Virus record (IMG/VR): IMGVR_UViG_3300037722_000745
Span: 224,001 to 288,000 of that record
Length of the DNA stretch: 64,000 nt
Source of the DNA: a virus
Taxonomy: Duplodnaviria > Caudoviricetes
Reading direction: 5' to 3' (one strand)
Shown: in pieces, positions 1-64,000 of the stretch
Numbering within the stretch: position 1 is the first letter of the stretch
Layout of the letters: every line of letters starts with the position of its first letter
Program-made: the position numbers and the translations under genes
The notes under the pieces: generated by a model
What the model saw: the letters and a program-made list of their open reading frames with translations, nothing else
Told to the model about the DNA's origin: nothing
Databases searched by the model: none

Positions 1-396
1 CCGCCCCGCCTTGCGGGAGTTGCAGGAGTAACAAGACGTCACGATGTTCTCCCACACCGTTCGACCACCCAACTTCCGCGGATTCACGTGGTCGTAGTTC
101 AGCTCCCGACGAGGAGCCCGCTTTCCGCAGTACTGGCACGTGAAATTATCTCGAGTCAGAACGTTGGTCCGAGAGAACTTTACGCCCTTCTTGTTGAAAG
201 GGATCTTCGTCGTAAGCCGGGCTACCGACGGAATCTCAAACGACACGCTTGGGGAAGTCGCCACGAACGGCTCTCCATCCCATGTCGTTTCAAGCGGCTC
301 GATGTGAGAGTCGAGCAGCTTGCAGATCGCGTCTTGCCACGGAACAATCCGGTGCGCTTGCATCCATGGAGTTAGGATCAGAGTGTGGAATTGCAT
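1..396 (-). CDS. HNH endonuclease (McrA-like), partial, runs off window edge
   Basis: Hand translation from ATG at 396: MQFHTLILTPW...RDNFTCQYCG...YDHVNPRKLGGRTVWENIVTSCYSCNSRK; no stop before base 1, so absent from the ORF track. Confidence 0.85.
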   Translation of the reverse strand, partial: MQFHTLILTPWMQAHRIVPWQDAICKLLDSHIEPLETTWDGEPFVATSPSVSFEIPSVARLTTKIPFNKKGVKFSRTNVLTRDNFTCQYCGKRAPRRELNYDHVNPRKLGGRTVWENIVTSCYSCNSRKAGR

Positions 397-455
397 TTGG
401 TTCTATCGCCTGCGTCTCTTCTTCCGCATCGGCGCCTCCAGCTAGGGTTTTTAAG

Positions 456-538
456 TGCGGGTCGAGGGAGTCGAACCCTCACGTCCTCGCGGACAGTGGA
501 TTTTAAATCCACAGCGTTTACCATTTCGCCAGACCCGC
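456..538 (-). tRNA. tRNA-Leu(TAA)
   Basis: GCGGGTC/GACCCGC acceptor, anticodon arm GTGGA-TTTAAAA-TCCAC, long variable arm, TTCGACT T-loop. Confidence 0.9.
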
Positions 539-545
539 GTTAACA

Positions 546-637
546 TGGTGCTCGGGGCAAGGATCGAACTTGCACGCCTCTCGGCAGCAAGGTCTCATTG
601 AGACCCGGCCGTGTCTCCCTGTTTCCACCACCCGAGC
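546..637 (-). tRNA. Leu-type tRNA-like RNA with abnormal, enlarged anticodon arm
   Basis: Acceptor GCTCGGG/CCCGAGC, Leu-type D and variable arms, encoded CCA; anticodon arm is 23 nt and contains GGTCTC-AAT-GAGACC. Confidence 0.6.
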
Positions 638-643
638 ATAACC

Positions 644-871
644 TCAGTTCAGCGCGGACAAGCCACGCTGTTGGACAGCTGTAACAGCTCCCTTTCGAAC
701 ATACTGTACGATTCCCTGCGGGCTAATACACAGATCCTCAATAGAAAACCTGACGGCTGCCTTACAACAACTGCGACCCCAACCCGCACTCAGTGCTCGA
801 CGACCCGCTTGATCACAAGAGCAACGACCGCAATTGAGGCACACGTAAACCTGCTCTTCAGGAACGGCCAT
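644..871 (-). CDS. hypothetical protein, Cys-rich
   Basis: ORF with upstream GGAG; CxxC motif. Confidence 0.5.
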   Translation of the reverse strand: MAVPEEQVYVCLNCGRCSCDQAGRRALSAGWGRSCCKAAVRFSIEDLCISPQGIVQYVRKGAVTAVQQRGLSALN

Positions 872-975
872 AGCATTCCCTCTCCCACACTACACCACGA
901 AGCACCCTATGAAAGAATTACATCAACGGTGTTCATCTTATCCCCGTGCCTAAAAGGACCGTGCCTAAAAGGACC

Positions 976-994
976 GTCTCGCCGCAGCGAGCAA
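976..994. repeat. short-loop hairpin repeat (family B)
   Basis: GTCTCGCCGCAGCGAGCAA, preceded by a 15-bp tandem duplication (GTGCCTAAAAGGACC x2). Confidence 0.8.
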
Positions 995-1009
995 AGCTCG
1001 GGAGCATCA

Positions 1010-1576
1010 ATGACCGAAGAACCCGCCGCCCCAAAGGCCACCAAGAAGCTCAATGCATACCGAGATCTGATCCTGGCTGCTGCGGCACTCGCAACCGCCG
1101 TTGGATCCTGGCTCAAGCCCGCTGACACCACCGCAACCGAGAACACTTACGAGTGGACCGCCGAGAAGATCGAGACTCTGTCCGAGAACGACGCGAAGCT
1201 ACACGCTGACGTGGTGGCCCTCCGCGGCTTCCTGGAAGGCTATATGGCCGGCCACGAGGTCGAAGTCGAAGACGAGGTCGAAGAGACCTCTAGACGCCCT
1301 ACCCGCACGCAGAACCGCCGCACATCTCGCCGTCCTTCATCAGACAGCTCTGGCAGCGACCCTGCACGACCTGCCGCAGCGGCGGCACCGAAGGAAACGA
1401 CGGCACCGGTGGTACCAGAGAATCCGCTAGCCGCCGACGACACCCCACCTGCACCACCACCGAAGCCCGCCCTACCTGAAATGAAAGCTCACCCAGAAGC
1501 CCTGAAGGCACCTAAGTTCTCCGACATGATGCAGCAGAGGGAAGCTCCACCTCCGCCACCTCCGACGGCAAAGTAG
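1010..1576 (+). CDS. hypothetical membrane protein with Pro-rich tail
   Basis: ATG at 1010 after GGAG; hydrophobic segment LILAAAALATAVGSWL; track ORF 611..1576 is over-extended. Confidence 0.7.
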   Translation: MTEEPAAPKATKKLNAYRDLILAAAALATAVGSWLKPADTTATENTYEWTAEKIETLSENDAKLHADVVALRGFLEGYMAGHEVEVEDEVEETSRRPTRTQNRRTSRRPSSDSSGSDPARPAAAAAPKETTAPVVPENPLAADDTPPAPPPKPALPEMKAHPEALKAPKFSDMMQQREAPPPPPPTAK

Positions 1577-1647
1577 GCCCACCCGGACTCGAACCGGGAC
1601 CTACCCGTTTATGAGACGGGGACTCTGACCAATTGAGCTATGGGCCC
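1574..1647 (-). tRNA. tRNA with CAT anticodon (probably Ile2)
   Basis: GGGCCCA/TGGGCCT acceptor, CCCGT-CTCATAA-ACGGG. Confidence 0.8.
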
Positions 1648-2211
1648 GCGTGGTGGACCTGGTCGGAATTGAACCGACGACTTCTACCGTGTCGAGGTAG
1701 CACTCTGGCCGCTGAGTTACAGGTCCAAGATGAGTTGGTGGGTTCGTAGTGTTCGTCGTTCCAACGCCTCGCGATCGTTGTCGTTCCGAATCACGTAGTC
1801 CGCTACCTTTAGCTTTTCCGACAAAGGAAGTTGACTCCAACCGCTTCTGAGCCTCGACTTCCGACAGCTTGTTGCGCTTCATCATCCGACGTATCTGCAA
1901 CGATGGCTCCGCCGCGACGACAATGAGCTTGTCCATGTGCTTGTAGGTGCCCATCTCGACGTGGAGAGCCGCATCGTAGACGACATAGGGGGCCGGGCCT
2001 TGTTGCGCTACGCCAACCCGTGGATAAGCGGGTGCACGTACTCTTCACCGAAGCATCTAACCAGCTCACGAAAGCCGAACGTCCCTGGGGCCGCTGCGTC
2101 GAGGGCCAGTTCGTCGGCGTCGATGATCACCACGCCTTGCTTGGCGAGAACACGCCCTACGGTACTCTTACCTGAGGCAATACCTCCCGTCAGTCCAACA
2201 ACCCGCTTCAC
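1601..2211 (-). pseudogene. coaE: dephospho-CoA kinase pseudogene (left boundary approximate)
   Basis: VVGLTGGIASGKST P-loop, IDAD and VHPLI motifs; internal deletion between FGEEY and VHPLI; frameshift near 2008 with VVYDAALHVE continuing in another frame. Confidence 0.8.
1651..1726 (-). tRNA. tRNA-Val(GAC)
   Basis: Full cloverleaf, loop TCGACAC, encoded CCA. Confidence 0.9.
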
Positions 2212-2468
2212 GGAGCCCCGAACGGTTCAACGTCGATCTTCACGTCGATCTCTCGGCTACAATTCATGCAGCGGTACCGACGAACACCGTCGTCTAGAGG
2301 TTCGAGGCTTGTAATGAAAGCTTCTGATCGGTCGCAGTATTCGCAGGGCGCCAGGATGATCGTGTGGTGAGCGATCTCCGACACCAAGTCCGACAACGTG
2401 GTCACGATGGACTTCAATGCCAACCACAACCGACGCTTGGGATACCCACACTCAGAAAGCTTGATCAC
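2208..2468 (-). CDS. hypothetical protein, Zn-ribbon-like
   Basis: Two CxxC pairs; 4-bp overlaps with neighbours. Confidence 0.6.
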   Translation of the reverse strand: MIKLSECGYPKRRLWLALKSIVTTLSDLVSEIAHHTIILAPCEYCDRSEAFITSLEPLDDGVRRYRCMNCSREIDVKIDVEPFGAP

Positions 2469-2704
2469 TTCACGAACTCCTCCCAGAGGCCCAGATGGGA
2501 CCTTCCGCGCTCGAACTTCGGGCAGCTTCCGTGAGCGTAGACGCTCAACTGCCGTTTACCCCCAGTATGCTTCAGGTGTTGGTAGTCGTGGATCACACAG
2601 GTCCCGAAGTTGTCGTTGTTGAAATGCCCGTGGACGCACGTGCCGCAGGTACCTCGGATCGAGTACCCGATGCGAAGCAGCTCCTCTCGTTTGTTAGCGT
2701 CCAT
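2465..2704 (-). CDS. small Cys/His-rich hypothetical protein
   Basis: ORF with RBS; paralogous to 2819..2950. Confidence 0.65.
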   Translation of the reverse strand: MDANKREELLRIGYSIRGTCGTCVHGHFNNDNFGTCVIHDYQHLKHTGGKRQLSVYAHGSCPKFERGRSHLGLWEEFVK

Positions 2705-2717
2705 GATGAACTCCTAG

Positions 2718-2766
2718 CTCGGGTGCAGGGACTCGAACCCCGATAAGCGGCACCAAAAACCGCTGT
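2718..2766 (-). pseudogene. tRNA-Gln(TTG) 3' part only
   Basis: Anticodon arm, T-arm and acceptor 3' strand present; D-arm and 5' strand absent. Confidence 0.65.
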
Positions 2767-2818
2767 ACCGCGGAGCTGGGTCTATTTGTGGAATTCCTAA
2801 CGGAGTCGGACCTGTAAC

Positions 2819-2950
2819 TCAGTACGTGTGGTACAAGCAAGTACCCCACACCCCGCTCGGGCTCGGAAAGATCGAGTGCGTGCAGAAACCACAAGCCACT
2901 GCAACCCGGTACCCAACCTCTTGCAGCTTACGTTTCTTGTTCTCATCCAT
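2819..2950 (-). pseudogene. truncated paralogue of 2465..2704
   Basis: MDENKKRKLQEVGY..CGFC..GTC aligns with MDANKREELLRIGY..CGTC..GTC but stops early. Confidence 0.6.
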
Positions 2951-2953
2951 GGG

Positions 2954-3027
2954 TGGCTCGGGGAGAGGGACTCGAACCCCCATTCGTGGGACCAAAACCC
3001 ACCGTCCTACCCTTAGACGATCCCCGA
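2954..3027 (-). tRNA. tRNA-Gln(TTG)
   Basis: TCGGGGA/TCCCCGA acceptor, loop TTTTGGT, CCA. Confidence 0.9.
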
Positions 3028-3070
3028 AAATCCTAAACTTACAACACTCCTCTTGAGGATTCCAGTTTAG

Positions 3071-3143
3071 AGCAGGTGATGGGACTCGAACCCACGACAA
3101 CCAGCTTGGGAAGCTGACACTCTACCAACTGAGTTACACCTGC
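3071..3143 (-). tRNA. tRNA-Gly(CCC)
   Basis: Cloverleaf, loop TTCCCAA, U73. Confidence 0.9.
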
Positions 3144-3343
3144 ATTTGGGCAAGAAGAAACAGGAGCGAGAAAAGCACACAGTCCCTGGGAAAGCCGAAT
3201 TGCACGCCAGCCCGTACCGGGCCTCAGGAAGCGCCTCAGATGGCCCCCTTTGGGATTGCAGGTACGTTCCAGTCAATCTCTTGACTAACTGACTAGGTCT
3301 CCTTGCCCGACGACGGAACCGAAGCCCCATCGCCCCCGACCCC

Positions 3344-3874
3344 TCACTCAACGAGCGCGGGATCCAAGCCTTCGATGTCGATCAAGGTCGCGTTCGCAAC
3401 CGCAATGGTAGCCCGAACCTTGCCGGCCTTCTTCGCGTACTCGGTCGCCCGCTCCACCGCCGCCGCCGGGGTGATGGTCGGGATCGCATGGACCTGACCC
3501 ACCTGCCTCACGTCGTCGTGGTAGCTGTACCGATCCTCCTTCGGACCGACACCTTTCCGGTACATCTTCTCGGCCCGCGCCAAACTTCCGACGAGCTTGA
3601 TCAGGAAGGCCAGCGTAGTCTCCCCGTCGGGGAACACCGAATCCTCATAGGGAACCTCAACCCTGACCGCCAAGTTGTACCGCATCTGAGCTGTCTGAAG
3701 GGTTGCGATAGCCGCCTCCGCCCTGAGGTAGGTCGCCACGACCTGTTGCGGATTCTCCTTTTCCGGTTCGTCAGGGAACCTCCTGAGGGACCCATCGTAC
3801 ATCCGAGAAGCCGTATCCCTCCGCAGCTCTTGCTGCTTGATGGCCTCCCGTAGTTGATACCCTGTCATCTTCAT
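3344..3874 (-). CDS. hypothetical protein
   Basis: Start MKMTG after GGAG; track ORF extends into tRNA. Confidence 0.7.
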   Translation of the reverse strand: MKMTGYQLREAIKQQELRRDTASRMYDGSLRRFPDEPEKENPQQVVATYLRAEAAIATLQTAQMRYNLAVRVEVPYEDSVFPDGETTLAFLIKLVGSLARAEKMYRKGVGPKEDRYSYHDDVRQVGQVHAIPTITPAAAVERATEYAKKAGKVRATIAVANATLIDIEGLDPALVE

Positions 3875-3887
3875 GTTCATCTCCATC

Positions 3888-3955
3888 TGCTGGGGAATCG
3901 AACCCCTGAGCGCCTGCATGCCATGCAGGCGCTCTCCCAACTGAGCTACAGCCCC
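3888..3955 (-). pseudogene. tRNA-Ala(GGC) with damaged 3' end
   Basis: Normal 5' half and loop ATGGCAT; T-stem/acceptor 3' strand collapsed to CCCCAGC. Confidence 0.65.
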
Positions 3956-3959
3956 TTAG

Positions 3960-4031
3960 CGCCCCCGGCAGGACTCGAACCTGCGTGACCCGCTTAGGAA
4001 ACGGGGGCCTCATCCGCTAGGCTACGGGGGC
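3960..4031 (-). tRNA. tRNA-Arg(CCT)
   Basis: Cloverleaf, loop TTCCTAA. Confidence 0.9.
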
Positions 4032-4274
4032 AGGTTTCACAAGCTCCCGGCGGCCCTCCAGGGTCTTGAATTGATCGACAAGCCGCTGTTGCTCGGCAGT
4101 GAGCGGCAGTAACGATGATCGTTTGACATCCGTCAACGTGATACTCCACTCCCGGTCCTGGCTCTTGTACCCGAGCGTTCGGGTAAAAGGGTTGTCCGCC
4201 AATTCAACAGTTTGCCGGTTTTTCTGTATGTAGCATCGCACATCATCCAACAGGTCAAACAGATTGGTGTACAT
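4017..4274 (-). CDS. hypothetical protein
   Basis: ATG at 4274 just downstream of a GGTGTA motif. Confidence 0.55.
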   Translation of the reverse strand: MYTNLFDLLDDVRCYIQKNRQTVELADNPFTRTLGYKSQDREWSITLTDVKRSSLLPLTAEQQRLVDQFKTLEGRRELVKPAPVA

Positions 4275-4396
4275 CTCGGCCCATACACCAAAAAAGACCG
4301 GGTTGTGTGTCTCATTGATTACCAAAGGTGACGGGGGCCGATCATAAGGTGGGAAAGTTTGAAGGCCGTTCGAGGTGAGAAGCTGTGAACCGGTTT

Positions 4397-4468
4397 CCCG
4401 GGCGACGGGAGTCGAACCCGCTACATCCTGTTCCGTAGACAGACGCTCTTCCAATGAGCTACGCGTGT
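4397..4468 (-). tRNA. tRNA-Arg(ACG), acceptor stem mismatched (degenerate)
   Basis: D, anticodon (CTACGGA) and T arms normal; ACACGCG/CGCCCGG has three mismatches. Confidence 0.6.
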
Positions 4469-4496
4469 AAGCTATCTCTAGCGGAACGGCCTTCAG

Positions 4497-4544
4497 TGTC
4501 AGGACGTGGGATCGAACCACGCTGGCTTCCAAACAAGTCCTGAC
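4497..4544 (-). ncRNA. mini tRNA-like RNA (acceptor stem plus T-arm)
   Basis: GTCAGGA/TCCTGAC stem, CGTGG-TTCGATC-CCACG T-arm, only 16 nt between them. Confidence 0.6.
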
Positions 4545-4563
4545 GTCTCGCCGCAGCGAGCAA
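4545..4563. repeat. short-loop hairpin repeat (family B)
   Basis: GTCTCGCCGCAGCGAGCAA abutting the 5' end of the mini tRNA. Confidence 0.8.
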
Positions 4564-4592
4564 AGCAAATAGTTGTCTGGGGTGCAGACTAG

Positions 4593-4719
4593 CGGGGCTA
4601 TTGGGAGTCGAACCCAAGCTTGTAAGGACCAACAGCGTCTCGCTTGCACGAGAGAGGGTTGAACCTGGTTTGTTTCCTCGTTATTAGCAAGGTGACGGAC
4701 CGACCGTCTGTATAGCCCC
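4593..4719 (-). ncRNA. tRNA-like RNA with giant variable region (copy 1)
   Basis: GGGGCTA/TAGCCCC acceptor, two 5' hairpins, GCAA-tetraloop hairpin, CTTACAAGC motif, canonical T-arm. Confidence 0.7.
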
Positions 4720-4773
4720 AGTTCGGCCGGCCCAGACCATTCTGGACCGACCTTGGCGAGAAGAAGAAGACTC

Positions 4774-5346
4774 TCAAGTCCTAGTTACACCACCGGGATG
4801 CAATTCGAAACCAATTTTCTCCCCCGTGGCGAGAAATTCTTGGGCGGCCCTCGCCAAAAGGGTGGAAGCAACCCCTATGAAGGGTAAATGCTCACCGCCC
4901 TCGCAGGTAGCAGCCCCCGCCACGCCCTCGGAATCGATGATGAAGTTCTCGTCCCAGACAACCCGTCCGAAGGCCCCATCAGCCGCCAGGGCCCCATGCA
5001 GACACGGAATCTTGGAGTCCCGGGCGAAGCCCTGGACGAGCTGTCGTGAGGCAGCATTGTCCAAGCAATCGATGATCAAGTCGGTGTTGATGAGCAACTC
5101 CCGAACGTTGACCTCGGTGAGCTTGTGCGGCACGACCGTCGGCTTAAGACCGAACATAAACAACAGGGTTTGCCCGAGCGCCTGAGCCTTGTTCTTACCC
5201 ACGCTCGGCTTGCCGTGGAATTGGGCCAGGGTGTTCTTCTGTTCCACCCGGTCGAAGTCGATGATCTTGAGGTCGGCCTCACCCCGGAGGAACAAGGCCA
5301 AGTGGGAGCCTAGAGCGCCGGCTCCAACGATGGTTACGTACTTCAT
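4774..5346 (-). CDS. E1/ThiF-family ubiquitin-like adenylating enzyme
   Basis: VTIVGAGALGS nucleotide-binding motif, IIDFDRVEQKN, IIDCLDN, candidate catalytic Cys in AATCEG. Confidence 0.9.
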   Translation of the reverse strand: MKYVTIVGAGALGSHLALFLRGEADLKIIDFDRVEQKNTLAQFHGKPSVGKNKAQALGQTLLFMFGLKPTVVPHKLTEVNVRELLINTDLIIDCLDNAASRQLVQGFARDSKIPCLHGALAADGAFGRVVWDENFIIDSEGVAGAATCEGGEHLPFIGVASTLLARAAQEFLATGEKIGFELHPGGVTRT

Positions 5347-5365
5347 AGCGACCTCCTTGCGCTCT

Positions 5366-5800
5366 TTATCGCTTTGGCAAAAAGCGCCTAGATTCATTCA
5401 TGGCGTTTTCGTACTGACGCCATTGCACCAGCTCTTTGAGGTACTCAGCGATGCGTTCCTTGTTCGCTGGATGGTCAAGTTGTATGCCATCCTTAGTAAT
5501 CAACTCGACTACCTCATCCAGAGAGTGGTTCTCTGCTAACTTAGACACAGAACCGAAGGGGACCTTCGGCCTCAGTTGGATCAAGTTGTACGGACGAGCC
5601 TCGTTTGCCGAGAATCGGTCCACCACGAAATCCGTCAGGTCCACCTCCTGTGCGTCGATGCCGGGGATACCGCCCCGCAAGGCTTCAGAGACCCACCCTC
5701 GTACATCCCCGTCCGTTGAATCGAACGCCACCGGGTCCGGCAGGTCACCATTCTGACCGCCGTAGGTGACGTTCACCTTGGCTTCGTGTTCTGCGATCAT
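5366..5800 (-). CDS. ubiquitin-like protein (83 aa ending PKVPFG) with 61-aa C-terminal extension
   Basis: Beta-grasp-like pattern, Gly-ending motif at codon 5552-5554, position between JAB and E1 genes. Confidence 0.7.
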   Translation of the reverse strand: MIAEHEAKVNVTYGGQNGDLPDPVAFDSTDGDVRGWVSEALRGGIPGIDAQEVDLTDFVVDRFSANEARPYNLIQLRPKVPFGSVSKLAENHSLDEVVELITKDGIQLDHPANKERIAEYLKELVQWRQYENAMNESRRFLPKR

Positions 5801-6201
5801 GTTATACCTCCTTGTGATCCAATCTTAGGCAGCCCCGACTCTCGCCGAAGCTGTTCCATCCAGGGGGGCTTGTACAGTGCAGGTCCCTTGCGGTAATCCA
5901 AGCGTCCCGGACCGACCCAACATAATTCGCAGAATCGATCCGCCGTAGTGATCCACCAGACAAGACGCTTACCCAAAGCCGCTTCAACCGCGTGGAAGGT
6001 CGTCACATCCTCATAGGACGGGCCGGGCTCTCCAAACCCCGGGTGACTGTGAGCGAAACCCAGGACGCGCTCCCGGTGCTCCCAGATGACATCCCACAGC
6101 TCGCGGCTGTCGGGAAGGCTCCCCACGGTTCGACCCGCGGGATTGTGCCAGTAGATCGGGTTGCAATCCAGATCCACCAAAACTCCAGCTTCGACGCTCA
6201 T
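5797..6201 (-). CDS. JAB/MPN+ metallopeptidase
   Basis: E...HSHP...PSYED JAMM motif; in frame with an upstream Zn-ribbon ORF to 6459. Confidence 0.85.
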   Translation of the reverse strand: MSVEAGVLVDLDCNPIYWHNPAGRTVGSLPDSRELWDVIWEHRERVLGFAHSHPGFGEPGPSYEDVTTFHAVEAALGKRLVWWITTADRFCELCWVGPGRLDYRKGPALYKPPWMEQLRRESGLPKIGSQGGIT

Positions 6202-6459
6202 GTGATTCCCCGTGTTCTCCATTGTGCGGACCACTGAATGCACTGACCCAAACGGATCCACATAGCGACCCGGGTAGTCAGGATGTGTAGGGAGTTTGCC
6301 CTCCGAACAGTCGTATTGAGGATCCTCCGACCACCCGCAGTTAGAACAACCCCAAGGGCCGTAAATGACCCCAACCCCCACGTCGACCGAATCCTGCCTA
6401 CAGGGCTCGCTGCATTCCGGACATTTTAACTCTTGATGGTCCACTCGGTCTTCTCCCAT
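6202..6459 (-). CDS. Zn-ribbon hypothetical module read in frame into the JAB gene
   Basis: CPEC...WGCSNCGW; no stop before the JAB start. Confidence 0.5.
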
Positions 6460-6608
6460 TCAGCCACGCAGTCGAGGCAGAAACTGTCTTTGCCAGCCTC
6501 CTTCGAGTAGTCTGACGCTGCGAGCCACCGATGTGCCGACGGCCACGAGTTTGGCTCACCTGCGCCGCATAGTGCCAACCCGTGCCAAAGAAGGTGGACA
6601 ACCCTCAC
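6426..6608 (-). CDS. hypothetical protein
   Basis: ORF with 4-bp overlap to upstream gene. Confidence 0.45.
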   Translation of the reverse strand: MRVVHLLWHGLALCGAGEPNSWPSAHRWLAASDYSKEAGKDSFCLDCVAEWEKTEWTIKS

Positions 6609-6910
6609 AGCGACTGGACCTTCCAGTCGTCGAGATTACAGCCCTCGGGACCGTGTTCAATGATCTGCCTCACATGTCCGGGGCCAAACGGTACCTTGTG
6701 GTTGAAGGCAGCACCGCCCTCGAACTGGTCGTACTCATCTTGATCGGTCCATCGCCGCGACGTGCAGGTGAACTGCGTCGCCGCCCCGCCGCTGAGATCT
6801 TGGATCGTCAGCTTCAGTACCTTGGGGGTCCAGCCCTTGGTTCGCGGGGTGATCGCCCAATGGTACGTCGTACCCATGAACTCTAGTTTGCGTCCCTTGT
6901 GCAGTGCCAT
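6605..6910 (-). CDS. hypothetical protein
   Basis: Start MALHKG at 6910; track ORF over-extended. Confidence 0.6.
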   Translation of the reverse strand: MALHKGRKLEFMGTTYHWAITPRTKGWTPKVLKLTIQDLSGGAATQFTCTSRRWTDQDEYDQFEGGAAFNHKVPFGPGHVRQIIEHGPEGCNLDDWKVQSL

Positions 6911-6912
6911 CG

Positions 6913-7863
6913 CTAACCCACATGCCGAAACACTACAAGACGACCTTCCCGCTCCGCCTGGCGAATGACCGGCGGCAGAGATTCTAAACTCAACCAAGCA
7001 TCCCCGCGGGTGCCGCCCGCAAAATCCGTGTCGTCGTAGTGTGCCGTCAGACAGATGCCCGCGTCGATGATCTGTAGAGTCCGAGCGTCGCATGTGCACT
7101 CGTAACGCCGCCCACCCATCCGGAACCGCACGACCATCTCGTTGCGTCGCGGGGCCTGCCGGTGATCGAGATACTCAGCCTCACCAACCGCGAGAGCCGC
7201 CCGAGCCGCGGTCCCGAAATCCTCTTGGGCCAACGCCCGCCGGCCAGCACCATCACCGAGCTGCTCCGCGATCTCCCGACGACGGGTTTCCCGCTGCCGT
7301 TCCTCTTCCTCACGCTGAAGGCGTTCCGCCAGCTCCCGCCGACGCCGCTCCGCCTCCAACCGCCGCCACCGCTCAAGCGTGAAGGCGACATCCAAAGCCG
7401 GCGACACCTCTCGGATATCAGCTAGCGTATCCTTGCCGTCCAGAAAGGCCGTCTGCACCTCGAACTCGGGCCCCAGAGGCATTTCTTGCTGGATGTAGAC
7501 CAACGGGCCGTCCTCGGACACGCGGCCCGCAGAGACCCGTACGAAGCGATCTAGGCCCGGTTCGATGAGATGGACCCGCTCCGTCTCGCTCTTAAAGGAG
7601 GCGAGCTTCCTTTGCGAAGCCGACACGAGCCGATCGCCGACCAGGTAGCCTACCTCTCGGTACTTGAGCTGCTCCGGCTCGGGATCACACACCTCCTGGA
7701 CCCGAGCCGTCCGACCGCCCACCGAGAACCGAACCCAGCCATGCTCCGCCGGCAGCCGACCCTCGATCACCCACCGACGTGGGCCCGACCGGAGGGACCT
7801 ACCCCCAATCCAAGGCGCGACAAGCGTCTCGCCTTCAGTCGCAAGTAAGTCTCTCCAACCCAT
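6913..7863 (-). CDS. conserved protein of the Ubl operon (coiled coil, Cys-containing C-terminal domain)
   Basis: Start MGWRDLL; charged coiled coil; RYECTCD...DAGICL; 5' part paralogous to 8330..8713. Confidence 0.75.
   Translation of the reverse strand: MGWRDLLATEGETLVAPWIGGRSLRSGPRRWVIEGRLPAEHGWVRFSVGGRTARVQEVCDPEPEQLKYREVGYLVGDRLVSASQRKLASFKSETERVHLIEPGLDRFVRVSAGRVSEDGPLVYIQQEMPLGPEFEVQTAFLDGKDTLADIREVSPALDVAFTLERWRRLEAERRRRELAERLQREEEERQRETRRREIAEQLGDGAGRRALAQEDFGTAARAALAVGEAEYLDHRQAPRRNEMVVRFRMGGRRYECTCDARTLQIIDAGICLTAHYDDTDFAGGTRGDAWLSLESLPPVIRQAEREGRLVVFRHVG
7583..7618. repeat. solitary CRISPR-repeat-like unit (family A) inside a CDS
   Basis: GTCTCGCTCTTAAAGGAGGCGAGCTTCCTTTGCGAA. 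Confidence 0.8.
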
Positions 7864-8084
7864 GGCCCAGCCACCTATTACACCGATTAGGCTGCCAGCA
7901 AACAACCAAAACGAAGGGATTCGCCCCATCAAAGTGGAATTACTACCACTGTCACGGCGTCCAAATTTTGGTTTGGGATGTCACATGAGGGTTAATTAAA
8001 CACCCTGATTTCAACGACGTGTTGGGTTTGGCCTACTTCCTGCAAGCCTGGCGGAGCCCTCCTGGGGCCAAAATGGAGATGAAA

Positions 8085-8300
8085 ATGAAAGACACAGAAC
8101 GCCTGCTGCCCTGGAACCAACACGGCGACATTCACCACACGTTCACGAACAAAGGGTCTGGAATTGTCTACCCGCACGACGAAGGCTTCCACTGGGAAGT
8201 TTTTGGTGGTGGAGACAGCTCCTGGCACGACCAGGCGGAATCTCTACACTCAGCTAAAGCCCACGTAGAAGGCACCTTTGTGGGTCGCGGCCTGATTTAG
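8085..8300 (+). CDS. hypothetical protein (opposite-strand insert)
   Basis: GGAG then ATG at 8085. Confidence 0.55.
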   Translation: MKDTERLLPWNQHGDIHHTFTNKGSGIVYPHDEGFHWEVFGGGDSSWHDQAESLHSAKAHVEGTFVGRGLI

Positions 8301-8329
8301 ATCGACAAGCGGGGCGTCGTCTAATTTCA

Positions 8330-8713
8330 CTACCAGACGACGCCCCCACCTCGTTTTTCAAGCCGGCCCGCAGAGACCCGTACAAAGCGATCTAGGCCCG
8401 GTTCGATGAGATGGACCCGCTCCGCAGCACGGAGAACCTCCCCGTCCGCTTGTCCAGCCTGAACCGAGGACGGTACGAGGCGATCTCCAACGAGATAGCC
8501 AACCTGCCTGTGCCACAGGCTTTCTAACTCAGGTTCGGCCAGAGCCTTGACCTGAGCCTTACGTCCCTCCAACGCAAACTCAATCCAGCCATGCTCTACA
8601 GGAAGGCTCCCCTCGATGACCCAGCGACGGGAGCCCGACCGGAGGGACCGGCCCCCAACCCAAGGTGCGACAATCGTCTCACCTTCTTTCTGAAGTAGGG
8701 TCCTCCAAGTCAT
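8330..8713 (-). pseudogene. truncated 5' duplicate of 6913..7863
   Basis: MTWRTLLQKEGETIVAPWVGGRSLRSG...ERVHLIEPGLDRFVRVSAGR then unrelated tail. Confidence 0.75.
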
Positions 8714-9642
8714 GACTCTCCAACCCTAATCTTCCAGGACTCCAAACTCTCACCACGTCTTCTACGTCGGGCCAACTTCAGTCTTGCTTCGGGGGTACTA
8801 AGAGCCTTCGTTATAGCCTCGCTATGTTTGGCTTTAACTTCGGGGATACTGAGTGTCTGGGCTATAGCCCTACCGCGTTTCTCTTTCTCCCCAGGTTGAG
8901 CCCATTGGCCTTTCATCCTACGACTCATAGCGGCCAGCCGTTCCAAAGTCATTGATGCTTGAACACCAATCTTATGGCGCTTCTTCACCTCAGGTAGGGC
9001 CAGTCTCTTAGCTGCCTCAATGCTTAGCTTCTTTCGCACCTCACTTGTATACCCGGCTTTTTGAAGCTTGATGCGTTGCCCCCTTTCCTCGGCCGAGTAC
9101 CCAGCCCAAGATGCCTTAAGACCCGCACTACGTTTCTCCTTCTCACCGGGTCTGGAGTAAACCTCCAACATCTTAGCTCTACGACGAGCTTTAGAATCAG
9201 GTTGACTGCAGGCCAAGATCAACGCTTCACGGTGCCTAGCCTTTACGTCGGGCCGTGCCATAGCTAACTTTACCCCAGCACTGTTCTTAGCTCGAACCTC
9301 CGGCCTATTCTGAGCCTCTTTCCCAGACACCGACATTTTCCGTCGAGTCTCTGCCGAAGGCTTCCCGTTTGACCCACCTGTCTTCAGATTGTACCCAAGC
9401 GGAGACAGAGAGGTGGCCACCCATTTAATTTCCAGCGCATCCAATTCCTCTTTCGAGGATGCCTCACCAACGACCTCAAACACGAATTTGTCTCGGCCAT
9501 ACTTGGCGATAGCCGCCCGCAAAGCGTGGCAATGGCTGTCAGTCCTGAAATGATGTGACCACCTCTCCGAAGGGTTGATGGTTTGACCGTGGTAACATTT
9601 TCCGCTGACCAAACAACGAATCCTGTAAACCAAACCGTACAC
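8710..9642 (-). CDS. GIY-YIG homing endonuclease with NUMOD3-like repeats
   Basis: GLVYRIRC...YHGQT...R...E..GYN; SAETRRKMS-type basic repeats. Confidence 0.9.
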   Translation of the reverse strand: MYGLVYRIRCLVSGKCYHGQTINPSERWSHHFRTDSHCHALRAAIAKYGRDKFVFEVVGEASSKEELDALEIKWVATSLSPLGYNLKTGGSNGKPSAETRRKMSVSGKEAQNRPEVRAKNSAGVKLAMARPDVKARHREALILACSQPDSKARRRAKMLEVYSRPGEKEKRSAGLKASWAGYSAEERGQRIKLQKAGYTSEVRKKLSIEAAKRLALPEVKKRHKIGVQASMTLERLAAMSRRMKGQWAQPGEKEKRGRAIAQTLSIPEVKAKHSEAITKALSTPEARLKLARRRRRGESLESWKIRVGES

Positions 9643-9652
9643 AACCGCAGTT

Positions 9653-11590
9653 TTAGCAAAAGGCTGCTGGCTTCTGCAACAGATCCGTCTTGAGAATGGT
9701 TTCCACGAGGGTTACTCGCGGAGCGGCCTTTACCACTGCCCTACCTACCGGCGTGGCAGCGATCATGGCTCGGATGGTAGGCGGGATCGCGTAGGGATCC
9801 GCGAAGATCCCCTCGTCGATCATGAAGCACGGGATGCCGAGTTGGGCTGCCGTGTCCGTGACCGCGTGGTACATGGGGGAGCTGCGGACCTTCAAGAAGC
9901 CAAATGCAATCGGGTTGAGGCCCGAAGCTTGGACCGCCTTATGGAACGGGCCAGCCTCCTCATCTCCGACGAAGATAAACAACACATCCTCGTCCGGCTG
10001 AGGCTTATGTTGATTGAGAGCCCGAACCCCCGCTCCGTAGTCAGTCCCTCCTCCTGCATGGATCCCGCGGAACGCCTGTTCGACGCCCGCTGCGGATTCA
10101 TGCTTAAGGGCAATCTCTCGCCCCGTAGTGTTGAAGACCGAGATGTGCACCTGGTCCTTGGGGAAGCCCTGTAGGAACTTCGCCAAGTAGCGCTTGGCTT
10201 CGGTGATCGCGTTCTGCATGGATCCCGAGATGTCCACCATGAAGTAGATCCGCAAACCCTTCACGACTTCCTCGACCGCCGCCTTGAGGGCGTTGTCGGC
10301 CGCCTCGTTCAGCTTCTCTTGGGTCGCCTTCGACCGCACTCGGGTCGCGATGTTCGCTGCCCGCATGTCGTCGGCTTCCTTAGTGGCACACTCCCACCGC
10401 TCTCGAATCTCCTGGACCTCAAGAAGTCCAAGCTCTTCGAGCGTTGGGGTTGCGATCAAAAGGTCCTTGTTGGAAAGAGACCCTGCCTCGATGGCTGCCG
10501 CCACAATCGCCCGCGTCAGCCCCATACCCTTCGGCAGGAGCCCCACGATGCGCTTGAAGTTAGGCTTGGTCGCAACGATAGTCTCGCAGACCTGCTCCTC
10601 CGAAAGGCCCTCCCAGGACTCCGCAGCCTTGACAGCCTGGCCGATGGCGACGGTACGGTGACCCTCGTCGGCCTGCTGCTGCCCCCACCGCAGCGTCTCG
10701 AAGAACTTTGGTGAGGTCGGCTTGTACCGGCAGGCGATGGCGAGTTCGATCACCTTCGTCCGGAAGCCCGCCTTGACGAGGCCCTCCAACATCTGAGGGT
10801 TCTCTTCACGGTACCGGAGCCACTTCTCCGCCGCCTTGGGCCAACGACCCATGAACGGCCGACGAGCGGACTTGCCAAAGCCCAGCTCCCGGTTGATCTC
10901 GGCCACCTGCGGCAGCCGTAGGATGTCGTGGATCCGCATTAGAAGCTTGGGATCGAATGTCTTGATCTCGTTCTTCTGTTGTGCCCCGTCACCTTGAGAG
11001 CGGGACCGGGTGAGCAGCAGCATGGCCTCACCGACATCCCGGTAATCCTCGTCGAAGAACAGGACCTTGCCGTTCTCAACAACCGGGTCACCCTTGCGGT
11101 ATTGCACGAGCATGAACGCCGCGAGAATGACCTTCAGGTCCCGGTGCTCCTGCCCGAATGCGTAGCTGGCCCACTTGGCGGCGAACTCGTTGTCGAGCTT
11201 CCAGACCTCGGCGACCTGCTTGTACATCCAGATCACGACCTCCGGGTAGAGGCCGGGCGGCTGGTAGCGACCAACAGCGCGGTTGCCGTCCTTAACGATG
11301 ACATCGCCCTGAAGCACTGGGGCGAGCGTCGCGGGGTTCCGACCCGTGGTCATCTTCCCGAGCTTGACCTTGGTGCCCTTCCGACGGCCCACGCCCTTGC
11401 GAAGCTCGTAGACGATCTTGTCGCCCTCTTCCTCTGCGTGGGTCACCGGCAGCCACTTCGTGCCCACCACGGAGCCAGGATCTGGAATCACTACGCCTGG
11501 TCGGTTGTGCATTGCGTGATCAGAATACGAGAGGACCGTCTGGAGGATTCTCTCAGCCGGCCCGAGTGCGTTCTGTTCGTGATTTGGCAC
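9653..11590 (-). CDS. vWA-domain protein with large helical N-terminus (possibly TROVE/Ro60-like)
   Basis: MIDAS motif FMVDISGSM, GGTDY, FVGDEE; GTG start at 11590 after GAGG. Confidence 0.8.
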   Translation of the reverse strand: MPNHEQNALGPAERILQTVLSYSDHAMHNRPGVVIPDPGSVVGTKWLPVTHAEEEGDKIVYELRKGVGRRKGTKVKLGKMTTGRNPATLAPVLQGDVIVKDGNRAVGRYQPPGLYPEVVIWMYKQVAEVWKLDNEFAAKWASYAFGQEHRDLKVILAAFMLVQYRKGDPVVENGKVLFFDEDYRDVGEAMLLLTRSRSQGDGAQQKNEIKTFDPKLLMRIHDILRLPQVAEINRELGFGKSARRPFMGRWPKAAEKWLRYREENPQMLEGLVKAGFRTKVIELAIACRYKPTSPKFFETLRWGQQQADEGHRTVAIGQAVKAAESWEGLSEEQVCETIVATKPNFKRIVGLLPKGMGLTRAIVAAAIEAGSLSNKDLLIATPTLEELGLLEVQEIRERWECATKEADDMRAANIATRVRSKATQEKLNEAADNALKAAVEEVVKGLRIYFMVDISGSMQNAITEAKRYLAKFLQGFPKDQVHISVFNTTGREIALKHESAAGVEQAFRGIHAGGGTDYGAGVRALNQHKPQPDEDVLFIFVGDEEAGPFHKAVQASGLNPIAFGFLKVRSSPMYHAVTDTAAQLGIPCFMIDEGIFADPYAIPPTIRAMIAATPVGRAVVKAAPRVTLVETILKTDLLQKPAAFC

Positions 11591-11635
11591 GATCCACCTC
11601 TCTCGCAACCCTCCGCATGGGAGGGGAATTGCCGC

Positions 11636-11654
11636 GTCTCGCCTCAGCGAGCAA
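11636..11654. repeat. short-loop hairpin repeat (family B)
   Basis: GTCTCGCCTCAGCGAGCAA in the 5' leader of the vWA gene. Confidence 0.8.
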
Positions 11655-11781
11655 ATTACCGCTAAGGAGGATGACGGCGCCCGTGGTGTCTACTACACCG
11701 AAAAGCCAGAACTCGACCGAGTTAAAGAGAGCGGGTTTTTGCTGGACCCTGGATTCCCCCGGAAGGGCAGGTCGAGTTTAG

Positions 11782-11853
11782 TCGGGGTGACAGGGATCGA
11801 ACCTGCGACCTCTCGCCCCCAAAGCGAGCGCTCTACCACTGAGCAACACCCCG
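11782..11853 (-). tRNA. tRNA-Pro(TGG)
   Basis: CGGGGTG/CACCCCG, loop TTTGGGG. Confidence 0.9.
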
Positions 11854-11905
11854 AGAAATCTGTTATACGCTGGCTAGACTACGACAACCACGTGCTCCGA
11901 GAGAT

Positions 11906-12136
11906 TTGACCGTGGATCACACCTACGACCGCCGCCCGAAGACCGCCACTGATCGCGAGTTCCAAGAGATGGCCGAGATCTACCTCAAGAAGCTCGGCTA
12001 CTCGCCTAAGCAGGTCCGCAGCTGGACTCGCAACATGGCCCAGGCCATCGAGAAGGCGTTGAAGTCCTCGCGTGAAACTCGCGAAGTTGAATACCATATC
12101 GGTCTCGAAGAGGAAGGCGAGGAACGTCTTCGCTAA
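11906..12136 (+). CDS. hypothetical protein
   Basis: ORF with plausible composition. Confidence 0.5.
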   Translation: MTVDHTYDRRPKTATDREFQEMAEIYLKKLGYSPKQVRSWTRNMAQAIEKALKSSRETREVEYHIGLEEEGEERLR

Positions 12137-12336
12137 CCATCAGACTTCACCCCGGTTCTTCGTTTTCCATACGTTCTGTATCTGTGACACAAGGCGCACA
12201 CCACGTCGCATTTGGCAGCCTCTTCCTTGGTTCGTTTGAGAGAGCCCGTCCTGCTTGCCGAGCCGAGATCGAACGCCTTAGTTCTTGGATCGCGATGATC
12301 GAAGTCCATCGCCCAATACGGATGCGAATACCACGG
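12133..12336 (-). pseudogene. HNH endonuclease C-terminal fragment
   Basis: MDFDHRDP...EAAKCDVVCALCHRYRT; N-terminus replaced by tRNA sequence. Confidence 0.75.
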
Positions 12337-12377
12337 GTGTTCCCGAAACAGGCGTCCTACCAGTGGACTACACCCCG
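12337..12377 (-). pseudogene. tRNA-Pro(CGG) 5' half
   Basis: CGGGGTG, D-arm, CCTGT-TTCGGGA-ACA then abrupt switch to HNH sequence. Confidence 0.65.
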
Positions 12378-12378
12378 G

Positions 12379-12450
12379 TACGCGCAGAAGGATTTGAACC
12401 TTCATTTCTCGCTCATCAGACGAGGGTCCTAACCGTTGGACGATGCGCGC
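12379..12450 (-). tRNA. tRNA-Ile(GAT)
   Basis: Cloverleaf, loop CTGATGA. Confidence 0.85.
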
Positions 12451-12534
12451 GTGGTCTGAAATTATGCTGCAAGCCGGCACAGGTGTTCGTACTACGACCT
12501 ACGCACGGCTCAAGCTCGGAAAGCCAGTTTGAAG

Positions 12535-12597
12535 AGTATAGCGAGTTTTACCCAAGTTTAGCGTGATCCAGATAAACTCAGGTAAACTCGCTATACT
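12535..12597. repeat. long imperfect inverted repeat
   Basis: AGTATAGCGAGTTTTACCCAAGTTTA ... TAAACTCAGGTAAACTCGCTATACT. Confidence 0.75.
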
Positions 12598-12617
12598 TCC
12601 GCCCCCAAGACGACGAT

Positions 12618-12824
12618 TCAGTCCTTGTCGTCGTCGGAGTCGTCGTTCTTCTTCTTCTTCTTGATGTTCTTCAAAAACTCGGGCGGAAGCTCACCGGCTA
12701 CCCGGATACCAAGGCCCACGAGATCCCGGGCCAGCACCTTGCGGGACGGGCTCTCGGTCTGGGAGTAGGCCAGTAGCTTGCGAAGTTCCGCTTCAAGTTC
12801 ATCGGCCGATGCGATCTTGTTCAT
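12618..12824 (-). CDS. small hypothetical (putative virion) protein
   Basis: ORF with RVA motif and Lys/Asp tail. Confidence 0.65.
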   Translation of the reverse strand: MNKIASADELEAELRKLLAYSQTESPSRKVLARDLVGLGIRVAGELPPEFLKNIKKKKKNDDSDDDKD

Positions 12825-13048
12825 GCCTTCACCGGCTCACAAAACGTTCAGCGGACTACTTCCCCTTGGGGGACCAACCTACCCGAAATAACCGATAGGG
12901 CCTCATAGGACTCGATCAATGCCTGTCTGGTAGGGATGGTATAACCTAGCCACACAGACAGGTCTCTTTGGCCCAAACCACCCACGATGCTGAGCAAGTA
13001 AATCACAGCGAGGAAATCGTTCATAGGACCTCTATCCCGCCCGAGTTG

Positions 13049-13222
13049 TCAGCCCCGCCGCTTGTTCTTGTTGCGGGGCTTCTGTGCCCCACGCTTGACC
13101 CAGCGGCCGGCATTCTCGTTCCGATGGGGCGGGCAGAACGAGCATGACAGATCGACGACCCGCTTGACGCGCTTGTATGTCCGACTGTCGTTCTCTTCCT
13201 TGAGCTGCTGTGCTGCCTTCAT
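13049..13222 (-). CDS. small basic hypothetical protein
   Basis: Start MKAAQQ; CxxCxxH motif. Confidence 0.55.
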   Translation of the reverse strand: MKAAQQLKEENDSRTYKRVKRVVDLSCSFCPPHRNENAGRWVKRGAQKPRNKNKRRG

Positions 13223-13243
13223 GTTGAGCCTCGCTAGGATGGG

Positions 13244-13326
13244 TGCAAGCGGAGGGAGTCGAACCCTCACGGGCTTTCGCCCACAACGACCTCAACGTTG
13301 CGCGTCTGCCATTCCGCCACGCTTGC
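13244..13326 (-). tRNA. tRNA-Leu(GAG)
   Basis: Cloverleaf, loop TTGAGGT, long variable arm. Confidence 0.9.
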
Positions 13327-13368
13327 AGTAGTATGTCATGGGTTTCTCCCATTCCGTTACTCGTGGCT

Positions 13369-13443
13369 TGGAAGCGGGAGGTGGAGTCGAACCACCGACC
13401 TCGAGCTTATGAGGCTCGCGAGCTGCCACTGCTCCATCCCGCT
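13369..13443 (-). tRNA. tRNA-Met(CAT)
   Basis: Loop CTCATAA, initiator-like D-arm but no GGG/CCC in anticodon stem; CCA encoded. Confidence 0.8.
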
Positions 13444-13687
13444 ACGAAAATTCTACGAACTCCGGATCCACCTCGTCGTTGGGGATCGTCGTCAAGAGGG
13501 TCGCGATCGACTTCCGTTGAAGGTCGTTGGTAATATCCTCCAATGTTGGCACCGTACCCCCATCAGCACCAATGAAGATCCTACCGCGACCCCGCTTTCC
13601 GAGTTCCAACCTCCTGCGTTCGCTCGGTTCCACCCAGAAGGTGATGCCCGCGAGGTTGGCTGTGTATGTGATGCGGACTCGTGTCAT
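13442..13687 (-). CDS. hypothetical protein
   Basis: ORF fills space between tRNAs, GGTGTA motif upstream. Confidence 0.65.
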   Translation of the reverse strand: MTRVRITYTANLAGITFWVEPSERRRLELGKRGRGRIFIGADGGTVPTLEDITNDLQRKSIATLLTTIPNDEVDPEFVEFS

Positions 13688-13706
13688 GCTGAAAAGACTA
13701 CACCAG

Positions 13707-13778
13707 CTCGGGCGCAGGGACTCGAACCCCCGATTAGATGAACCAGAATCACCCGTCCTACCATTAGACGACGCCAGA
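13707..13778 (-). tRNA. tRNA-Gln(CTG)
   Basis: Cloverleaf, loop TTCTGGT. Confidence 0.85.
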
Positions 13779-13786
13779 AAAACGTT

Positions 13787-14044
13787 TCACGCTCCTGAAG
13801 CTCTGCGCTGGACCCGTTTCGACCACGCCTTGAAGCCTCCAACCCTAGCTCCCAGAAGGCTTTTAGCAATGTCGTGGCGACTCGCGCCTACCGCCATCAC
13901 ATGGCGAGGGTAGCCCCTCTGCACCATCACGTAAAAGGGCCTGCGTAGCTGCTGGTAGAAGGCCAGCCGGATCGCTGTCCGCAGATCCTCAGACCGTTCC
14001 TTGCCGTTCGCTCGGCGGATGTACGGCTGGAACTTGCTCCGCAT
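13787..14044 (-). CDS. hypothetical protein
   Basis: ORF tightly packed with neighbours. Confidence 0.55.
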   Translation of the reverse strand: MRSKFQPYIRRANGKERSEDLRTAIRLAFYQQLRRPFYVMVQRGYPRHVMAVGASRHDIAKSLLGARVGGFKAWSKRVQRRASGA

Positions 14045-14045
14045 G

Positions 14046-14261
14046 CTAGTTCAACCGTCGCAGCAACAGCGGCACAGGAGCATCGAAGTCCCAGACATGC
14101 TGTGCGTGGCACTTACCGCAGTCGTACTGGACGAACCCCTCCGGGGTGTGCTTGAACGTGGTCGCCTCGTCAGTCACCAGCTCGTTGTTGCACTGCGGGC
14201 AATAGACCCGAGTAAACGTCTGCTGCTTGGGCTTCAACAGGTTTCGCAACCACTGGAACAC
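14046..14261 (-). CDS. Zn-ribbon hypothetical protein
   Basis: GTG start; CPQC and CGKC. Confidence 0.65.
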   Translation of the reverse strand: MFQWLRNLLKPKQQTFTRVYCPQCNNELVTDEATTFKHTPEGFVQYDCGKCHAQHVWDFDAPVPLLLRRLN

Positions 14262-14276
14262 GTCTGTTATCCTTTG

Positions 14277-14311
14277 CTCGGGCGGAGGGAGTCGAACCCC
14301 CACGGGCTCGA
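14277..14311 (-). pseudogene. tRNA 3' fragment (variable arm end, T-arm, acceptor strand)
   Basis: GGGGG-TTCGACT-CCCTC-CGCCCGA-G with no 5' half. Confidence 0.55.
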
Positions 14312-14573
14312 ACGGTGAGGTCCTAAAGGAGGACTATGCTGAGCGCCTGATGGCTCTCTGCGGGACCCCAAAGCTGTTGAGTCCCATCCTGGCTTTCCCA
14401 ATGGCCTCCACCACCTGTTGTATCATGCGCAACCCAGATCCAGCCTGCTTCTTTAAGTCAATGGCCATAGGGTGGAGCTTGAAGGCAGCCCAAGCGAAGT
14501 TGCACAGCTCCTCTTACTGTTACCGCCAAACACCAACTTCAATGTTTCCCGCATCGAAGAGCCTTTCGATCCT

Positions 14574-14609
14574 GTCCCACTCTTGATGGAGGTGGGCTTC
14601 CCTTACCAT
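14574..14609. repeat. solitary CRISPR repeat (family A)
   Basis: First 28 nt identical to the array repeat at 19755. Confidence 0.9.
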
Positions 14610-14649
14610 TTACCCTACGGATGTAGGGCCTGTATTTGTTTCGCACTAG

Positions 14650-14720
14650 CTCGGGGTGAGAGATTCGAACTCCCGTAAACAGTACCAGAAACTGCTGTCC
14701 TACCATTAGACGAACCCCGA
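14650..14720 (-). tRNA. tRNA-Gln(CTG), second copy
   Basis: Cloverleaf, loop TTCTGGT. Confidence 0.9.
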
Positions 14721-14732
14721 AAAACTACCGCC

Positions 14733-14963
14733 TCACGCGCTGCCCGTATAAGCCACGCTGAAAACCATCCCCGACATCACGAGCACTTCCTGGCCGTGAG
14801 TCAAGCTCCCGTTCATCTCGTGGTACTTCTCCCGTAGCTTGCAATGAAACACCACCGTCGGGTTGTACTCCGACTTGAGTTCCGCCAGCTCAACCACATC
14901 CTCGTAGCTCAGAACCTCTGCGTCGGTCTGGAAGTCCTGTCCATTGACTTTGAAACTGGTCAC
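14733..14963 (-). CDS. stand-alone ubiquitin-like protein (multiubiquitin-domain type), 76 aa
   Basis: GGAGG then GTG; pattern FKVNG..LSYEDVVELA..TV.F..G.L..GQ.V.V..GMVFSV..TGSA. Confidence 0.7.
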   Translation of the reverse strand: MTSFKVNGQDFQTDAEVLSYEDVVELAELKSEYNPTVVFHCKLREKYHEMNGSLTHGQEVLVMSGMVFSVAYTGSA

Positions 14964-15241
14964 GGTTCCTCCGCGATTCGGGCCAGAACATGCCCATGGC
15001 ACGGATCCGGGACACACCAGCAGCCCAGCACCTTACCACGGAGTTCCTGCTTCACTAGGCGGAGCAACGAAGGCTTACCGCGGATCCAAGTCTCGTACTT
15101 CTCGATAGCTTCCTCACGAGTCGCGACCTTGAACTGTGCCCGAGTGTTCTCTTTGTGGCTGTAAGGATTACCGTAGATCGACGGACGTCCGACGTAGACA
15201 TCGTAGCGATCTCGACGACAATGCACGACCCGAGTGCTCAT
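14960..15241 (-). CDS. DUF4326-family protein
   Basis: YVGRPSIYGNPY ... LRGKVLGCWC.P..CHGHVL. Confidence 0.9.
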   Translation of the reverse strand: MSTRVVHCRRDRYDVYVGRPSIYGNPYSHKENTRAQFKVATREEAIEKYETWIRGKPSLLRLVKQELRGKVLGCWCVPDPCHGHVLARIAEEP

Positions 15242-15327
15242 CCGGCTCCCACTTGAGATATGGACTCAATGGTCTGGGGGACCATTCGGTAGCGTCGTGT
15301 CTTAGGCATGAGATCCACTACACCACT

Positions 15328-15418
15328 TGGCGGAAGGTGAGGGGATCGAACCCTCGCACGCCTCATCAGCGCGACCTCAGATTAGCAATCTGGTGTCTTA
15401 CCACTCGACCAACCTTCC
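15328..15418 (-). tRNA. tRNA-Ser(GCT)
   Basis: Loop TTGCTAA, long variable arm, G73, CCA. Confidence 0.9.
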
Positions 15419-15422
15419 AAGG

Positions 15423-15506
15423 CGGAGGATGAGGGACTCGAACCCCCACACGCTTTCACGTACCTCCGATTTCAAATCGGGTGCCTTGCCATTCAGCCAA
15501 TCCTCC
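15423..15506 (-). tRNA. tRNA-Ser(TGA)
   Basis: Loop TTTGAAA, long variable arm, G73. Confidence 0.9.
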
Positions 15507-15512
15507 AAAGAG

Positions 15513-15595
15513 CGGAAAGAGAGGGAGTCGAACCCTTGCCGTTGCCGACAACCGGTTTTCGAAGCCGGCGGCCCACCACTGAGCCTTCACCTTCC
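15513..15595 (-). tRNA. tRNA-Ser(CGA)
   Basis: Loop TTCGAAA, variable arm, G73; some stem mismatches. Confidence 0.75.
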
Positions 15596-15712
15596 AAGTG
15601 ATGCGATAGCCGCCACGAGTCCCCGTCGGCCACTGCAAACCGGCAGCCCCTGACAGAATCCTCGTTGACGACTTACCCGGGTTTACCCTCGCTCGAATCC
15701 ACACGAGGCGGG

Positions 15713-15786
15713 TGGTGGCGACGAGGGGACTTGAACCCCAGCCGACAGCCTTATGAGAGCCGCGTCCTAACCCGTAGGGCGTCGCC
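15713..15786 (-). tRNA. tRNA-Met(CAT), degenerate D-arm
   Basis: GGCGACG/CGTCGCC, loop CTCATAA, CCA. Confidence 0.7.
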
Positions 15787-15812
15787 GTGGTGGGGCCGAA
15801 GCCCCAAGCACA

Positions 15813-16019
15813 TCACCACCTCCACTGGATGCTGTGCCGATGTGCCCGATCATCAAAGTCATCGTACCTGCCGTGCCAGATCAGTCGGAGTTCCCTGGCT
15901 CGGTGTCCCTTCCAAAAGAACCGCCGGTCATCTCGGGGGCTCCGAGCCGCCCAATTGGAACCTTGGCCTTCCCGATTGGGGCTGTGCCGTCCGTTCTTAC
16001 GTCGATGATTCCGTCGCAT
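15813..16019 (-). CDS. Arg-rich hypothetical protein
   Basis: GGAGG RBS upstream. Confidence 0.55.
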   Translation of the reverse strand: MRRNHRRKNGRHSPNREGQGSNWAARSPRDDRRFFWKGHRARELRLIWHGRYDDFDDRAHRHSIQWRW

Positions 16020-16050
16020 GTCGCCTCCAGGTTCAAAGACCTAAAGGCGG

Positions 16051-16523
16051 CTCTCCTCTCGTGATCAGCATCTTGCTGCTCCTTGTTGGTTTTGACGGTG
16101 GAACGTCGCCAAAAACTCTCTTATAGGGCACCCTGCCTAAGGAGCCCCACCCCATGGATCCCAACCGCATCATCCACAGATACCTAACAGCAGCATCCTC
16201 GGTCATGACGTGGCCAAAGTTAAAAGGCCACCTCATCAAGCTCACTAAACCCGTTTCTGTGAGCAAGGGTAAGCCAGGAAGGAAGAAGGTGAAATTCGAC
16301 AAAGGTGTTACCTTTGTGATGACTGGGGGAGTTGTGAAAGGCACCCTTTTGGAGTCCCACCTCTTTGAAGCCACCCTTGAAGGCGACCATTATTGGATCC
16401 AATCAAACATACATCCCTTTGGGATGTACCCGCATAAATTCATGACAAAAGGCGGTAAGGAACTAGGTCCTGAGTTCTTCGCTCAGTGATCCTCTCCTCT
16501 CGTGATCAGATCTTGCTGCTCCT
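16051..16523. repeat. ~33-bp direct repeats (16051-16083, 16492-16523) flanking an opposite-strand gene
   Basis: CTCTCCTCTCGTGATCAG(C)ATCTTGCTGCTCCT twice. Confidence 0.8.
16154..16489 (+). CDS. hypothetical (putative virion) protein
   Basis: AAGGAG RBS; N-terminus MDPNRIIHRYLTAA. Confidence 0.75.
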   Translation: MDPNRIIHRYLTAASSVMTWPKLKGHLIKLTKPVSVSKGKPGRKKVKFDKGVTFVMTGGVVKGTLLESHLFEATLEGDHYWIQSNIHPFGMYPHKFMTKGGKELGPEFFAQ

Positions 16524-16529
16524 ACCTAG

Positions 16530-16603
16530 CGCCTCTGGAAGGATTCGAACCTTCAAGCTTCGGTTTCGTAGACCGACGATCTGTCCAATTGATCTACAGA
16601 GGC
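16530..16603 (-). tRNA. tRNA-Arg(ACG)
   Basis: Cloverleaf, loop CTACGAA. Confidence 0.9.
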
Positions 16604-16618
16604 ATTCGTTTTTAGAGG

Positions 16619-16694
16619 CACCCCCGGGAGGACTCGAACCTCCGCATGACCCGGCTTCGGAGGCCGGCGCTCTGTCCAACTGAGCTACGAGGGC
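16619..16694 (-). tRNA. tRNA-Arg(CCG)
   Basis: Cloverleaf, loop CTCCGAA. Confidence 0.85.
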
Positions 16695-16798
16695 TTGTGG
16701 TGATTTGCCATTCGCGTGCGGGATCAACCACCAACCCGTAGACGCACTCGTAGGTCGTTCCTACGCGCAATCACCACGCTACGGTGCCGAAACACCGG

Positions 16799-16871
16799 CA
16801 CTCCCGACAGGACTCGAACCTGCATGATCCTGGTTAGAAGCCAGGCGCCTATCCAGTTAGACTACGGGAGC
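16799..16871 (-). tRNA. tRNA-Arg(TCT)
   Basis: Cloverleaf, loop CTTCTAA. Confidence 0.9.
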
Positions 16872-16875
16872 ATTG

Positions 16876-16911
16876 GTCTCACTCTAGAGGGAGGTGAGCT
16901 TCCCTCGCAAC
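16876..16911. repeat. solitary CRISPR-repeat-like unit (family A)
   Basis: GTCTCACTCTAGAGGGAGGTGAGCTTCCCTCGCAAC, 4 nt upstream of tRNA-Arg(TCT). Confidence 0.85.
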
Positions 16912-16944
16912 TACAACACACCGAAGGCACGCCGGCAGAGCCTT

Positions 16945-17022
16945 TGGAGGCGCAGGCGGGACTCGAACCCACGAAAATACCTGTTTTGCAGACAGGCCCC
17001 TTAGCCGCTTGGGTACTGCGCC
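16945..17022 (-). tRNA. tRNA-Cys(GCA)
   Basis: Loop CTGCAAA, U73, CCA. Confidence 0.9.
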
Positions 17023-17067
17023 GAAACCTTCACCTACTAGAAGACGAGAACGCCGAAGCGTTACAAG

Positions 17068-17138
17068 TGCGCGTGGAGGGGATCGAACCCTCATCTGCTG
17101 GGTGGAAGCCAGCTATCCTACCATTGAACGACACACGC
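17068..17138 (-). tRNA. tRNA-Gly(TCC)
   Basis: Loop CTTCCAC; discriminator is A rather than the usual U. Confidence 0.85.
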
Positions 17139-17214
17139 TTATGCCCCGTAGTTGGCGGCCTCCCAAGGCAAAAGTCAGAACTCACAAGGCGGCGGAAGCT
17201 GTACTTCTCTCAGC

Positions 17215-17442
17215 TTAGGAGGTCTTTGTGTGTCTTTTGTACTGACCGGAATTGGCTCCGTATTCACGTTTGATCCAATTAGCAGGTCCTATTTTCAAGG
17301 CACCCTTGACTTGGCCCGAGTTCGCACCGAACTCTTTCTTGATCCACGCCAAGGCTTTAGCGTCTTGTTCCTTCGTATGCGCTGCTGTTCGAAGAGCTAG
17401 CTCGACAAGCTTCGTAGCAATTTCGACCCTACTGGGATTCAC
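17215..17442 (-). CDS. hypothetical protein with internal repeat
   Basis: WIK(K/R)E(F/Y)GANSGQ occurs twice. Confidence 0.65.
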   Translation of the reverse strand: MNPSRVEIATKLVELALRTAAHTKEQDAKALAWIKKEFGANSGQVKGALKIGPANWIKREYGANSGQYKRHTKTS

Positions 17443-17585
17443 GCCTTGGCTGTAGGCAAGAATTTAACGAAGCTCAGACTGTAACTCTTGAGGGGTCGAA
17501 ATTTTGCGCATAACACCATAGAAAAGCCATAAATGGCTTAGCAGCTTACCTTGAAGGCTGGCACCCAGGACATCGAACTCGAAGC

Positions 17586-17864
17586 TTATGGGGAGCAACC
17601 CCACATGGAAAGAGTGTTCGGGATCCTCTGCGCATGCTCGGGCCAATCCTTGAACTTGTCGCCGTAGTTCTCTCGACACAACCGAGTGATCGCGATGTGA
17701 GAACTGAGACACACAGACATGATCTTACGCGTCTCCCTGGCACTCAATCCAGAAGCCGTAGGCCCAGACCTCCACAGAGCCGACAACTCCTCCTCACTAA
17801 GAGGAGCTTCCAGACTCCCTCCCAAATCGGACAAGGAAGCGTCAATATCCGCTGTAGAGGCCAT
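17586..17864 (-). CDS. hypothetical protein
   Basis: Start MASTAD; track ORF extends through tRNA. Confidence 0.5.
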   Translation of the reverse strand: MASTADIDASLSDLGGSLEAPLSEEELSALWRSGPTASGLSARETRKIMSVCLSSHIAITRLCRENYGDKFKDWPEHAQRIPNTLSMWGCSP

Positions 17865-17937
17865 CTCTCGGGTTTTTGATTGTGTTTCTGATGGGCGGAA
17901 TATACACCGCAGGCAGCATGCCCCCGAGCGCCCAAAG

Positions 17938-18028
17938 CGGAAGCCGGAGAACTCGAATCCCAAACGACCCCGAGAGGCCGTTCCCACCGCTTTCCAAGCG
18001 GGTCCAGTCCCTAACTGGTTCAGCTTCC
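17938..18028 (-). tRNA. tRNA-Ser(GGA)
   Basis: Loop TTGGAAA, long variable arm, G73, atypical D-arm. Confidence 0.75.
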
Positions 18029-18050
18029 AAGGGGAGCCTGTTGAGGGAAT

Positions 18051-18158
18051 CGTCTCGCCGCAGCGAGCAATGAGTGCATGACTACACCAAGCCAACAAGC
18101 GCTGATGGAAGCAGGCCAGTTGCGTGACTACGTAGTGGACCTGTCGGGAGTTGAACCC
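18051..18158. repeat. 108-bp cassette, copy 1 (family B hairpin, GGTGTA motif, tRNA-Ala 3' end)
   Basis: Matches 19438..19545 with 2 mismatches. Confidence 0.9.
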
Positions 18159-18212
18159 CGATCCCGGTTACCACCGTACCAAGGTGGTGCTCTGCCACTG
18201 AGCTATACGGGC
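18136..18212 (-). tRNA. chimeric tRNA-Thr(GGT) with tRNA-Ala-derived 3' end
   Basis: 5' GCCCGTA does not pair with 3' CAGGTCC, which is identical to the tRNA-Ala end at 19523-19545. Confidence 0.7.
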
Positions 18213-18548
18213 GTTGAACCGAAAGACAACCCTCTCTCTAGCTTGCCTCCTAGACTCCATATCGCGTAAGGCATGCCTCAGAATTTGAAGGTTGACGATC
18301 GCATCGTAAAGCTCCCGCTCCTTCGCTCCGCTGTCTATAAGCCTCTCTAGTTTATCGATCTCTCGTCGGATCCGATTCCGATCTTGCAAACGCTTAGGGA
18401 GCCGCAAGCCTGTGGTCCGATCCTGACGCTCAACCTTCCTAAGTTGCTGCTCGATATAGTCCACCTCTTTTGGGGTCAAGGATCGAGGCAGTAGTCCAGG
18501 CCGAGGGAAAGTCACCTCAAAAGGACGGTCCGGTTTGGGTACCGGCAT
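18168..18548 (-). CDS. hypothetical coiled-coil protein
   Basis: ORF adjoining upstream gene; tail reads into tRNA. Confidence 0.6.
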   Translation of the reverse strand: MPVPKPDRPFEVTFPRPGLLPRSLTPKEVDYIEQQLRKVERQDRTTGLRLPKRLQDRNRIRREIDKLERLIDSGAKERELYDAIVNLQILRHALRDMESRRQARERVVFRFNARIAQWQSTTLVRW

Positions 18549-19054
18549 CAGATCTGACCTAACACCTTTCGAACCAACCGCATGAACGTCAGTCCAGCGA
18601 GTTCAGGATCTGTGCTGAATGCGGTCTCCGTGATAGACCGTTTGAAGTCAGCTCCGCTCAAGGGTTTGTGAGGCACATACCCGAACGAAAGTAACGGAAG
18701 ACCGCCCCGGATTGACAACATCAACGTGAAGGTCTCCAAAGCGGGTCGAGTGGAGAAGTAGTAGTACAGCTTCATCCGCTGCTGGGTAGCATTCATGTAG
18801 AAACGATCGCCATGGAACTTCCGCCTGAATGCTGAAAGGGCCTTGGGTAAGAGGATCTCGATAGACAACTTGGCCGCATCAAAGACCTCTTGCGCAGACG
18901 TTGGCACCCCGACTTCAGGAGGACCCCAACGAGCTTGCCGGGCCATCCTCTCGGACCACGGAACGACCCATGACGGGATTTCCGGCTGCCAGTCCCCAAG
19001 GGCTACCTGGTAACCCCACCTGGCCGCCACGCGCTTTGCAAGAGTACCCATCAC
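18548..19054 (-). CDS. hypothetical (putative virion) protein
   Basis: N-terminus LAKRVAARW. Confidence 0.7.
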   Translation of the reverse strand: MMGTLAKRVAARWGYQVALGDWQPEIPSWVVPWSERMARQARWGPPEVGVPTSAQEVFDAAKLSIEILLPKALSAFRRKFHGDRFYMNATQQRMKLYYYFSTRPALETFTLMLSIRGGLPLLSFGYVPHKPLSGADFKRSITETAFSTDPELAGLTFMRLVRKVLGQI

Positions 19055-19084
19055 CTCGTGCAGTGTGATGGGTAGATTAGTGAG

Positions 19085-19158
19085 GCTACCTGACGGGACT
19101 CGAACCCGCTCTCACCGGACCCACAATCCGGCCGCCATCCTATCGGCGCTCAGGCAGC
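19085..19158 (-). tRNA. tRNA-His(GTG)
   Basis: Loop TTGTGGG, G-1 and C73. Confidence 0.85.
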
Positions 19159-19258
19159 AGAAGTATCACAACGGTCCCGGGCCGGGTGCGACGAGCTAGC
19201 CACACGCGCCGAGTAGCTAGCTCGGACGCGCTGCGTTCTGTGCCCCGTTGTGACACGG

Positions 19259-19341
19259 TGCGAACGAGAGGAGTCGAACCTCCACGACCTCGCGATCAGC
19301 TGGGTTTGAGCCAGCCGCGTCTGCCATTCCGCCACGTTCGC
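19259..19341 (-). tRNA. tRNA-Leu(CAA)
   Basis: Loop CTCAAAC, long variable arm. Confidence 0.9.
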
Positions 19342-19355
19342 GTGAGCACTACTCA

Positions 19356-19391
19356 GTCTCGCTCTTAGGGGAGGCGAGCTTCCTTTGATCC
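19356..19391. repeat. solitary CRISPR-repeat-like unit (family A)
   Basis: GTCTCGCTCTTAGGGGAGGCGAGCTTCC, 14 nt upstream of tRNA-Leu(CAA). Confidence 0.85.
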
Positions 19392-19437
19392 CATACAGGA
19401 AATCCTTCTTGCAAGCTACGGTGCTGGAGACAGGAGT

Positions 19438-19545
19438 CGTCTCGCCGCAGCGAGCAATGAGTGTATGACTACACCAAGCCAACAAGCGCTGATGGAAGCA
19501 GGCCAGTTGCGTGACTACGTGGTGGACCTGTCGGGAGTTGAACCC
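19438..19545. repeat. 108-bp cassette, copy 2
   Basis: See 18051..18158. Confidence 0.9.
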
Positions 19546-19591
19546 GCAAACTCTCCTTGCAAGGGAGAGCCCTGACCCGTCAGACAAGCCC
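19520..19591 (-). tRNA. tRNA-Ala(TGC), reduced D-arm
   Basis: Loop CTTGCAA, G3:U70, CCA. Confidence 0.75.
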
Positions 19592-19595
19592 ATTT

Positions 19596-19676
19596 AGGTC
19601 CGAGGCGAATTGTCGACTCCGCGTCTCCAGCTTCCGTACGCAATAGCTGGCGCTCTAACACTGAGCTACTCGAACC
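19596..19676 (-). ncRNA. tRNA-like RNA with 14-nt anticodon loop
   Basis: 8-bp GGTTCGAG/CTCGGACC stem, normal D-arm, CCAGC-TATTGCGTACGGAA-GCTGG, altered T-loop. Confidence 0.55.
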
Positions 19677-19678
19677 AG

Positions 19679-19750
19679 CGGAGCCGAGGGGACTCGAACC
19701 CCCCTCACTGGCGTGACAAGCCAGCCGCCTCACCCGATGCGTACGGCTCC
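19679..19750 (-). tRNA. tRNA-Asp(GTC)
   Basis: GGAGCCG/CGGCTCC, loop TTGTCAC region, G73. Confidence 0.85.
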
Positions 19751-19754
19751 GTAA

Positions 19755-20009
19755 GTCCCACTCTTGATGGAGGTGGGCTTCCGTTGTGACCGTGCGGATT
19801 TCGGAGATGACGCTGAAGCCGTCATCGGTCCCACTCTTGATGGAGGTGGGCTTCCGTTGTGACTTCGCTCCGATCGCAATCCCGCAGGATCGCGACCAGC
19901 CGTCCCACTCTTGATGGAGGTGGGCTTCCGTTGCTGCCAGGCAGGACGGCTCGAAGTGGCTAAGATGATGTTGGTCCCACTCTTGATGGAGGTGGGCTTC
20001 CGTTGCTGC
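19755..20009 (-). CRISPR. CRISPR mini-array, 4 x 36-nt repeats, 3 spacers (37, 38, 36 nt)
   Basis: Repeat GTCCCACTCTTGATGGAGGTGGGCTTCCGTTG(TGA/CTG)C at 19755, 19828, 19902, 19974; orientation inferred from leader position and tRNA strand. Confidence 0.95.
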
Positions 20010-20170
20010 AGTGCGCTCAAAAAGACCTAAAATTTCCAAAGAGCTGAGAGCCGGATTGCGAGAGCCTCTGCAAACTCCCGCTAAATCCGACTCCATGGAG
20101 AGTACTACACTGTTCACAGAGAGCGCAAGACCCTAAATTCATTGTCTTGCGAGCGATCCCCGGGCTCCAG
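20010..20170 (-). promoter_or_regulatory. putative CRISPR leader
   Basis: Non-coding, AT-richer, near-IHF-consensus ATTCATTGTCTTG. Confidence 0.55.
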
Positions 20171-20356
20171 GCGTCACCGAGGCTCTCGCGTTCCGATGCC
20201 GTCCAACAAGGAAACTCCACGTCCCGGCGAAGAGTTGAGAGCATGGGCAGTACCGTGCCCACAAGGGCCAGTCCTCTCGCTCAACCCCGCGAAGTCGAGC
20301 TGTTTCAGGAATGTGACACGGGTTTTGGTTGATGCTGGCCAAACATGACTACCCAG

Positions 20357-20432
20357 TGGAGCCGGCGGGGATCGAACCCGCCGCAAAGCCGCATTGCAAG
20401 TGCAGCTCGCCCCCGCCAACCGATACGGCTGA
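20357..20432 (-). tRNA. tRNA-Ala(TGC)-like, first two acceptor pairs broken
   Basis: Loop CTTGCAA, T-arm normal, TCAGCCG/CGGCTCC. Confidence 0.6.
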
Positions 20433-20440
20433 GGGGTATC

Positions 20441-20833
20441 TCACCGAAGAGATGACGGCTCATAAAGTGTCAATAGCTCCTTTGCCCAATCTACGAGGTC
20501 CGACACCCTCGCGCCGGTAGGTTGCGGACTTCGCCACAACTCCAGGTTGCACGGTCTGTTGTCGTCCCTAACCCCGTTCTTGTGGTGTACCGTCTCACCC
20601 GGCAAGAGATAGCGGCCAAGGACTTCCTCCATCACAAGGATGTGCTCAAACACGTACGGACCGCTTGTAGCCCTAGGGTGCAGCGGAACTCGCCGCATCA
20701 CGTATCGAATCGGATCGCCGCACCCAAGGCAGGGTACCTTTGGGAGAGATCGCCGCCGACACATCGGGCATTTCCGATGTCTGCTACTTGGTGTGAAAAG
20801 TCTGCAACACGAGCTACAAGTTTTGACAGCCAT
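20441..20833 (-). CDS. HNH homing-type endonuclease with N-terminal Zn fingers (apparent internal deletion)
   Basis: YVFEHILVME..LGRYL...ETVHHKNGVRDDNRPCNLELW. Confidence 0.85.
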   Translation of the reverse strand: MAVKTCSSCCRLFTPSSRHRKCPMCRRRSLPKVPCLGCGDPIRYVMRRVPLHPRATSGPYVFEHILVMEEVLGRYLLPGETVHHKNGVRDDNRPCNLELWRSPQPTGARVSDLVDWAKELLTLYEPSSLR

Positions 20834-20896
20834 TAGTCACCGAGACAGTCTCGGCGTGCAGGGTACACCACGTGCAGGTTGCCATCTTCGTACCCT

Positions 20897-21295
20897 TGGA
20901 CTCGGTGGGAATCGAACCCACGTCCTAGAAAGCTATCGAACAGCGTCTACGTGCGTAGCGTGACTTCGGACTCGGTTAAGGTCGTGCCCATGCCTCACGC
21001 CGGCTTCCACCTGGGGCGTGACTGGTTTTCCAGTCTTGCCTCCACCACCGATCTAGCGACCTAAGGTCTTGCGACCCGTTTCCCACAGCCAATCGGACTC
21101 TGTGGTGCAGCCCTGCGTTTACTTACGCCGCTCGAAATCGAAGCAGGGAATCTACCCCGAGCGACGGCTCAGGCAGCCTGAGCAAAGCCGTTATAGTTGG
21201 CTTTTCTTGTTTGGTCGGCTTGATAACCCGGCCTGCTGACCAACCGGGGCACGCTGCTGCTCGAATTACCTCCCAGTCGAAACCTTTACGAGCCC
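20897..21295 (-). ncRNA. ssrA: tmRNA
   Basis: GGGCTCG/CGAGTCC acceptor with G3:U70, GGTTTCGAC 5' motif, T-arm, tag ORF ANYNGFAQAA-stop at 21201..21169. Confidence 0.95.
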
Positions 21296-21324
21296 TAAAT
21301 CTGTCATCGCATACACCAAAAGTC

Positions 21325-21399
21325 TGGAGCCCCTTCCCGGAATCGAACCGAGTTATCTGGTTTACAAGACCAGCGCATCACCAACTATGCTTAAGGGGC
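21325..21399 (-). tRNA. tRNA-Thr(TGT)
   Basis: Cloverleaf, loop CTTGTAA, CCA. Confidence 0.9.
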
Positions 21400-21605
21400 T
21401 TAGCTACGCCAGCAGAAAACGCTAGAGTTCTCACACCGGTCCGCACTCTAGCAGCGGCCCTACATACCCCGGGCCGCCAGCCTAGCTTGGCAGCCCACCA
21501 GGGGCCTGGTGTCAGGCGGGACGCCGTCCGAATACCTCAGAGCTTTTGACCGGGCTAGAGAGCCCAAGATGAGGGTCATCGTTCAGCATCGACCGGTGGA
21601 GAAAA

Positions 21606-21644
21606 TGGTAGCGACGGAGGGAGTCGTCTCGCCTCAGCGAGCAA
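21606..21644. repeat. family B hairpin (21626-21644) fused to a tRNA T-loop-to-CCA fragment (21606-21625)
   Basis: Minus strand TTGCTCGCTGAGGCGAGA-CGACT-CCCTC-CGTCGCT-ACCA. Confidence 0.8.
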
Positions 21645-21659
21645 TCAAGTTGGCGGCCA

Positions 21660-21763
21660 CCGCCAAAAGCCCCGTAAAGTTTAGCCCGCGTTCGAGATGA
21701 GCGACCTGGTTAGCGATTGCTTGTTTTCCGAACAAGTGCGTTTGCCAGTTACGCCACAAAGGC
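21660..21763 (-). ncRNA. 5' part of a giant-variable-region tRNA-like RNA (left boundary approximate)
   Basis: GCCTTTG, Leu-type D-arm, CTTGT-TCGGAAA-ACAAG, AACCAGGT motif shared with copy 1. Confidence 0.55.
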
Positions 21764-21768
21764 CGGAC

Positions 21769-21828
21769 GGCCTTCGACGGGACTCGAACCCGCATATGCA
21801 TGTAAGATCGTTCTGGCGGAACGCGAGC
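21769..21828 (-). ncRNA. 3' part of a giant-variable-region tRNA-like RNA
   Basis: CCGCCAG..CTTACATGC motif, T-arm, CGAAGGC acceptor strand. Confidence 0.6.
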
Positions 21829-21961
21829 TGGTGGGGAGTCTTGGAGTCGAACCAAGTTTGCTTGTAAGCGCCGCTGGCGGCTCCCTTGCGGGAGCGAGAG
21901 GCAGTGCTGGAGTATCGCTTTCGATTTACCGTCGAAATAGAGGCCAACCCTCCTACTCCCC
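21829..21961 (-). ncRNA. tRNA-like RNA with giant variable region (copy 2)
   Basis: GGGGAGT/ACTCCCC acceptor, ACCA end, two 5' hairpins, GCAA hairpin, CTTACAAGC, T-arm. Confidence 0.75.
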
Positions 21962-22068
21962 AGATGCCGGTGCTCACCACACCACCGTCGTCAACGCAAG
22001 GGACCGGCGCCCCTGTGAAGCTCTCTGGCGATGATGCAGTACCCTCTCTAATACACCAAAGAAGGCGG

Positions 22069-22140
22069 AGCAGGTAGAGGGAATCGAACCCTCGCCTCCA
22101 GCTTGGCAAGCTGGCATCCTACCGACTGGACGATACCTGC
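22069..22140 (-). tRNA. tRNA-Gly(GCC)
   Basis: Cloverleaf, loop TTGCCAA. Confidence 0.9.
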
Positions 22141-22141
22141 A

Positions 22142-22216
22142 TGGTCGGGGTGGCGGGAGTCGAACCCGCGACCTTCTGTCCCCCAGACAGACGCCCTTCC
22201 ACTGAGCTACACCCCG
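22142..22216 (-). tRNA. tRNA-Pro(GGG)
   Basis: Cloverleaf, loop CTGGGGG, CCA. Confidence 0.9.
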
Positions 22217-22236
22217 TTGTTTGGTTGCGGGAGCCG

Positions 22237-22272
22237 GTCTCGCTCTTTCAGGTGGCGAGCTACCACGGTTTT
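22237..22272. repeat. CRISPR-repeat-like unit (family A variant) between duplicated tRNA-fMet 3' ends
   Basis: GTCTCGCTCTTTCAGGTGGCGAGCTACC; GTTGCGGGAGCCGG at 22224 and 22281. Confidence 0.8.
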
Positions 22273-22281
22273 TCAAACCAG

Positions 22282-22353
22282 TTGCGGGAGCCGGAATCGA
22301 ACCGACGAGGCTTGGGTTATGAGCCCGAGTTGAGGGCCAACACTCTTCCCGCG
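22282..22353 (-). tRNA. tRNA-fMet(CAT), degenerate D-arm
   Basis: C1:A72 mismatch, GGG/CCC in anticodon stem, loop CTCATAA. Confidence 0.75.
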
Positions 22354-22354
22354 G

Positions 22355-22427
22355 TGGCCAGAGAGGGAATCGAACCCCCGACGCCTTCATCTTCAGCGAA
22401 GCGCTCTACCAACTGAGCTATCTGGCC
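22355..22427 (-). tRNA. tRNA-Phe(GAA)
   Basis: Cloverleaf, loop CTGAAGA. Confidence 0.9.
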
Positions 22428-22431
22428 GTTG

Positions 22432-22472
22432 TGGTGGGTCCTCTCGGGATCGAACCGAGTTCTCCGATTTTT
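22432..22472 (-). pseudogene. tRNA 3' half (anticodon loop to CCA)
   Basis: AAAA-ATCGG-AGAA-CTCGG-TTCGATC-CCGAG-AGGACCC-ACCA directly after a family A repeat. Confidence 0.75.
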
Positions 22473-22508
22473 GTCTCACTCTTGTAGGGGGTGAGCTTCC
22501 CTTACTCC
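22473..22508. repeat. solitary CRISPR-repeat-like unit (family A)
   Basis: GTCTCACTCTTGTAGGGGGTGAGCTTCC. Confidence 0.85.
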
Positions 22509-22535
22509 CCACTGGCCTACTAGCCAACCACTCAG

Positions 22536-22607
22536 TGCTCCTACGGGGAATCGAACCCCGGCCGCCGGGGTGAAAACCCAGCATCCTGACCACTAGACGA
22601 TAGGAGC
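22536..22607 (-). tRNA. tRNA-Glu(TTC)
   Basis: Cloverleaf, loop TTTTCAC. Confidence 0.85.
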
Positions 22608-22609
22608 GT

Positions 22610-22685
22610 TGGCGTCCCTACAGAGATTTGAACTCTGGTTTCCAGATTGAGAATCTGGCGTCCTGGCCGACTAGACGATAGGGAC
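22610..22685 (-). tRNA. tRNA-Glu(CTC)
   Basis: Cloverleaf, loop TTCTCAA, CCA. Confidence 0.9.
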
Positions 22686-22686
22686 G

Positions 22687-22762
22687 TGGAGCCCGCGATC
22701 GGGATCGAACCGACTACCTCCTGCGTACGAAGCAGGCGCCCTACCTTCAGGGCCTCACGGGC
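22687..22762 (-). tRNA. tRNA-Thr(CGT)
   Basis: Cloverleaf, loop TTCGTAC, CCA. Confidence 0.85.
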
Positions 22763-22764
22763 AA

Positions 22765-22824
22765 AGCGTGGCGAGCCTTCGGGGCCTCTTACACAGATCG
22801 CCGTACAGACGATGCGACCACACT
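22765..22824 (-). ncRNA. possible D-armless tRNA-like RNA (GTA loop)
   Basis: AGTGTGG/CCACGCT stem, ATCGT-CTGTACG-GCGAT arm, non-canonical T-arm. Confidence 0.35.
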
Positions 22825-22826
22825 AG

Positions 22827-22895
22827 CAGGCCGGCAGGGAATCGAACCCTGTCCTACGGATTTGGAGTCCGTTTGGCTTCCTTAGCCCCCGACCT
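22827..22895 (-). tRNA. tRNA-Trp(CCA)
   Basis: AGGTCGG/CCGGCCT, loop CTCCAAA, short D-arm. Confidence 0.8.
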
Positions 22896-22940
22896 AGATT
22901 TATCTCGCTCTTCCGCCAGCCAAGGCATACACGCATTGCT

Positions 22941-22976
22941 GTCTCGCTCTTGAAGGAGGCGAGCTTCCTTTGCGAG
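22941..22976. repeat. solitary CRISPR-repeat-like unit (family A)
   Basis: GTCTCGCTCTTGAAGGAGGCGAGCTTCCTTTGCGAG. Confidence 0.85.
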
Positions 22977-23008
22977 AGTCCTGCCACACCGTCTGATTAA
23001 ACGCCTCT

Positions 23009-23084
23009 TGGCTCCAGGGGAGGGACTCGAACCCCCATCTTTCCGGTTAACAGCCGGACGCATTACCATTAGTGCTACCCTGGA
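23009..23084 (-). tRNA. tRNA-Asn(GTT)
   Basis: Cloverleaf, loop CTGTTAA, CCA. Confidence 0.9.
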
Positions 23085-23310
23085 ATATGACAGGTGGGGA
23101 CCCCGAAGCCTTAGGAGCCGCAAGGCCCCCACCATCGGCGAGATGATCCCCGCTACAGAGCCGCTCCCCGAAGGTCGCGGGTACCGCGTGCGAGGCTACA
23201 TTCGCCGCACCGAATTCCTATTCAGTTGTCATAGAGCTGTAGGTGCTTCCACGGGACCTGTGTCCCGAAGTGCTTTCGCCCCCTCCATTGGAGGCGCTCT
23301 TTCGCACCAG

Positions 23311-23382
23311 TGGGTGGCATGGGAATCGAACCCACCTGTGCCTGATTAAGAGTCAGGTGCATCGCCTTGATGCTAACCACCC
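23311..23382 (-). tRNA. tRNA-Lys(CTT)
   Basis: Cloverleaf, loop CTCTTAA. Confidence 0.85.
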
Positions 23383-23588
23383 GCTGTCTTCGCCTGGATG
23401 AGAGCCAACAGCTCGTCGAGCAACTCATCGTCCGCGTAGAGAAGTCGGACTAGGATCTGTTTCTGTGTCACCTTGCCTTTCGCGTCCTTCGTGTGGCGGA
23501 CCACGCAGCCGTTGTCGAAGTAGACCACCTGCTCGGTGAGTCGATCTTCATCCGCGTTGTCCAGTCGTCGTTCGTTCAGAACCCTCAT
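23373..23588 (-). CDS. hypothetical protein
   Basis: ORF between tRNA-Lys genes. Confidence 0.6.
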   Translation of the reverse strand: MRVLNERRLDNADEDRLTEQVVYFDNGCVVRHTKDAKGKVTQKQILVRLLYADDELLDELLALIQAKTAGG

Positions 23589-23595
23589 GCGTCGT

Positions 23596-23672
23596 TGGTG
23601 GGGCCGACAGGAATCGAACCTGCAACCGTCGAGTTAAAAGCTCGCTGCTCTGCCTGGTTGAGCTACGGCCCC
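23596..23672 (-). tRNA. tRNA-Lys(TTT)
   Basis: Cloverleaf, loop CTTTTAA, CCA. Confidence 0.9.
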
Positions 23673-23747
23673 AGAAGGGTCTTCGGAGTCGTAGCTACGT
23701 TTGAGTCGAGAAGTCATCGTTCGCTTACATTCATCGTTCGCTGACTT

Positions 23748-23829
23748 TGGTGGGAGTGGAGGGAATCGAACCCCCTGCGCCTTTCGACAACCGGTTTACA
23801 GCCAGTCTCCCGTCCATCGGGTCACTCCC
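23748..23829 (-). tRNA. tRNA-Tyr(GTA)
   Basis: Loop CTGTAAA, variable arm, CCA. Confidence 0.85.
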
Positions 23830-23917
23830 ATGAGTTGGTTGGAGAGTGAGCCTCGATAGCTTTCGTGGATGGGCTTTGTACGTGGGCTGATCATGTGAAA
23901 TCCTTGGTCCAGAAACG

Positions 23918-23949
23918 AAAAAAGCCACCTGGGTTTTCCCTAGGCGGCC
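23918..23949 (-). terminator. putative intrinsic terminator upstream of the tRNA array
   Basis: GCCGCCTAGGG-AAAA-CCCAGGTGGC followed by T6. Confidence 0.6.
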
Positions 23950-24331
23950 TTCGTCATGCACAGAGTGTGAGTCAACGAGAGTCCGCCTAAGTATCCGCCT
24001 CCGGGTTCTGATTGCGGCGCGTAAACGCGGAGGCTTCGACATGGGTCGTAGGCTTAATGGCGCCTGCATAACCGAGTCTCCCAAAGCCCAGTCCCAGGAC
24101 ACGCCACGACCCCGACAAGGCTTTGCCTTGCTCGAAGCGTGCTGGTGTTGAAGTCCGGGACATCATGTCGATCACTCTGGTTTGGACTGTCGTTCTTTGG
24201 GGCCGTTGTCGGTGGGTTATGAACCCAACACGAGCTGACCGTTCTACCTTCCTACGGTCTACAAGAGGAAAGTGCAACCGTCCTCGCGTCGAATTCGGAT
24301 CTTTTTCTCCGAACCTCGAGAACTCAACCAC

Positions 24332-24940
24332 TTACGGTGTGATGCCTACTTGAAGGTATGTGAGGGTACCGAGAAAATCTGGGTTGCCTTCACCAAACCC
24401 AGAGCGAAGCGTGTTGAGTCGGTCTGCCAACCACCCAAAAGTGGGATCTGCATCCCACGTGCCCGGGTAAGATACCCCCTTGAAGTCCGTGAAGCGGATG
24501 TACTCCCCGCTAGCAACCGGAGCTGTCGAGTCCCACGCCAGACGGATCTGCAAACGCGTCCCCTCCGCGATGGCATCCCCTGAGCCCGCCAACGAGTTGA
24601 CCGCCGTACTACCTCCGGTGCTGTTGAAGATAGCACACTCGGGCCGGTTGGAGTCGTCCATGTCGATCCGGATCTTGCCTCCATTGCCGACCAACTCCAT
24701 CACCGTGCTCCCCGCCCCCAACGCTGGGGCGACAACCTCAACCTCGATAATTCCTCGGATCCCAGGATGATCGATCGCAGTAGCGCCTACTCGCCTAGTT
24801 GTCACCAACAACCCCGGAAGCGACCTGAAGGTGGTCCCTGGAGGGGTGTTCAGGCTGTTAGACCCAGAACTAACGAGTGCTGGATCCATCACTAGGCCCG
24901 TCGGGTAGAGAATGTGGGAGTGGTCGGGGATGTTTGGCAT
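24332..24940 (-). CDS. hypothetical beta-rich (structural-like) protein
   Basis: Start MPNIPD; Gly/Ser/Thr-rich composition. Confidence 0.65.
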   Translation of the reverse strand: MPNIPDHSHILYPTGLVMDPALVSSGSNSLNTPPGTTFRSLPGLLVTTRRVGATAIDHPGIRGIIEVEVVAPALGAGSTVMELVGNGGKIRIDMDDSNRPECAIFNSTGGSTAVNSLAGSGDAIAEGTRLQIRLAWDSTAPVASGEYIRFTDFKGVSYPGTWDADPTFGWLADRLNTLRSGFGEGNPDFLGTLTYLQVGITP

Positions 24941-25018
24941 AATCGGCTGAGCCTCGTAATTAGGAGCAAGACGGTATACCAAGCCATCCTCAAAAGTTCT
25001 TTTGCTATCGCGTAGGCA

Positions 25019-25636
25019 ATGGGACCAATATCCGCCGACGTGCAACGGATGCTGCGCCAAGCCTCCGAGAAGACCGCCACGCAGCCTTTCGTCTGCGAAG
25101 TTTTCGAAGATCCTCAGTGGAATAGCTTCGTCGAGCTGTGGGCACCTAGGATCTACACCTTCATCCGTGAAGCCCTAGGCAGTTATGCCACCGAGCCTCG
25201 TCCAACCATCATCCCCCTAGACGCCGGATTTCACATAGCCGGAGCCAACGCGAGCTTCAACATCGTGACCGGCCAGATCCAGCTCACCCCCGCCATGGCC
25301 GGCAACCCCGGAGTCATTCTAGAGAAACTCACCCACGAGATGGTTCATGGGTCGCTAGCGGCATTCCCAGAAGGTGACCCCTTCTATGAAGAGGGTATGG
25401 CTGCGGACTACGGCACCTGGATCTTAGCTCACGCTCCCGTCTGGGAGCCATACCGTGACATGATGATCAAAGCCGCCGCCGACAACATCCGCAACCGTCG
25501 AGATCGAGCCATGGCGACGGACTCCGACTACGATCGTAAAAGGTGGGCCGGAGGCGTCTACGCAATGACAGCGTTCGGGCCCCACCTCATCACCCGGCTG
25601 AGACAGAAGAAAGAGTGTGGTGATCTGACATGGTGA
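25019..25636 (+). CDS. zincin-like metallopeptidase
   Basis: LTHEMVH plus downstream EEG (HEXXH...E). Confidence 0.7.
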   Translation: MGPISADVQRMLRQASEKTATQPFVCEVFEDPQWNSFVELWAPRIYTFIREALGSYATEPRPTIIPLDAGFHIAGANASFNIVTGQIQLTPAMAGNPGVILEKLTHEMVHGSLAAFPEGDPFYEEGMAADYGTWILAHAPVWEPYRDMMIKAAADNIRNRRDRAMATDSDYDRKRWAGGVYAMTAFGPHLITRLRQKKECGDLTW

Positions 25637-25640
25637 TCTG

Positions 25641-25838
25641 TCACTTGCGGCCTCTATTAGCCTTGAGGCGCTCGAGCTTCGCAATCGACCGACGTAGCCA
25701 TCGCGGTGGAGTGTTCCCACTCTTGGCAATAGCTTTGAGGGTCTCCTCATACTCTCTCCGACTGTTGCAGCCGTAGGAACGATCCCGATTGTCCATGTGT
25801 AGGCCGTTAAATTTCGATAAGATACCCTTGCTCATCAC
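25641..25838 (-). CDS. hypothetical protein
   Basis: ORF with 4-bp overlap to upstream gene. Confidence 0.45.
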   Translation of the reverse strand: MMSKGILSKFNGLHMDNRDRSYGCNSRREYEETLKAIAKSGNTPPRWLRRSIAKLERLKANRGRK

Positions 25839-26188
25839 AACACCTTCCCGATCCAGGATTGCTTGTACGCCCAGTAGTCACACAAGGCTCTGTAGCCGTC
25901 CTCCGTGCAAGGATCGGACAGCGATCCAACCTCCTCCTTGTCGATAAACCGCAACACCCAGTACATCATCGCAGCCACCGGATCACCACGTTCTTCGTAC
26001 GCTCGGGTCCGTTCAACACAGAACTGATACCACCAGCGTGGGTTCGGTGACGGGACAAACGGCTCACGAGGCTCAACCTCTGGCTCAGATTTGGTTGTAC
26101 GCCATCGATCCTCGTCCCGAGAGCGACGCCTCTTGCGCTTCCTCTTCGCGACCTTGCGCTGCTGCCAGCGCTCTGCCCAAGTGCTCAT
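25835..26188 (-). CDS. hypothetical protein
   Basis: ORF with 4-bp overlaps. Confidence 0.6.
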   Translation of the reverse strand: MSTWAERWQQRKVAKRKRKRRRSRDEDRWRTTKSEPEVEPREPFVPSPNPRWWYQFCVERTRAYEERGDPVAAMMYWVLRFIDKEEVGSLSDPCTEDGYRALCDYWAYKQSWIGKVL

Positions 26189-26715
26189 TCGCCCTCCAAC
26201 ATCGCCGCCAACTCCAAACTGTCCCGAAACACGGGCTCACCTCCATCTGGAAGCTCCTCCAGAGTCGACAACAAAGCCCTCCACTGGCCTTTGGGTGGTT
26301 CGAAGGCTAAAAGCCCCTTCTCAACCACCCACCCTCGAATCTCGGGTAACGTAACCTTTGCCAAAAGATACGCAAGCTTCCTAAGATCGACAACATGCCC
26401 GAGCAAAACACCCTGATGTTCATAGTCAACATCACCAAGAGGAATCAACTTCGATGGTGCTTCCCCAGCCCACTCTTTCAAATCCTCAACCACGAACACC
26501 TTTGGCTCAGAAGGTGGACCCGTCAACAAGTCCTCCAGGCGCGATTTTGGGTACCCTTTCCCCTGCTTAGGACCCGCCGCCTTCACCCCAAACAGGATAT
26601 AGCTGTCTGTCGCCACTGACCACGTAATCCGTTCAATCTTAATAGAGAACGGGGCCGCGTGCCAAGGTTTGGACCCGGACGCAAATCGCATGAGCTGTGA
26701 GAGCAAAACACTCAT
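26185..26715 (-). CDS. hypothetical protein
   Basis: 176-aa ORF. Confidence 0.65.
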   Translation of the reverse strand: MSVLLSQLMRFASGSKPWHAAPFSIKIERITWSVATDSYILFGVKAAGPKQGKGYPKSRLEDLLTGPPSEPKVFVVEDLKEWAGEAPSKLIPLGDVDYEHQGVLLGHVVDLRKLAYLLAKVTLPEIRGWVVEKGLLAFEPPKGQWRALLSTLEELPDGGEPVFRDSLELAAMLEGE

Positions 26716-26953
26716 CTGGTTTCTGTACCTGATCCAGAATTCCTCTGGGAAGATCTACACCGGCATCTCACCAGACCCTGAAAAGAGGGTGCAAGTCCAC
26801 AACACCGGGAAAGGTGCCAAAGCAACTCGTGCCGGTCGACCATGGAGGTTGGTCTATACAGAGTGCTGCGGCTCCAAAGGTCAAGCGTTGCGACGAGAAC
26901 TAGCCGTCAAGAGGTTGTCTCGAGATCAGAAACTAGAACTGATCGAGACCTAA
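26690..26953 (+). CDS. GIY-YIG nuclease (UPF0213/SLX1-like)
   Basis: FLYLI...YTGIS.DPEKRVQVHNTGKGAK.T...RPWRLVY.E...ALRRE. Confidence 0.9.
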   Translation: MSCESKTLIWFLYLIQNSSGKIYTGISPDPEKRVQVHNTGKGAKATRAGRPWRLVYTECCGSKGQALRRELAVKRLSRDQKLELIET

Positions 26954-27624
26954 TCTGCCTGAGGAAGCTTCCCCACAAGCTCGCGAATACGCTCGGCCTC
27001 CTCAGCTTCCCGTAGCTTCGCCTTCAATTTAGTTGAACGCGCCAAGTGCGATGGCATTGGCTTGTCGGCTTCCATGCCCCATGCATCCCAACCAGGTGGA
27101 CACCCTCTAGCAAACAACTCAATGCGTGAGGTATCCCCAAAAAGCTCCTCAATACGCTCCCGAACCTCTGGCGGCTTGCTAGAGTGCCCCGGTGGTCGTG
27201 GGGCGAACACATACTGGCTCTGGCTCTCGGTCCTCAATGGCAGCGTGCGACCCCGCTTCTGTGTTGAGCCTATGAGCACGATCTCGCCTAGCTGTTTCAC
27301 AAAACTCGGCCGCACCCCCTGACCTTCGATGACCTTGCCGTCCTTCGTCGTCTTGATCCAGAAATAGGCGATACCGCGGTAGTAGAAGCCCCACTGCCGG
27401 ATGAGGTCGATCGCCTCTGCGAGCTTCGGCCCGGTCGCCCACATGAACAAGACTCCCTTACCATCGATGAGCTGGCGGACTGGCAAAGCTTCAAGTTCCT
27501 CGAAGGACATCATGTTGTAATGTTTGCCAGCCGCCTGGTCCTTATCCGGGTCGCCATAGTATTCCCATGGCACGTCAATGTGTATAACCCGATAGACCGA
27601 CGGGAGAGTATCTAAGGGCCTCAT
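26950..27624 (-). CDS. MT-A70-family adenine methyltransferase
   Basis: IHIDVPWEY, LFMWAT, WGF.Y, HSSKP.E, IELFAR..GWDAWG. Confidence 0.9.
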   Translation of the reverse strand: MRPLDTLPSVYRVIHIDVPWEYYGDPDKDQAAGKHYNMMSFEELEALPVRQLIDGKGVLFMWATGPKLAEAIDLIRQWGFYYRGIAYFWIKTTKDGKVIEGQGVRPSFVKQLGEIVLIGSTQKRGRTLPLRTESQSQYVFAPRPPGHSSKPPEVRERIEELFGDTSRIELFARGCPPGWDAWGMEADKPMPSHLARSTKLKAKLREAEEAERIRELVGKLPQAD

Positions 27625-27773
27625 CGGAACACCCGGTAACCTCGACCCTCAAGAAAACCTACAGCGAATTCTTCAAAGTCGGCGTCGGTTAAATCACCTA
27701 AAGCTATGTTGATTCGATTACACACCACACGAACGTTGTCCTGCGTGTAACCTAGAGTCGAGTCAATACCCAC
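27621..27773 (-). pseudogene. HNH-like endonuclease C-terminal remnant
   Basis: IDSTLGYTQDNVRVVCNRINIAL; under the ORF-track size limit. Confidence 0.6.
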
Positions 27774-27777
27774 GTAA

Positions 27778-27905
27778 CTACGACCTGCATGCAGGGCTGC
27801 GACGCAGGGTCGTCCCCGATCCGCAGTAGGGATCGAGCGTCACCCCACCGCGGGGCGTGACGAGTTTGACGAGCCGCTCCATCAGCGCCAACGGCTTCAT
27901 GGTCG
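27778..27905 (-). pseudogene. partial duplicate of the methyltransferase C-terminus
   Basis: PTMKPLALMERLVKLVTPRGGVTLDPYCGSGTT versus PTMKSLSLMEWLVKLVTPRGGTTLDPYCGTGTT. Confidence 0.8.
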
Positions 27906-27973
27906 GGACTCCCAACAAGGGCCCGCAGAAACGACCTTGTAGCGGCCCGCCAGCGTCACAAGGGAGGGCGGGT

Positions 27974-30900
27974 TCATTCCTCCGGGACCAGTTCTTCGAG
28001 ACGAGATGAGATGTCCGCGAGGTCGTCATCAAATGCTTTGTCTCCCGACTTCGTGCGGAGTGCCTTCAGGCGAGCTTCGGCCAGGGCATGGAAGTCTGGA
28101 TCCTTCTCGATTCCGACGTACTGACAGCCCGCCTGAATAGCCGCTACACAGGTTGTCCCTGTTCCGCAGTACGGATCGAGCGTTGTCCCACCTCGGGGCG
28201 TAACGAGCTTGACCAACCATTCCATGAGGGAGAGAGATTTCATCGTGGGGTGAGGGTTCTTCGCTCCCTTCATCCAACCTTCACGCTCTTGCTTGCTGAC
28301 CTTCGCTGTGTAGAAGAATGGAGCCTCAGGCTCGAACTGACCGAAGTAGCGTGAAGCCCCTCCTCCCTCACCCACTACCGATGATGGTTTTGACCCATCA
28401 GCAGTTGTGACTGCCCCGTGGTAGCCCATACCCTTTTGACATTCACCGGAGAACCATCCCGGGGCTCTAAAACCGCTCTGCTTGTCCAACGCCTTGACCG
28501 GACACCCCTCGACACACTCGTAGACGGGGATCTCCTCCATCCCATCAGCATCACCTTGCGGCTCTGACGTGTAAGAGTGTCCGGCCCCATCACCGAACGG
28601 CTTCATCCCGTCATCGAAGCGGTTGATGACGGGGGCCTTGACCCGCTTCGAACCTACGACCTCACACTCGGTCGAATGAATCATCAGAGTGTTAGCTGGC
28701 CAACGCCCATGATTGTGGACCTCCGTCTCCACACCCCCGACCATCCCCTTCACCATCGTGTTGCGAGCTTTGCCCGGCGAACTGCTGTTGGTCCGCGTCG
28801 TGTGGCCGATCCGCGTCGCATCGATATTCAGCCCGCCCGTACCGTGCTTCAGAACGTTCTGAGCAACAGTAGCCTCCGAAAGAGGCTTACGGAACACTAA
28901 TATCGGTTCCCACGAGGGTTTAAGAGCCGTGCCAAGGCCATCAAATTGTGAAGCGGCTTCGGAGTCCACCCCTGCCTTCAACACCGCTTTCTTCACATTT
29001 AAACTCTTGGGAAAACCAGAGTTACCTGTGATGAACACCCTACCATTGCGTCGAGCTACGAACGCCCCAGTCTCCACGCGAACACACCACACCTCCCCGT
29101 CATAGTCTTTCAGATGGGTCGCATGGAGATGTCTGGACTGTAATTCCGTAGTCCGATTGTCGTGCAACGAAACACAACGCTTCTTCGCGTTGTCCCGACC
29201 TTGCCACCCGATCATGTGGGCCAGGACCTGAAACCACTCACGGTCAACACCGTCTTTTTGGTAGAATTGCTTCTGGCCTACAGATCCATCCCCGTCCATA
29301 GCTGCGGATAGAAACGCCCTCTTCTCATCAAGGGTCATCCGCCACAACAGGTCGTAAGTTGGATGTTTGCCGGGCAAGATCTCTCGAACACTCAGAGCCG
29401 GTTCGCCCGAGAAGAACCACGTGTATTCTGTGTACTCCCGGCCCTTGTATGTGCGTACCCTCTCGTACTTTTTGAAGTCGGGAGCGAACTTCTGAGTCAA
29501 CCGATCAATCTCAACCACATGGTCGGGATTGACACTGCTCTGGTAAATGCGAACACCCGTCCAGGAGTTATCGAATCCGCCCTCAGTCCAGATCCACGCC
29601 AAGAAAGCAGCGTAGTCTTCCCCGCCAATCCCCGCCCCATCGTGGTACCCAGCCAATGGTAGCTTGATTGCTTGCCACCGATTGATCTCAGCAGCCTCCA
29701 TCGGAACCCACTCTTCCTCGAACCACTTGCGACGGGTTTTTGCTACCTGTCTACGGATAGCGTGTCGCTTGAATACGCGATGGTTAGGGGTCAGTAGCTG
29801 ATCGGTGTTGTCGTTACGAAAGCACACCATCGACCCCTGGTAAGGGGCTCGGAACACTTCTAAGACAGGACGTAATCCAATCCCCTCTGTGGCCGGGTCC
29901 CACGTGGCTACCGACAAACCTTCTTTGAGTTGGTCCGGTCCCACCCACCCGTGCTCAGTGAGAATCTCACTATCCTCACTGAGACACCCGTAAACCCACT
30001 GGAACACCTGGACGCTGAACTGCGCTGCTACGGTATCTCGACACTCAAAACCCGCGAATCGCAGTCCCATCGAGATTAAGTCGAACGTGCGGGTGGAGCC
30101 AAAGCTCAAGAGGTGCCCGCCGGGCTTGAGGGCGCGGTAGCATTCCCTCCATACGGCAACGGGCGGGATTTCCCAGGTATGACCCATAAAATCTTTATGT
30201 GTCTTGTGTGGTGAATGGAAACGATCCAACAGAACCCTTGGCACCGCAACGTTCAACGTAATTGCCCCGCCTGCGGGCAACCCTACCTTGCAAGTCAGAA
30301 AGCGCTTGAGAAGCGTCGTCAGACTACCTGCTCCAGACGCTGTTCCTATACACTCCGAGGAAGTCAGAAGAAGTCGAGCGTCGGCTTGGTCTGCGGGGTC
30401 TGCAAAAACGAGTTCACCAGAAACCCGAGCCACATCAAGGGTAAGCACGGCGCAAACTTCTGTAGCCCTATCTGTCACTATAAAGGGCGCTCCCTCGGGC
30501 TCTCCAAACGGATTGTGTACAAGCCGTACAACCATACGAAACAAGGCCGGGCCAACCGAAGTAAAGCAGCCGCACACCTCTACGCATCCGGTAAAGGTTT
30601 GGCTTTCCCGAAGACAGAACTGGCGGTCCTTGAGCGCCTCAAAACCCAAGGAATCAACGTTGTCCACCAGAAGGTTGTCGAACTTCCCGACAGGGCCTAT
30701 GCGGTTGACTTCTTTTTCCCCACTAGAGCCGACGGGGGTTTGATCATCGAATTGGATAACCCCGGACGACATGATCGGGGGTTGATGCACGCTGACTTTG
30801 AACGAGACAAGATCTTGAGCGAATTGGGGTTCGAGGTCGTCCGCTTGTGGGACAACGGACGACCGGAGAATGCTATTCGCGCAGTGCTGGACACCCTTCT

Positions 30901-31081
30901 TCAATGGCCCGAGAGACGGAGCGCCTCCAAGGTACCGGATGATGTCCTCTGCGGTAGGTTCTCTAGAAGATAGACCATACGGGGGGTCAGTGACGATCGA
31001 GTCAACGCTGGAGTCAGGGAGCGTCTTCAGGACTTCGAGGCAGTCGCCCAGGTGGACCTGGTTAGGTTTCAGAGCTGGCAT
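27974..31081 (-). CDS. N6A/N4C DNA methyltransferase carrying an intein and a second in-frame insertion
   Basis: DPPY at N-terminus, LDPYCGTGTT at C-terminus, LKPGG and YG-SGFPKS motifs. Confidence 0.9.
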   Translation of the reverse strand: MPALKPNQVHLGDCLEVLKTLPDSSVDSIVTDPPYGLSSREPTAEDIIRYLGGAPSLGPLKKGVQHCANSILRSSVVPQADDLEPQFAQDLVSFKVSVHQPPIMSSGVIQFDDQTPVGSSGEKEVNRIGPVGKFDNLLVDNVDSLGFEALKDRQFCLRESQTFTGCVEVCGCFTSVGPALFRMVVRLVHNPFGEPEGAPFIVTDRATEVCAVLTLDVARVSGELVFADPADQADARLLLTSSECIGTASGAGSLTTLLKRFLTCKVGLPAGGAITLNVAVPRVLLDRFHSPHKTHKDFMGHTWEIPPVAVWRECYRALKPGGHLLSFGSTRTFDLISMGLRFAGFECRDTVAAQFSVQVFQWVYGCLSEDSEILTEHGWVGPDQLKEGLSVATWDPATEGIGLRPVLEVFRAPYQGSMVCFRNDNTDQLLTPNHRVFKRHAIRRQVAKTRRKWFEEEWVPMEAAEINRWQAIKLPLAGYHDGAGIGGEDYAAFLAWIWTEGGFDNSWTGVRIYQSSVNPDHVVEIDRLTQKFAPDFKKYERVRTYKGREYTEYTWFFSGEPALSVREILPGKHPTYDLLWRMTLDEKRAFLSAAMDGDGSVGQKQFYQKDGVDREWFQVLAHMIGWQGRDNAKKRCVSLHDNRTTELQSRHLHATHLKDYDGEVWCVRVETGAFVARRNGRVFITGNSGFPKSLNVKKAVLKAGVDSEAASQFDGLGTALKPSWEPILVFRKPLSEATVAQNVLKHGTGGLNIDATRIGHTTRTNSSSPGKARNTMVKGMVGGVETEVHNHGRWPANTLMIHSTECEVVGSKRVKAPVINRFDDGMKPFGDGAGHSYTSEPQGDADGMEEIPVYECVEGCPVKALDKQSGFRAPGWFSGECQKGMGYHGAVTTADGSKPSSVVGEGGGASRYFGQFEPEAPFFYTAKVSKQEREGWMKGAKNPHPTMKSLSLMEWLVKLVTPRGGTTLDPYCGTGTTCVAAIQAGCQYVGIEKDPDFHALAEARLKALRTKSGDKAFDDDLADISSRLEELVPEE
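29021..29986 (-). mobile_element. intein (322 aa) with LAGLIDADG-type endonuclease
   Basis: YG|CLSEDSEILTEHGW ... VWCVRVETGAFVARRNGRVFITGN|S; internal AMDGDGS. Confidence 0.92.
30215..30973 (+). CDS. Zn-finger plus DUF559/Vsr-like endonuclease nested antisense inside the methyltransferase
   Basis: CPAC/CSRRC/CGVC/CSPIC fingers; YAVDFF..LIIELD...H...DFERDKILSELGFEVVRLW. Confidence 0.85.
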   Translation: METIQQNPWHRNVQRNCPACGQPYLASQKALEKRRQTTCSRRCSYTLRGSQKKSSVGLVCGVCKNEFTRNPSHIKGKHGANFCSPICHYKGRSLGLSKRIVYKPYNHTKQGRANRSKAAAHLYASGKGLAFPKTELAVLERLKTQGINVVHQKVVELPDRAYAVDFFFPTRADGGLIIELDNPGRHDRGLMHADFERDKILSELGFEVVRLWDNGRPENAIRAVLDTLLQWPERRSASKVPDDVLCGRFSRR

Positions 31082-31108
31082 AGATCCTCCGGTAAGGCTC
31101 TATGCCAT

Positions 31109-31876
31109 TTAGACGCCTACCTGAAGGTAATCAAAGTTGTTCTGGAGTACCTTGAGGATCTTTGCCTTGTACCCGACGTGCCATAGAGAGGGTGTTAACG
31201 GTTTGCCGGTCGAGCTGTAAGGATGCTTCAACAAGGACTCCACCCCATTGGCCACATCTCCAACGATTTCCTTGTCAGAGTACCCGTCGATCAATGAGAG
31301 CTTCACATAGAGTGGCGCATCAGGATGGATAGCTCTCAACTTGCTCTGCAGCTTAGGGAGTTGTCGTTTGAGTTGCTGCTCTACAGTGTCCTCGTCGAAC
31401 ACCGAAAGCTCGTGACGACCCTCTTCCCCATCACTGAAGAAGATGTCACTGACCTCCCGCTTCTTCTTTAGGGCATTCAGCCCCTGTCGCCGGAGACCCG
31501 TATAGACATACTGCTCGGCATCACGCAAAGAAGACCCTTCACGTATCCCTTGAGATCCAGAACTGAGGAATCGAACCATGAAGTCCATCATCACCTCCTC
31601 GACAAAGTCCGGATGGCGAAATCGGCTCATCATCGAACGATAGGAGATCTTACCGAACTTCCTCGCGCGGTTCTTGTAGTCGTCAGGGATCCCCTGCACC
31701 CCTCTCTTGAGGAACTCGGCGTACATCGCTTCCCCAAAAGCATCCGTGGTTGTCACCGCCAGACGAGTGAAGAAATCCCCGAGGCGGACCTGTAAGGGTA
31801 AAGAAGCCCAAAGCTGCCGTCGGAGATCACCAGAGGCTTGGACTAGCTTCGCTATGCGATCCATCACCAGAGCCAC
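31109..31876 (-). CDS. sigma-factor-like protein
   Basis: Region-2-like EEVMMDFMVRFL..YVYTGLRRQGLNAL and region-4-like LIDGYSDKEI. Confidence 0.5.
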   Translation of the reverse strand: MALVMDRIAKLVQASGDLRRQLWASLPLQVRLGDFFTRLAVTTTDAFGEAMYAEFLKRGVQGIPDDYKNRARKFGKISYRSMMSRFRHPDFVEEVMMDFMVRFLSSGSQGIREGSSLRDAEQYVYTGLRRQGLNALKKKREVSDIFFSDGEEGRHELSVFDEDTVEQQLKRQLPKLQSKLRAIHPDAPLYVKLSLIDGYSDKEIVGDVANGVESLLKHPYSSTGKPLTPSLWHVGYKAKILKVLQNNFDYLQVGV

Positions 31877-31886
31877 GACACAAAAA

Positions 31887-32843
31887 CTAACTGAAATTCG
31901 GAGCCTCCGCCTTCAGAACGTCCACCACAGTACGGCGTACTCTAGGAGGTAACTCAGAGTCCCGAAGGGCTTGCATGAGCTTTGCACCCCCACCTAGGAA
32001 GGCAAGGACCTCACTCCTGTGGGTCTCCAACGGCTTGCACAGCTCTTCGTCTTCTGAGCACTCCGTAAGGGTGCTCAGAAGAATCTCTTTGGCCTCCGCC
32101 AGAGAGATCATGGTGTCACAATCCGGGGTGTTCACATCCGCTATCGTCGACTCCCAGACCACAGCATCACCATCCTCGTACGTCGGTAAGAGGTAGGGAC
32201 GCTCTTTGTGCCGTCGCTCCTGCGTGCGGCAGAAATTCGCGAAGTGGTTTAAGACAGAGAAGGCCAAGTAGTTCTTGAACTGAGCGCGGGTAGCTTTGAC
32301 TGAAGGCCACTTAAGGCGCTCACCTCTCACACGCTCATAGAGAACCCCGCCCCGCACGTCCTGACCGAGACGAAGTGCTGTGGGGATCGTCGTCAAATAG
32401 TGAATGTCCTCAATGGAAAAGAGAGCCTGACGCTTCAGGTAACCACTCTCCGGACTACCCTCAAACTCAGCAAGGTTGATCGGGGTAGGCATCCAGTTCC
32501 CCACGACGTAGATCGCCGGAACCCCGTTGATCAGAAGCCGCGGAGTCCCTCTGTGGTACGCGGCCATTGCAGCCTGCCACTGCAACCAGGAAACCCCAAG
32601 CACGTCGCAGACCTCAATCGCAGTGAGAACCTTGGGGCGTTGCTTCTCGATCTTGGCTTTGAAGCGATCCAACAGCTTCGCTTCTAGGATCTTCATCCAA
32701 ACATAGCTGTGAAGGTCCTCAAAGTTCCTCTCCACCTTGTTGTACTTCTTGAGCAGTCGGAGGATCAACGCTCCATACTGACTGTGAAGCTCGTTGTAGT
32801 CTCGAGGTACAACAGATCCACTAGACGACGAATTCGGCGTCAT
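31887..32843 (-). CDS. sigma-factor-like protein
   Basis: EDLHSYVWMKIL ... FKNYLAFSVLNHFANFCR resembles sigma-70 region 2 with a large insert. Confidence 0.55.
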   Translation of the reverse strand: MTPNSSSSGSVVPRDYNELHSQYGALILRLLKKYNKVERNFEDLHSYVWMKILEAKLLDRFKAKIEKQRPKVLTAIEVCDVLGVSWLQWQAAMAAYHRGTPRLLINGVPAIYVVGNWMPTPINLAEFEGSPESGYLKRQALFSIEDIHYLTTIPTALRLGQDVRGGVLYERVRGERLKWPSVKATRAQFKNYLAFSVLNHFANFCRTQERRHKERPYLLPTYEDGDAVVWESTIADVNTPDCDTMISLAEAKEILLSTLTECSEDEELCKPLETHRSEVLAFLGGGAKLMQALRDSELPPRVRRTVVDVLKAEAPNFS

Positions 32844-33031
32844 TAGAGAGTCTCCCTGAGTCGGATAGACCCCTGGTCAGAGGGGAGAGCGAGAGGCTGA
32901 TCTGAGTACCTGCCGGAGCAGGAGGCGTCAACCAAATAATGAGGACCAAGCTCGATTTGTTTGAACGAGATCCACGAACTCAGAACTCACCGCTAAGAAG
33001 CTATTCCACAAAGACATTACCGTGGGTTAAC

Positions 33032-33040
33032 TGTGGATAA
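33032..33040 (-). promoter_or_regulatory. perfect DnaA-box sequence in a ~750-bp intergenic region
   Basis: TGTGGATAA (reverse of TTATCCACA); near-match TATTCCACA at 33002. Confidence 0.35.
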
Positions 33041-33613
33041 GTTGTAGGTTAAGGTGAGAGCGTAACCTAGATTCACACCAGGACGAATTAGCTAGTTTGG
33101 GCCTATACTGAGTGAAGGTGGATTACGATGACCTGCACTGAGAGGACGAGCTGTGCTTACTGTAGCGAGAACTGTTGTTGCGGTATCTGCGTTTAGGGGA
33201 TGAGAACTGAGATGATCTGAAGAACTGGTTTTGATAGGAGTATGATTTCTGTCTCTAGTTTCGGTTAACTCAGAAGAGAGGACTCACTCTTCTGGGAGGA
33301 TCAGATCGGCTCTAACCCTCTCGCACCTACTTAGCCAAGCACGCTGTCTCCGGGAGAACTCACTTGCAGCGAGAACCGATTCCCTGCGCACTCTCTCCTG
33401 ATCTCCAACTCGAAGCTCCGAGCAAATGAGATCGTCAGCATCCAGTCTCCTGGCTAGAGCAGTTGGCCTTTTCACTGGGCTCCCGGGGAGCTTCCCGGGC
33501 CATGTGTCCTGCCCGCTTCGCGGGCGAGGCACGGGGCCTGAGGACCGAACCCTGTTTCCAGGGCTGTTCAGGGGGTACACCAGACCTCCACCGTTTTGGT
33601 GTACATCCTCCTC

Positions 33614-33934
33614 ATGACGGCCACTTTTTTGGAGATGGAGGATCTTCCCGGCACGACTCGCGTCAGGGTCGATGTTCCCACCTTGAGACTAGGTGATCCT
33701 CTAAAGCTTCGATTTCGTTTGGAACGGATTCATTTGGGTAGGCGGGAGCAGCTCGAGGTGAGCGGGGGTTTCCGGGTCACCTCGATCTCGCACGAAATTG
33801 ATCCCTACGGGTACCGGCAGATCGCAAAGATCGCCGCGGTGGGAGTGCCGCCGTCCTGGAAGGCAGTCAAATTGAGCCCCACCGACCGCCGTCAGTTGCC
33901 CCCCGCAAAGTCACCTCCGACGTTGGTCGAGTGA
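33614..33934 (+). CDS. hypothetical protein
   Basis: ATG at 33614 after a GGTGTA motif. Confidence 0.65.
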   Translation: MTATFLEMEDLPGTTRVRVDVPTLRLGDPLKLRFRLERIHLGRREQLEVSGGFRVTSISHEIDPYGYRQIAKIAAVGVPPSWKAVKLSPTDRRQLPPAKSPPTLVE

Positions 33935-33945
33935 GGTTGCTCGAC

Positions 33946-34368
33946 TCAATGGGACCGCCGACTCACTAAACCTTCGGCCACCAACACATCACAGACGAAC
34001 GAAACCTGGGCAATTCCAGGATCATCACTGAACCACTCAACGTGAAGCCGTTGGTCTGAGATCACCTCATTGTCCCTTAGGCGTTTGCAACGATCACGGC
34101 AGAAAGACCTCTGGAGCCCGGTCACCTTGGAGAGCTTGTCGGGGTTGGTTGTCCCACTGTGCGGAATCGCCAACAACAAGAGAGCAGAGCTTCTCTGTGT
34201 GCCTTCCAGCTCCATCTCGTCAAACAAGAGAGCAGAGCTTCTCTGTGTGCCTTCCAGCTCCATCTCGTCAAACGCCTGGTTGATGAATTTCAAAGCCTCG
34301 TCGGTCAGCGGGTGGTAAACCTTTCGGCTACGGCGCTTGCGGCCTGGAATCGCTTTTCCGTCCGCCAC
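33946..34368 (-). CDS. putative winged-helix DNA-binding protein with 16-aa tandem duplication (start uncertain)
   Basis: NPDKLSKVTGLQRSFCRDRCKRL HTH-like segment. Confidence 0.5.
   Translation of the reverse strand: MADGKAIPGRKRRSRKVYHPLTDEALKFINQAFDEMELEGTQRSSALLFDEMELEGTQRSSALLLLAIPHSGTTNPDKLSKVTGLQRSFCRDRCKRLRDNEVISDQRLHVEWFSDDPGIAQVSFVCDVLVAEGLVSRRSH
34175..34270. repeat. perfect 48-bp tandem duplication
   Basis: Encodes FDEMELEGTQRSSALL twice. Confidence 0.95.
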
Positions 34369-34703
34369 TTCCGAAAGGGGCTCGGTTCCGGCACCTTCGT
34401 CCGCTTCAGGGGTGGTACCGGTTTGAGCTTTGCTGGAGCTTGCAGGGGTTCTGGGGGCTGTGGCGGACGGACAGGGGCTGGCGGCGGGTCTCTCGGGATC
34501 CTGGGTTTGTGGGGCTTCCTGGGGCGCTGGGGTGGCCTCGGCCGCTGCTGCGGGTCTTCGTTCGGATCCGGCTTCTCGAACCGCTCCGGATGATCCTTGA
34601 GAGTCTCGGGTAGAACCCAGACGATCCGCCCGGTCTCGCGGTTTTCCGCTGGGACCTCGTTGTCGGCCGCCCAGCGGGCCAGGACTCGGATTGGACTCAC
34701 CAC
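34305..34703 (-). CDS. Pro-rich hypothetical (putative virion) protein
   Basis: N-terminus IRVLARWAA. Confidence 0.65.
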   Translation of the reverse strand: MVSPIRVLARWAADNEVPAENRETGRIVWVLPETLKDHPERFEKPDPNEDPQQRPRPPQRPRKPHKPRIPRDPPPAPVRPPQPPEPLQAPAKLKPVPPLKRTKVPEPSPFRKWRTEKRFQAASAVAERFTTR

Positions 34704-34870
34704 ACACAGACTAACTCACAGAATGATCAGGGACCGGTGTAGCACAACATGAGTGTAGAGTCAGGATCGCTTGCGGGAGCGTCTTCGATCACACCGTCGT
34801 TCGGCTTTGACCGAGAATATAGTTTGAACTTGTCTTAGCGGTCAACTGCTAGGCGCCCATCCATTCTCGG

Positions 34871-35155
34871 TCAACTTGAGGGCTCGGGCCATTTGTACCC
34901 TGGCCGCCGCCTGCGGGCCTCTTCTTCGGTCATCTGCTCCAGACCGCCCTCCGCGTACCAAGCGTGCCGACAATCCCTACACTTGTAATGTGTGGGTATG
35001 GAATACCCGACAGCCACGGAGGTGCTGCCGCACGAAGGGCACGAGGGGGTGTCAGTCAATGAAGCAACCTGCCCTTTCGATGCTCGGTCAAACGCTGGTC
35101 TACCAGCCGGTTCAGCACACTCTAAACAGGTTTCGGCCACCGGTTCAATCCCCAA
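34871..35155 (-). CDS. Zn-ribbon hypothetical protein
   Basis: CLEC, CPSC, CRDC. Confidence 0.55.
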   Translation of the reverse strand: MGIEPVAETCLECAEPAGRPAFDRASKGQVASLTDTPSCPSCGSTSVAVGYSIPTHYKCRDCRHAWYAEGGLEQMTEEEARRRRPGYKWPEPSS

Positions 35156-35168
35156 GGTGGAGCTACCC

Positions 35169-36626
35169 TTACGCCTCGAACTGTTTGAAGAACTCGGGGT
35201 TGGTCAACGCGGTGTGGGCGAGCTTGGCTCCAAGGCGGGTGAGTGCCTTGTGGTATTTTTCATCCAGGTGATTCATGGCGTAGTGGTGGCCAAATTCATG
35301 AATGATCAAATCGGTCACACCTTCAAAGTTCTTTTGCAGGTCAAACCAGCGTTTACCAAGCTTCGGAACATTGAACGTCAAATGGCCGGGGCCGTAATTG
35401 GCACTGTAACCTTGCGTGGGCTCGTTCTCCATGGTCACAGCAATATTCACGTCCATCAGCCTTAACGCGAGCCCTCTGGCGTAATCCGCCACGGCCTGCA
35501 TCCCGTTGGTCCACTGGTGCTCTGGGATGATCCGAACAGGGTCACCCTCGGGGTCGTAGGGCTTCGGGGTTGGGAACAGTTGCCCAGACGGTTGGGCGGC
35601 TCCTGTCCGCCGGATGTTCGCCCACGCTGGCTTGGAGAAAGTACCCCCAGGAATGACTGTGTGGCCGTGGGCAAAAGCTTTGGAGTTTGCCTCAGGATCA
35701 GATGGGTCGTAGATCGTCCTAGCCTCACCGAACCGGTGAGTGAGTACCGCCTTGACGGCAGCATCACTCACGTCGGGGTGTTCGAGGGCCTCTTGGAGCA
35801 GAACGTTACTCGCATCCTCAGTCTTCAATTGATTGTGCATCTCATTGAGGACAGCCACTGAAAGGGCCTTGCGGTAAGCATTAGTCACGTTGTCCCGGTC
35901 CGCATTGAGCGGGACCTTTTGCTGGATGTTCACACTCCAGGGAAGGTCGAGTTCCACGACGGGGATCCCCATCTCGTAAAGGAAAGCCGGTCTGCCTTCA
36001 CCGAGTTTGTATAGCTCAACCTCGGTCTTGCGGGTCGTGCGCTTGAGGTTCCCCTCGTCATCAGAGATTTCAGTCGCAAGCGCTGCTTCGAAGCGCTTGA
36101 AAGGCTCTCGGAAGGGGATCTCGACCCCATTAATAGTCGTCTGGATCGGAGGGAGTAGAAGCTGCGCAGCCTCAATCACCTCCGCCTGTTCCGCTCGAGT
36201 CATGCGGATGACAGCCTCGAACAGTGACCCGACTTCACGCTTGGTCTGTTTAACCGTTCGAGTAAATTTGCCGCTTCGCTGCTCGAACAGAATCGTCCCG
36301 GTTGTAGTCGAGATCGTGGCACTCTCACAAGCCGCTAGCACAAGCTTCTCCCCCAAATTGAAGCGACCTCGCTTTCGGGAATCGGCCTTCTTTTCGCTTG
36401 AGGCGTACAGCGTGTATGCATGGGAGAGATCACGAAACCCGTCGGGATCATCATCGTAGACGGAGAAATTCACGGCCGGTCGGTTGGGGATCGGGGTGAG
36501 GGTTACGACCGCTTTGGTGGCCGAGGTGTCCCAGGCATTTTGAACCAACTCGTAGAGGACAAAGGCTAGCCCACGACGTCGGACAAGCTGGGCTAGACCC
36601 TTCTTATCTACTTCGAACCAACCCAT
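35169..36626 (-). CDS. GHKL (HSP90-like) ATPase with C-terminal HEXXH motif
   Basis: YELVQNAWD, DDDPDG, RGRFNLGEK; IIHEFGHH. Confidence 0.85.
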   Translation of the reverse strand: MGWFEVDKKGLAQLVRRRGLAFVLYELVQNAWDTSATKAVVTLTPIPNRPAVNFSVYDDDPDGFRDLSHAYTLYASSEKKADSRKRGRFNLGEKLVLAACESATISTTTGTILFEQRSGKFTRTVKQTKREVGSLFEAVIRMTRAEQAEVIEAAQLLLPPIQTTINGVEIPFREPFKRFEAALATEISDDEGNLKRTTRKTEVELYKLGEGRPAFLYEMGIPVVELDLPWSVNIQQKVPLNADRDNVTNAYRKALSVAVLNEMHNQLKTEDASNVLLQEALEHPDVSDAAVKAVLTHRFGEARTIYDPSDPEANSKAFAHGHTVIPGGTFSKPAWANIRRTGAAQPSGQLFPTPKPYDPEGDPVRIIPEHQWTNGMQAVADYARGLALRLMDVNIAVTMENEPTQGYSANYGPGHLTFNVPKLGKRWFDLQKNFEGVTDLIIHEFGHHYAMNHLDEKYHKALTRLGAKLAHTALTNPEFFKQFEA

Positions 36627-36748
36627 ACCTACCTCCTAGCCAGTTTTTGACGGTCTTCGGGTATTACAATCAAGAGCACCAGAAATTAAAATCAGATCCA
36701 GCTCACCAGGTCTCCATTTCCCACTCATGTGATCCCTAGGGTGAAGTC

Positions 36749-37258
36749 ATGCGAGATTATGAGGGCAGAAACAGCTTCTACCCAGCAGCGAAGAAAGTGT
36801 TCGCCAACCCAATTGTCAAATGGGTTGGCGGTGCCGCCCTTGCTGCGATCACCGCTGCGGTCACTACAGGGATCTGGCCCTTTTTCAAGGGCTGGGTGAT
36901 CACCAGAGCCTCGACGGAAGTAGTCACCCAATTGGACACCCGTCTAGGTAAATTGGAATCCGCCCGCGTAGTGTCCATAGGCAACCTCAATACGGATGAT
37001 ACCAGTGCGTTGACTGAAGGTGAACGCCTTCAGTGGGTAATCATCCGACTGAAGCGTTTAGAAATGAGATCGGTGCAAGAGATGCGCAAGAGGATTGGGT
37101 TGGAGGCCCGTCTTCGTATGCCCCGACCCAATTCAAAAGCCGCGGAAGGTGTGGCTGCAACGGTCAAATCTAAATTCGACGACTTGGTGTTTCGGGGGGA
37201 AGATCCCCAAGTAGCTGCGCAGAAGGCTCTAGAGTCAGTGTATGGGCAGGATGAATGA
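36749..37258 (+). CDS. hypothetical membrane protein
   Basis: One hydrophobic helix followed by a coiled coil. Confidence 0.7.
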   Translation: MRDYEGRNSFYPAAKKVFANPIVKWVGGAALAAITAAVTTGIWPFFKGWVITRASTEVVTQLDTRLGKLESARVVSIGNLNTDDTSALTEGERLQWVIIRLKRLEMRSVQEMRKRIGLEARLRMPRPNSKAAEGVAATVKSKFDDLVFRGEDPQVAAQKALESVYGQDE

Positions 37259-37716
37259 TCTATACAGAAACCAACGAGATTAACGCTTCCTGTTTACATG
37301 AGCATTTGTGGCAGGGAGGGCTCCCTCCTATAGGCCCCTGCGTCAAGAATGCAGGATTCGATTTCCTGGTTCTTTGCGCTCATGAGTATCAACCCCCTGC
37401 TCGTAAATTTCCCGGGGTGCGGGTTTGGCATGCACCCGCTGTAGATGACTTCGACTCACCCCCGACGAAACCAATGCTCGAAGTTGCGATAGCGGCAGCA
37501 AACAAAGTTGTCGAGGCCATTGGGCGAGGCGAGACTGTACTTGTCACCTGCATGGCAGGGGTTAATCGATCCAGCCTTGTGAGCGGTCTTGCTCTACACA
37601 AACTCCTCGGTCTATCAGGGAAGGATGTTTGTGCGATGATCCAACTTCAGAGACCTGGCACTCTGACGAACCCTCATTTCACACAATGCCTCTCCAACCT
37701 CCCCCAACGATTTTAA
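37255..37716 (+). CDS. dual-specificity/tyrosine phosphatase-family protein
   Basis: VTCMAGVNRS (CX5R). Confidence 0.85.
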   Translation: MIYTETNEINASCLHEHLWQGGLPPIGPCVKNAGFDFLVLCAHEYQPPARKFPGVRVWHAPAVDDFDSPPTKPMLEVAIAAANKVVEAIGRGETVLVTCMAGVNRSSLVSGLALHKLLGLSGKDVCAMIQLQRPGTLTNPHFTQCLSNLPQRF

Positions 37717-37865
37717 TTTGGTTTCTGGCGCGGTCAGTTGTAATACCCTACTGACTCTCCTTACAAGGTCACTGATCACGTCCTAGCTCAGAGCAGACGG
37801 TAACGAGGTCTACGAACTCGTACTTGGAGCGTCCAAGTACGAGTTCGACAAGAGGAGCAAAGAGA

Positions 37866-38219
37866 ATGGGAACTAGGCCCTATACGCAACTGTGGTTAGG
37901 CACTAAGGCAGGTTATCTGGAGGACTTGTTGTTGTACCCCGGCGCAGATAGGGAGTATGAAGATCCGTACGATTGGAATGAGGAGAACAAAGGGAAGATG
38001 GGTGTGGAAGTCGTTGATGTCCTCGGCGGCATTGGCGGGCTTAAGTACGCCCTGGCGCTTGAGTGCTACAGCACCGGTTGGACTGACGGCCTGGAGCTTA
38101 ACTTGCGCTCGTCGAAGATAACTGCGGAAGAAACGGAGCGCATGCAAGCTGCGGCCAAGATGTTGAGCTGGAAGCTGGAGGGGCCAATCACGTGGTGGCT
38201 TGCCGCCGCATTCGCGTAG
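37866..38219 (+). CDS. hypothetical protein
   Basis: Start MGTRPY after GGAG. Confidence 0.65.
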   Translation: MGTRPYTQLWLGTKAGYLEDLLLYPGADREYEDPYDWNEENKGKMGVEVVDVLGGIGGLKYALALECYSTGWTDGLELNLRSSKITAEETERMQAAAKMLSWKLEGPITWWLAAAFA

Positions 38220-38273
38220 TGAAAAGGGTGATCAAGCAACAAGCGCCGGTGGCACGGATGAAGCTCAGAGGGA

Positions 38274-39083
38274 ATGCGTAGAATAATCATCGGTGACGTT
38301 CACGGTTGCTTGGAAGAGTGGCGTGAATTGTTGAAGGTACTGTCCTTCCGAAAAGGTGAGGATTTCCTGCTGCAAGTGGGTGACCTTCTGGACCGAGGGC
38401 CCGATCCGGTGGGTTGCGTCCGCTACGCTCGCGAGTTGGGGGCCATCGTTCTCATGGGCAACCACGAGGAAAAGCACCTCCGCTGGAGGCGGCACGAGGA
38501 CCGGCGGGCGGCAGTGCTCCGCGAGGGGCGGACCCCCAAGAAGAACCCCATGAAGGCATTCAGTGAGACCAAGGCCGCTCAGAATGCGGCGCTCTCGGAT
38601 GACGACATCGCCTGGATAGCCAGCCTACCGCTTTCCTACGATCTCGGCGGCGGTCTGCATGCGGTCCACGCGGGCTGTGAGCCTCGCTACTCCATCGCGG
38701 ATCAGAGTCGAGATGTGTTGACCCGCTTGCGGTACGTCGGGACCGAAGAAGGCCATAAGCGGTTCGATCGCATGGTCGGCTACGCTGCGGGCTCGCTCGA
38801 TCAACCGGAGAACACGATCTACTGGTCGGAGCGGTGGCAGGGCCCAGAGAGCATCGTCTACGGACACGCTGTGCACTCGCTCACGGAACCTAAGATTGAC
38901 GCCTTCCCGGGCGGTCGGTGTTACGGGATCGACACTGGGTGTTGTTTCGGGGGTCGGTTGACCGCGATGGTACTCGAAGATGGCCGAGAACCGGAGTTCG
39001 TGCAGGTCCAGGCCCGCGAGGCGTACTCTGAGCTGTACCAGAAACGTCCCGATGGTTCGTGTGGGGAGCCTGGGCCCGCATGA
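38274..39083 (+). CDS. metallophosphoesterase (ApaH/PrpA-like)
   Basis: GDVHG, GDLLDRG, GNHE, VHAG, GH, IDTG motifs. Confidence 0.92.
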   Translation: MRRIIIGDVHGCLEEWRELLKVLSFRKGEDFLLQVGDLLDRGPDPVGCVRYARELGAIVLMGNHEEKHLRWRRHEDRRAAVLREGRTPKKNPMKAFSETKAAQNAALSDDDIAWIASLPLSYDLGGGLHAVHAGCEPRYSIADQSRDVLTRLRYVGTEEGHKRFDRMVGYAAGSLDQPENTIYWSERWQGPESIVYGHAVHSLTEPKIDAFPGGRCYGIDTGCCFGGRLTAMVLEDGREPEFVQVQAREAYSELYQKRPDGSCGEPGPA

Positions 39084-39895
39084 GAAACATGGTCATCGCC
39101 CCCAAGCCCGGCAAGAAGGGCCGCTCGTTTACCGCCGTGTTGTTGGCGTCGGTCGAAGCGGATCTTCTCTGGTCTGGGGGGATGACCGACACCGATAACC
39201 AGCGTCCCGTATGGGCCATGTTTGGTGGTTCCGAAAACGAATTGCGAGCCTTCATGGCCAACCTGATGTCAGGTCGAATCGCGGTGTTCCCAAAGTCCAA
39301 CGGGTACAGCCGATCTCGAGACGAGTGTGTTGAAATCCTACGGTCGGCCGGTTACCGCATCGTTTGGCAACGCGAAGCCGAAGGCGCTTTGGCGACGATC
39401 TACCTCCCCGACTTGTTTCAGATTGACCCTGGACTGGTTGACCCAGAGGGGATTAAATTCATCTTGTTGCCAACTCAAGCGTGGGTGGATGAGCAACGGA
39501 TTGACCCCTACCCACTGATCTCCCACGCGCAGCGAAGTTACGATCTCCCAGACGAGCAGCTCGCCTCGTGGGTGTCAATCGCGCACCTCTTCATTGCGTA
39601 CTTGGACCGGCGGACCCGTTGCCCCCTGGTAGCGGATGGTCGGTTTTTTCTACAACTGATGCTGGCGTGCCTGAGAGATGGGCTCGCAAGCTTTACTACG
39701 GACGACACTCATTACTACTACCGCAATGAGAAAATAGGGTTCGGGATCCACCCACAAGCACGGTACTATGAGAAGAACACATCCAAAGTTGGGCTCTCTC
39801 CGGGCCTGGTGTTTTCTGCATCCCACGAGAGATTTGAGAAGCTGTTAGCGGAAGAGGTTTCTCTCTACTTCCAGCACGCCCAAGGGGTCTCCTGA
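39080..39895 (+). CDS. hypothetical protein, translationally coupled to the helicase gene
   Basis: 4-bp and 1-bp overlaps with neighbours. Confidence 0.75.
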   Translation: MRNMVIAPKPGKKGRSFTAVLLASVEADLLWSGGMTDTDNQRPVWAMFGGSENELRAFMANLMSGRIAVFPKSNGYSRSRDECVEILRSAGYRIVWQREAEGALATIYLPDLFQIDPGLVDPEGIKFILLPTQAWVDEQRIDPYPLISHAQRSYDLPDEQLASWVSIAHLFIAYLDRRTRCPLVADGRFFLQLMLACLRDGLASFTTDDTHYYYRNEKIGFGIHPQARYYEKNTSKVGLSPGLVFSASHERFEKLLAEEVSLYFQHAQGVS

Positions 39896-42800
39896 TGGCT
39901 CGTATTGAATCGGTTGCCGTTGGGGGCTATTACAAGACACCAACGCATCTTCTCCCGCGGATCACTCCGCTATTGGCTCCCTACCACGGAGACGAGACAG
40001 TCTCGTTTATGGATCCTTGCGCGGGTGAAGGGGAGGCCATTCTACATCTGGCCCAGGCGTGGATTAAAAACCAGAAGATCCAACTCTACACTTGCGAAAT
40101 GGAGGCCACGCGAGCGGGCACCCTCCAAAAGATCTGCAAAGACAACCACTGGGGCTGGGTTAGGACTTCAATCCACGGTGATGCTTTCTGTGTGACCTTC
40201 AACGGAGAGGGAGTGTCAGTCCTGTTTCTGAACCCTCCGTATGACACAGATAGGGTTCACGGGCGACTTGAGCACAAGTTCCTGTCTCGGTTCACCTCGG
40301 GTTTGAAGCCCGGGGGTGGGGTCTTGTTGTTTGTGGTTCCTCACTACGCTCTCGCCGCGTCTGCAGAGTTTCTGGCAACCGAGTACGACGATCCACACTG
40401 TTTCAAATTCCCGGAGGAGGATTTTGCATCCTTCAAACAGGTCGTACTGTTCGCTCGCCGTTTGAGCGAACCAAGATTGGTTCCAGAGCCTACCCTCAAG
40501 GAGAGGATTAAGGGTTGGGCTACCGATCCAAGTAACCTCCCAGAGTTGCCCAACCTAGTCTCGAAGCCTCTGGGTGAGGTCTTACCTTCATCGAGTTATC
40601 GTGGCTCTCTAAGCGAATGGAGGCTGCAACCTACAGACATGATCGGGCTCATCGGCAAAGCCCGACCGTGGACTTTCAGTTCTCGGGGCGGTCATCAAGT
40701 CCCGGTTCTTGGGGTCTTGCCCGACGTCCCGATTGAGAGCTTATTGCTCCGGAAGTACCCTGTTGCAACCCCACCCCGGCCGGCCCACATTGCAGCCGGT
40801 ATCGCGGCTGGGATCTTCAACGGATCCCGAGTGGAGCCGACAGATTCGAGCACGAGGCTTCCACCGCTCCTGGTCAAGGGTGTGTTCGATCAGGAGTGGA
40901 GGACGGTTGAAGAGAAGACCAACAAGAAGGGCGAAGTCACGTCAGTTGTTCAAGTGCAGCAGCCCAAACTCGTAGCCACGGTGTTGGACCTCACCACGTA
41001 CCAGTACCACACACTCCAGGAGAATGACTCAGAGAGCCCTGACGTCGGGACTCTTTCTGTCGCTGGTCTGCTCAAACACTACGGCGACAGTTTGATGGAG
41101 GTCATGGAAAAGCAGTGCCCTATCCTGTATGACCCCCGCAAGGACGGGGACAGCATCCCCCTGGCCCCCACGGCCCGCACGCTGTACATCGCCCAACAAC
41201 ACGCTACCAAGGCCCTGGTGAAGCTTCTAGGCGGTCCTGGGCTGCCTCTGAAGGCGCGGCGGGGTAAGGGTGCGATCCTCCTCGGAGAGATCGGATCAGG
41301 GAAAACCTCGGTTTCGATCTCTCTCGTCAACACCATTGGATCCAAGCGCCCATTGGTGTTGTGCCCGCCCCACCTGTTGGACTCGTGGAGAGACGAGGCA
41401 GCACAAGTCTTACCCGATGTCGAAGTCCGCGTGCTTCGCTCTGTGGGGGACATCGAAGCTCTCGCAGCGGATACTCAAAAAGAGATGATCTTGTCCGTGG
41501 TTTCACGTGAAACCGCGAAGCTTTCTCATGGCTGGGAAGGTGTAGGCCCCCTGTGCCCGAGATGTGGATCGCCAACGCCTAAGGTCGACTTAGCTCGCAA
41601 GAGAATGCGTTGTAAAGCAAGGCATCTCGTACCTACAGGGAAGCTCGAGACCCGGAAGCTCAATGGCCCACTGGCTAGGCTGGTGCTTAAACTCGCCAAC
41701 CAGCTCATTCCGTACGATCCAACTGACCCTACTGTGGAATACCTTCTGCAAGGTCGTTGGGATCGCAAGCGGATTGCATTCTATAAAGGTAAGTACAACG
41801 AAGACACCCCACCGGTGTTCCCAGGGTTCACGCCGAACTATTTTGACGATGTTCTAGACGCGCTACTTCCTCGGTTCAGTGAGGGTGACCGGGTTGCCAA
41901 AGCCATCGTGTGGATCTTGCTGTGCTTGGGAAGTGTAGAGCGTGTGGCCCAAGTAGCGGAGCACTTCTTAAGTCAACCAAGGGTTGACTACCGGCTAAGG
42001 GACTTTGGGCGTCATCTATTGTTCCTACTACCGCCGAACGGTCAACGTCAACTGGAGTTGATCCACCGTTACGGGGACAACAACCATGACGTGTGGAACC
42101 CCTGGGGCCAGCTTTTGAATCAGGTCTCGGAAGAGCAACAAGGGCTCCACTCCCACGTGGCAGGTCTACCTCTTCTTTGGGAAGGTGGGCGCCTTACGGT
42201 TGAAAAGGCTGAGGCTAGAAGCTTAGGGGCGGCTAAAGCGGCTCTGACGATTCTTAGCCGCTTGTCGGGGCTCCAATGGTCCAAACCATGCGGCGAGATT
42301 TTGTTCCAAGCAGTCCCCGAACCTCGTCGAGTCGCTTTGGCGGATCACATTTACCACCGTTACCCCGCACTGTTCGACGCTTTAATCTTGGACGAGTGTC
42401 ACGAGTACTCTACGGCCGGTTCCGCTCAACAACAGGCGGGCCACCGATTGACAGGGCTTGGTCTTCCCACCTTATTGATGACCGGCAGCGTCATGAACGG
42501 TTATGCGGAGAGCCTCTTCATGAACATGTGGGCGATCTCGCCACCGTTCCGCGAAGAGTTTGTCCGCAGTGACAAGAGCAAGTTCAACGATCGCTACGGC
42601 TACCGTAAACGTCTGCTCCAGGATCGCGATGAGGAAGGCTCGGTTGTGGAATTCGGCTCGATGTCGGATCGAGTCACACGATCCAACCGAGTCATCGGCA
42701 ATGCTCCTGGTGTCCTTCCGCTGTTCTTGCTGCGACATCTCCTGCCGATCTCGGTCACGTTACACAAGGCCGATCTTGCATTGGAGCTGCCTCCGTGCAC

Positions 42801-43692
42801 TCAGGAGAGGGAGTTGATCGATCCAGACCCAGAGCTGCTTAAGCGCTATCGGGTTCTCCAGACCAAGCTCATCGCGCAGATCCGCAAAGACCAATTCAAC
42901 CCGGAATTGGCAGGAAAGCTTTTCGGGCAACTTGCCGAACTGCCGAGTTACCTTGATCGTGCGACGGCCGACACTGGAAACACGGAGGAGGGGGACTACA
43001 CGATTCGTTACCCTGAGTCAGTTGGAAACGAGGTTGTTGCCACACAACCACCGCTGCCGGCCTCTGAAGTCTTACCCAAGGAAGAGTGGCTCCTAAGAAA
43101 AGTTCAACAGGAACTGTCCGAGGGGCGTAACGTCCTCGTGTTCTCGTGGCACACGTCCCTTCTCCAGCGGTACGCCCGCCTCATCTCGGATCACATCGAT
43201 CAAAAGGTTCCGATTCTTTACGCTAACAAAGTTGGTACAGCAAAGCGCCAGGAGTGGATCACGAAACAGGTCGTCAAGAAGGGGGTGCGAGTTCTCGTGA
43301 CCAATCCGATTGTGATCCAAACAGGGCTCAACAACTTGGTGCACTTTGCGACAGAATTGTGGATGGAGAACCCCGCGTGTAACCCAATTATCTACCGCCA
43401 AGCCGTGGGGCGAGTCGATCGTATCGGGCAGCGGATCCCCACCCGAATATTCTCTCCCATCTACGCCGGAACGCTTCAGCAGCAGCTCTATGACCTGCTG
43501 CTCCAAAAGGTGGCTGTCAGTGTCTCGACGGACGGGCTCGACCCTGAGTCCGCTCTCCTGGCCGCGGGAATCGGTACAGACGCCTTCATGACGGGACTCA
43601 GTATTGGTAAGCAGCTTTGGGCTATGCTGTCTGAGGGTTTCACGGTCAACCCGAAGGAACAGGAGGAGAACCGGGCGTATGGACAGGTCTAA
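39895..43692 (+). CDS. SAM-methyltransferase (DUF6094-like) plus SF2/SNF2-like helicase fusion
   Basis: GYYKTP, DPCAGEG, LFLNPPYD; GEIGSGKT, DECHE, QTGLNNL, QAVGRVDRIGQ. Confidence 0.85.
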   Translation: MARIESVAVGGYYKTPTHLLPRITPLLAPYHGDETVSFMDPCAGEGEAILHLAQAWIKNQKIQLYTCEMEATRAGTLQKICKDNHWGWVRTSIHGDAFCVTFNGEGVSVLFLNPPYDTDRVHGRLEHKFLSRFTSGLKPGGGVLLFVVPHYALAASAEFLATEYDDPHCFKFPEEDFASFKQVVLFARRLSEPRLVPEPTLKERIKGWATDPSNLPELPNLVSKPLGEVLPSSSYRGSLSEWRLQPTDMIGLIGKARPWTFSSRGGHQVPVLGVLPDVPIESLLLRKYPVATPPRPAHIAAGIAAGIFNGSRVEPTDSSTRLPPLLVKGVFDQEWRTVEEKTNKKGEVTSVVQVQQPKLVATVLDLTTYQYHTLQENDSESPDVGTLSVAGLLKHYGDSLMEVMEKQCPILYDPRKDGDSIPLAPTARTLYIAQQHATKALVKLLGGPGLPLKARRGKGAILLGEIGSGKTSVSISLVNTIGSKRPLVLCPPHLLDSWRDEAAQVLPDVEVRVLRSVGDIEALAADTQKEMILSVVSRETAKLSHGWEGVGPLCPRCGSPTPKVDLARKRMRCKARHLVPTGKLETRKLNGPLARLVLKLANQLIPYDPTDPTVEYLLQGRWDRKRIAFYKGKYNEDTPPVFPGFTPNYFDDVLDALLPRFSEGDRVAKAIVWILLCLGSVERVAQVAEHFLSQPRVDYRLRDFGRHLLFLLPPNGQRQLELIHRYGDNNHDVWNPWGQLLNQVSEEQQGLHSHVAGLPLLWEGGRLTVEKAEARSLGAAKAALTILSRLSGLQWSKPCGEILFQAVPEPRRVALADHIYHRYPALFDALILDECHEYSTAGSAQQQAGHRLTGLGLPTLLMTGSVMNGYAESLFMNMWAISPPFREEFVRSDKSKFNDRYGYRKRLLQDRDEEGSVVEFGSMSDRVTRSNRVIGNAPGVLPLFLLRHLLPISVTLHKADLALELPPCTQERELIDPDPELLKRYRVLQTKLIAQIRKDQFNPELAGKLFGQLAELPSYLDRATADTGNTEEGDYTIRYPESVGNEVVATQPPLPASEVLPKEEWLLRKVQQELSEGRNVLVFSWHTSLLQRYARLISDHIDQKVPILYANKVGTAKRQEWITKQVVKKGVRVLVTNPIVIQTGLNNLVHFATELWMENPACNPIIYRQAVGRVDRIGQRIPTRIFSPIYAGTLQQQLYDLLLQKVAVSVSTDGLDPESALLAAGIGTDAFMTGLSIGKQLWAMLSEGFTVNPKEQEENRAYGQV

Positions 43693-44227
43693 AATATCGG
43701 AACTCAAAGCAGAGATCTTGAGCCTCGTCCAAGAACGGACGCCCCTAATCTGTCGCTACACAGAGAGCCACCAAGACTTGAACTCCAGCTATTTCAGATT
43801 CACTCTGGCAGTCGGTTTGGAAGTTGTCACCCTCAATCTAAGAATAGGCCGAGACTCCAGACATGTACTTCGTGTGAAGACTCCACACTCCATGGTTTCG
43901 ATCCATCGTGAGACATCACAGGGGTTCTTCAACGTCGAGCTGATCGTTGCGAAGATTTTAGAGTCCTTGCAGCGCGAGGCCAGTGTGCGAGATCAGCAAC
44001 ACCAAATCGAGCTTAGATTGAGAACTATCGTTGGAGCTGTGGCTAGACTCCGAGAGAGATCTCCGGAGAATGTCACGTTGACCCCTACGAGAGATGGCAT
44101 CGACCTTCAGATCCACGGTCTGTCGGAGGAGGATGCAGACCGTATTTTCTTGATTCTGAAGACTTCCTCTCAGACTCACAGTCATAGAAGTAGATGGGAC
44201 CATCTTCTGGAAGGCCCGGAAGACTAG
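43679..44227 (+). CDS. hypothetical protein
   Basis: Start MDRSKI after GGAG. Confidence 0.65.
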   Translation: MDRSKISELKAEILSLVQERTPLICRYTESHQDLNSSYFRFTLAVGLEVVTLNLRIGRDSRHVLRVKTPHSMVSIHRETSQGFFNVELIVAKILESLQREASVRDQQHQIELRLRTIVGAVARLRERSPENVTLTPTRDGIDLQIHGLSEEDADRIFLILKTSSQTHSHRSRWDHLLEGPED

Positions 44228-44228
44228 C

Positions 44229-44932
44229 CTAGCCATAGCCAGCTGGGAACAACCCCACACTCCGCGTAAGCTCTTGAATTTGAGCAGGCGTGAGTTCCGT
44301 ATCGTAGATAGCTACCGATTGAAGGGACTCGTCAAAAGCCGACGTGCCAGAGGGGAACTCCATCATGAATAGAACGGAAGACGATCCCCCATCTGCCGCA
44401 GTCAGGGTCCCATTTCCGACATTTAGCCCATTCACGTAGAGATTGATGTCAGTCCCAGCGACATCACGAGTGCCGGCCACGACGTTCCACGCGTGAGGTA
44501 GCACGCTAATTGCAGAATCGAAGATGTCATCAGTTCCACTACCATGCTCGTGGTGCCAACGAATGCAGCGTGGAGGCGTCTCCAGCTGGGCTACCTACGG
44601 TGATGTCCGAAGCAACTCCCAAGCCAACAACCCCGGTAGTTGGCTAAAGTGCCGGCGACAGCAACTGAAGCAGCGAAAGCGAACTCGGTGTTGGGTATGG
44701 CCTTCATCCGGCCTGAGTACCGGTAGCTGTTGCCAGCACTGTGGCTCATCGTATGGGATATACCGAGCCCAGGACCAAGGTAAGAGGAAGAGGCCAAAGA
44801 CCCTGGATCAAACAGAATCCAGTTGGACAGCGTGTCGGTCTCGAAGTAGTCCGATACTGCATCAAGACCAGACGCTGGACGGGCATGGACATCAAGCACA
44901 GAGACTTGATTCGGTCTCCTAAGGTATGTCAC
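44229..44932 (-). pseudogene. frameshifted chimeric LamG/concanavalin-like structural gene
   Basis: 3' part (RWHHEHGSGTDDIFDS...ELTRSVGLFP) is a paralogue of 45039..45743; frame changes near 44591. Confidence 0.65.
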
Positions 44933-45038
44933 ACCTACCGCCTCCAGAAAACACGAACCCAGTTAAGAGGACCTCTGCCTCTAACCAAGTGCCTTTCTTA
45001 GCCAACCTGCCAAACGAGTCCGACTTGCCTGCCATGCC

Positions 45039-45743
45039 TCACCCTAGACCCTGCGGAAGAATCCCTGTACGTCGAGCAAGCTCTCGTACTTGAAGAGGTG
45101 TCAACTCCGCGTCGAAGACAGCAACTGACTGTATAGCCTCATCGAACGGAGACGTGCCACCCGGAAACTCCATGAGAAAAAACGTCCCGGAGGTACCGCC
45201 ACTAGGTGCCGTTACCGTCCCGCTCCCGACGTTTTCTCCATTGATGTACAGGTTGATACCAGTTCCTAGGGCATCTCTGGTAGCACAAATGTGCTGCCAG
45301 ACCATCGGTTGAGCACTGATTGTGGAATCAAAAATGTCGTCAGTGCCGCTGCCATGTTCGTGGTACCAGCGGAGCTTATTTCCGATGAAGCTCAAGTTCC
45401 AAATCGTATTGGTAGCTAAGGATTCTCCTGACCCGCCATACCCCACAATACCCTGCCACCCTGAAAAGCTGACAACCCGCACCAAGGCAGCTACAGATAC
45501 CGCAGCCGTTATCTGAAACGCTACATCGGCACTCTCCATCCGCCCAGAGTTTATGCAAAGCAGGTCGTGACGATACCCAACTATCTCTTCAGTAGACACG
45601 GCCTCCGTTAGCGACCTGCCATTCCCAGAAGAATCTACTAGCTTGTTGGCCCCATCGAGCTGGTACAACGCGATTGGGGCCAACAAAGTGTCGTGTAAGC
45701 GCCGTCTAGCTATTCCTGATATGTACGTCACACCAATCGCCAC
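45039..45743 (-). CDS. LamG/concanavalin-A-like structural protein
   Basis: WQHICATRD...LYING..VG ... VAVFDAELT pattern. Confidence 0.75.
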   Translation of the reverse strand: MAIGVTYISGIARRRLHDTLLAPIALYQLDGANKLVDSSGNGRSLTEAVSTEEIVGYRHDLLCINSGRMESADVAFQITAAVSVAALVRVVSFSGWQGIVGYGGSGESLATNTIWNLSFIGNKLRWYHEHGSGTDDIFDSTISAQPMVWQHICATRDALGTGINLYINGENVGSGTVTAPSGGTSGTFFLMEFPGGTSPFDEAIQSVAVFDAELTPLQVRELARRTGILPQGLG

Positions 45744-46720
45744 CCTGCCCCGGTATAAAGGTAGTGCAGCGATATTCCAGCCCCTCCGAAGTCAAAGCTA
45801 GATACCAACGCTTCGGTCACGGGATCCCAGATGGTCTCTCCGTTTCCTGAGATCGTGATGTCGGTGCCATCATCGGCATCCTCTAGGATTCCAAACTCAT
45901 CACCGGGATTTGGTGATGTGGGCGCTGAAAGAGTAAAGGTGCCGCCGGAAGCGTCATATGCCTGGCGCTCTCCAACGGAGATCGTGGTGTTCGCTGCAAC
46001 TGCCGCAACGAACGTAAGACCACCACTCCCACCACTTCCGGCACCGGAGACCGTAGATTGGAATCGAACGATAGCGCCGATAAAGTCAATCGCAGCCACA
46101 CCTGTGACGTTGGTCAGGTGCCACTCAAGAGATAGCACTGTAGCAGCAGCCAACGGATTCGTCGCATCGCCCGCGTCCAAGGTGAACCCAGCTCGATAAA
46201 GATCACCTGCGGCCAGCCCGTTGCCAGTTGTAACCGTAACTGAATCTGTAAGCTGAGTAGAGGTCTTGGCTGGCCCTGTGCCTGTCGACAACTCCTGTGA
46301 CGCCGTGTAGTCGAGTGTGAAGTCTGCGGTTGTCGAGTCAGTCTCTGTTGTGGTCAGAGCAAATACGAGATCCAAAAACACATCCCCATGATCCCACTCC
46401 GGTGGCATTACCAGGGATAGCGCAACCGTCTCATCTACAGCATCGAAGCGGAGAGCCGGGACAGTCGGGGTGGTACCGACCGTAGATGTCGTGGGGGGCG
46501 TGCTTCCAAGGGTCCAACTCTCAATCCCGATGGGACAACCAACAAGCCCGCCTGGATTCACCCATGCAGCGGATGTAGCCCCACTAGCTCTAAGAAGCTG
46601 TCCAGCTACTGGCGGTGCAGCCGCACCTACTACAACCGGGGATCCTGTCGTAGCTAGCTCCGTAGCTCCCTGTTGCCCAGGAGCCGGCTCAGTTTCTGTT
46701 TTCGTGAGATATGCTTTCAT
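45728..46720 (-). CDS. putative tail/structural protein
   Basis: Thr/Ala/Gly-rich, in structural module. Confidence 0.7.
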   Translation of the reverse strand: MKAYLTKTETEPAPGQQGATELATTGSPVVVGAAAPPVAGQLLRASGATSAAWVNPGGLVGCPIGIESWTLGSTPPTTSTVGTTPTVPALRFDAVDETVALSLVMPPEWDHGDVFLDLVFALTTTETDSTTADFTLDYTASQELSTGTGPAKTSTQLTDSVTVTTGNGLAAGDLYRAGFTLDAGDATNPLAAATVLSLEWHLTNVTGVAAIDFIGAIVRFQSTVSGAGSGGSGGLTFVAAVAANTTISVGERQAYDASGGTFTLSAPTSPNPGDEFGILEDADDGTDITISGNGETIWDPVTEALVSSFDFGGAGISLHYLYTGAGWRLV

Positions 46721-46725
46721 ACCGG

Positions 46726-48210
46726 TTACCGCCTAGTGGCTAACGAACCGTGTGCCCCTAATACAGACGATGGAGCAGAAGCAAACGTGGTCTTGCCGTC
46801 AAAGGCCGCACCTCCATCTTGCTGCCAGTCATTCGTTCCACCCCCTTCGCCCACGTCAGGAGCAGATGACATATGGATCCGACTAGCACCTGACTGCTGT
46901 ACGACTAACTGCCCAGGAGTCTGGGCTTTGATCTTCACGCCGCCTGTCATATACACGGCCATGTCATCCAAGATCCTGACCACGGGAGAAGCGCTTTGGA
47001 TGTCCACATTCGTTAACTGTAAAGAGCCTGGCCTCCCTGTCAGATTGAATGCGCTGATGCCAGAATTTCTGATCAGAACAGGCGTGGCAGATCGACCTTG
47101 GATAACCAACAGAAAGTTCCGAGCAGTGGCTGCTGTCACGCCAACGTCTCCGCCAAAGCACCACACTTGGCCTTGGTTAACCCCGGACAACCCGGTGCCC
47201 AAGGTATCAACGCACCAATGGCCCCACAATACTGCTTGTTGACCCACCACAGCGAACGCGTGACATGCGACGAAGACACAACCTGAGCCAAAAAAATTCT
47301 CGAATCCTGGGATCCCTAACCCGGATGCAAATCCAGCATACGCTGCCTCCCTGGACAACCCTCGGCCAAGACCGACCACGCCAGTCGTGCGGTACACGTC
47401 GAAGAAGCTCGACTCAGTATCTGCAAGGATTACTCCATACATGTACACAGGCGCTCGGCCAAAGGAGAGGCTGTCGTATGATGGTGAGTTCTGGAACCGA
47501 AGCCATTCGAACGAGAAGAACCCCTCGACGTCCAAGTGTGAGGCACTCGAAGCACCTGTATCGGCAAACGTGTGCGTCATAGACAACGGCGACGGGGTAT
47601 CACCGACTACAGGGTAGGTCGCTAACACTCGACCTCCTGGATCCGGAGGAACCAGGATAGCAGTTGGTTCGATTACCCGATAACTATCACCGTCCGCCGG
47701 AGTGGCAGCAAGCTCGTCAGTTACTGGGATCAAGTCGTCTCCGCTTACATTACGGATTTGAACTCTGATCCCTGCCGCAGCACCGTCCAACCACTCGATC
47801 CACCTGTGTGCCAACCCACCTGGTAACCCTCCACTCGTGACAAATACGCTCTTGGATGTCCCTGCTTGAGCGGTGCCGGTATGAAGAGTGGTGAATACAG
47901 AGGGATCCCATACTTCATCAGCATAAACCCGGATCCAACCACCTCCAGTGAACGAAAGACCCACAAAAAACCCGTTGTCTTCCGGCATCACATAGGTTTC
48001 GTTCCTAATGTGAATGTTGACTTTGTGTCCGACCTCCGAGGGGAAACGTTGAAGAGCTTCTGCCAGACTTTGAAGTGGTTCGGCCTGAGTTCCAGCATTA
48101 TCGTCGTCTCCTAAACTAGGAGACACATACAGGTCAACAGTAACCGAGGATGGAACGGAATCGGTCGATCTAGTGAATAAGGTCCCAAACCCATCATTGT
48201 TGATCGCCAT
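46726..48210 (-). CDS. putative tail spike/fibre protein
   Basis: LYVSPSLGDDDNAGT..PLQSLAEAL motif typical of beta-helix protein N-termini. Confidence 0.7.
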   Translation of the reverse strand: MAINNDGFGTLFTRSTDSVPSSVTVDLYVSPSLGDDDNAGTQAEPLQSLAEALQRFPSEVGHKVNIHIRNETYVMPEDNGFFVGLSFTGGGWIRVYADEVWDPSVFTTLHTGTAQAGTSKSVFVTSGGLPGGLAHRWIEWLDGAAAGIRVQIRNVSGDDLIPVTDELAATPADGDSYRVIEPTAILVPPDPGGRVLATYPVVGDTPSPLSMTHTFADTGASSASHLDVEGFFSFEWLRFQNSPSYDSLSFGRAPVYMYGVILADTESSFFDVYRTTGVVGLGRGLSREAAYAGFASGLGIPGFENFFGSGCVFVACHAFAVVGQQAVLWGHWCVDTLGTGLSGVNQGQVWCFGGDVGVTAATARNFLLVIQGRSATPVLIRNSGISAFNLTGRPGSLQLTNVDIQSASPVVRILDDMAVYMTGGVKIKAQTPGQLVVQQSGASRIHMSSAPDVGEGGGTNDWQQDGGAAFDGKTTFASAPSSVLGAHGSLATRR

Positions 48211-48211
48211 A

Positions 48212-48634
48212 TCAAAGTAACCGGATGTAGAATGTCATGGGGAAGGCTGTAACGTTAGTGATCGTCGTGGTTGTAAAACCACTGTTATGGATGATGTCAA
48301 CGGTCCCTGTGGCATCAACCCAATCGGCGACAACTTGCTTGAGGACATAGACAACGGGAGCAAACCCAAAGTTGTGTGTCAGAACGGTTGTGTCCGCTCC
48401 CCCACTTGCCTCCAAATCGACTTGATCTTCAAGCGTTATAGCACCGGCCTGAGAGAACCCTTTTAAATCTCCTGCCACCGCGCTGCGTAACACTTCCGAA
48501 GTGTTTTGAAGGTACGCCGCTGCTCCAGGCCCTAGATAGCGGTCTTCGCTGCGACGTGCTTCCGTTTGAGAAGCATGAACTACCTTCAAGTCACTCAGGT
48601 AGATCCGATTGTTCGAGATGTTAGTGACTTTCAT
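48212..48634 (-). CDS. putative structural protein
   Basis: ORF in structural module. Confidence 0.7.
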   Translation of the reverse strand: MKVTNISNNRIYLSDLKVVHASQTEARRSEDRYLGPGAAAYLQNTSEVLRSAVAGDLKGFSQAGAITLEDQVDLEASGGADTTVLTHNFGFAPVVYVLKQVVADWVDATGTVDIIHNSGFTTTTITNVTAFPMTFYIRLL

Positions 48635-48677
48635 TTAGCTTGCTCTAGCCACCTAGGCGGGCCAATCAAAAGACTAC

Positions 48678-51600
48678 TCAGGCCCCGTGCTCAAATACCT
48701 TCCCTAGCACTCTCCACTCAATTGTGTGAGCTGCTTCTCCAGTGACCCGGATCAAGACGTCTTGAGAGGATACGGCCAAGGTCACATCCCATGCAGAAGC
48801 CCCGGCTGATTCGTACGACGTGACCACTTCATCTAAGGAGGTCACAGCGCTGGCGCCGTCCCGGTTGAACGTGGCTAGGAACTTCTGGCGAATTGTATCG
48901 TCCGTAGCTTCTCGCCCAACGACCGTGAACTCTAGCTCGATCACTCGCTCATCCGCTAAGGTCGAATACGTCGCTATGGTGGTGACTGTCGCGTCGGTTG
49001 TTTGCACTGTGGCATCAAGGAACGTCTGGCCTGGGAACAGCACCGAGAGTGCATCAGCCGCTGTAAGGCCACCTAAAGCTCCAGCAGCAGTACGACCGAC
49101 GATCCTTGATGCAGCAACGGCCAGGCCCCCCACGTTGCCGCCTGCGGGGCGAGCAACCAACTCATCCTCACCGACCGCCAATGCCGAAATCGATCCACTA
49201 GTCTGACGGCCCAAGACCGTCTCTTCTGCAACCGTCAGAGCTACTGGGGTGTCATCACTGTCAGCCTTGAGGATCGTGTTGGCATCAAAGATAGATGCCT
49301 CCACCCCTCGAAGCATGGCCACAACTGCCCACCGGGCTCCTTGCAGATCATACTGAATGAAGACTGACTCACCGTGAGCCAGTCTGTAGTCCACAGACCC
49401 AGGACAGTTAAACCTATCCACTGCTGCTGCACCAACATCTTCATGGGCCAGCACCACATCCGTGAGTCGGAAGTTGGTCAGCTTTTTGATCAGAACATCG
49501 GTAGTAAAGGTTACGTCCAACCCTTGAAGCGTCAAAGCACCAGGGCCACCCGCAAAGAGGACAGAGATTGCTCCTGACCAACCAGTGGGTGCGTAGGCAG
49601 CAACCGACCCCGCAGACGTAGTGTCCACCAAGTAATCGGTAGCCTGTCTTTGCAATAAGCTGAGGACTTGGCTCGAATCGAGAGCAGCAATCACCCCACC
49701 GGTCTGCCTGCCCAAGACCGTCTCTTCCGAGACTGTCAGAGCTACTGGGGTGTCATCACTGTCAGCCTTCAGAATCGTGTTAGCGTCGAACAGTGACGCC
49801 TGGACACCAGAAGAGATCGTATCCAGGAGGATCCATCGAGATGTCGAGAAGTTGTACTGGAAGACGATCGACTCGGTTGGCGCTAGCGTGAAATCAACTG
49901 CACCAGGACAGGCTATTCTCTCAGTGGCCACCGCGGACCCGCTCTCATGCGCGAAGACAACGTTCGCAGTGCCACCGTTAGTGAACCTCTTCCACGGAAC
50001 CGTCGAGTCAGCGAAGCGATCCATGCCCTGGATGGTAAGCAGGCTAGCTCCCGTCCAATGCACAGCGTACGCCCCATCGAATCCACCCGGAGCGTAGGCC
50101 GCTTCAGTCCCAGTCGTGCTATCAGTAACCTGACCGGCGATTCCAGCCAACAGGATGTGAAGCGCCTGGTAATCTTCGAGAGGGCCTAGGTCTCCGGTCA
50201 GACTTCGGCCAAGCAGTCGTAGTGCTCCAACGGAGATAGCAGTGATGTCTGCCCCTTGCCTACCAAGGACCGCGTTGGTTCCAACCGTCAGGGCTACTGG
50301 GGTGTCATCACTGTCAGCCTTGAGGATCGTGTTGGCGTCAAAGAGAGTGGCGCTAATACCACCGCTACCAGCCGGCGGAAGAGGGATGATCCACCGCGTT
50401 GCCGTCGTGTCGTAGAACAGCTGGACGTACTCGTCAGGCCCAACTGTGTAGTCAACATCCCCAGGCAAATCGAAGCGGTTGGTGGGGCCAGATCCAGTGT
50501 CCTCATGCGCAAGGACGAGATCTGTTGTCCCATAGTTCCTGATGACCCTCCACAAGTACTGATCATTGTCAGACGCAGTTGGGGCATCCAAACCAGTGAC
50601 TGTGATTACGTCTGTGTTCGGGGCGACCTTGTAATACCGGGCCCCTGTGTTACCCCACAAATTATTCAGCGTTTGTGGCCCTGCAAGGGCTCCTTCGTCG
50701 AAGATCGTGTTGTCGACCAAGTACCCCAGCTCTGCCTTGGACAGAGATTTCAGGTCGTTCCCCTCACTGCGGCCTAGAACGCCATCTGTACCCAAGGAGA
50801 CTGCGCCCGTTATCCCTGTCCCAACTCGAGCGACAGCTGAGTTCTCTCCAGGATTTATGGCATCTAGTGCGCCGAACTCGTCGACCGAAACCAAACCGTT
50901 GGCTCCGTTGCCAACTTTAGGGTGTAACCACCCATTGGTGACTCTCCACCCATCACGATCGGCATCAAACTGACACTCTACGTAGGAGTGGACCCCTACG
51001 AACTGAATGGATCCGACACCATCTCTGCCAACGGTCAGGTCTATGACCTTGCCGTTACCGCTTACGGTCAACTTGTTGGTCCCATTAGCGTTGGGACCAT
51101 CCTCATAGAAGCCCACCCTATCATCCGCACTAGGAGAACTTGGGAGTGAAGCTGTGATTCCGGATACCTCACTGTCCCACCGCATGATTTTCCCAGCAAC
51201 CGCGTTGAAAGACAAAGCTTGGACAGCCGTGTCGAACGCCAAGCCACTACTAGTACCTGCCGCGCCTGCGGCGACAACAAACCAACGAAGTTGCCCAGAA
51301 GCGTCATAGACCACAGAGACTGCTTCACCAGGAGCCACTGTGTAGTCGGTTGCTCCTGGCAGTCTGAAACGGTTGCTCGCTACACTACCGGCGTTTTCGT
51401 GGCTGAGAACTAGATTTGTGGTGCCATCGTTCCAGAGAACTCGCCAATAGTAGAAACTGTTGTCCGACGCGTTTGGAGCATCGATTCCAGTGAGTGTGAC
51501 GATGTCTGTATTGGGGGCAATACGTACTTGCCGTGAGCTACTGGAAAAAGCGTTGTGGATCGTGGCTGGCCCCGCGGTGGCCCCAGCATTGAAAATGGTC

Positions 51601-51890
51601 TTGTCTACAATATATCCGAGCTGACCGGCCGATAACGCCTGCAAGTCACCTCCCTCGGTTCGGCCAGGCACCGAGAAGTCAGGGATAGCTAGGCTTCCTT
51701 GCGGATTCGAACCTGCCTTTGCGAGTATCGAGTCGTCTGTCAACTGCTCTTGAGCAATGGTGGTGACGGCCCCTACATCATCCTTGGTTTTGACCAAGTC
51801 GTCTGCGGGATCGACGAACACCCGGATCCGGTTACTGCTTGTTGCAGCCGCGACAGAACCTGGGCTTTCCTTTTCAAACTCGATGCTCAT
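48678..51890 (-). CDS. large tail-fibre-like protein with internal repeats
   Basis: FDANTILKADSDDTPVALTV x3; VL(A/S)HE...RF..PG..D(Y/F) x4. Confidence 0.8.
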   Translation of the reverse strand: MSIEFEKESPGSVAAATSSNRIRVFVDPADDLVKTKDDVGAVTTIAQEQLTDDSILAKAGSNPQGSLAIPDFSVPGRTEGGDLQALSAGQLGYIVDKTIFNAGATAGPATIHNAFSSSSRQVRIAPNTDIVTLTGIDAPNASDNSFYYWRVLWNDGTTNLVLSHENAGSVASNRFRLPGATDYTVAPGEAVSVVYDASGQLRWFVVAAGAAGTSSGLAFDTAVQALSFNAVAGKIMRWDSEVSGITASLPSSPSADDRVGFYEDGPNANGTNKLTVSGNGKVIDLTVGRDGVGSIQFVGVHSYVECQFDADRDGWRVTNGWLHPKVGNGANGLVSVDEFGALDAINPGENSAVARVGTGITGAVSLGTDGVLGRSEGNDLKSLSKAELGYLVDNTIFDEGALAGPQTLNNLWGNTGARYYKVAPNTDVITVTGLDAPTASDNDQYLWRVIRNYGTTDLVLAHEDTGSGPTNRFDLPGDVDYTVGPDEYVQLFYDTTATRWIIPLPPAGSGGISATLFDANTILKADSDDTPVALTVGTNAVLGRQGADITAISVGALRLLGRSLTGDLGPLEDYQALHILLAGIAGQVTDSTTGTEAAYAPGGFDGAYAVHWTGASLLTIQGMDRFADSTVPWKRFTNGGTANVVFAHESGSAVATERIACPGAVDFTLAPTESIVFQYNFSTSRWILLDTISSGVQASLFDANTILKADSDDTPVALTVSEETVLGRQTGGVIAALDSSQVLSLLQRQATDYLVDTTSAGSVAAYAPTGWSGAISVLFAGGPGALTLQGLDVTFTTDVLIKKLTNFRLTDVVLAHEDVGAAAVDRFNCPGSVDYRLAHGESVFIQYDLQGARWAVVAMLRGVEASIFDANTILKADSDDTPVALTVAEETVLGRQTSGSISALAVGEDELVARPAGGNVGGLAVAASRIVGRTAAGALGGLTAADALSVLFPGQTFLDATVQTTDATVTTIATYSTLADERVIELEFTVVGREATDDTIRQKFLATFNRDGASAVTSLDEVVTSYESAGASAWDVTLAVSSQDVLIRVTGEAAHTIEWRVLGKVFEHGA

Positions 51891-52462
51891 AGCAGCACAA
51901 CTTCTCCAATCATGATGAGAGTTCCGTACACGTTGATCCCACCATGCACGATCATTTGTTGATGTTGAGGCACAGTGACTGTTTCCCCTACGGGGATCGT
52001 CTTGTAGCTAAAATTGATAGAGGAGGAACCTCCAGAACGGATCAAGGGGTTGACTTTGGTGGCCCACCCAAAGTCCACACTACCCTCCCTAGTCTCCGTG
52101 ACGAAGCCCACCCTCGTCCCGAAGGTTGTTAGGGTATAGAGACCAAAGGTGGTCTCTAACGGGCCTCCCACCCCAGTCACCATGCTGCGGAAACCTACGG
52201 CCCTACCGTCGCCGTTTGGGAACGGGAAAGTTACGACGGTGGAAGGAGACAGGACTAGATGGGAGACAGGATTGACGTCTGTCAACGTTGGAGTAGTGCT
52301 GAGTTCATCCGTACCGAGGACCTCTAAGTACCACTCTGTTGCGCTTGCTGAGTCCAGCAAACGAACCCCAATGGTGTTGCTCGCTGTGACGTTTACGCCT
52401 CCTGTCGTTGCGACAAAGGGACCCGCTCCATCTTGGACTTGGCAGACCGGAGAAAGAGGCAT
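51887..52462 (-). CDS. putative structural protein
   Basis: ORF with 4-bp overlap to the fibre gene. Confidence 0.7.
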   Translation of the reverse strand: MPLSPVCQVQDGAGPFVATTGGVNVTASNTIGVRLLDSASATEWYLEVLGTDELSTTPTLTDVNPVSHLVLSPSTVVTFPFPNGDGRAVGFRSMVTGVGGPLETTFGLYTLTTFGTRVGFVTETREGSVDFGWATKVNPLIRSGGSSSINFSYKTIPVGETVTVPQHQQMIVHGGINVYGTLIMIGEVVLL

Positions 52463-52587
52463 GGATCACACCGTGTGGAATGAAACGAGCATTTTGCGAT
52501 GTCGCACCTAGGCGAGGGGTTTCCACAAAGGGACACCATAAGGAAAATGTGACCGGCGGTTTTTCTTCTTTTGGGTGGAACTTGTTC

Positions 52588-53211
52588 ATGACAACCACCG
52601 AACGTGTCTACGTCCGATATCTGCTAGCGAAGACCGCTCGTCTCAACCCTGGTGACTCTGTAGAGAAGGGGTCCCTGCGCCTGCACCGCTTCATGGATTC
52701 ACTGGTTCTGTGGGATCTCACGAATGCTGGCAAACGAGGTAAGCGCGTCGAGAAGACCGTTGTCATCCCGAAGTACACGCTGGGAAGCGACATCGATCGT
52801 CGTGGGCTGCTTGATCGATTGGGACAGACGCTCGAACACTACAGCAGCTACGCTAGGGCCCGAGGTTACATTTCCGACTATCTCAAGGACTACCCAAACG
52901 ACCTCGAAATCCACGAGTACCAAGAGCGTGGGGTCGACGTAACACCCGCGGGCTTCAAGCCTCTCGTCATCAGAACCGACAAGATCCTCATAGAAGCGGA
53001 CTACGACGGCTTCCGGATCGTGAACCGCAGTGATCAGTACAACGAACCCACATGCATCCCGGCGGCCACGGGTGGCAAGAAGAGCATCCCGGTCTTCTAC
53101 CGCTGGGTGCAGGACAACGAATCACGGATCAAGCGCATGACCTTCTACGAGGTCCAAAACGAAATGCAGCGTCTCGGGATCAAGTACCACTACTACTGCG
53201 CCATAGACTAA
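52588..53211 (+). CDS. hypothetical (putative virion) protein
   Basis: Start MTTTERVYVRYLLAKTA. Confidence 0.7.
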   Translation: MTTTERVYVRYLLAKTARLNPGDSVEKGSLRLHRFMDSLVLWDLTNAGKRGKRVEKTVVIPKYTLGSDIDRRGLLDRLGQTLEHYSSYARARGYISDYLKDYPNDLEIHEYQERGVDVTPAGFKPLVIRTDKILIEADYDGFRIVNRSDQYNEPTCIPAATGGKKSIPVFYRWVQDNESRIKRMTFYEVQNEMQRLGIKYHYYCAID

Positions 53212-53248
53212 GGGAGACTGCGCCCTCTGATTCGGTGTATCCATCGAG

Positions 53249-53851
53249 GTGCACGACGGCATCCTCAGTAACCTAGCCATCCATCAGGCGGTTGAAGCGG
53301 GCGATATCCAGATCGATCCTTTCGACCCCGAACAGATCAACATCACCAGCTATGACTTAACGCTGGGGAGTGAAGTCCGCATCTATCGGGATCCTAGCTA
53401 CCCGATTCTCGACCCTGACATTTATCCTGACCTGGTCCCGCCTCGCGTCGAGCTAGATGCTCGCAAGGAGCCGACCTCGATGTCCTGGAAGTTCGACTCT
53501 GAAACCGGGGTGTTGCTACATCCAGGTGTCGGCTATCTGATGCATACAAGGGAACGGATCTGCACCACGAAGTACAACCCCATCCTCGACGGCAAGTCGA
53601 GTATTGGTCGCCTCTTCATTCAGGTCCACGCCACTGCAGGCTATGGTGATCCAGGCTTCGATGGGCAGTACACACTCGAAGTGATTGTCCAGTACCCCGT
53701 ACGGGTTTACGCCGGCATGCGCTTCTGCCAGATTCGGTTCCACACGATTGCCGGGGAGCTGTCGCGAACCTATGATCGCGTCGGACACTACACACAGGAA
53801 CAAGCCCAAGGGGCAGTTGCTTCACAAGCCTGGCGGCAGTTCAAGTCGTGA
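53249..53851 (+). CDS. dcd: dCTP deaminase
   Basis: SYDLTLG, GKSSIGRLFI.VH.TAG.GDPGF.G..TLEV, GMRFCQI. Confidence 0.92.
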   Translation: MHDGILSNLAIHQAVEAGDIQIDPFDPEQINITSYDLTLGSEVRIYRDPSYPILDPDIYPDLVPPRVELDARKEPTSMSWKFDSETGVLLHPGVGYLMHTRERICTTKYNPILDGKSSIGRLFIQVHATAGYGDPGFDGQYTLEVIVQYPVRVYAGMRFCQIRFHTIAGELSRTYDRVGHYTQEQAQGAVASQAWRQFKS

Positions 53852-54065
53852 CCTGTCACGGCGCTGACCGTCGTTGAGTATCCCCTGCCACAACGCCTCG
53901 TGGAGCGTCGCCTGACGTCGGGGACGACGACGCACCCAGATCCAGACAAGGATAACGCTTAACGCGATCGCGGTCTCAAACCACATGTTCCTCTAATACA
54001 CCACCAACCGGTGTATTATAAGGTGTTCCTAAGTACTCTGATCTCACGATGGTGTAGAAGCACCC

Positions 54066-54488
54066 ATGACCACACCTACTCCAGAGCAACTCACCCTTCT
54101 CAACGACCTTCGTGACGCTGTTGCTGACAACGTGAAGAATAGAGGCTTCCGGGCGCAGATGGTTGAGGGTTTGACCCCAGACCAATGGGAAGGGCCTGTA
54201 GGGGAACGCCTGAGGGCTGCGATCTTCACGGCTAACCAACACGGGGAAGCCTCCGAGTTCTGGGAAGCCTTCCGCAACGGGCTCCTACACGAGCCGTGCA
54301 ACAAGGCTGCAAAGATGGAGGCCCTGGGACTTCCCGGGCTCACTTACGCAGAAGAAGAGATCGCGGACGAGATCATCCGAGCCCTCGATAAGGCGGAAGC
54401 TTTCGGAGTGGATGTGGCCAAAGCCATAGCGGTCAAGATGGCTTACAACACTAGCCGACCTTTGCTGCACGGCGGTAAGAAAGCCTAA
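54066..54488 (+). CDS. MazG-like NTP pyrophosphohydrolase
   Basis: EASE..EA ... EEEIADEIIRALD ... KMAYN..RP..HGGK. Confidence 0.85.
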   Translation: MTTPTPEQLTLLNDLRDAVADNVKNRGFRAQMVEGLTPDQWEGPVGERLRAAIFTANQHGEASEFWEAFRNGLLHEPCNKAAKMEALGLPGLTYAEEEIADEIIRALDKAEAFGVDVAKAIAVKMAYNTSRPLLHGGKKA

Positions 54489-54679
54489 CGTTCCAACAAC
54501 TTGTAGTGGCGGGCAACATGTTGCCCGTGCTTCGTGAGGACCCAACGGCCTCGAAACTCTACAAGGTGGTAGCGCCGAAGTGGCCGCTGAAGCTCCGGAC
54601 GAAAGCCCTTCAGCACGAAGTCTTCGAGGGCTCGGAGCCCTTCCTCAGGAAGCAACTCCAGGCGTACAATCTCCACCAT
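54485..54679 (-). CDS. hypothetical protein
   Basis: Convergent small ORF. Confidence 0.45.
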   Translation of the reverse strand: MVEIVRLELLPEEGLRALEDFVLKGFRPELQRPLRRYHLVEFRGRWVLTKHGQHVARHYKLLER

Positions 54680-54756
54680 CAGAGCAGTAGAGCCAACTCG
54701 TGTTGAGAAGTCAAAAAGACTTTTAGATCTTCCCTGTGTGATGTGTAATACCTACT

Positions 54757-55134
54757 ATGGACGATCTATTCGAACTCGAGGTAGAGGCTCGTACCGCTGC
54801 TGACGCTAGCGTGACCCCCTCCCAAGAAGCCCTGAAACCCGGAGACTACTGTCTCCGGGAAGCCCACGGGTTGGCCATCTACAGTGAGATCCTGGACGCT
54901 GCCGAGGTTATCTTGGGGGGCCGGGATTTCAAGGACTTGGACCCCGAAGATCAAGAGGAAGTCACTGACACGCGAAAGTCCTACGCCCAACCCCACATGA
55001 GATACTACCGTTTCACACGGTCCTACAGCCGGGCTTGTCCAAACGGTGAATTGGGAGACATCCACGTCTCTACGGTAAAGAAAGTGCTCACAGCCGTTCA
55101 ATTCCAGGCCGCGCGTGAAGCGGGATGGCCCTAG
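54757..55134 (+). CDS. hypothetical protein
   Basis: ORF after a TGTAATAC promoter-like motif. Confidence 0.7.
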   Translation: MDDLFELEVEARTAADASVTPSQEALKPGDYCLREAHGLAIYSEILDAAEVILGGRDFKDLDPEDQEEVTDTRKSYAQPHMRYYRFTRSYSRACPNGELGDIHVSTVKKVLTAVQFQAAREAGWP

Positions 55135-55168
55135 TAACAACAAGGCGCACTTTTACACTCGCACAGTC

Positions 55169-55507
55169 ATGACACTCGCACTTTCAAGCTACCCGTCTAC
55201 CAAAAAGGGTGCTGAAGAAATTCTCGAGGTCGCACGAGACAGAATCGTTCGGTTGTGGAAGCGACGTCGAGTGACCAAAAGGACAGACGACCTGGTGGCA
55301 ATTATAGATGGGGTCAAAAACTGCGTCCATATGAAGACGCGGGTCTCGGCTTACAATCAGGTGGCATCCCAATCCGAGAAACATGACCTGTTGCCCCGGC
55401 TGAGGCAGCCAGCTCCAAGCCATCCAGGCGGGGTTGTAATCTGGGCTCTCATTGGGTTCGCCGACGGTCGGGTGTGTATCCTACCGTTTACGGTTGCGAG
55501 ATCATAA
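55169..55507 (+). CDS. hypothetical protein
   Basis: Start MTLALS. Confidence 0.55.
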   Translation: MTLALSSYPSTKKGAEEILEVARDRIVRLWKRRRVTKRTDDLVAIIDGVKNCVHMKTRVSAYNQVASQSEKHDLLPRLRQPAPSHPGGVVIWALIGFADGRVCILPFTVARS

Positions 55508-55548
55508 AAAACCTTTTAAGTTTTGCCTTTCTCCGGTGTAATAGAGAT

Positions 55549-56169
55549 ATGGCACGCAAAACAAAGAAGACTCCCAACGTTGACGTCAATTCCCTACTGA
55601 CATCCCTCGCGAAGCGAGACCCAAAAAAGGGCAAGAAGGGAAGTGTCCCCGAGCTGACAAGTGCGGCAGCTCTGGCGGACAAGGCATTTTCCGCCTACGT
55701 CGAGATGAAAGACGCTACCGCCGCTTTCAAGGCGGTTGAAGGTGACGTTCTCGCTCTCACCGATGCAGAGTACGAGAAACGGGCGAAGTCTGGCGATTTC
55801 ACCAAGAGTTTCAACCTGGTAGGTGAAGACACTGAAGGTGTTCAGGTCGTCTACTCTGATCGGTTCTCGGAACTCCCCATCGGGGCGGAAGAGGAACTTC
55901 GAGTGCACCTGGGAGACAACTTCAATCTCTACTTCGAGCAGAAGCGGGAGATCACTCTCAACAAGACCGATGACGCCACGGTCCGCCTGCTCATCAAGAA
56001 GCTCGGGGAGGACGTGGTCGCGGAGCTGTTCGACATCAAGCTCTCCATCGCTGCCAAAGAGGGCATGGATCGCAACCAGTTCGAGCTGCCCGAGGGTGTC
56101 GCCCTGCTGGCCGGTCTCAAGCAGAACAAGGCAGGCGTCCGGCCTATCAAGTCTGCCAAGAAGAAGTAA
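55549..56169 (+). CDS. hypothetical protein
   Basis: Start MARKTKK after GGTGTAAT; strong codon bias. Confidence 0.8.
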   Translation: MARKTKKTPNVDVNSLLTSLAKRDPKKGKKGSVPELTSAAALADKAFSAYVEMKDATAAFKAVEGDVLALTDAEYEKRAKSGDFTKSFNLVGEDTEGVQVVYSDRFSELPIGAEEELRVHLGDNFNLYFEQKREITLNKTDDATVRLLIKKLGEDVVAELFDIKLSIAAKEGMDRNQFELPEGVALLAGLKQNKAGVRPIKSAKKK

Positions 56170-56278
56170 CCCCTCCCCGCACTGTGTGCAGCGTACGGGA
56201 AGGGGGGACACGGGGCCTGCCGTTGGGCTCCGGCCACTGCACGGCGAACTAAAAACAGCGGCTCCAAGCGGATAGCGT

Positions 56279-56575
56279 ATGTCAGATTTACCACGCCAGT
56301 GTTACTGGATTCCCGTTGACAGTTTCGTGGAGGGGCAGGGCTTTAGAGCTTCGATTGTGATTGAAGGGGAACCTGGCCACTACCCCACCGGAGACTGGCC
56401 CTACGACGGTTCTCCTGGCCAGCGGCAACCCTACTTCTGGGGTCAGACCTACGACGAGGCCAAGACCATCGCGGACGAACAGAACGAGAAGCTGGGGATC
56501 TCGAAACGGGACGCCCTAGAGATCGTAGCCTCGACCATGGGGCTGGGGAAAAGGCGAGGGAGGCACCGCCAGTGA
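56279..56575 (+). CDS. hypothetical protein
   Basis: ORF in operon. Confidence 0.7.
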   Translation: MSDLPRQCYWIPVDSFVEGQGFRASIVIEGEPGHYPTGDWPYDGSPGQRQPYFWGQTYDEAKTIADEQNEKLGISKRDALEIVASTMGLGKRRGRHRQ

Positions 56576-56871
56576 GCCAAGTCAAATTCAAAACCCCGTT
56601 CATTGGGAAACGAATCGAGATCATGGCCGGCTGGGATCGGCCGCTCCAGCACTACTTCCTGACCATCTTCAACCTGGACGAAGACGAAGATGAAGTCTAC
56701 TGGAGTACCCTGGACTTCCCGTCCGACGAGGACAACCACGGGACCGAGCGGCTACGCCGCCAGCTCGACAGCATGGGCATCCCGGCCCCTGAGGGCTTCT
56801 GGGAGCGCGTCGAACGCCAGGAAGGCAACGTCAACCACGACTTCAAGGACGGCGCCTGGGAAAGCTACTGA
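56572..56871 (+). CDS. hypothetical protein
   Basis: 4-bp overlap. Confidence 0.7.
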   Translation: MSQVKFKTPFIGKRIEIMAGWDRPLQHYFLTIFNLDEDEDEVYWSTLDFPSDEDNHGTERLRRQLDSMGIPAPEGFWERVERQEGNVNHDFKDGAWESY

Positions 56872-56971
56872 TGGGTTGGGTTTCCAAAATGATGCCGCCG
56901 CAGGCACTGATCATCCGAACACACCGTCTGGAAGCGACGATTCGGAACCACGCTCATGGTCGGCTAGCATC

Positions 56972-57520
56972 GTGAGGTTCTTCTACCCCAACAAACCGAC
57001 CCGAGTCTACACGCCCGACCGAGTCATCCCGCGATTAACAAACCCCGCACAATGGGTTGTACAGCCCAAGTGGGACGGGAAGCGGGCCGAGATCTCGTGC
57101 GAGGCCGGGAAGGTCATGCTGCGCAGCCGGGAAGGCCGAGAGTGGCCGGACCAGCGTTGGGGCTGGCTTGCGAGGTTGCCGCTACCCCAACCGTGGTTTC
57201 TCGACGGCGAGCTGACCAGGGACAACTATCTCCATGTGTGGGATTACGCTGTCCTAGGGGGCGAGTTGAAGTTCCGGGAACCCTACCAAGACCGCCTTGA
57301 ACGGCTTCAAGAGCTTCTACCGAAGCTGCTGGTCCAGGAGAACCAGACCCTTGTGCCTATCGAGACGAGGCCGGCAACGGAGTACGAAGAGGTCCTAAAG
57401 CGGGAAGGCGATCCCCATCTCGAGGGCGTAGTTTGGAAGAATCTCCAAGGCACCGATTTTTGGGGCCCCTGGTCGACGAACACGATCTCGAGCCAGCTCA
57501 AATTCAGGTTCAACCCGTGA
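56972..57520 (+). CDS. ATP-dependent ligase adenylation domain (no OB-fold domain)
   Basis: QPKWDGKR, RSREG, FLDGEL, HVWDY, EGVVWK motifs; ends soon after motif IV. Confidence 0.8.
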   Translation: MRFFYPNKPTRVYTPDRVIPRLTNPAQWVVQPKWDGKRAEISCEAGKVMLRSREGREWPDQRWGWLARLPLPQPWFLDGELTRDNYLHVWDYAVLGGELKFREPYQDRLERLQELLPKLLVQENQTLVPIETRPATEYEEVLKREGDPHLEGVVWKNLQGTDFWGPWSTNTISSQLKFRFNP

Positions 57521-58044
57521 GGGTGGAAGTCGGCACACGGTTCCGAGCCCCCTACGAGGCTACCAAAGTCACCTGGGAGATCTACCGTAAGACGGCTGAC
57601 GGCCGCTGGCTCGCACGCATCGAGGATGATGAGATTGCGGGTGACATCGGAACCTTCACGACACGGCAGATCGAACAGCACTTGGGTTATGAGCAGGAGT
57701 TACGCCGAGCCCAGATCGATCATGAGAAGTTCTACCGCAGTCTGCCGATTGGGAAGATCGTCCACTACCACGACGGTCATAACCGATTCGTTCGTTGTGA
57801 GGTGACTTCCGATCGCAAACTCAAGGCCATCGCATTGGTCGGCAATTGGCGCCCTGACGAATTGCCTCACAATCGCACAGACGGATCTAGGATTGTACCC
57901 TTCCACTCCCAGAGGGTTCTCCGCGGAGACGTCTTTGAACCTAGAGCACACACCGTGTACGAAGCGCTCTACGAAGCATATGAACACGATGATCCAGCAC
58001 TCATGGACCCACGAGGGCTGCCAGATCTAAAACTCCAAATCTAA
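57517..58044 (+). CDS. hypothetical protein
   Basis: GTG start overlapping the ligase stop. Confidence 0.65.
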   Translation: MRVEVGTRFRAPYEATKVTWEIYRKTADGRWLARIEDDEIAGDIGTFTTRQIEQHLGYEQELRRAQIDHEKFYRSLPIGKIVHYHDGHNRFVRCEVTSDRKLKAIALVGNWRPDELPHNRTDGSRIVPFHSQRVLRGDVFEPRAHTVYEALYEAYEHDDPALMDPRGLPDLKLQI

Positions 58045-58083
58045 ATTTTTTAAGATCCCGTCGTGGTCAGTTGTATAAACAGT

Positions 58084-58989
58084 ATGACCACGAAAAACCC
58101 AAACAGTCGTCTTCGGACGGCTATCGCAGCCCCCCGAGGCAAATCCCTTTTCAACGTCGATCCCGCGTCTCTGCTGATCATCGGCTTCGACACGGTGCCA
58201 GGTATGGACCGGCCCCACAAGCGTGGCGAACACGTGCTGTGGCAGGCCCGTGCCCTGGAGCCGGTGGACCCCGACCTGGTCAACAGCATGATCGAGGACG
58301 GCTTCACGTCGGTCATCAACGTCCGCAAAGACGGGCCGAACCTCGAAGTCGTGGTCGGCCGGCGTCGAGTCAAGGCGGCTCGTCGTGCCAACGAGATCCT
58401 GGAAGAGCGTGGGCTCCCCCTGATCAAGGTCCAGTGCGAGGTTGTCAAGGGCAACGCCATCAGCCTATTCGGCCGCGTGATCTCGGAGAACGCCCTACGC
58501 AAGGACGTGCATCCGATCGACATGGCCGACGACCTTCAGCGGTTCCTCGACTTCGGAGCGACCGAAGAGGAGGCCGGTCGGCGTTGCGGCAAGACCATCC
58601 AGCAGTTGCGGATCACCCTCAAGCTGCTCGATCTCGATGAGGTCGTCCAGAAGGCCATTCGCGATGGCGTCTTGTCGGTCACGGCCGGCATCAAGCTGGC
58701 AGACCTGACTCGCGCCGATCAGAAGACCCAGCTCGCTAAGGTCATCACCGGCCAGGCAGGGCGGACGGTTGCCGCGGTGGCGTCGGTCGTCAAGGCCAAC
58801 CAGAACGGAGGGGATGCCGTCCAGGCTCCAGGGAAGCGTCTTCTGAAGAAGCTGCTGGCCTCCGACGAGGCTGTTACCGTCTTCGGTGAGGACGGCATCA
58901 AGGCCCTTCGGTTCGCCATGGGCGACTTGCCGGTCACGAGCTTCGCCGGCCTGACCGCACTGATCCGCGAGGTCAAGTCCGCGAAGTAG
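58084..58989 (+). CDS. ParB/Srx-family protein
   Basis: VVVGRRRVKAA box, ENALRKD, HTH region. Confidence 0.8.
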   Translation: MTTKNPNSRLRTAIAAPRGKSLFNVDPASLLIIGFDTVPGMDRPHKRGEHVLWQARALEPVDPDLVNSMIEDGFTSVINVRKDGPNLEVVVGRRRVKAARRANEILEERGLPLIKVQCEVVKGNAISLFGRVISENALRKDVHPIDMADDLQRFLDFGATEEEAGRRCGKTIQQLRITLKLLDLDEVVQKAIRDGVLSVTAGIKLADLTRADQKTQLAKVITGQAGRTVAAVASVVKANQNGGDAVQAPGKRLLKKLLASDEAVTVFGEDGIKALRFAMGDLPVTSFAGLTALIREVKSAK

Positions 58990-59102
58990 GGGTGGGGTCC
59001 TAGGGGCCACACCCACCCTACTCCCAAAATCCAACCTACTTATACTTTTACATGGAACTAGTCTGGCTTCCCGCGTAAAATATACCGAGCAGGCAACCCA
59101 AC

Positions 59103-59429
59103 ATGGCACACAACACCATACCACCTGAGTCTCCTCTTCATCCCAGGTTGAAGCTGAAATTGGTCCAAGCCCTGGACAACACTGAGTACATCTACGAAGT
59201 CGCCAAGCAACTCGTAGGTGCATTTCACGAGCTGGATCGGGGGACTGTCCAGCTGGTCGGACAAGAGGATCCAACCACTCTCAAAGCTGAGATCGACGCT
59301 AGCCTTCAGGCGGCCGAAGAGGCCCAGAACAACGTGAAGGCATTGTACGCGCTGCTGGAACTTCATAAGAGCATCCTGCTAGAGGCTAAAGAGCAGCCCG
59401 TTCTGAGACCCCAGGACCAGGTACACTAG
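59103..59429 (+). CDS. hypothetical protein
   Basis: 108-aa helical ORF. Confidence 0.6.
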   Translation: MAHNTIPPESPLHPRLKLKLVQALDNTEYIYEVAKQLVGAFHELDRGTVQLVGQEDPTTLKAEIDASLQAAEEAQNNVKALYALLELHKSILLEAKEQPVLRPQDQVH

Positions 59430-59598
59430 TGGCCCACACTCGAGACCTGAGAGAGTTGGATCGCTACTTGATCGAGATCCGCAAGGAGCGTCCCTTCCAA
59501 CTACCGGCCGGCATGATTCCTGCCCCCGCTCGTTTTGAGGAAGAGAATCCCCATCCTTTGGATCTAGCCACGGACCGGCCGACTGTACTTGAGATGGC

Positions 59599-60225
59599 TT
59601 AGCGAGGCTGCACGGGGGGTTCGACACCCCAACGGGAACTCGGGTCCAGCTGGATCAAGTCAAAGTAGTCTTGCCTCTCGCAGCACGGAATGATCCAGGG
59701 CGTCAGGTCAACCAGCAGGGCATGGTTGACCAATAGAACCCGACCAACTTGGCCGGTGCGCAACTCGTAGGGGTGGATGTTTTCGAACTCTGCGTGTAAA
59801 CGCCACACCTCGCTCACAATGTGATCCAGATCTACACTGTCACCGTCTAAACGCAGGCGATCAATCGTTTGATGCACTGAGCAGTTCCACAGCCAGAACA
59901 ACCGACGGATGTACTTTGGTTCGACCGCCGGGTTAGGGTTGCTTCCGACCTTGACGGAGTGCGTTCGTAGCTTCTTGACAAGGGGATGGTCTCGCAACAG
60001 TAACCGGTGGATGGCGTGAGGTAACGCATACCGGTCCTCTGCCGCCATCTGCAGGGCATAGAGAACCGCTTCGTAGTGCCCGTCATAGAGCACCCCACCT
60101 GGCTCTGAGCTACCCGGCTGGGGATCCATCTTGTTTGACTCCGTGACAAACTCGTGCGCCCAATCCGAAGGCACTCCCGCCTGACGAAACAACTCCTCGA
60201 TTGTATGCGCAGTGGCGATCTTCAT
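59599..60225 (-). CDS. Fic-domain protein with degenerate motif
   Basis: HAEFENIHPYELRTGQVGRVL versus canonical HPFxDGNGRxxR. Confidence 0.75.
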   Translation of the reverse strand: MKIATAHTIEELFRQAGVPSDWAHEFVTESNKMDPQPGSSEPGGVLYDGHYEAVLYALQMAAEDRYALPHAIHRLLLRDHPLVKKLRTHSVKVGSNPNPAVEPKYIRRLFWLWNCSVHQTIDRLRLDGDSVDLDHIVSEVWRLHAEFENIHPYELRTGQVGRVLLVNHALLVDLTPWIIPCCERQDYFDLIQLDPSSRWGVEPPVQPR

Positions 60226-60458
60226 GGTTTCTGCCTGAGCCGCCGACTGGCTGCTCGAAGAGGTGTGGCCGACCGTCGGGTCACTTCGACCGAAGTCCCC
60301 CTATCAATCCCCAATGCCTCACGTAACAGCGCCTTCAGCACCGTCTGCCATTTCCCCCTTCGGCTCAAGGCTTCTTCCCGGATGGCTAATTCTAGGTCAG
60401 CTGGGAGTCTAATCGACACCGGGCGGCTCACCTTGGCTGTGTTTTTACGTGGTGGCAC
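60222..60458 (-). CDS. RHH/BrnA-like antitoxin-type protein
   Basis: VSIRLPADL...WQTVLKALLREAL. Confidence 0.7.
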   Translation of the reverse strand: MPPRKNTAKVSRPVSIRLPADLELAIREEALSRRGKWQTVLKALLREALGIDRGTSVEVTRRSATPLRAASRRLRQKP

Positions 60459-60460
60459 CT

Positions 60461-60712
60461 CTAGTCCTTACGCTTCCGAGAAGCATTGCGAAGCAAACGT
60501 TTGATCGCGATCCGTTGAGCCTGTGTTGGGTTCCGGTGTATTGGACCCGGAGGCTTTCTCCAGCCGTAGTAGGTGGCTTCGTTCGTCAGACCCACTTCGA
60601 TCAACCACTGGAGGTACGTCTGATAGGGGATCTTATGATACGCAGCACCTTGCCTTGCCAACTCCAGCACGTCAGCTTTGATCTTCATTGTGATCGACTT
60701 CTTAGTCGCCAT
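60461..60712 (-). CDS. RHH/BrnA-like antitoxin-type protein
   Basis: ITMKIKADVLELARQGA...IPYQTYLQWLI. Confidence 0.7.
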   Translation of the reverse strand: MATKKSITMKIKADVLELARQGAAYHKIPYQTYLQWLIEVGLTNEATYYGWRKPPGPIHRNPTQAQRIAIKRLLRNASRKRKD

Positions 60713-61259
60713 GGATGACCCTACACCGGATATAGACACAGTGGCGCCTCTACTGGAGGCACTCACGAAACAACTCATCCAAAAGCTCTCGAAGATCTTC
60801 GAGGTAGAGACAATGCAGGATTTCCTATTTGGATCCACACGCCAAATAGAAGTTCCCGTTGCCCTCCAAGGGGTCCCTGTCGAGATCAAATTCGAGATTG
60901 GACCCCGAACCAAACTCTCAATCCGTATTGACTATGGTCGACCTCGCCGTTGGTTGTGTTCGGAGCGAATTCGCATGGCTCGGGTACTACGCCATATTGT
61001 ACAAGAGGTTCACCTAGCCCTCGAGAGGCACAAACAAGAGGCTGACCTTCGACGTAGAGCTGAACAGGCCCAAGAAGCCTTTGATCGTCTGACCACCGAA
61101 CTTGGGTTCACTTCTGATGGCGGTCAAGTGAAGAAAGGACGGCTCCTACTGGAGTGCCTTCCGAACACCCCTACACAAGTACGCTTGACAATTCTCCTAC
61201 CCCACACGCAAGCTTTGGAGGCGGTCCAGAAGTACTATAGAAAACACAAGGGGGATTGA
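60711..61259 (+). CDS. hypothetical protein
   Basis: Candidate ATG overlaps the divergent start within CCATGG. Confidence 0.55.
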   Translation: MDDPTPDIDTVAPLLEALTKQLIQKLSKIFEVETMQDFLFGSTRQIEVPVALQGVPVEIKFEIGPRTKLSIRIDYGRPRRWLCSERIRMARVLRHIVQEVHLALERHKQEADLRRRAEQAQEAFDRLTTELGFTSDGGQVKKGRLLLECLPNTPTQVRLTILLPHTQALEAVQKYYRKHKGD

Positions 61260-61269
61260 AAAGACGACC

Positions 61270-61968
61270 ATGCAAATACTGGTCATCGATGACGACACCA
61301 ACCCTAACTGCACTGAATGTGTGATGCCGAAACGTAAAGACGAGCAATGGTTTCTGTTCGATTTGGATAGCTCCCTTGCGGACTTCGAAACGGTGATGAT
61401 CGAGGAACTCGTTGCGATGCAGCAACCGGAGGAACCCCCACTTTCCACTGAGCATTGGTACCCAAACCGATTGCCAGATTGGCTTGTAGCCCGTAAGGAC
61501 GCAATCAAAAAGGCCCACGGCTTTTGGCTCGGCCTGCCCCCAATCAAATTCGGGATCGAACTCTACCACGCAGCCGGTCAGTGGGGCTACGAACGGATGA
61601 TCCTAACCAAAGGACCGAGACGGGTTGTGAACGCCTGGACTGAGAAGGTTCAGTGGTGTCAAAAGTATGTCCCCGAAGCAGGGATCACCATCACCCACGA
61701 CAAAGGTCTCGTCTATGGTAAGGTGCTTTACGACGACTTCCCGCCGTATATCCTTCGCTGGTTGGAGTGGAGGCCCCGCGGAAAGGTTCTCATGCTAGAC
61801 GCTCCGCACAATCAGGGCTTCAAACATCCCAATGTTCTGCGTTGTTTCCGAAGTCCTTTGGCAGAGCAGGCGGACGCGATCAGGGGCTTCTTAGGGATCA
61901 GCGACCCTCCAGAGAAGCACTCCACAGCCGCGCCGGTGACGCCGGCTGTGGAGGACCATGAACCATAA
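61270..61968 (+). CDS. HAD-family 5'(3')-deoxyribonucleotidase-like protein
   Basis: FDLDSSLADF, ILTKGP, EK..W, DK..V.G.VLYDD. Confidence 0.8.
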   Translation: MQILVIDDDTNPNCTECVMPKRKDEQWFLFDLDSSLADFETVMIEELVAMQQPEEPPLSTEHWYPNRLPDWLVARKDAIKKAHGFWLGLPPIKFGIELYHAAGQWGYERMILTKGPRRVVNAWTEKVQWCQKYVPEAGITITHDKGLVYGKVLYDDFPPYILRWLEWRPRGKVLMLDAPHNQGFKHPNVLRCFRSPLAEQADAIRGFLGISDPPEKHSTAAPVTPAVEDHEP

Positions 61969-61970
61969 AA

Positions 61971-62167
61971 TTTCAATTACGAGGGAGGCTTTCACCTCCC
62001 TCAGGCTCGATGAGCCTACGAGCTTTTCGAGAGCCTCAGTGGTGTGTTACCCTCGGGAGTCTCTCGCAACCCTGAGAGTTCCTTGAAAATTCAATAGGTT
62101 AGATGGATCCGGATCCCGCCGCTCTCGCAGCCTGAGGGAGGCTTTCACCTCCCTCGTAATTGAAAAC
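61971..62167. CRISPR. inverted pair of 36-nt CRISPR-like repeats flanking a leader-like segment (no spacer)
   Basis: GCCTGAGGGAGG(loop)CCTCCCTCGTAATTGAAA at 62130..62165 and inverted at 61971..62006; CTCTCGCA x2 around near-IHF ATTCAATAGGTTA. Confidence 0.55.
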
Positions 62168-62327
62168 CATTAGCGTCCCGGTGATCAACAGCCAACGTTG
62201 CCCCACATGAGCAGTTGCGAAGCTCGATCTGTCCGCCCAGACCATCGAGCTGAAAACCAATGAATTTCAGCTCTTCCTTGGTTTTGTAGGAAACCCCACA
62301 ACAGGTGCAAGTAACGATCGTTCGCAT
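62145..62327 (-). CDS. small Zn-binding hypothetical protein
   Basis: CTCC and CSC motifs; stop lies within the repeat. Confidence 0.55.
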   Translation of the reverse strand: MRTIVTCTCCGVSYKTKEELKFIGFQLDGLGGQIELRNCSCGATLAVDHRDANGFQLRGR

Positions 62328-62415
62328 GGCTTTGGATCGTATTACAACCTAACGGAGCCAAAATTTAAAGAACCGGTGTAGTGTTGTCTGGCCGATGCCG
62401 CAGCGAAAGGGGCCC

Positions 62416-62451
62416 CCGCAAGGGAAGCTCACCTCCCTAAAGAGTGAGACT
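62416..62451. repeat. solitary CRISPR-repeat-like unit (family A), opposite orientation
   Basis: CCCGCAAGGGAAGCTCACCTCCCTAAAGAGTGAGAC between a GGTGTAGT motif (62375) and the protease gene. Confidence 0.85.
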
Positions 62452-62524
62452 AGTCAAACTGGAGATCTGGCAGGATCATAGCGCGTGTGCGACGCCGAAT
62501 AACCGTTTGTGGGAGAACTTCAAC

Positions 62525-63154
62525 ATGAGCATTTTCACAGGCAACAAAAAATGGTGGTATATCGGGTTCTTCATCTTCTTGACTGTCACCGTAGGGTTGA
62601 TCGTCTTTGGAGAGCTTACCCACGAGGAGCCTGGGTTGGAGCGGCCTGAAGTGTCCTGGCCCAAGGATGACTTCCCACTCTCAGTCCAAGCCACCTCACA
62701 CGTGCCTGCACGGACCAAAGAAGATCGCAACGCGGTCAAAGCGGCGATCAAGACAACAAACGATCGTTTAGGGTTTACAGCCTTTAAGTATGACGACGAC
62801 ACTGATACTGCTCATGTCCAAGTGACAGTTGGAGTGCCCCAAGACTCTAGTCTGAAAACTCATGCTGACTTCGATGGGCAGACACTCAAGGATGCCGGTG
62901 GTGCTTTCCTGCTGAAGGCATATCCTGGGGATAAGCGGTGGAAGGAATGTATAGTGCAGACTTCCAATACAGGTACGATCGGCCTTCTGCACGCCGTTCT
63001 ACAGCACGAGCTAGGCCACTGTTTAGGTTTGGCTCACGACGACTTTGAATCCTCCATCATGCACAACCCGCAGAAAGAGTGGTCGGGACAAGGATGGCCG
63101 GCTAGTCTCACGGATTTCGATCGGAACGAACTCCGAAAACGCTACGCCCCGTGA
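62525..63154 (+). CDS. matrixin-like (metzincin) metalloprotease with N-terminal membrane anchor
   Basis: HELGHCLGLAH plus Met-turn SIM; N-terminal hydrophobic helix. Confidence 0.9.
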   Translation: MSIFTGNKKWWYIGFFIFLTVTVGLIVFGELTHEEPGLERPEVSWPKDDFPLSVQATSHVPARTKEDRNAVKAAIKTTNDRLGFTAFKYDDDTDTAHVQVTVGVPQDSSLKTHADFDGQTLKDAGGAFLLKAYPGDKRWKECIVQTSNTGTIGLLHAVLQHELGHCLGLAHDDFESSIMHNPQKEWSGQGWPASLTDFDRNELRKRYAP

Positions 63155-63321
63155 GAGACCCTGACTTATCTCCTAAGTCCCGGCTCTACATCGCCGACTT
63201 GCTCCGAGCGGAAGCTGAGAGGTTGAAGACCAGGGCTCGTTCCGTTGAATACTTTAACCCCGAACTGTGGGGACGGTCCAAGGATTTAGAACGGTTGGCT
63301 GTTGAGTTGGAAGAGATGTGA
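63151..63321 (+). CDS. small hypothetical protein
   Basis: GTG overlapping previous stop; 56 aa. Confidence 0.45.
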   Translation: MRDPDLSPKSRLYIADLLRAEAERLKTRARSVEYFNPELWGRSKDLERLAVELEEM

Positions 63322-63379
63322 GAGCGGGGTCTTCCGTAGGAGGGCTTCGTGTATTAAAAAACAAGGACTAGTGCCCTAG

Positions 63380-64000
63380 ATGTCAGGAATTACCCGTTTT
63401 CAGTTCTCGACCTTTGTTGCGGGACTTGCGTTGTTGGGGGCTTGCACGAGTGACGACCCCGCCACGATGAGCACCGAGCCGAGCGAACCCTCCGGGGCTG
63501 CGGGTCAGCCCGCGGTGCCGACCGATCAGAGTTCCGGGGAACCGGCGCAGGGAATCGGCCCGGGGGAAGGAACCGAGCCCGGTGAGTCCACGGAGCCCTC
63601 TAACTACAGAGCGCACGTCTACATCTTCAGCGACGTGGAGGATCAAGCGCCCTCAGAGTTCGAGATCTCAGCCGGGGACGCATCCATCACGTGCTCGGCA
63701 CGCCTACCGGGTAGCACTCCAATGACAAACGAAGGCTCCGGGCCGGTCTCTTGTGCTGGCTTCAACGAGAACCTCGTCGTTGAAGCGCACTACCCTGACG
63801 AGGCACTACCACCCCGGACACCTGAGTCCTCGGTGGTTCCACCAGAGCAACCCTCCCGCGAAGGCGAAGCGAGTTGTGACGAGTCAGCGTGCTCCCACAC
63901 ACCTAGTGGGGGACGCTACGATCCAGCGCCTGAGTTCCCGTACCTGGAGCTCTATCTGGCATCGAGGACCTTTGACGAAGTCACGCTCAGCATTGAAGGG
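63380..64000 (+). CDS. putative lipoprotein, partial
   Basis: MSGITRFQFSTFVAGLALLGAC lipobox; frame open to window end. Confidence 0.75.
   Translation, partial: MSGITRFQFSTFVAGLALLGACTSDDPATMSTEPSEPSGAAGQPAVPTDQSSGEPAQGIGPGEGTEPGESTEPSNYRAHVYIFSDVEDQAPSEFEISAGDASITCSARLPGSTPMTNEGSGPVSCAGFNENLVVEAHYPDEALPPRTPESSVVPPEQPSREGEASCDESACSHTPSGGRYDPAPEFPYLELYLASRTFDEVTLSIEG

Follow-up and report, generated by a model that had tools for sequence, protein, structure and literature searches.

A duplicated cassette of promoter-like motif and CRISPR handle in a phage tRNA array, a candidate solo guide gene for the phage's own CasPhi

Type V-J CRISPR arrays of the miniature nuclease CasPhi (Cas12j) have been described in huge phages (PMC7162821; PMC8298400; PMC9942878), and almost all huge-phage CRISPR systems are devoid of Cas1 and Cas2 (PMC7162821). 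CasPhi itself carries out pre-crRNA processing; the most active guide form tested for CasPhi-2 consists of a single repeat followed by a spacer, and the synthetic guides of that work combine a 25-nt repeat with a 20-nt spacer and are used with a 5'-TBN-3' PAM (PMC9942878). The published Cas12j-2 repeat ends in ...CGATTGCCCCTCACGAGGGGAC (PMC11048056), and four handle bases (U-18, G-17, A-2, and C-1) are named in the Cas12j3 structure paper (PMC8298400). Cas12 nucleases derive from TnpB, the nuclease of IS200/IS605 homing (10.1101/2023.03.14.532601; 10.1101/2023.11.20.567912). Here, we analyzed a 64,000-nt window of a 323-kb huge-phage record (IMG/VR IMGVR_UViG_3300037722_000745, positions 224,001 to 288,000), in which a short non-coding cassette ending in a CRISPR handle is found twice within a tRNA array; positions given below are those of the window unless a genome position is stated. 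Our preferred reading, to which we assign a probability of about 0.5, takes the cassette for a solo gene of crRNA type that serves the phage's CasPhi and was copied into the T-loop of tRNA-Thr(GGT), with the tRNA tail behind it serving as the guide.

A repeat search followed by alignment showed that positions 18046-18158 and 19433-19545 form a 113-nt repeat with 97% identity, which occurs at full length only twice in the whole 323-kb record. The two copies differ at three positions: 18134/19521 (T/C), by which the encoded CCA becomes CTA in copy 1; 18077/19464 (G/A), in the gap between motif and hairpin; and 18049/19436 (T/C). Exactly two of these differences fall within the 108-nt span (18051-18158 and 19438-19545) for which a preliminary description of this DNA had reported that number, and our reading of the sequence agrees with that description on the minus-strand order of the parts and on the location of both repeat ends in T-loops. 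This order runs from the T-loop remainder and 3' end of tRNA-Ala (20 nt) through a 43-nt spacer, the motif TGGTGTAG, 9 nt, and a 21-nt hairpin to a tRNA 3' tail. The left end begins at GGGTTC, which is common to the Ala and Thr genes, and the right end stops inside GAYTCC, with which the tails continue the T-loop. Copy 1 reads ...GGGGTTC, then 101 nt closing with the handle, then GATTCC..., so that the cassette lies directly after TTC and its handle abuts the GATTCC flank. The features of the locus are listed in Table 1.

Table 1. Features of the duplicated cassette and its surroundings (window positions).
Feature	Position	Strand	Basis or remark
tRNA-Ser(GGA)	17937..18028	-	ARAGORN; directly 3' of tail 1
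Tail 1, 23 nt, GATTCCCTCAACAGGCTCCCCTT, from tRNA nt 57 to the first base of tRNA-Ser(GGA)	18029..18051	-	
CasPhi/Cas12j crRNA handle, 21 nt, CATTGCTCGCTGCGGCGAGAC (copy 1)	18052..18072	-	Identity with array repeat; the hairpin is the minimum-free-energy fold
Cassette copy 1, 101 nt, probable insertion	18052..18152	-	2 substitutions relative to copy 2
Parts of copy 1	Ala-type T-loop remainder and 3' end 18133-18152; spacer 18090-18132; TGGTGTAG 18082-18089; 9-nt gap; handle 18052-18072	-	
tRNA-Thr(GGT) 5' part, acceptor 5' strand to T-loop TTC (nt 54-56)	18153..18212	-	ARAGORN; severed from its 3' end
Conserved gene between the copies, 168 aa	18548..19054	-	Nine homologues, the non-identical ones 44-63% identical
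Second-family (long-loop) repeat hairpin	19356..19383	-	14 nt ahead of tRNA-Leu(CAA); stem covaries among 13 genomic copies
Tail 2, orphan tRNA 3' end from nt 57, GACTCCTGTCTCCAGCACCGTAG	19416..19438	-	Closest match the Leu(cag) 3' end of the related phage L016, 15/18
Cassette copy 2, putative donor: Ala 3' end, spacer, TGGTGTAG 19469-19476, handle 19439-19459	19439..19539	-	
tRNA-Ala(TGC) no. 1, putative donor context	19520..19591	-	ARAGORN; 4-nt D-loop, G3:U70, encoded CCA (atypical)
Third handle-tRNA-tail fusion at nt 57: handle 21626-21646, tail 3 GACTCCCTCCGTCGCTACCA	21603..21646	-	Different upstream sequence

The hairpin, which had been labelled "family B" and left without an identity, is, by its sequence identity, the crRNA handle that makes up the final 21 nt of the phage's own 36-nt CRISPR repeat, and this changes the meaning of the cassette. 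Twenty of the 21 handle nucleotides are identical to the 3' part of the repeat of an array located at genome positions 217705-218164, about 6 kb ahead of the window, where seven repeats with a period of 73-74 end in ...GATTGCTCGCTGCGGCGAGAC. This array directly follows a 718-aa ORF that matches CasPhi-2 (PDB 7lys, E 2.3e-159); cas12j is present as a single copy in the record and lies about 24 kb from the cassette. Alignment with 7lys showed that the conserved motifs DLG, EDL, and NAD(I/L)D retain their acidic residues in the homologue; we take these residues to be the RuvC catalytic triad. The phage repeat has the same GATTGC-stem-loop-stem-GAC layout as the Cas12j-2 repeat (PMC11048056), and the four handle bases named in the Cas12j3 structure paper are all present (PMC8298400). 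At the cassette itself we found no repeat-spacer-repeat structure: the handle stands as a lone half-repeat, and no second repeat of its family follows downstream. When folded as free RNA, two of the handles (that in copy 2 and that in the third fusion) favor alternative pairings with their own tails. For the long-loop hairpin family, no second cas12j was found in the record.

The motif ahead of the handle shows the statistics of an element associated with gene starts. There are 24 minus-strand occurrences of TGGTGTAG against 6.2 expected, an approximately fourfold enrichment, and at 12 of 31 sites the motif is followed by an ATG that opens an ORF of at least 60 aa, the distance being 8-13 nt in 10 of these 12 (background 10.8%). 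In the cassette the handle begins 9 nt past this enriched motif, and a spacing of 8-13 nt falls on the first bases of the hairpin, a layout of a solitary repeat behind a presumed promoter. The suggestion in the preliminary description that the motif is a promoter thereby gains statistical support from enrichment and start spacing, but a sigma-70 promoter (hexamers at -35 and -10, separated by 16-18 nt) was found at no site in 17900-19800.

As judged from base pairing, copy 2 is the native context and copy 1 the recipient, since the Ala 3' end present in copy 2 and the Ala 5' end form all 7 of 7 pairs, and it reaches 7/7 only with the Ala 5' half. In copy 1, the acceptor strand GCCCGTA of tRNA-Thr(GGT) faces the Ala-type 3' strand CAGGTCC, with 3 of 7 pairs in the normal register, in keeping with the earlier description of a Thr(GGT) gene that carries an Ala 3' end and an unpaired acceptor stem. 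ARAGORN calls this gene only with a shifted register and a 6-nt T-loop, and the chimera scores 33.3 bits against the Rfam tRNA model (cut-off 29) vs. 42-70 bits for most tRNAs of the array. It departs from the architecture of a functional tRNA (a 7-pair acceptor stem, a 5-pair T stem, and a 7-nt T-loop), and Thr(GGT) is now probably a pseudogene. Comparison with related genomes, a check already named in the preliminary description, identified an intact Thr(ggt) at the syntenic place in two relatives, L016 and L017, both without handles there; the gene order Thr(ggt)...Ser(gga) is kept in L017.

The tail behind copy 1 had been regarded as foreign, but it is probably the old 3' end of the Thr(GGT) gene itself, as suggested by sequence reconstruction. 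When the Thr 5' part is joined to tail 1, ARAGORN returns a canonical cloverleaf with a TTCGATT loop and U73, a base shared by the remaining Thr tRNAs of the phage and by the Thr(ggt) genes of the relatives, and tails 2 and 3 fail to rebuild Thr. Tail 1 forms 9 of 12 pairs with the Thr 5' half, three positions being mismatched although the copies are 98% alike. This assignment is of low specificity, because such pairing is not unusual among the 41 tRNA 5' halves, five of which form at least 9 pairs with tail 1 (Gly-tcc 10; Thr(GGT), Arg-acg2, Leu-taa, and Gly-gcc 9). The reading that suits the repeat best is an insertion of 101 nt in the Thr(GGT) T-loop, between C56 and G57, in preference to the replacement by a foreign tail pictured before. 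As to the broader proposal that T-loops act as recombination points, both repeat ends do lie in T-loops, but a single duplication event cannot show generality.

Counted by hand, the acceptor strands of tail 2 and of the Ala 5' half form 2 of 7 pairs, and the best partners of this tail do not include Ala. Tail 3 agrees at 17 of 18 positions with the 3' end of Leu(caa) in L016, with TTC in front there. The three junctions between a handle and nt 57 may not be independent, because crossovers at GAYTCC can swap tails once one such junction exists. In an uninterrupted tRNA gene, the T-loop TTC directly precedes the tail sequence and agrees with the CasPhi PAM; this coincidence is weak evidence, since TBN is a loose PAM. 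As for the DNA between the copies, both ORFs located there are without a match in Pfam, NCBIfam, and PHROGs, so that no mobility gene was recognized by these searches. This includes the 168-aa protein listed in Table 1, about 45 of whose residues are missing from the aligned homologues and whose gene family is located in tRNA arrays of related phages.

Taken as a guide gene, the cassette unit would consist of a start-associated promoter motif TGGTGTAG, 9 nt, and the 21-nt crRNA handle. At the source site behind tRNA-Ala, the handle is fused, at nt 57 of the T-loop, to an orphan, Leu-like tRNA 3' end. The 101 nt from tRNA-Ala nt 57 to the final handle base would then have been copied through short homology, by a template switch or by gene conversion, with the 6-nt T-loop halves that border the donor DNA (GGGTTC at its left, GAYTCC at its right) acting as homology arms. 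The insertion would have had two outcomes: Thr(GGT) would be broken, its Ala-type 3' strand being left unpaired, and the old Thr 3' end would come to occupy the position of a CRISPR spacer. We infer that transcription would begin at the handle or within a few bases of it and yield an RNA carrying the 23-nt tRNA tail, that the 3' end of this RNA would be trimmed by the RNase P cut at the 5' end of tRNA-Ser, and that the RNA, once loaded into CasPhi, would recognize the uninterrupted tRNA gene of related, competing phages, in which the same 20 nt follow TTC. The phage's own locus would be spared, as GAC, and not TTC, stands ahead of the sequence.

Searches for targets covered host, viral, and self sequences. 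In one genome per GTDB species, TTC plus tail 2 had no exact match and TTC plus tail 1 matched two chance sites, neither of them a tRNA; as these scans gave no tRNA site, we rejected host tRNA genes as targets. Tail 1 had no match in IMG/VR. Within the 323-kb record, no tail or array spacer had a second match of at least 17 nt, and the nearest self match is that of tail 1 to the phage's Gly(gcc), with 3 mismatches. Neither IMG/VR nor the JGI metagenomes yielded a relative with the cassette or with a vacant Thr allele; the handle is found there singly, in a few unrelated contexts, and cas12j is absent from the examined stretches of L016, L017, and a third relative, L014.

A bolder form of this reading, which we consider a long shot, is that the cassette is a natural CRISPR homing element or minimal gene drive, in which the 3' end of the interrupted gene would guide against every uninterrupted allele. 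Promoter and handle would insert precisely at the boundary where a PAM, supplied by the universal T-loop TTC, meets the sequence that follows it. During mixed infection, CasPhi would cut the intact tRNA gene of a sibling or related phage, and recombinational repair, with the interrupted allele as template, would copy the cassette in. The logic of TnpB and its omegaRNA would thereby be carried out in trans by a 101-nt non-coding element, with the T-loop halves as universal homology arms.

Among the alternatives to a guide gene, the one that survives best, although we still think it unlikely, is that the handle is a transcript tag. It would mark the 5' ends of phage transcripts, here the precursors of tRNA-Ser and tRNA-Leu/His, where CasPhi or the hairpin alone would bind, trim, or stabilize the RNA, and the tails would be mere landing scars. 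CasPhi is known to process its own pre-crRNA (PMC9942878), and about ten handles are scattered in the genome, of which those at window positions 976 and 11636 lie just ahead of the start codon of a protein gene according to our reading of the flanks; in a relative (L014/L024), a handle is followed by GGAGA and ATG. Since handles precede protein genes in this phage as well as in a relative, a wider role in transcripts is suggested. On the other hand, the 45-nt motif-and-handle part of the repeat has a third copy, 98% identical, which lies at genome positions 11450-11494 and is convergent with the stop codon of rnhB, so that it has no downstream gene to drive. A tag would moreover still be compatible with guide activity, because a CasPhi bound to the handle will take the next ~20 nt as its guide.

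It is improbable that the duplication is a functionless microhomology accident and that the handles are dead fragments of CRISPR repeats, even though the neighborhood offers many signs of decay and rearrangement: tRNA-Ala no. 1 scores 24.7 bits, below the Rfam gathering score of 29, Ala no. 2 has no Rfam match, an uncalled tRNA-like gene lies at 19597-19675, and the insertion destroyed a tRNA that relatives have retained. Neutral debris would not be expected to look as the handles do, for all 21-nt copies keep the stem and the protein-contacting flanking bases and vary mainly in the loop. Furthermore, the three 45-nt modules stay 98% alike despite wholly different flanks, and the spacing from motif to handle equals that from motif to start in genes.

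More doubtful still is a decoy in the manner of Racrs, in which solitary handles would absorb either the CasPhi of a competing phage or some related nuclease of the host. A solitary repeat just past a promoter in a viral genome is indeed the layout of SRUs and Racrs, but the Racrs described so far mimic host repeats and are unlinked to cas genes (PMC10651486). The handle here is that of the phage's own, apparently active CasPhi, and a decoy would therefore poison its own system; in addition, a single further contig in IMG/VR and a small number of metagenome contigs are all that share the handle. Finally, a wrong join at the 113-nt repeat that misplaced the second copy or its flanks is very unlikely, for although the contig comes from an uncultured metagenome and the repeat is near read or k-mer length, the copies differ at three positions, the flanks of copy 1 fit together as a single Thr gene while the Ala flank suits the Ala-type 3' end in copy 2 (the reverse would be expected of a swapped join), and the Thr(ggt)...Ser(gga) order across copy 1 is the same as in relatives.

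If the handle-led RNAs are real guides, as in our preferred reading, the phage would have a source of CasPhi guides besides its array, namely single units, each driven by its own promoter, that would need no 5' processing and would leave 3' trimming to tRNA enzymes. A guide would then arise by placing a handle beside a conserved sequence, with no spacer-acquisition machinery involved, which would help explain how huge phages could acquire new specificities in the absence of Cas1 and Cas2. If the units are only tags or scars, the locus still shows CRISPR handles to be mobile, reused parts of huge-phage genomes. The duplication itself documents how DNA can be moved inside a phage tRNA array through short homology between T-loops, with the loss of a tRNA gene.

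With respect to known systems, the cassette resembles the type V-J CasPhi arrays of huge phages (PMC7162821; PMC8298400; PMC9942878), with which it has in common the nuclease family, the array's own handle, the order of handle then putative guide, a predicted T-rich PAM, and no need for a tracrRNA. It differs from them in having no repeat-spacer-repeat periodicity and only the 3' 21 nt of the repeat, and in that each unit has its own promoter-like motif, a tRNA 3' end occupies the guide position, and the cassette lies inside a tRNA gene. Viral SRUs and Racrs (Camara-Wilpert et al., 2023; PMC10651486) likewise have a solitary repeat just past a promoter, which is a presumed one here, but Racrs imitate host repeats and inhibit, whereas the repeat of the cassette is the phage's own and the matching nuclease is encoded in the same genome. 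As in IS200/IS605 TnpB-omegaRNA homing (10.1101/2023.03.14.532601; 10.1101/2023.11.20.567912), the element directly follows an adjacent motif, which is TTC in this case, and its RNA scaffold borders on the flank; in this geometry the flank would therefore be the guide, and only the vacant site would be cleavable. In contrast to TnpB elements, the 101-nt cassette is non-coding, with neither a transposase nor a nuclease gene inside and with cas12j 24 kb away, no vacant allele was seen, and the documented move is explained by microhomology instead of cleavage and repair. Engineered polycistronic tRNA-gRNA arrays (PMC4835450, PMC5175371) likewise have a guide adjoining a tRNA, so that RNase P or RNase Z would set its end, but these are synthetic Cas9 constructs, while this is a natural phage locus in which only the 3' side, at tRNA-Ser, is placed for trimming.

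The hairpin shared by both copies of the cassette, a 21-nt element named family B in the preliminary description, is by sequence comparison the crRNA handle of the phage's own CasPhi (Cas12j). This identification is based on an array repeat, an adjoining CasPhi ORF, the Cas12j-2 repeat layout, and the handle bases of Cas12j3. A genome-wide search detected 17 copies of the hairpin: seven form a regular array with a period of 73-74 and a 36-nt repeat ending in GATTGCTCGCTGCGGCGAGAC, and outside this array there are a two-repeat mini-array and seven lone handles, six of these in the window. Directly upstream of the array, a 718-aa ORF, the sole such gene in the record, matches CasPhi-2 (PDB 7lys) over its whole length (E = 2.3e-159) and retains the acidic residues in three conserved motifs (DLG, EDL, and NAD(I/L)D), which we take to be the RuvC catalytic triad. 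The phage repeat matches the published Cas12j-2 layout of GATTGC, stem, loop, stem, and GAC (PMC11048056), and the handle bases singled out by the Cas12j3 structure (U-18, G-17, A-2, and C-1; PMC8298400) are all found in the phage handle. Directly downstream of the array lies a gene for an RtcB-family RNA ligase, which might have a part in repairing tRNAs or guide RNAs. Elsewhere, a handle abuts a tRNA-like minihelix of ~50 nt with no spacer between them; this minihelix has an acceptor stem (GTCAGGA/TCCTGAC) and a T-arm (TTCGATC) and is devoid of D and anticodon arms.

The window spans bases 224001-288000 of an IMG/VR virus record. This 323-kb record (completeness estimate of 68%) carries 42 tRNA genes and a tmRNA, all on the minus strand. 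Within this array, the repeat search and the alignment agree on a 113-nt repeat with 97% identity; of the three differences counted directly, two fall within the 108-nt span for which two differences had been described. The tRNA piece of copy 2 belongs to tRNA-Ala(TGC) as its true 3' end and forms 7/7 pairs with the 5' strand of that gene (G3:U70 included). In copy 1, an Ala-type piece follows the 5' part of tRNA-Thr(GGT) and only 3/7 bases pair in the normal register, in agreement with the earlier proposal of a chimeric tRNA with a non-pairing acceptor stem. To call this chimera, ARAGORN has to shift the register and accept a 6-nt T-loop, and the Rfam score of the chimera is 33.3 bits, compared with 42-70 for most tRNAs of the array.

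Coordinates and composition of the cassette copies and of other features (window positions unless a genome or contig coordinate is indicated)
Feature	Position	Strand	Content
113-nt repeat	18046-18158; 19433-19545	-	
Differences between copies	18134/19521; 18077/19464; 18049/19436		
Copy layout, part 1		-	20 nt of tRNA, T-loop nt 57 to encoded CCA (CTA in copy 1)
Copy layout, parts 2-5		-	43-nt spacer, then TGGTGTAG, then 9 nt, then 21-nt hairpin
Tail 1 (copy 1)			GATTCCCTCAACAGGCTCCCCTT; ends exactly at first base of tRNA-Ser(GGA)
Tail 2 (copy 2)			GACTCCTGTCTCCAGCACC...; orphan tRNA 3' end
Tail 3	handle 21626-21646		GACTCCCTCCGTCGCTACCA; upstream sequence different; third such fusion
TGGTGTAG example sites	897; 13705; 15325; 18089; 19476		
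Third motif+handle module	genome 11450-11494 (L012:2451-2495)	-	
RNase HII gene (rnhB)	L012:1758-2450		
CasPhi array	genome 217705-218164		
Two-repeat mini-array	genome 194554-194644		
RtcB-family ligase gene	genome 215972-217375 (L011:1973-3376)	-	
Handle with minihelix	4495-4565	-	handle at 4545-4565
168-aa gene between copies	18548-19054	-	
168-aa family in related phages	L016:10001-10585; L017:756-1289		
tRNA genes and tmRNA	455-23829	-	
tRNA-like gene	19597-19675	-	between tRNA-Asp and tRNA-Ala
Second tRNA-Ala(tgc)	20356-20432	-	
tRNA-Val(gac)	1651-1726		3' end ...TTCAATTCCGACCAGGTCCACCA
Second-family mini-array	19755-20015	-	4 repeats, period 72-74
Second-family lone copies	7583; 14574; 16876; 19356; 22473; 22941; 62423		
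tRNA-Met(cat) region with insert and duplicated tRNA end	22224-22353	-	

The tail that follows copy 1 had been described as foreign, a view that our analysis does not favor. The Thr 5' part (to the TTC at 18153) joined to tail 1 gives a canonical cloverleaf with a TTCGATT loop in ARAGORN, which makes an insertion likely. This rebuilt tRNA has 5/7 acceptor pairs, 4/5 T-stem pairs, and U73 followed by CC, although a pairing of 9/12 is not unusual, as at least 9 is reached by 5 of 41 tRNA 5' halves, Thr(GGT) included. The GGCTCC ending is common to the phage's other Thr tRNAs and the Thr(ggt) of relatives. Moreover, in a series of ARAGORN thresholds the rebuilt Thr survives to a higher threshold than the chimera, and no tRNA was called by ARAGORN with tail 2 or tail 3 on the Thr 5' part. 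Thus, tail 1 is likely, though not proven, to be the old 3' end of Thr(GGT) itself.

The 168-aa gene located between the copies is a member of a conserved family (homologue search and alignment), which led to two contigs of related phages whose tRNA arrays are syntenic. Both carry an intact Thr(ggt) close to Ser(gga), and no handles were found among their tRNAs, which makes the insertion a derived state in this lineage. The protein family has an invariant FYM.ATQQ..KLYYYF motif, and in related huge phages its genes lie within the tRNA arrays; the copy of this phage lacks ~45 residues found in other members.

In the proposed event, 101 nt (18052-18152) would have entered Thr(GGT) between C56 and G57, by a double template switch or short-patch conversion between T-loops. 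On both sides, the additional 6 identical nt (GGGTTC and GAYTCC) are T-loop sequence already common to both tRNAs and the only homology available for the move. The view of T-loops as recombination points that move the cassette is therefore supported for this one event, but not as a general claim.

Regarding expression, no sigma-70 consensus promoter was detected by scanning window positions 17900-19800. TGGTGTAG is enriched about 4-fold on the minus strand (24 observed vs. 6.2 expected) and is followed by an ATG opening an ORF of at least 60 aa at 12 of 31 occurrences, at a distance of 8-13 nt in 10 of these 12 (random background for any start 3-40 nt after the motif, 10.8%). It is also present just after tRNA 3' ends, both in this phage and in a related one (L016). 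TGGTGTAG is probably a promoter element of this phage group, with very short or no leaders (near-leaderless transcripts). Since the motif-to-handle gap in the cassette is 9 nt, a start at the usual distance would land on handle positions -22 to -17, consistent with the transcript start at the hairpin that had been anticipated. A third copy of the 45-nt motif+handle module (98% identical) begins immediately behind the stop codon of the convergent RNase HII gene (Pfam PF01351, 2e-30) and is directed into that codon, so that the sequence in guide position runs antisense to the end of rnhB. Because this copy has no gene to drive, the module resembles an independent small-RNA gene.

The copies diverge from 3-5 nt beyond the handle. 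Tails 1-3, the sequences in guide position, are each a tRNA 3' end whose first base is nt 57, the position that follows the T-loop TTC. At 17/18 positions, tail 3 agrees with the 3' end of Leu(caa) from L016; tail 2 is closest to Leu(cag) of L016 (15/18), and tail 1 to the phage's own Gly(gcc) (15/18). No second match of 17 nt or more was found for any tail in the 323-kb record. Heterologous tests showed one CasPhi-2 repeat with a spacer behind it to be the most active guide form, and synthetic guides comprised 25 nt of repeat and 20 nt of spacer, with a 5'-TBN-3' PAM (PMC9942878). In the cassette, a predicted start at the handle is combined with the intact handle itself, guide-position sequence of 23 nt, and an adjoining tRNA 5' end for putative trimming. 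An uninterrupted allele of the same tRNA would present TTC plus protospacer, and the phage's own locus would be safe from the putative guide, as GAC, not TTC, precedes the sequence there. Based on these cassette parts, the TTC expected in uninterrupted alleles and the GAC at its own locus, the best single reading is that the cassette is a solo crRNA gene directed against related phages, with a probability of roughly 0.5. It is held back by four points. First, no exact target of tail 1 or tail 2 was found in GTDB genomes (for tail 1, also IMG/VR), save two chance non-tRNA matches to tail 1. Second, a single fusion may be the source of all three nt-57 junctions, since crossovers in GAYTCC would swap tails, and one junction at TTC is not significant, TBN being a loose PAM. 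Third, predicted free-RNA folds favor other pairings in two of the three handle+tail units. Fourth, handles also precede protein genes, in the phage (by reading of flanks) and in a relative, which fits a wider role of the handle as a CasPhi tag on transcripts.

It is improbable that the cassette is a non-coding CRISPR homing element, a reading drawn by analogy with TnpB/omegaRNA homing (10.1101/2023.03.14.532601), where the geometry is that of copy 1: the element directly after the adjacent motif, and the flank as guide. The single move seen needs no cleavage, and a search for a vacant allele of the cassette site found none. Finally, a wrong join at the repeat during assembly is very unlikely, as three positions distinguish the copies, each copy has flanks that match one another (Thr 5' part with Thr-like tail; Ala 5' part with Ala 3' end) where such a join should yield the opposite pairing, and the gene order across copy 1 agrees with that of relatives.

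Further irregular elements were observed in the array. The tRNA-like gene next to tRNA-Asp (Rfam tRNA, 33.7 bits; missed by ARAGORN) combines a perfectly paired acceptor stem of 7 bp (GGTTCGA/TCGGACC) with a 14-nt anticodon loop and a degenerate T-arm. tRNA-Ala no. 1 scores 24.7 bits in Rfam, and the second ARAGORN tRNA-Ala has two unpaired positions at the top of its acceptor stem and no Rfam tRNA match; given both, a fully standard tRNA-Ala may be absent from the phage. The tRNA-Val(gac) 3' end shows 17/21 identity with the Ala-type 3' end of the cassette (19520-19545), and Ala no. 1 may in turn have arisen as an older chimera. A second hairpin family (GGAAGC, stem, 11-nt loop, stem, and GAC) has compensatory stem changes (CCAC/GTGG, TCGC/GCGA, and TCAC/GTGA) and forms a mini-array; lone copies precede tRNA-Asp, tRNA-Arg(tct), and tRNA-Leu(caa) by 4-14 nt. 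No nuclease gene matching this family was found in the record. In addition, tRNA-Met(cat) is followed by a 44-nt insert with a hairpin of the long-loop type and then by a duplicate of the last 13-14 nt of the tRNA (CGGCTCCCGCAAC), which TTC precedes within the tRNA too; this locus adds to the caution against counting the nt-57 junctions as independent events.

Among described systems, viral solitary repeat units and Racrs (PMC10651486) come nearest to the cassette, along with the compact arrays of huge phages (PMC7162821). In contrast to these, the cassette uses the phage's own handle and keeps the half-repeat alone, has its own start motif, is located within tRNA genes, and has been copied in a documented event.

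Follow-up and report, generated by a model that had tools for sequence, protein, structure and literature searches.

The small CRISPR array considered here is situated among the tRNA genes of a huge phage and is read, with moderate confidence, as a working satellite array of a type V-M-like (Cas12m-like) system and not as an array of the Cas12j encoded by the same phage; its explanation as an RNA decoy, a Cas12j array or a relic is less likely. The source is a 323,174-bp phage record of IMG/VR with a CheckV completeness of 68%, and the stretch analysed (the window, 64,000 nt) corresponds to bases 224001-288000 of this record; positions outside it are given as genome positions. Three classes of repeats, named A, B and C, occur in this one genome, at least two of them with no recognisable effector in the record, and the array among the tRNAs belongs to class C.

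The array is composed of four direct repeats of 36 nt on the minus strand, identical over 32 nt and spaced 73, 74 and 72 nt from start to start, with three unique spacers of 37, 38 and 36 nt (Table 1), as had been recognised when the DNA was read from its letters only. It agrees with the generic definition of a CRISPR array, that is at least three near-identical repeats of 23-50 nt with unique spacers of similar length. A degenerate 28-nt handle pattern has 12 matches in the window compared to 0.00 expected from 100 shuffles, and no Rfam family matches the repeats. On the minus strand every repeat ends in a 3' hairpin (5-bp stem, bulged C, two pairs and 6-nt loop) with a terminal AC. Type V repeats are built in this way, thus the direction of transcription of the array is that of the tRNAs. 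The sequence-only reading also stated that the two repeats nearest to position 20010 begin with GCAGCAAC and the other two with GTCACAAC (minus strand), which proved correct, and saw in it two phases of acquisition or two source arrays, about which the GCAG/GTCA difference, confined to repeat positions 2-4, says little. The difference is probably neutral because the first seven nucleotides of the 36-nt crRNA scaffold of Cas12m2 are disordered (PMC10442227). An independent assembly of the locus is given by Logan contig L092 (SRR12682375), 100% identical over 11,850 nt to window 19980-31829. This contig breaks off within the first repeat of the mini-array, so it holds no array with which spacers could be compared across samples, and a contig look-up for the same comparison with the nearer small ORF gave no match. 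The same phage was found in at least three public runs, and proteins identical to its own occur in SRR12682375, SRR33174183 and SRR12683306.

Table 1. Class C array, its tRNA neighbours and lone repeat units (window positions unless marked as genome positions)
Feature	Position	Strand	Remarks
tRNA-Ala(TGC)	20356..20432	-	upstream neighbour; ARAGORN
Leader-like gene-free stretch	20010..20355	-	from tRNA-Ala to repeat 1; weak terminator-like hairpin 20232-20215
Repeat 1	19974..20009	-	leader-proximal; starts GCAGCAAC; covariance model 53.7 bits
Spacer 3	19938..19973	-	leader-proximal; 36 nt; unstructured
Repeat 2	19902..19937	-	starts GCAGCAAC
Spacer 2	19864..19901	-	38 nt; 13-bp hairpin, z -3.8
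Repeat 3	19828..19863	-	starts GTCACAAC
Spacer 1	19791..19827	-	distal; 37 nt; 7-bp hairpin
Repeat 4	19755..19790	-	terminal; starts GTCACAAC; 4 nt ahead of tRNA-Asp
tRNA-Asp(GTC)	19678..19750	-	directly downstream of array; ARAGORN; Rfam 47 bits
Lone class C	19356..19391	-	stem CTCGC/GCGAG; 14 nt before tRNA-Leu
Lone class C	16876..16911	-	stem CTCAC/GTGAG; 4 nt before tRNA-Arg(TCT)
Lone class C	14574..14609	-	39 nt after tRNA-Gln
Lone class C	22473..22508	-	between tRNA-Glu and tRNA-Phe
Lone class C	22941..22976	-	between tRNA-Asn and tRNA-Trp
Diverged class C	22237..22264	-	20 nt before tRNA-Pro(GGG)
Lone class C	7583..7618	-	in frame inside ORF 6913-7932
Lone class C	62415..62450	+	opposite strand; start of ORF 62444-63154
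Lone class C	genome 49877		directly before ribosome-binding site and ATG
Lone class C	genome 195664		
Decayed class C copies	genome 73399, 202553, 296035, 297913		
Lone class B (Cas12j-type)	19439..19474	-	in tandem with class C 19356; between tRNA-Ala and tRNA-Leu
Lone class B	18052..18087	-	between tRNA-Thr and tRNA-Ser
Lone class B	21626..21661	-	

The tRNA cluster extends over window 455-23829 and comprises a tmRNA and 43 tRNA genes; all of them share the minus strand and the orientation of the array. On this strand tRNA-Ala is followed by 346 nt free of genes, by the four repeats with their three spacers and, after 4 nt, by tRNA-Asp, the short distance to which (tRNA-Asp at 19678-19750, last repeat from 19755) had been noted before and was confirmed. 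A leader had been proposed as well, and the 346-nt gene-free stretch does exist, but a scan which does not cover phage promoters found no sigma-70-like promoter in 20010-20355. Read-through from the tRNA operon into the array is possible, and since the array lies on the tRNA strand and has no detectable promoter of its own, it is most simply regarded as part of the tRNA precursor. An extra or aberrant tRNA may lie between tRNA-Ala and tRNA-Asp, at window 19597-19675 (minus strand), where ARAGORN predicts nothing but the tRNA model of Rfam reaches 33.7 bits against a gathering score of 29. Homing-endonuclease-like genes are dispersed in the cluster, among them a GIY-YIG gene at window 8710-9642 and an HNH_3 endonuclease gene at 20441-20764 (minus strand; Pfam match on the identical L092) just upstream of tRNA-Ala and the mini-array.

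The array had been described as Cas-less, and within the 64-kb window no cas genes were found, nor does the record hold a cognate one. This description has to be corrected for the genome as a whole, because a 718-aa ORF that lies 3.5 kb beyond the window, at 23.3 kb from the mini-array, encodes Cas12j/CasPhi (match to CasPhi-2, PDB 7LYS, at E 2.3e-159). Cas genes elsewhere on the genome had been expected to turn the array into a normal locus, and cas12j is indeed present; its own array, however, has a different repeat. This class B array (7 repeats, genome 217705-218179) begins 128 nt downstream of the cas12j ORF, and its repeat shows a GATTGC motif, a 5-bp stem, a 4-nt loop and a final AC, all common to the Cas12j-2 repeat published in PMC11048056. 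The class C repeat is identical to the class B repeat at 14/36 positions and to the Cas12j-2 repeat at 17/36, compared to 29/36 for the array of a related metagenome contig (L014); its loop has 11 nt in place of 4 nt and GATTGC is missing, so class C does not resemble the type V-J repeats, whether cas12j-adjacent or published. As the repeat of the Cas12j array is different, Cas12j is probably not the partner of the class C array, judging from the repeat sequences. It could still be imagined that the locus is a secondary array of the phage's own Cas12j, as the gene is carried by the same genome 23 kb away, both repeats have 36 nt with a 5-bp stem and AC, and three lone class C handles share the stem CTCGC/GCGAG with the Cas12j repeat. 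This is hardly credible, given the low identity, the different loop and the absent GATTGC, the occurrence of separate Cas12j-type lone handles beside those of class C, and the fact that the class C build tracks Cas12m-like genes in related phages.

The association with Cas12m-like genes was recognised in JGI metagenome contigs, in which the handle pattern has a few true relatives (L014, L019/L030, L031, L046); the remaining matches were rejected, as they fall by chance into GC-rich coding DNA. The order of elements in L014/L078 is: class C array (seven or eight repeats), T5orf172/MUG113 gene (172 aa), gene of a 789-aa protein named P0001, and three lone handles. L014 is syntenic with the present genome at 110.6-119.7 kb (50-70% amino-acid identity) and therefore derives from a related huge phage. 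P0001 is matched by the PADLOC Cas12u1 model at E 1e-44 and by PDB Cas12m chains at E 4e-24, and a profile of 24 family members matches PDB Cas12m at E 1e-76 over nearly the full chain length. The four best fold matches of the AlphaFold model of P0001 (pLDDT 83, pTM 0.77) are all Cas12m2 or GoCas12m, with Cas12f and CasPhi far behind. The Cas12m-like family counts 2364 representatives at E <= 0.001, and its proteins in the related phages have 700-790 aa. The RuvC-I aspartate is replaced in all 24 aligned members, mostly by N and in P0001 by R, which fits the published mode of Cas12m as a protein that binds DNA and does not cut it (PMC10442227, PMC11013384); by its sequence the family would thus fit a non-cutting DNA binder.

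In all five loci with enough flank (L078, L082, L089, L090, L091) an array adjoins the Cas12m-like gene, being located directly downstream of it in L082, L089, L090 and L091. The repeats of L078, L082, L089 and L091 have 36 nt, a 5-bp stem, an 11-nt loop and a final AC, while those of L090 are harder to parse; the repeat of the window is of the same kind as those which adjoin genes of the Cas12m family. From this association in the relatives it is concluded that class C is, by its sequence features, a Cas12m-like repeat. The T5orf172/MUG113 gene directly precedes the Cas12m-like gene in 8/8 loci examined, the contigs concerned being L078 (9460-12403), L079, L080, L081, L082, L083, L084, L089, L090 and L091. 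We take T5orf172/MUG113 to be a GIY-YIG-related domain (Pfam clans), and the two genes, conserved as a pair, could encode an RNA-guided DNA binder and, separately, a nuclease; a literature search returned no paper naming both T5orf172 and Cas12. In L078 the three lone handles stand close together (12270-12403) and reach over the final ~100 nt of the Cas12m-like ORF, which recalls the omega-RNA of TnpB over the 3' end of tnpB; the model of P0001 has a disordered C-terminus at the corresponding residues 749-789 (pLDDT below 50). Upstream of the Cas12m-like locus, at a distance of about 3 kb, the same contig carries a 335-aa gene with a weak AcrVA2-like Pfam match (L078:6084-7091).

In the 323-kb record itself no Cas12m-like gene was found with the P0001 protein, the PADLOC model or an HMM of the 56-member family in six frames; these searches returned, apart from Cas12j at noise level, only the zinc ribbon of a 282-aa TnpB (genome 292.8-293.7 kb). 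This TnpB was considered as a reader of the handles and rejected as an ordinary IS605 OrfB. At the site syntenic to the Cas12m locus of the relative this genome has a class A array. It is judged somewhat more probable than not that the effector gene lies on the roughly one third of the genome that is missing from the record. Such a location is favoured by the lone handles standing before the phage's own genes, by the lone handles of a relative which does carry the effector, and by the lone handles of its own Cas12j which this phage keeps. The absence of detectable Cas5d/Cas7 for the class A arrays also implies that cas genes may well be located on this third. A main locus there becomes less plausible in view of the JGI metagenome contigs, in which no other array with the exact class C repeat of the window was found. 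Supply of the effector in trans by a co-infecting relative is a possibility to which a clearly smaller weight is given.

The last possibility can be extended to a true orphan acting in conflicts between phages: the phage would have no Cas12m-like gene of its own, and its RNAs would load into the Cas12m-like protein of a co-infecting relative and redirect it, possibly against the DNA of this relative. Mini-arrays of archaeal viruses use the host Cas against related viruses. Such an explanation is rather unlikely, even though the effector is absent from the record, relatives carry the effector and handles identical at all 18 invariant positions, a class A array occupies the place of the Cas12m locus of the relative, and the metagenome contigs hold no further array of the exact repeat. 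Against it, the spacers have no match to the available pieces of the relatives (up to 22 kb of genomes probably larger than 300 kb), the record is only 68% complete, and one would expect a phage which relies on lone handles before its genes to have the gene of their reader as well. Should the array work only in trans, it would be a clear candidate for the hijacking of a CRISPR effector by one phage against another.

The partner had at first been sought in the host. It was right that the record encodes no cognate cas gene, but the proposed borrowed host Cas gives way to the Cas12m-like family of related huge phages. One genome each of 185,579 prokaryote species was searched with the handle pattern, and no true match was found, so that the borrowing of host Cas gains no support and the repeat names no host. 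All 28 matches obtained were single, 26 of them had no fully paired stem and none had the conserved 5' context; they were rejected as host repeats, as they look like chance matches in GC-rich coding DNA. No match to the handle pattern was found in IMG/VR either.

Beside the array the genome contains lone copies of the same unit, which were searched for over the genome with a covariance model built from 16 units and with pattern searches. At least ten lone class C loci were found besides the four array repeats, seven of them inside the tRNA cluster (Table 1). They correspond to solitary repeat units, i.e. lone repeats in a mobile element which are remote from cas genes and similar to a known CRISPR repeat; the array does not. 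The tRNA span makes up 7.2% of the genome and holds 7/10 loci (binomial P ~1e-6, with the excess of non-coding DNA in the span left in). The gap between a handle and the following tRNA is 4 nt in two cases (terminal repeat/tRNA-Asp and 16876/tRNA-Arg) and 14, 20, 45 and 45 nt in the others. Across 16 aligned units 18 of the 36 positions are invariant, and the stem occurs in the variants CCCAC/GTGGG, CTCAC/GTGAG and CTCGC/GCGAG, with 97% of cells paired, compensatory changes in two pairs, and a covariation score reached by none of 500 shuffles. A candidate pseudoknot of the conserved upstream GGA with the loop (columns 7-11 x 20-24) is 81% paired, its core pairs never varying.

These data bear on a further reading, in which the locus would be the decaying remnant of a lost and possibly mobile T5orf172-Cas12m-like module that has no present function. 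The missing effector, the clearly decayed copies at genome 73399, 296035 and 297913, and the homing-endonuclease-like genes nearby (the GIY-YIG and HNH genes mentioned above) would be in line with decay. The four array repeats are nevertheless identical over 32 nt, and in twelve units none of the 18 invariant positions is altered and compensatory changes have kept the stems fully paired, which argues for selection and makes a remnant very improbable.

It was also considered that the handles and the array, highly expressed from the tRNA cluster, are RNA decoys comparable to Racrs which titrate out the Cas12m-like effectors of rival phages; with three stem variants a wider range of effectors would be blocked. 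Viral solitary repeat units can be RNA anti-CRISPRs, including against type V-A (PMC10651486). In the present phage the lone handles are of three stem types, trimming by RNase P would leave the handles 4 and 14 nt before tRNAs nearly guide-less, and no effector is found in the record. Decoys are, however, distinctly unlikely: the end of the effector gene also carries three lone handles in the relative that encodes it, the present phage has lone handles of its own Cas12j type, for which self-decoys make little sense, and a regular array with three full-length spacers would be unnecessary.

On phage transcripts the lone handles between tRNAs and before genes probably mark sites at which the Cas12m-like protein binds or cuts. 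They were also considered as guides for self-regulation, which was rejected: a second, long copy of the downstream sequence exists for no handle but that at 7583, where a paralogous gene segment accounts for it, and no TTN-like PAM is seen beside the copy. A comparison of window 7518-7650 with 8359-8490 (minus strand) indicates that handle 7583-7618 replaces a 42-nt stretch of the paralogous segment ~840 nt upstream, the ~65 nt after the handle being nearly identical in both copies. Lone copies are known from classes A, B and C, therefore dispersed handles are a property of all three repeat classes. Those of class B (window 18052, 19439 and 21626; genome 11450-11485) form a subfamily of their own: they have an additional hairpin (GTGTA...TACAC) on the 5' side, and GAYTCC is conserved behind the unit.

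If the locus is a working satellite array of a Cas12m-like system, it would be transcribed as part of the long tRNA precursor. The effector would then cleave this precursor within every repeat, in the way Cas12m processes its pre-crRNA, and the cut of RNase P at the 5' end of tRNA-Asp would trim the last unit to a handle with 4 nt. These processing steps are predicted from the established activities of RNase P and of the effector. Three crRNAs may in this way guide a Cas12m-like protein, by which target DNA would be bound and its transcription blocked with no cutting; competing phages or other mobile DNA are the likely targets. It is known that Cas12m processes its own pre-crRNA by a cut within or upstream of the repeat scaffold, that its guide has ~17-20 nt, and that it silences by binding DNA without cutting (PMC10442227, PMC11013384). 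A broader and much more tentative proposal is that the whole tRNA cluster is a natural polycistronic tRNA-crRNA platform, in which guides and guide-less handles of both the Cas12j and the Cas12m-like type would be released by RNase P, RNase Z and the RNA cutting of the effectors, the handles being co-opted as punctuation marks that effectors read on phage transcripts.

The spacers themselves gave no matches. That none is found in the window had been observed earlier and holds for the rest of the 323-kb genome, where the longest chance match has 12 nt. No match was found in the related contigs and fetched loci, in INPHARED phages or in PLSDB plasmids, and the protospacers which the sequence-only reading hoped to find in IMG/VR did not appear with 22-mers from the 5' end of each spacer. 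Within this limited search space the spacers thus match neither related viruses nor mobile DNA, and with no protospacer found no PAM can be inferred. The spacers of the relatives, in turn, have no match in this genome. Spacer 2 is peculiar in containing a near-perfect 13-bp palindrome (-20.8 kcal/mol, z -3.8, 0/300 shuffles); P <= 0.05 for folding is reached by none of 35 class A and class B spacers. Such a palindrome is atypical for an acquired spacer, and the target of spacer 2 could be a palindromic site.

In comparison to the type V-M proteins MmCas12m2, GoCas12m and MsCas12m (PMC10442227, PMC11013384), the present system has in common a 36-nt repeat whose stem closes 2 nt from the 3' end, bases upstream and in the loop whose conservation would be compatible with a candidate pseudoknot, no cas1 or cas2 nearby, and, in the relatives, an effector that corresponds by sequence and fold and has lost the first RuvC aspartate. 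It differs in the size of the relatives' proteins (700-790 aa vs ~600 aa), in the T5orf172/MUG113 gene ahead of them and in their location in huge phages, while the array of the present genome stands alone in a tRNA cluster with no effector in the record. Viral mini-arrays and orphan arrays (PMC11656645) are likewise short (the present one has three spacers), with no adjacent cas or adaptation genes and a Cas proposed to be encoded elsewhere; here, in contrast, the repeat corresponds to arrays of related phages and to no host genome, the array is located among tRNAs, and two other repeat classes are present. Huge phages are known to carry compact arrays with no adaptation genes, new type V-U variants and CasPhi (Al-Shayeb et al., PMC7162821). 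The CasPhi/Cas12j systems of huge phages (PMC7162821, PMC11048056) are similar in that a CasPhi-2-like gene and a compact array occur on the same genome and the 36-nt repeats end in a hairpin with AC, but the window repeat is of another sequence class (14/36, 11-nt loop).

The Racr solitary repeats (PMC10651486) and crRNA-like regulators (10.1101/2023.03.03.530964; 10.1101/2024.10.29.618823) are also lone repeats of phages away from cas genes, some directly before genes. In the present phage at least ten copies of one class and two other classes are found, mostly between tRNAs, with compensatory stem variants, and in a related phage they coexist with the effector. Viral mini-arrays, solitary repeat units, Racrs and crRNA-like regulators are thus already known. 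What appears to be new is the assignment of an orphan phage array to a Cas12m-like clade constantly paired with a T5orf172 gene, the position of an array inside a tRNA cluster 4 nt before a tRNA, and the interleaving of lone handles of two type V families with tRNAs. Orphan viral arrays and lone repeats are rarely given a partner; here the partner family can be named, namely Cas12m-like DNA binders, and Cas12j can be set aside. If it is true that effectors read handles on phage transcripts, CRISPR would have a second role in the phage, in RNA processing or regulation, and the tRNA-flanked layout would be the natural counterpart of a widely used engineering design. Polycistronic tRNA-gRNA arrays were reportedly engineered by Xie et al. 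(2015, PNAS). They share with the present locus guide RNAs flanked by tRNAs and hence releasable by RNase P and RNase Z; the locus is different in being natural, in closely abutting a tRNA only at the 3' side of the array, and in its processing, which is putative.

The third repeat class of the genome, class A, ends in ATTGAAAC and forms four arrays (genome 1-258, 61334-61811, 64596-65525 and 120213-121203), accompanied by five lone copies at genome 10712, 223772, 285970 (window 61970), 286131 (window 62131) and 322376. A type I-C Cas5d/Cas7 was considered as the partner of these arrays and ruled out in the record, where none was detected. An 813-aa ORF between two of them (genome 61939-64380) has no PADLOC, Pfam or PDB match, and no relative of Cas12j was found in IMG/VR. 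One class A spacer, at genome 61665, matches the DNA of the phage itself perfectly over 29 nt (60221-60249), and a two-repeat mini-array of the Cas12j type is present at genome 194554-194659.

Follow-up and report, generated by a model that had tools for sequence, protein, structure and literature searches.

How can a gene stay readable when a second gene has been inserted into it on the opposite strand? Homing endonucleases are thought to persist inside genes by way of introns or inteins that splice out, and a DNA methyltransferase (MTase) gene of a huge phage, interrupted by an antisense nuclease gene that lies outside its one recognizable intein, raises the question of whether splicing is needed at all. 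The locus lies in a 64,000-nucleotide stretch of viral DNA (the window), to which all coordinates refer.

The interrupted methylase gene and its parts

The features of the locus are as follows.

27974..31081, minus strand: whole MTase ORF of a huge phage, 1035 aa plus stop, a beta-class N6/N4 DNA MTase
30917..31081, minus strand: native MTase N-terminus, residues 1-55, with DPPYGL and the helix EPTAEDIIRYLGG
30194..30916, minus strand: putative read-through insert, MTase residues 56-296 (241 codons), antisense of the nuclease cassette
29987..30193, minus strand: MTase between insert and intein, residues 297-365, DFMGHTWEIPP...WVYG
29024..29986, minus strand: LAGLIDADG intein, residues 366-686, with C366 and N686 at its ends and S687 at +1
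27977..29023, minus strand: MTase C-extein, residues 687-1035, with the target-recognition region and motifs X and I-III
30194..30214, plus strand: leader of the nuclease cassette, 21 nt, with an in-frame TGA directly before the ATG; it reads SPHKTHK in the MTase frame
30215..30973, plus strand: predicted homing endonuclease gene, 252 aa, intact, whose two CxxC...C zinc-finger modules precede a Vsr/DUF559-like nuclease domain

The 1035-aa ORF matches PF01555 (N6_N4_Mtase) in a Pfam search, and its motif order, with motif IV (DPPY, residues 32-35) N-terminal and motif I (DPYCGTGTT, FxGxG) near the C-terminus, together with the profile match, places it among the beta-class N6/N4 DNA methyltransferases. 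The genome's own gene call for this MTase is a 575-aa fragment. A second methylase, MT-A70, lies downstream of the PF01555 methylase. The normal intein that the first-pass annotation had noticed downstream of the insert is real: residues 366-686 combine Cys1, a terminal Asn and a Ser at +1 with a known homologous intein at the same site in mycobacteriophage methylases, and they give weak matches to LAGLIDADG_3 and TIGR01445. The window methylase is 42% identical over the aligned region to one such intein-bearing methylase, gp101 of Mycobacterium phage Lilac, whose intein is homologous to this one.

The insert occupies the loop after MTase motif IV. Its junctions were set at the protein level by alignment with the insert-free close homologues P0018-P0022, which delimits it to residues 56-296 with edges uncertain by ~3 codons. 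The insert had earlier been counted from DPPY and put at about 30200-30930; its existence stands, and its edges move to 30194-30916, about 19 residues after DPPYGL being native. The stretch EPTxEDIxxYLxG that follows DPPYGL is present in P0018-P0022, as the helix EPTAEDIIRYLGG is in insert-free homologues. The insert corresponds almost exactly to the nuclease gene, with only 21 nt outside the nuclease ORF. Misassembly is not its source, as both of its junctions are bridged by contigs of other DNA runs on soil and sediment (four runs, identical pieces); no empty allele was found at the locus among the contigs of these four runs, and a look for RNA runs containing the locus turned up none.

The plus-strand ORF contains a DUF559 domain (PF04480; 28.2 bits against a Pfam cut-off of 20.6), and a PDB profile search matched it to 3hrl (E 1.5e-4) and PvuRts1I, its sequence similarity to 3r3p being marginal (E 0.59). 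Its AF2 model (mean pLDDT 87.7) was matched by Foldseek to the DUF559 protein 3hrl (TM by target 0.63) and to 3r3p, the catalytic domain of I-Bth0305I (TM by target 0.69), both with probability 1.00 and small targets that are well covered, but with weak E-values of only about 0.01. Across a 42-sequence nuclease alignment, Cys, Asp and Glu residues are invariant (D165 and E179 among them, with H186 nearly so), and every nested copy is an intact ORF. These profiles, conservation patterns and models together indicate a real, conserved and folded protein of the Vsr-like/DUF559 superfamily. The window copy has lost the ancestral nuclease stop, with AGA at 30914-30916 where the relatives L008 and L016 have TGA, and its ORF runs on for 19 codons (30917-30973) that overlap native MTase codons. 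The 21-nt leader looks like a degenerate form of the TGnTATAAT promoter that distant nested relatives have; a sigma-70 scan found no convincing plus-strand promoter upstream of the nuclease in the window. Given the lost stop and the lack of a convincing leader promoter, the activity of this particular copy is uncertain.

The open frame across the nuclease gene

The two ORFs (27974..31081, minus; 30215..30973, plus) are as first described and lie antisense in exact codon register, and the methylase frame does cross the nuclease gene without a stop: there are 0 stops in the antisense frame that is in register, compared with 10 and 11 in the remaining two. In exact register, only the nuclease codons TTA, CTA and TCA give methylase stops; as all three have synonyms, selection can hold the methylase frame open while leaving the nuclease protein unaffected. 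One alternative is that chance or composition alone leaves the in-register antisense frame open in a GC-rich gene, the methylase being a dead, interrupted gene. This frame is indeed the one least prone to stops, and about 1% of the genome's 252-codon windows (1.2% of sliding windows) are free of the three codons, which make up 2.06% of all codons in the genome (probability of none in 252 codons, 0.005); among ORFs of at least 200 aa, 1/172 lacks them.

It is the relatives that decide against chance. These were found with an alignment-based search of viral contigs, the single window protein alone having matched none; a search of genome contigs gave MAGs only. In tblastn against 50,697 phage records, the window nuclease and a GC-rich relative had no match and a low-GC relative retrieved distant nuclease domains only, and no cultured carrier was found. 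In at least 30 diverged lineages, the same nuclease occupies this methylase site and is likewise antisense and in register. It had been said at the outset that relatives with stops in the antisense-derived segment would refute the idea of a nested pair; in 30 nested lineages taken at <70% identity (GC 0.37-0.72), TTA, CTA and TCA number 0/7101 codons against 152 expected from each lineage's own methylase codon usage. At all loci in which the nuclease interrupts a methylase, the register frame has 0 stops and the remaining antisense frames have 3-27; this is true of carriers at GC 0.37, 0.42 and 0.48 as well. The original caveat, that antisense frames in codon register stay open more often in GC-rich genes, loses its force, since carriers at GC 0.37-0.49 are open as well. 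With the three codons occurring in non-nested relatives, and with exteins that retain all motifs and change mostly at third positions, we consider a chance opening in a dead gene extremely improbable.

The nested lineages share one ancestral insertion and hence are not fully independent, with tree paths between them of >1 change per site. Descent of all nested copies from a single insertion would also suit another reading, in which the ancestral cassette was stop-free by luck and passed a filter on arrival only, with no later selection. Nuclease identities among nested copies, however, go down to 28%, and over those path lengths no stops have appeared while the gene is nested. Copies outside the methylase, whether located upstream of it and divergent from it (L106, L063, L070, L048, L075, L064 and L057 lie just upstream) or in other contexts, have gained 1-11 TTA, CTA or TCA codons, and in the tree they fall among the nested ones: L012 is sister to L100, and L059, L106 and L070 sit inside nested clades. 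All other loci were rechecked with an insert-free methylase query, independently of the open-frame criterion, and none of the loci with stops interrupts a methylase. In one relative (L046), the methylase flanks are broken. A filter on arrival alone is accordingly an explanation to which we give next to no credence.

The pattern of change within the insert identifies the frame under selection. Differences per codon at methylase positions 1/2/3 are 0.46/0.13/0.28 in the insert and ~0.3/0.2/0.6 in the exteins; as nuclease third positions change fastest inside the insert, the nuclease frame is the selected one, and the passenger peptide read in the methylase frame would evolve as its by-product. 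Taking these comparisons together, we conclude from the sequences that selection is still at work to keep stops out of the methylase frame at every locus where the element interrupts the gene.

Mobility and the fate of the passenger peptide

An empty allele, P0018, shares 98-99% identity with the methylase of L008, which is filled, and the two have the same gene neighbourhood. Where P0018 has DLDQGG, a 6-residue Gly/Asp loop, L008 has residues 56-294. Differences between the two are concentrated directly beside the insert (7/17 and 4/14, against 3/429 further on), and such clustered flanking changes around a presence/absence site constitute a co-conversion-like signature of homing. The presence and absence of the element among near-identical methylase alleles thus indicates that it is mobile.

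Homing endonucleases usually ride in introns, which makes it natural to ask whether the insert is removed as an unrecognized intron or skipped by programmed translational bypass. Neither of these needs an open frame, so that the purge of stops would be left unexplained, and there is, as first pointed out, no spare sequence for an intron: just the 21 nt of the leader lie outside the nuclease ORF, and a search for group I or II introns gave no Rfam match at E<=1. Both are quite unlikely. A noncanonical intein with an antisense Vsr-like endonuclease, removed by protein splicing, would account for the open frame, as antisense Vsr-like and LAGLIDADG endonucleases are found in inteins whose host frame stays open (bioRxiv 10.1101/2025.01.02.630785), and the insert does begin with a Ser. 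The earlier reading that intein motifs are missing here is nonetheless borne out, in that the junction ...THK/DFMG (K296/D297) has no terminal Asn or His-Asn and no Cys, Ser or Thr at +1, and that of other lineages reads ...RGG/FMG. The sequence outside the nuclease ORF is too short for a Hint domain; the insert has no match to any intein model, whereas the real intein gets its weak TIGR01445 match; and AF2 gives the insert no confident fold. Protein splicing of the insert is on these grounds very unlikely.

The passenger peptide has no match in Pfam, PHROG or NCBIfam. In the AF2 model of the whole methylase, its pLDDT is mostly <50 against 80-98 for the methylase core, which is weak evidence given a shallow alignment and a genuine intein that itself reaches only 35-90. 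With a loop of 241 residues beside its catalytic DPPY loop, the enzyme might be impaired. It could be that the frame is kept open for a non-enzymatic reason, such as avoiding polarity or mRNA decay on downstream genes, and that the enzyme is crippled; the methylase can probably be dispensed with, given the patchy distribution of the published family (PMC11855218), and the MT-A70 methylase is encoded downstream. The exteins of insert-bearing lineages, however, keep all motifs and have substitutions dominated by third positions, pointing to purifying selection that still acts on them, and the frame is in phase, so that one full-length protein results anyway. We therefore think a crippled enzyme unlikely. 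We also see a small chance that the passenger peptide is not inert, being removed or rearranged posttranslationally without Hint splicing, or that the antisense cassette forms a regulatory module whose promoter, directed against the methylase, couples methylase output to nuclease expression. What the evidence shows is that the methylase frame must stay open.

We propose instead that the locus is, most likely, a nonsplicing, read-through homing element. The minimal mobile cassette would consist of the 21-nt leader and the zinc-finger/Vsr-like homing endonuclease gene, and would have homed into the methylase surface loop just behind motif IV, facing the opposite way with its codons in exact register. 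Ribosomes probably read the methylase frame on through the insert with no splicing, and the protein, once the LAGLIDADG intein has spliced out, would keep a ~241-residue passenger loop and remain functional. The nuclease would be made from the other strand and would cut empty alleles at the loop-coding site, and repair of the cut allele would copy the cassette in. The initial suggestion of a selfish nuclease nested antiparallel in its host gene and tolerated as a read-through passenger is thereby supported by the comparisons, namely, the at least 30 lineages, the escaped relatives with stops, the substitutions at nuclease third positions, the low-GC carriers and the empty allele.

If this proposal is correct, a third way of persisting inside genes, with no splicing at all, is used at scale. 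The backward placement would put the nuclease in the one frame where readability of the host costs it nothing, and selection would then police three codons while the element remains within the gene. Relatives that gained stops after their move to a position upstream of the methylase would represent a natural experiment in dual-strand coding. Such methylases are split or truncated by gene callers, and these loci might provide a clean system for asking how large a foreign peptide an enzyme loop can accommodate.

Comparison with known systems

The closest parallel is offered by the ShiLan domain, a “hidden HNH” inserted into the DNA methylases of mycobacteriophages (Gosselin et al. 2023, PMC9957025; Arsenault et al. 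2025, PMC11855218). Both elements are inserted at a conserved site in phage methylases of the same PF01555 family (the window protein can be aligned with the methylases of Lilac and of the ShiLan type, whose intein it shares), and both have a host frame without stops, no intron or intein features, an insertion of almost exactly one endonuclease ORF whose stop lies at the insert edge, a patchy homing-like distribution, and a passenger peptide modelled as looped out with low confidence. They differ in that the nuclease here is Vsr/DUF559-like rather than HNH and lies on the opposite strand in register, whereas that of ShiLan is on the same strand in frame 3; in the site, here the loop after motif IV; and in the hosts, here uncultured huge phages and many other environmental phages. 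Antisense cases are not mentioned for ShiLan-type insertions in PMC11855218, and our literature search for an antisense, nonsplicing endonuclease insertion found none in the library covered. By sequence criteria, the element is best described as a variant of the ShiLan-type read-through insertion and not as a strict member.

In Tiff81 and Sashimi, free-standing HNH genes lie upstream of the methylase (PMC11855218); relatives of the window nuclease likewise sit just upstream of a methylase, but the window copy interrupts its methylase instead of flanking it. With I-Bth0305I and other Vsr-like (DUF559) homing endonucleases, the nuclease shares the catalytic fold, a PF04480 match above threshold and the conserved acidic residues, but the PDB entry names I-Bth0305I a mobile intron protein, and the nuclease here has no intron and carries a double zinc-finger N-terminal region. 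Finally, inteins with antisense homing endonucleases have been described (Gorbalenya 1998 and Gogarten 2002, as cited in bioRxiv 10.1101/2025.01.02.630785), including antisense Vsr-like versions in actinophage inteins (bioRxiv 10.1101/2025.01.02.630785). There too, an endonuclease lies antisense in a host frame that stays open, but the passenger is inside an intein and is spliced out, whereas splicing blocks and junction residues are absent here. By analogy with these systems, the element can be seen as combining the “hidden HNH” insertions of the ShiLan type with the antisense endonucleases known inside inteins.

Organization of the methylase locus

Two ORFs with codons on identical triplets of opposite strands, the longer also bearing an intein, were found in the window (positions 224001-288000 of a 323-kb virus record):

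27974..31081, - strand: methylase ORF, 1035 aa, N6/N4 DNA methylase (PF01555, Pfam)
30215..30973, + strand: nuclease ORF, 252 aa, DUF559 (PF04480, Pfam; 28.2 bits versus a cut-off of 20.6)
30194-30916, - strand: insert, methylase residues 56-296 (comparison with the insert-free protein P0018; junction defined at the protein level)
Methylase residues C366...N686, then S687, - strand: intein (alignment to Lilac gp101)

Both an antisense DUF559-type nuclease opposite an open methylase frame and an intein further downstream, as the first-pass annotation had described, were thus recovered, the intein being homologous to the corresponding region of Lilac gp101. In tblastn searches of phage records, the methylase matched a mycobacteriophage methylase family, many members of which have an intein at the same place. 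Lilac gp101 aligns with 42% identity over residues 298-1006, intein included, and separately matches residues 6-37, with no match in the stretch between. The genome's own call for the methylase is a 575-aa fragment (P0136) starting inside the intein, and gene calls on the contigs of relatives break it up in the same way; such composite genes are missed by automated annotation.

Just downstream lies a second, unrelated DNA methylase (26950-27624, - strand; MT-A70, PF05063, E 4e-25), an order shared with the P0018 contig. Directly after the methylase stop, an 84-aa ORF (27778-28032, - strand; PF01555, E 6e-11) repeats the C-terminal motif region (PTMKPLALM...DPYCGSGTT) and resembles a remnant of a previous allele left behind by within-gene recombination. 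A 94-aa GIY-YIG nuclease ORF (26669-26953, + strand; PF01541, E 5.6e-18), flanked by a 176-aa ORF and the MT-A70 methylase and on the strand opposite to its neighbors, is likely another free-standing homing-type nuclease in this neighborhood.

The empty allele and probable read-through of the insert

Metagenomic homologues of the nuclease were found antisense inside the same methylase. One such locus, L008, is a 67-70% identical relative that has no intein; querying with the portion of its methylase beyond the insert recovered P0018, a 539-aa protein whose contig has the same neighbor genes and in which DLDQGG takes the place of L008 residues 56-294. The two are identical at 436/443 positions after the insert and 39/49 before it, and their differences cluster beside it (7/17 residues just upstream and 4/14 just downstream, versus only 3/429 of the next residues), a pattern expected of a homing event that would have copied the element with short flanking tracts. 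This alignment to an insert-free homologue, which the first-pass annotation had proposed for fixing exact boundaries, identifies EPTxEDIxxYLxG after DPPYGL as native methylase; therefore, the window insert comprises residues 56-296. The insert itself, earlier placed at roughly 30200-30930 beside the DPPY-containing N-terminus, stands, with the interval refined to 30194-30916.

Splicing of the insert at the RNA or protein level appears unlikely. As to RNA splicing, only 21 nt are left outside the nuclease ORF, and Rfam found no intron; further, an open frame would be needless for an intron, for ribosomal bypass, and for a split gene alike. As to protein splicing, the junctions (...THK/DFMG in the window and ...GG/FMG elsewhere) have neither an intein's terminal Asn nor its nucleophile at +1. 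The earlier remark that the insert has no spare sequence for an intron and no intein motifs holds. The simplest account of these sequences is that ribosomes read through: they would translate the methylase straight across the antisense cassette, and the LAGLIDADG intein would splice out, leaving a methylase with a ~241-residue loop in place of the short Gly/Asp loop that follows motif IV. In carriers, the exteins retain every motif and vary mainly at third codon positions, which fits a working enzyme. Antisense placement in codon register is the cheapest possible overprint, because only three codons must be avoided, all with synonyms.

Selection on the two frames

Only the nuclease codons TTA, CTA, and TCA read as stops in the register frame, i.e., the methylase frame across the insert. 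Across the window nuclease gene this frame has 0 stops, versus 10 and 11 in the remaining antisense frames. The case against chance from this genome by itself is only moderate: these codons make up 2.06% of its codons, the probability that 252 codons include none is 0.005, and none occurs in 1.2% of sliding windows. The relatives settle the matter. Scanning the nuclease alignment against metagenome, viral, and genome collections yielded >100 loci; wherever the nuclease separates DPPY from FMGxxW of a methylase, no stop occurs in the register frame, and the other antisense frames have 3-27. Stops in the antisense-derived segment of relatives, which had been named as refuting the nested arrangement, were not seen at these loci. 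Across 30 lineages of <70% identity, which share ancestry, the three codons occur in 0/7101 nuclease codons versus 152 predicted from the lineages' own methylase codon usage.

Antisense stops at three nested loci (register/other/other)
L101: GC 0.37; 0 / 27 / 8
L041: GC 0.42; 0 / 23 / 7
L033: GC 0.48; 0 / 26 / 8

As the initial "nested" label leaned on the open frame, all remaining loci were then searched with the insert-free methylase. None of the copies with stops (1-11) lies inside a methylase; most are just upstream of and divergent from it. In a maximum-likelihood tree with path lengths of >1 change per site, free copies fall within the nested diversity, with L012 sister to L100 (support 99/95) and L059, L106, and L070 inside nested clades. 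The three codons are thus excluded only as long as the element interrupts a methylase, which points to continuing selection and speaks against both a nuclease-specific codon habit and a one-time filter at arrival.

In L012 (4989-5966, + strand; P0011), the non-nested nuclease is joined in the sense orientation to the final ~70 residues of a methylase (motif I, LDPFAGSGST), with a separate complete PF01555 gene 3 kb downstream. In L026 (148-1313), L110 (2288-3921), and L106 (2366-2937), a duplicated N-terminal piece of the methylase flanks the nuclease, and a methylase that is intact or re-started follows downstream; in the latter two, the break in the methylase falls precisely on the target site (DPPYG/E stop, then MGKKWD). 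These layouts suggest how free-standing copies upstream could arise from nested ones. In L046 (2914-3804, GC 0.41), the register frame is stop-free across the nuclease, but the methylase flanks are apparently disrupted, a stop following shortly after YFMENEWD; the host gene may be decaying.

Comparing the window with its relatives gives per-codon differences at methylase positions 1/2/3 of 0.46/0.13/0.28 for the insert and about 0.3/0.2/0.6 for the exteins. Because the fastest-changing position in the insert, methylase position 1, corresponds to the third position of nuclease codons, purifying selection there is, on this substitution pattern, acting on the nuclease protein. All nested nuclease copies are intact, with the Cys pairs, D165, and E179 invariant in the alignment. 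The AF2 model of the nuclease (pLDDT 87.7) has as best Foldseek matches 3hrl (a DUF559 structure) and 3r3p (the I-Bth0305I homing endonuclease catalytic domain), with TM by target of 0.63-0.69 and weak E-values; a profile search also matched 3hrl, as well as PvuRts1I. The methylase-frame peptide of the insert drifts (46-62% residue differences) and has no family match in Pfam, PHROG, or NCBIfam; in the whole-methylase AF2 model it scores mostly <50, versus 80-98 for the core, which is weak evidence, as the true intein also scores unevenly.

Cassette layout and relationship to known systems

The cassette is minimal, with a 21-nt leader before the nuclease ORF and the ancestral nuclease stop at the opposite edge. 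This stop, TGA in L008 and L016, is AGA in the window, a change synonymous (Ser) in the methylase frame; therefore, the window ORF extends 19 codons, to 30973. Many distant nested lineages (L028, L029, L032, L035, L037, L051, L089, L112, L113, and others) have TGnTATAAT, a near-perfect extended -10 promoter, in their leaders immediately 3' to the FMG-codon complement, where the methylase frame reads it as Ile-Ile-Pro/Ala. These elements suggest that the cassette brings its own promoter. The window leader matches it poorly, and no promoter was called there; the shorter 21-nt leader of the window clade resembles a degraded form of it, and the resulting mRNA may be leaderless.

The published "ShiLan domain" occurs in the same methylase family; it is an insertion without stops that conceals an HNH gene on the same strand but in another frame, and it is inferred to be non-splicing; antisense cases are not mentioned in that work (PMC9957025, PMC11855218). 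A preprint of the same group describes antisense LAGLIDADG and Vsr-like endonucleases inside inteins that splice out (10.1101/2025.01.02.630785). In the GC-rich actinophage-like relatives L006 (1023-4239) and L007 (152-3368, - strand), a 1072-aa methylase frame is open across three elements, an antisense Vsr-like gene and two ShiLan-like, same-strand out-of-frame HNH_3 genes (L006 1246-1593, 1919-2515). No cultured carrier was found in the phage records and genome collections searched, and the literature searched yielded no published description of a non-splicing insertion that holds an antisense Vsr-like nuclease. The window element shares a probably non-splicing insertion with the ShiLan domain but is antisense, Vsr-like, and at a new site; it shares an antisense Vsr-like nuclease with the intein cases, whereas its insertion is probably non-splicing. 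It combines both published themes at a new site.
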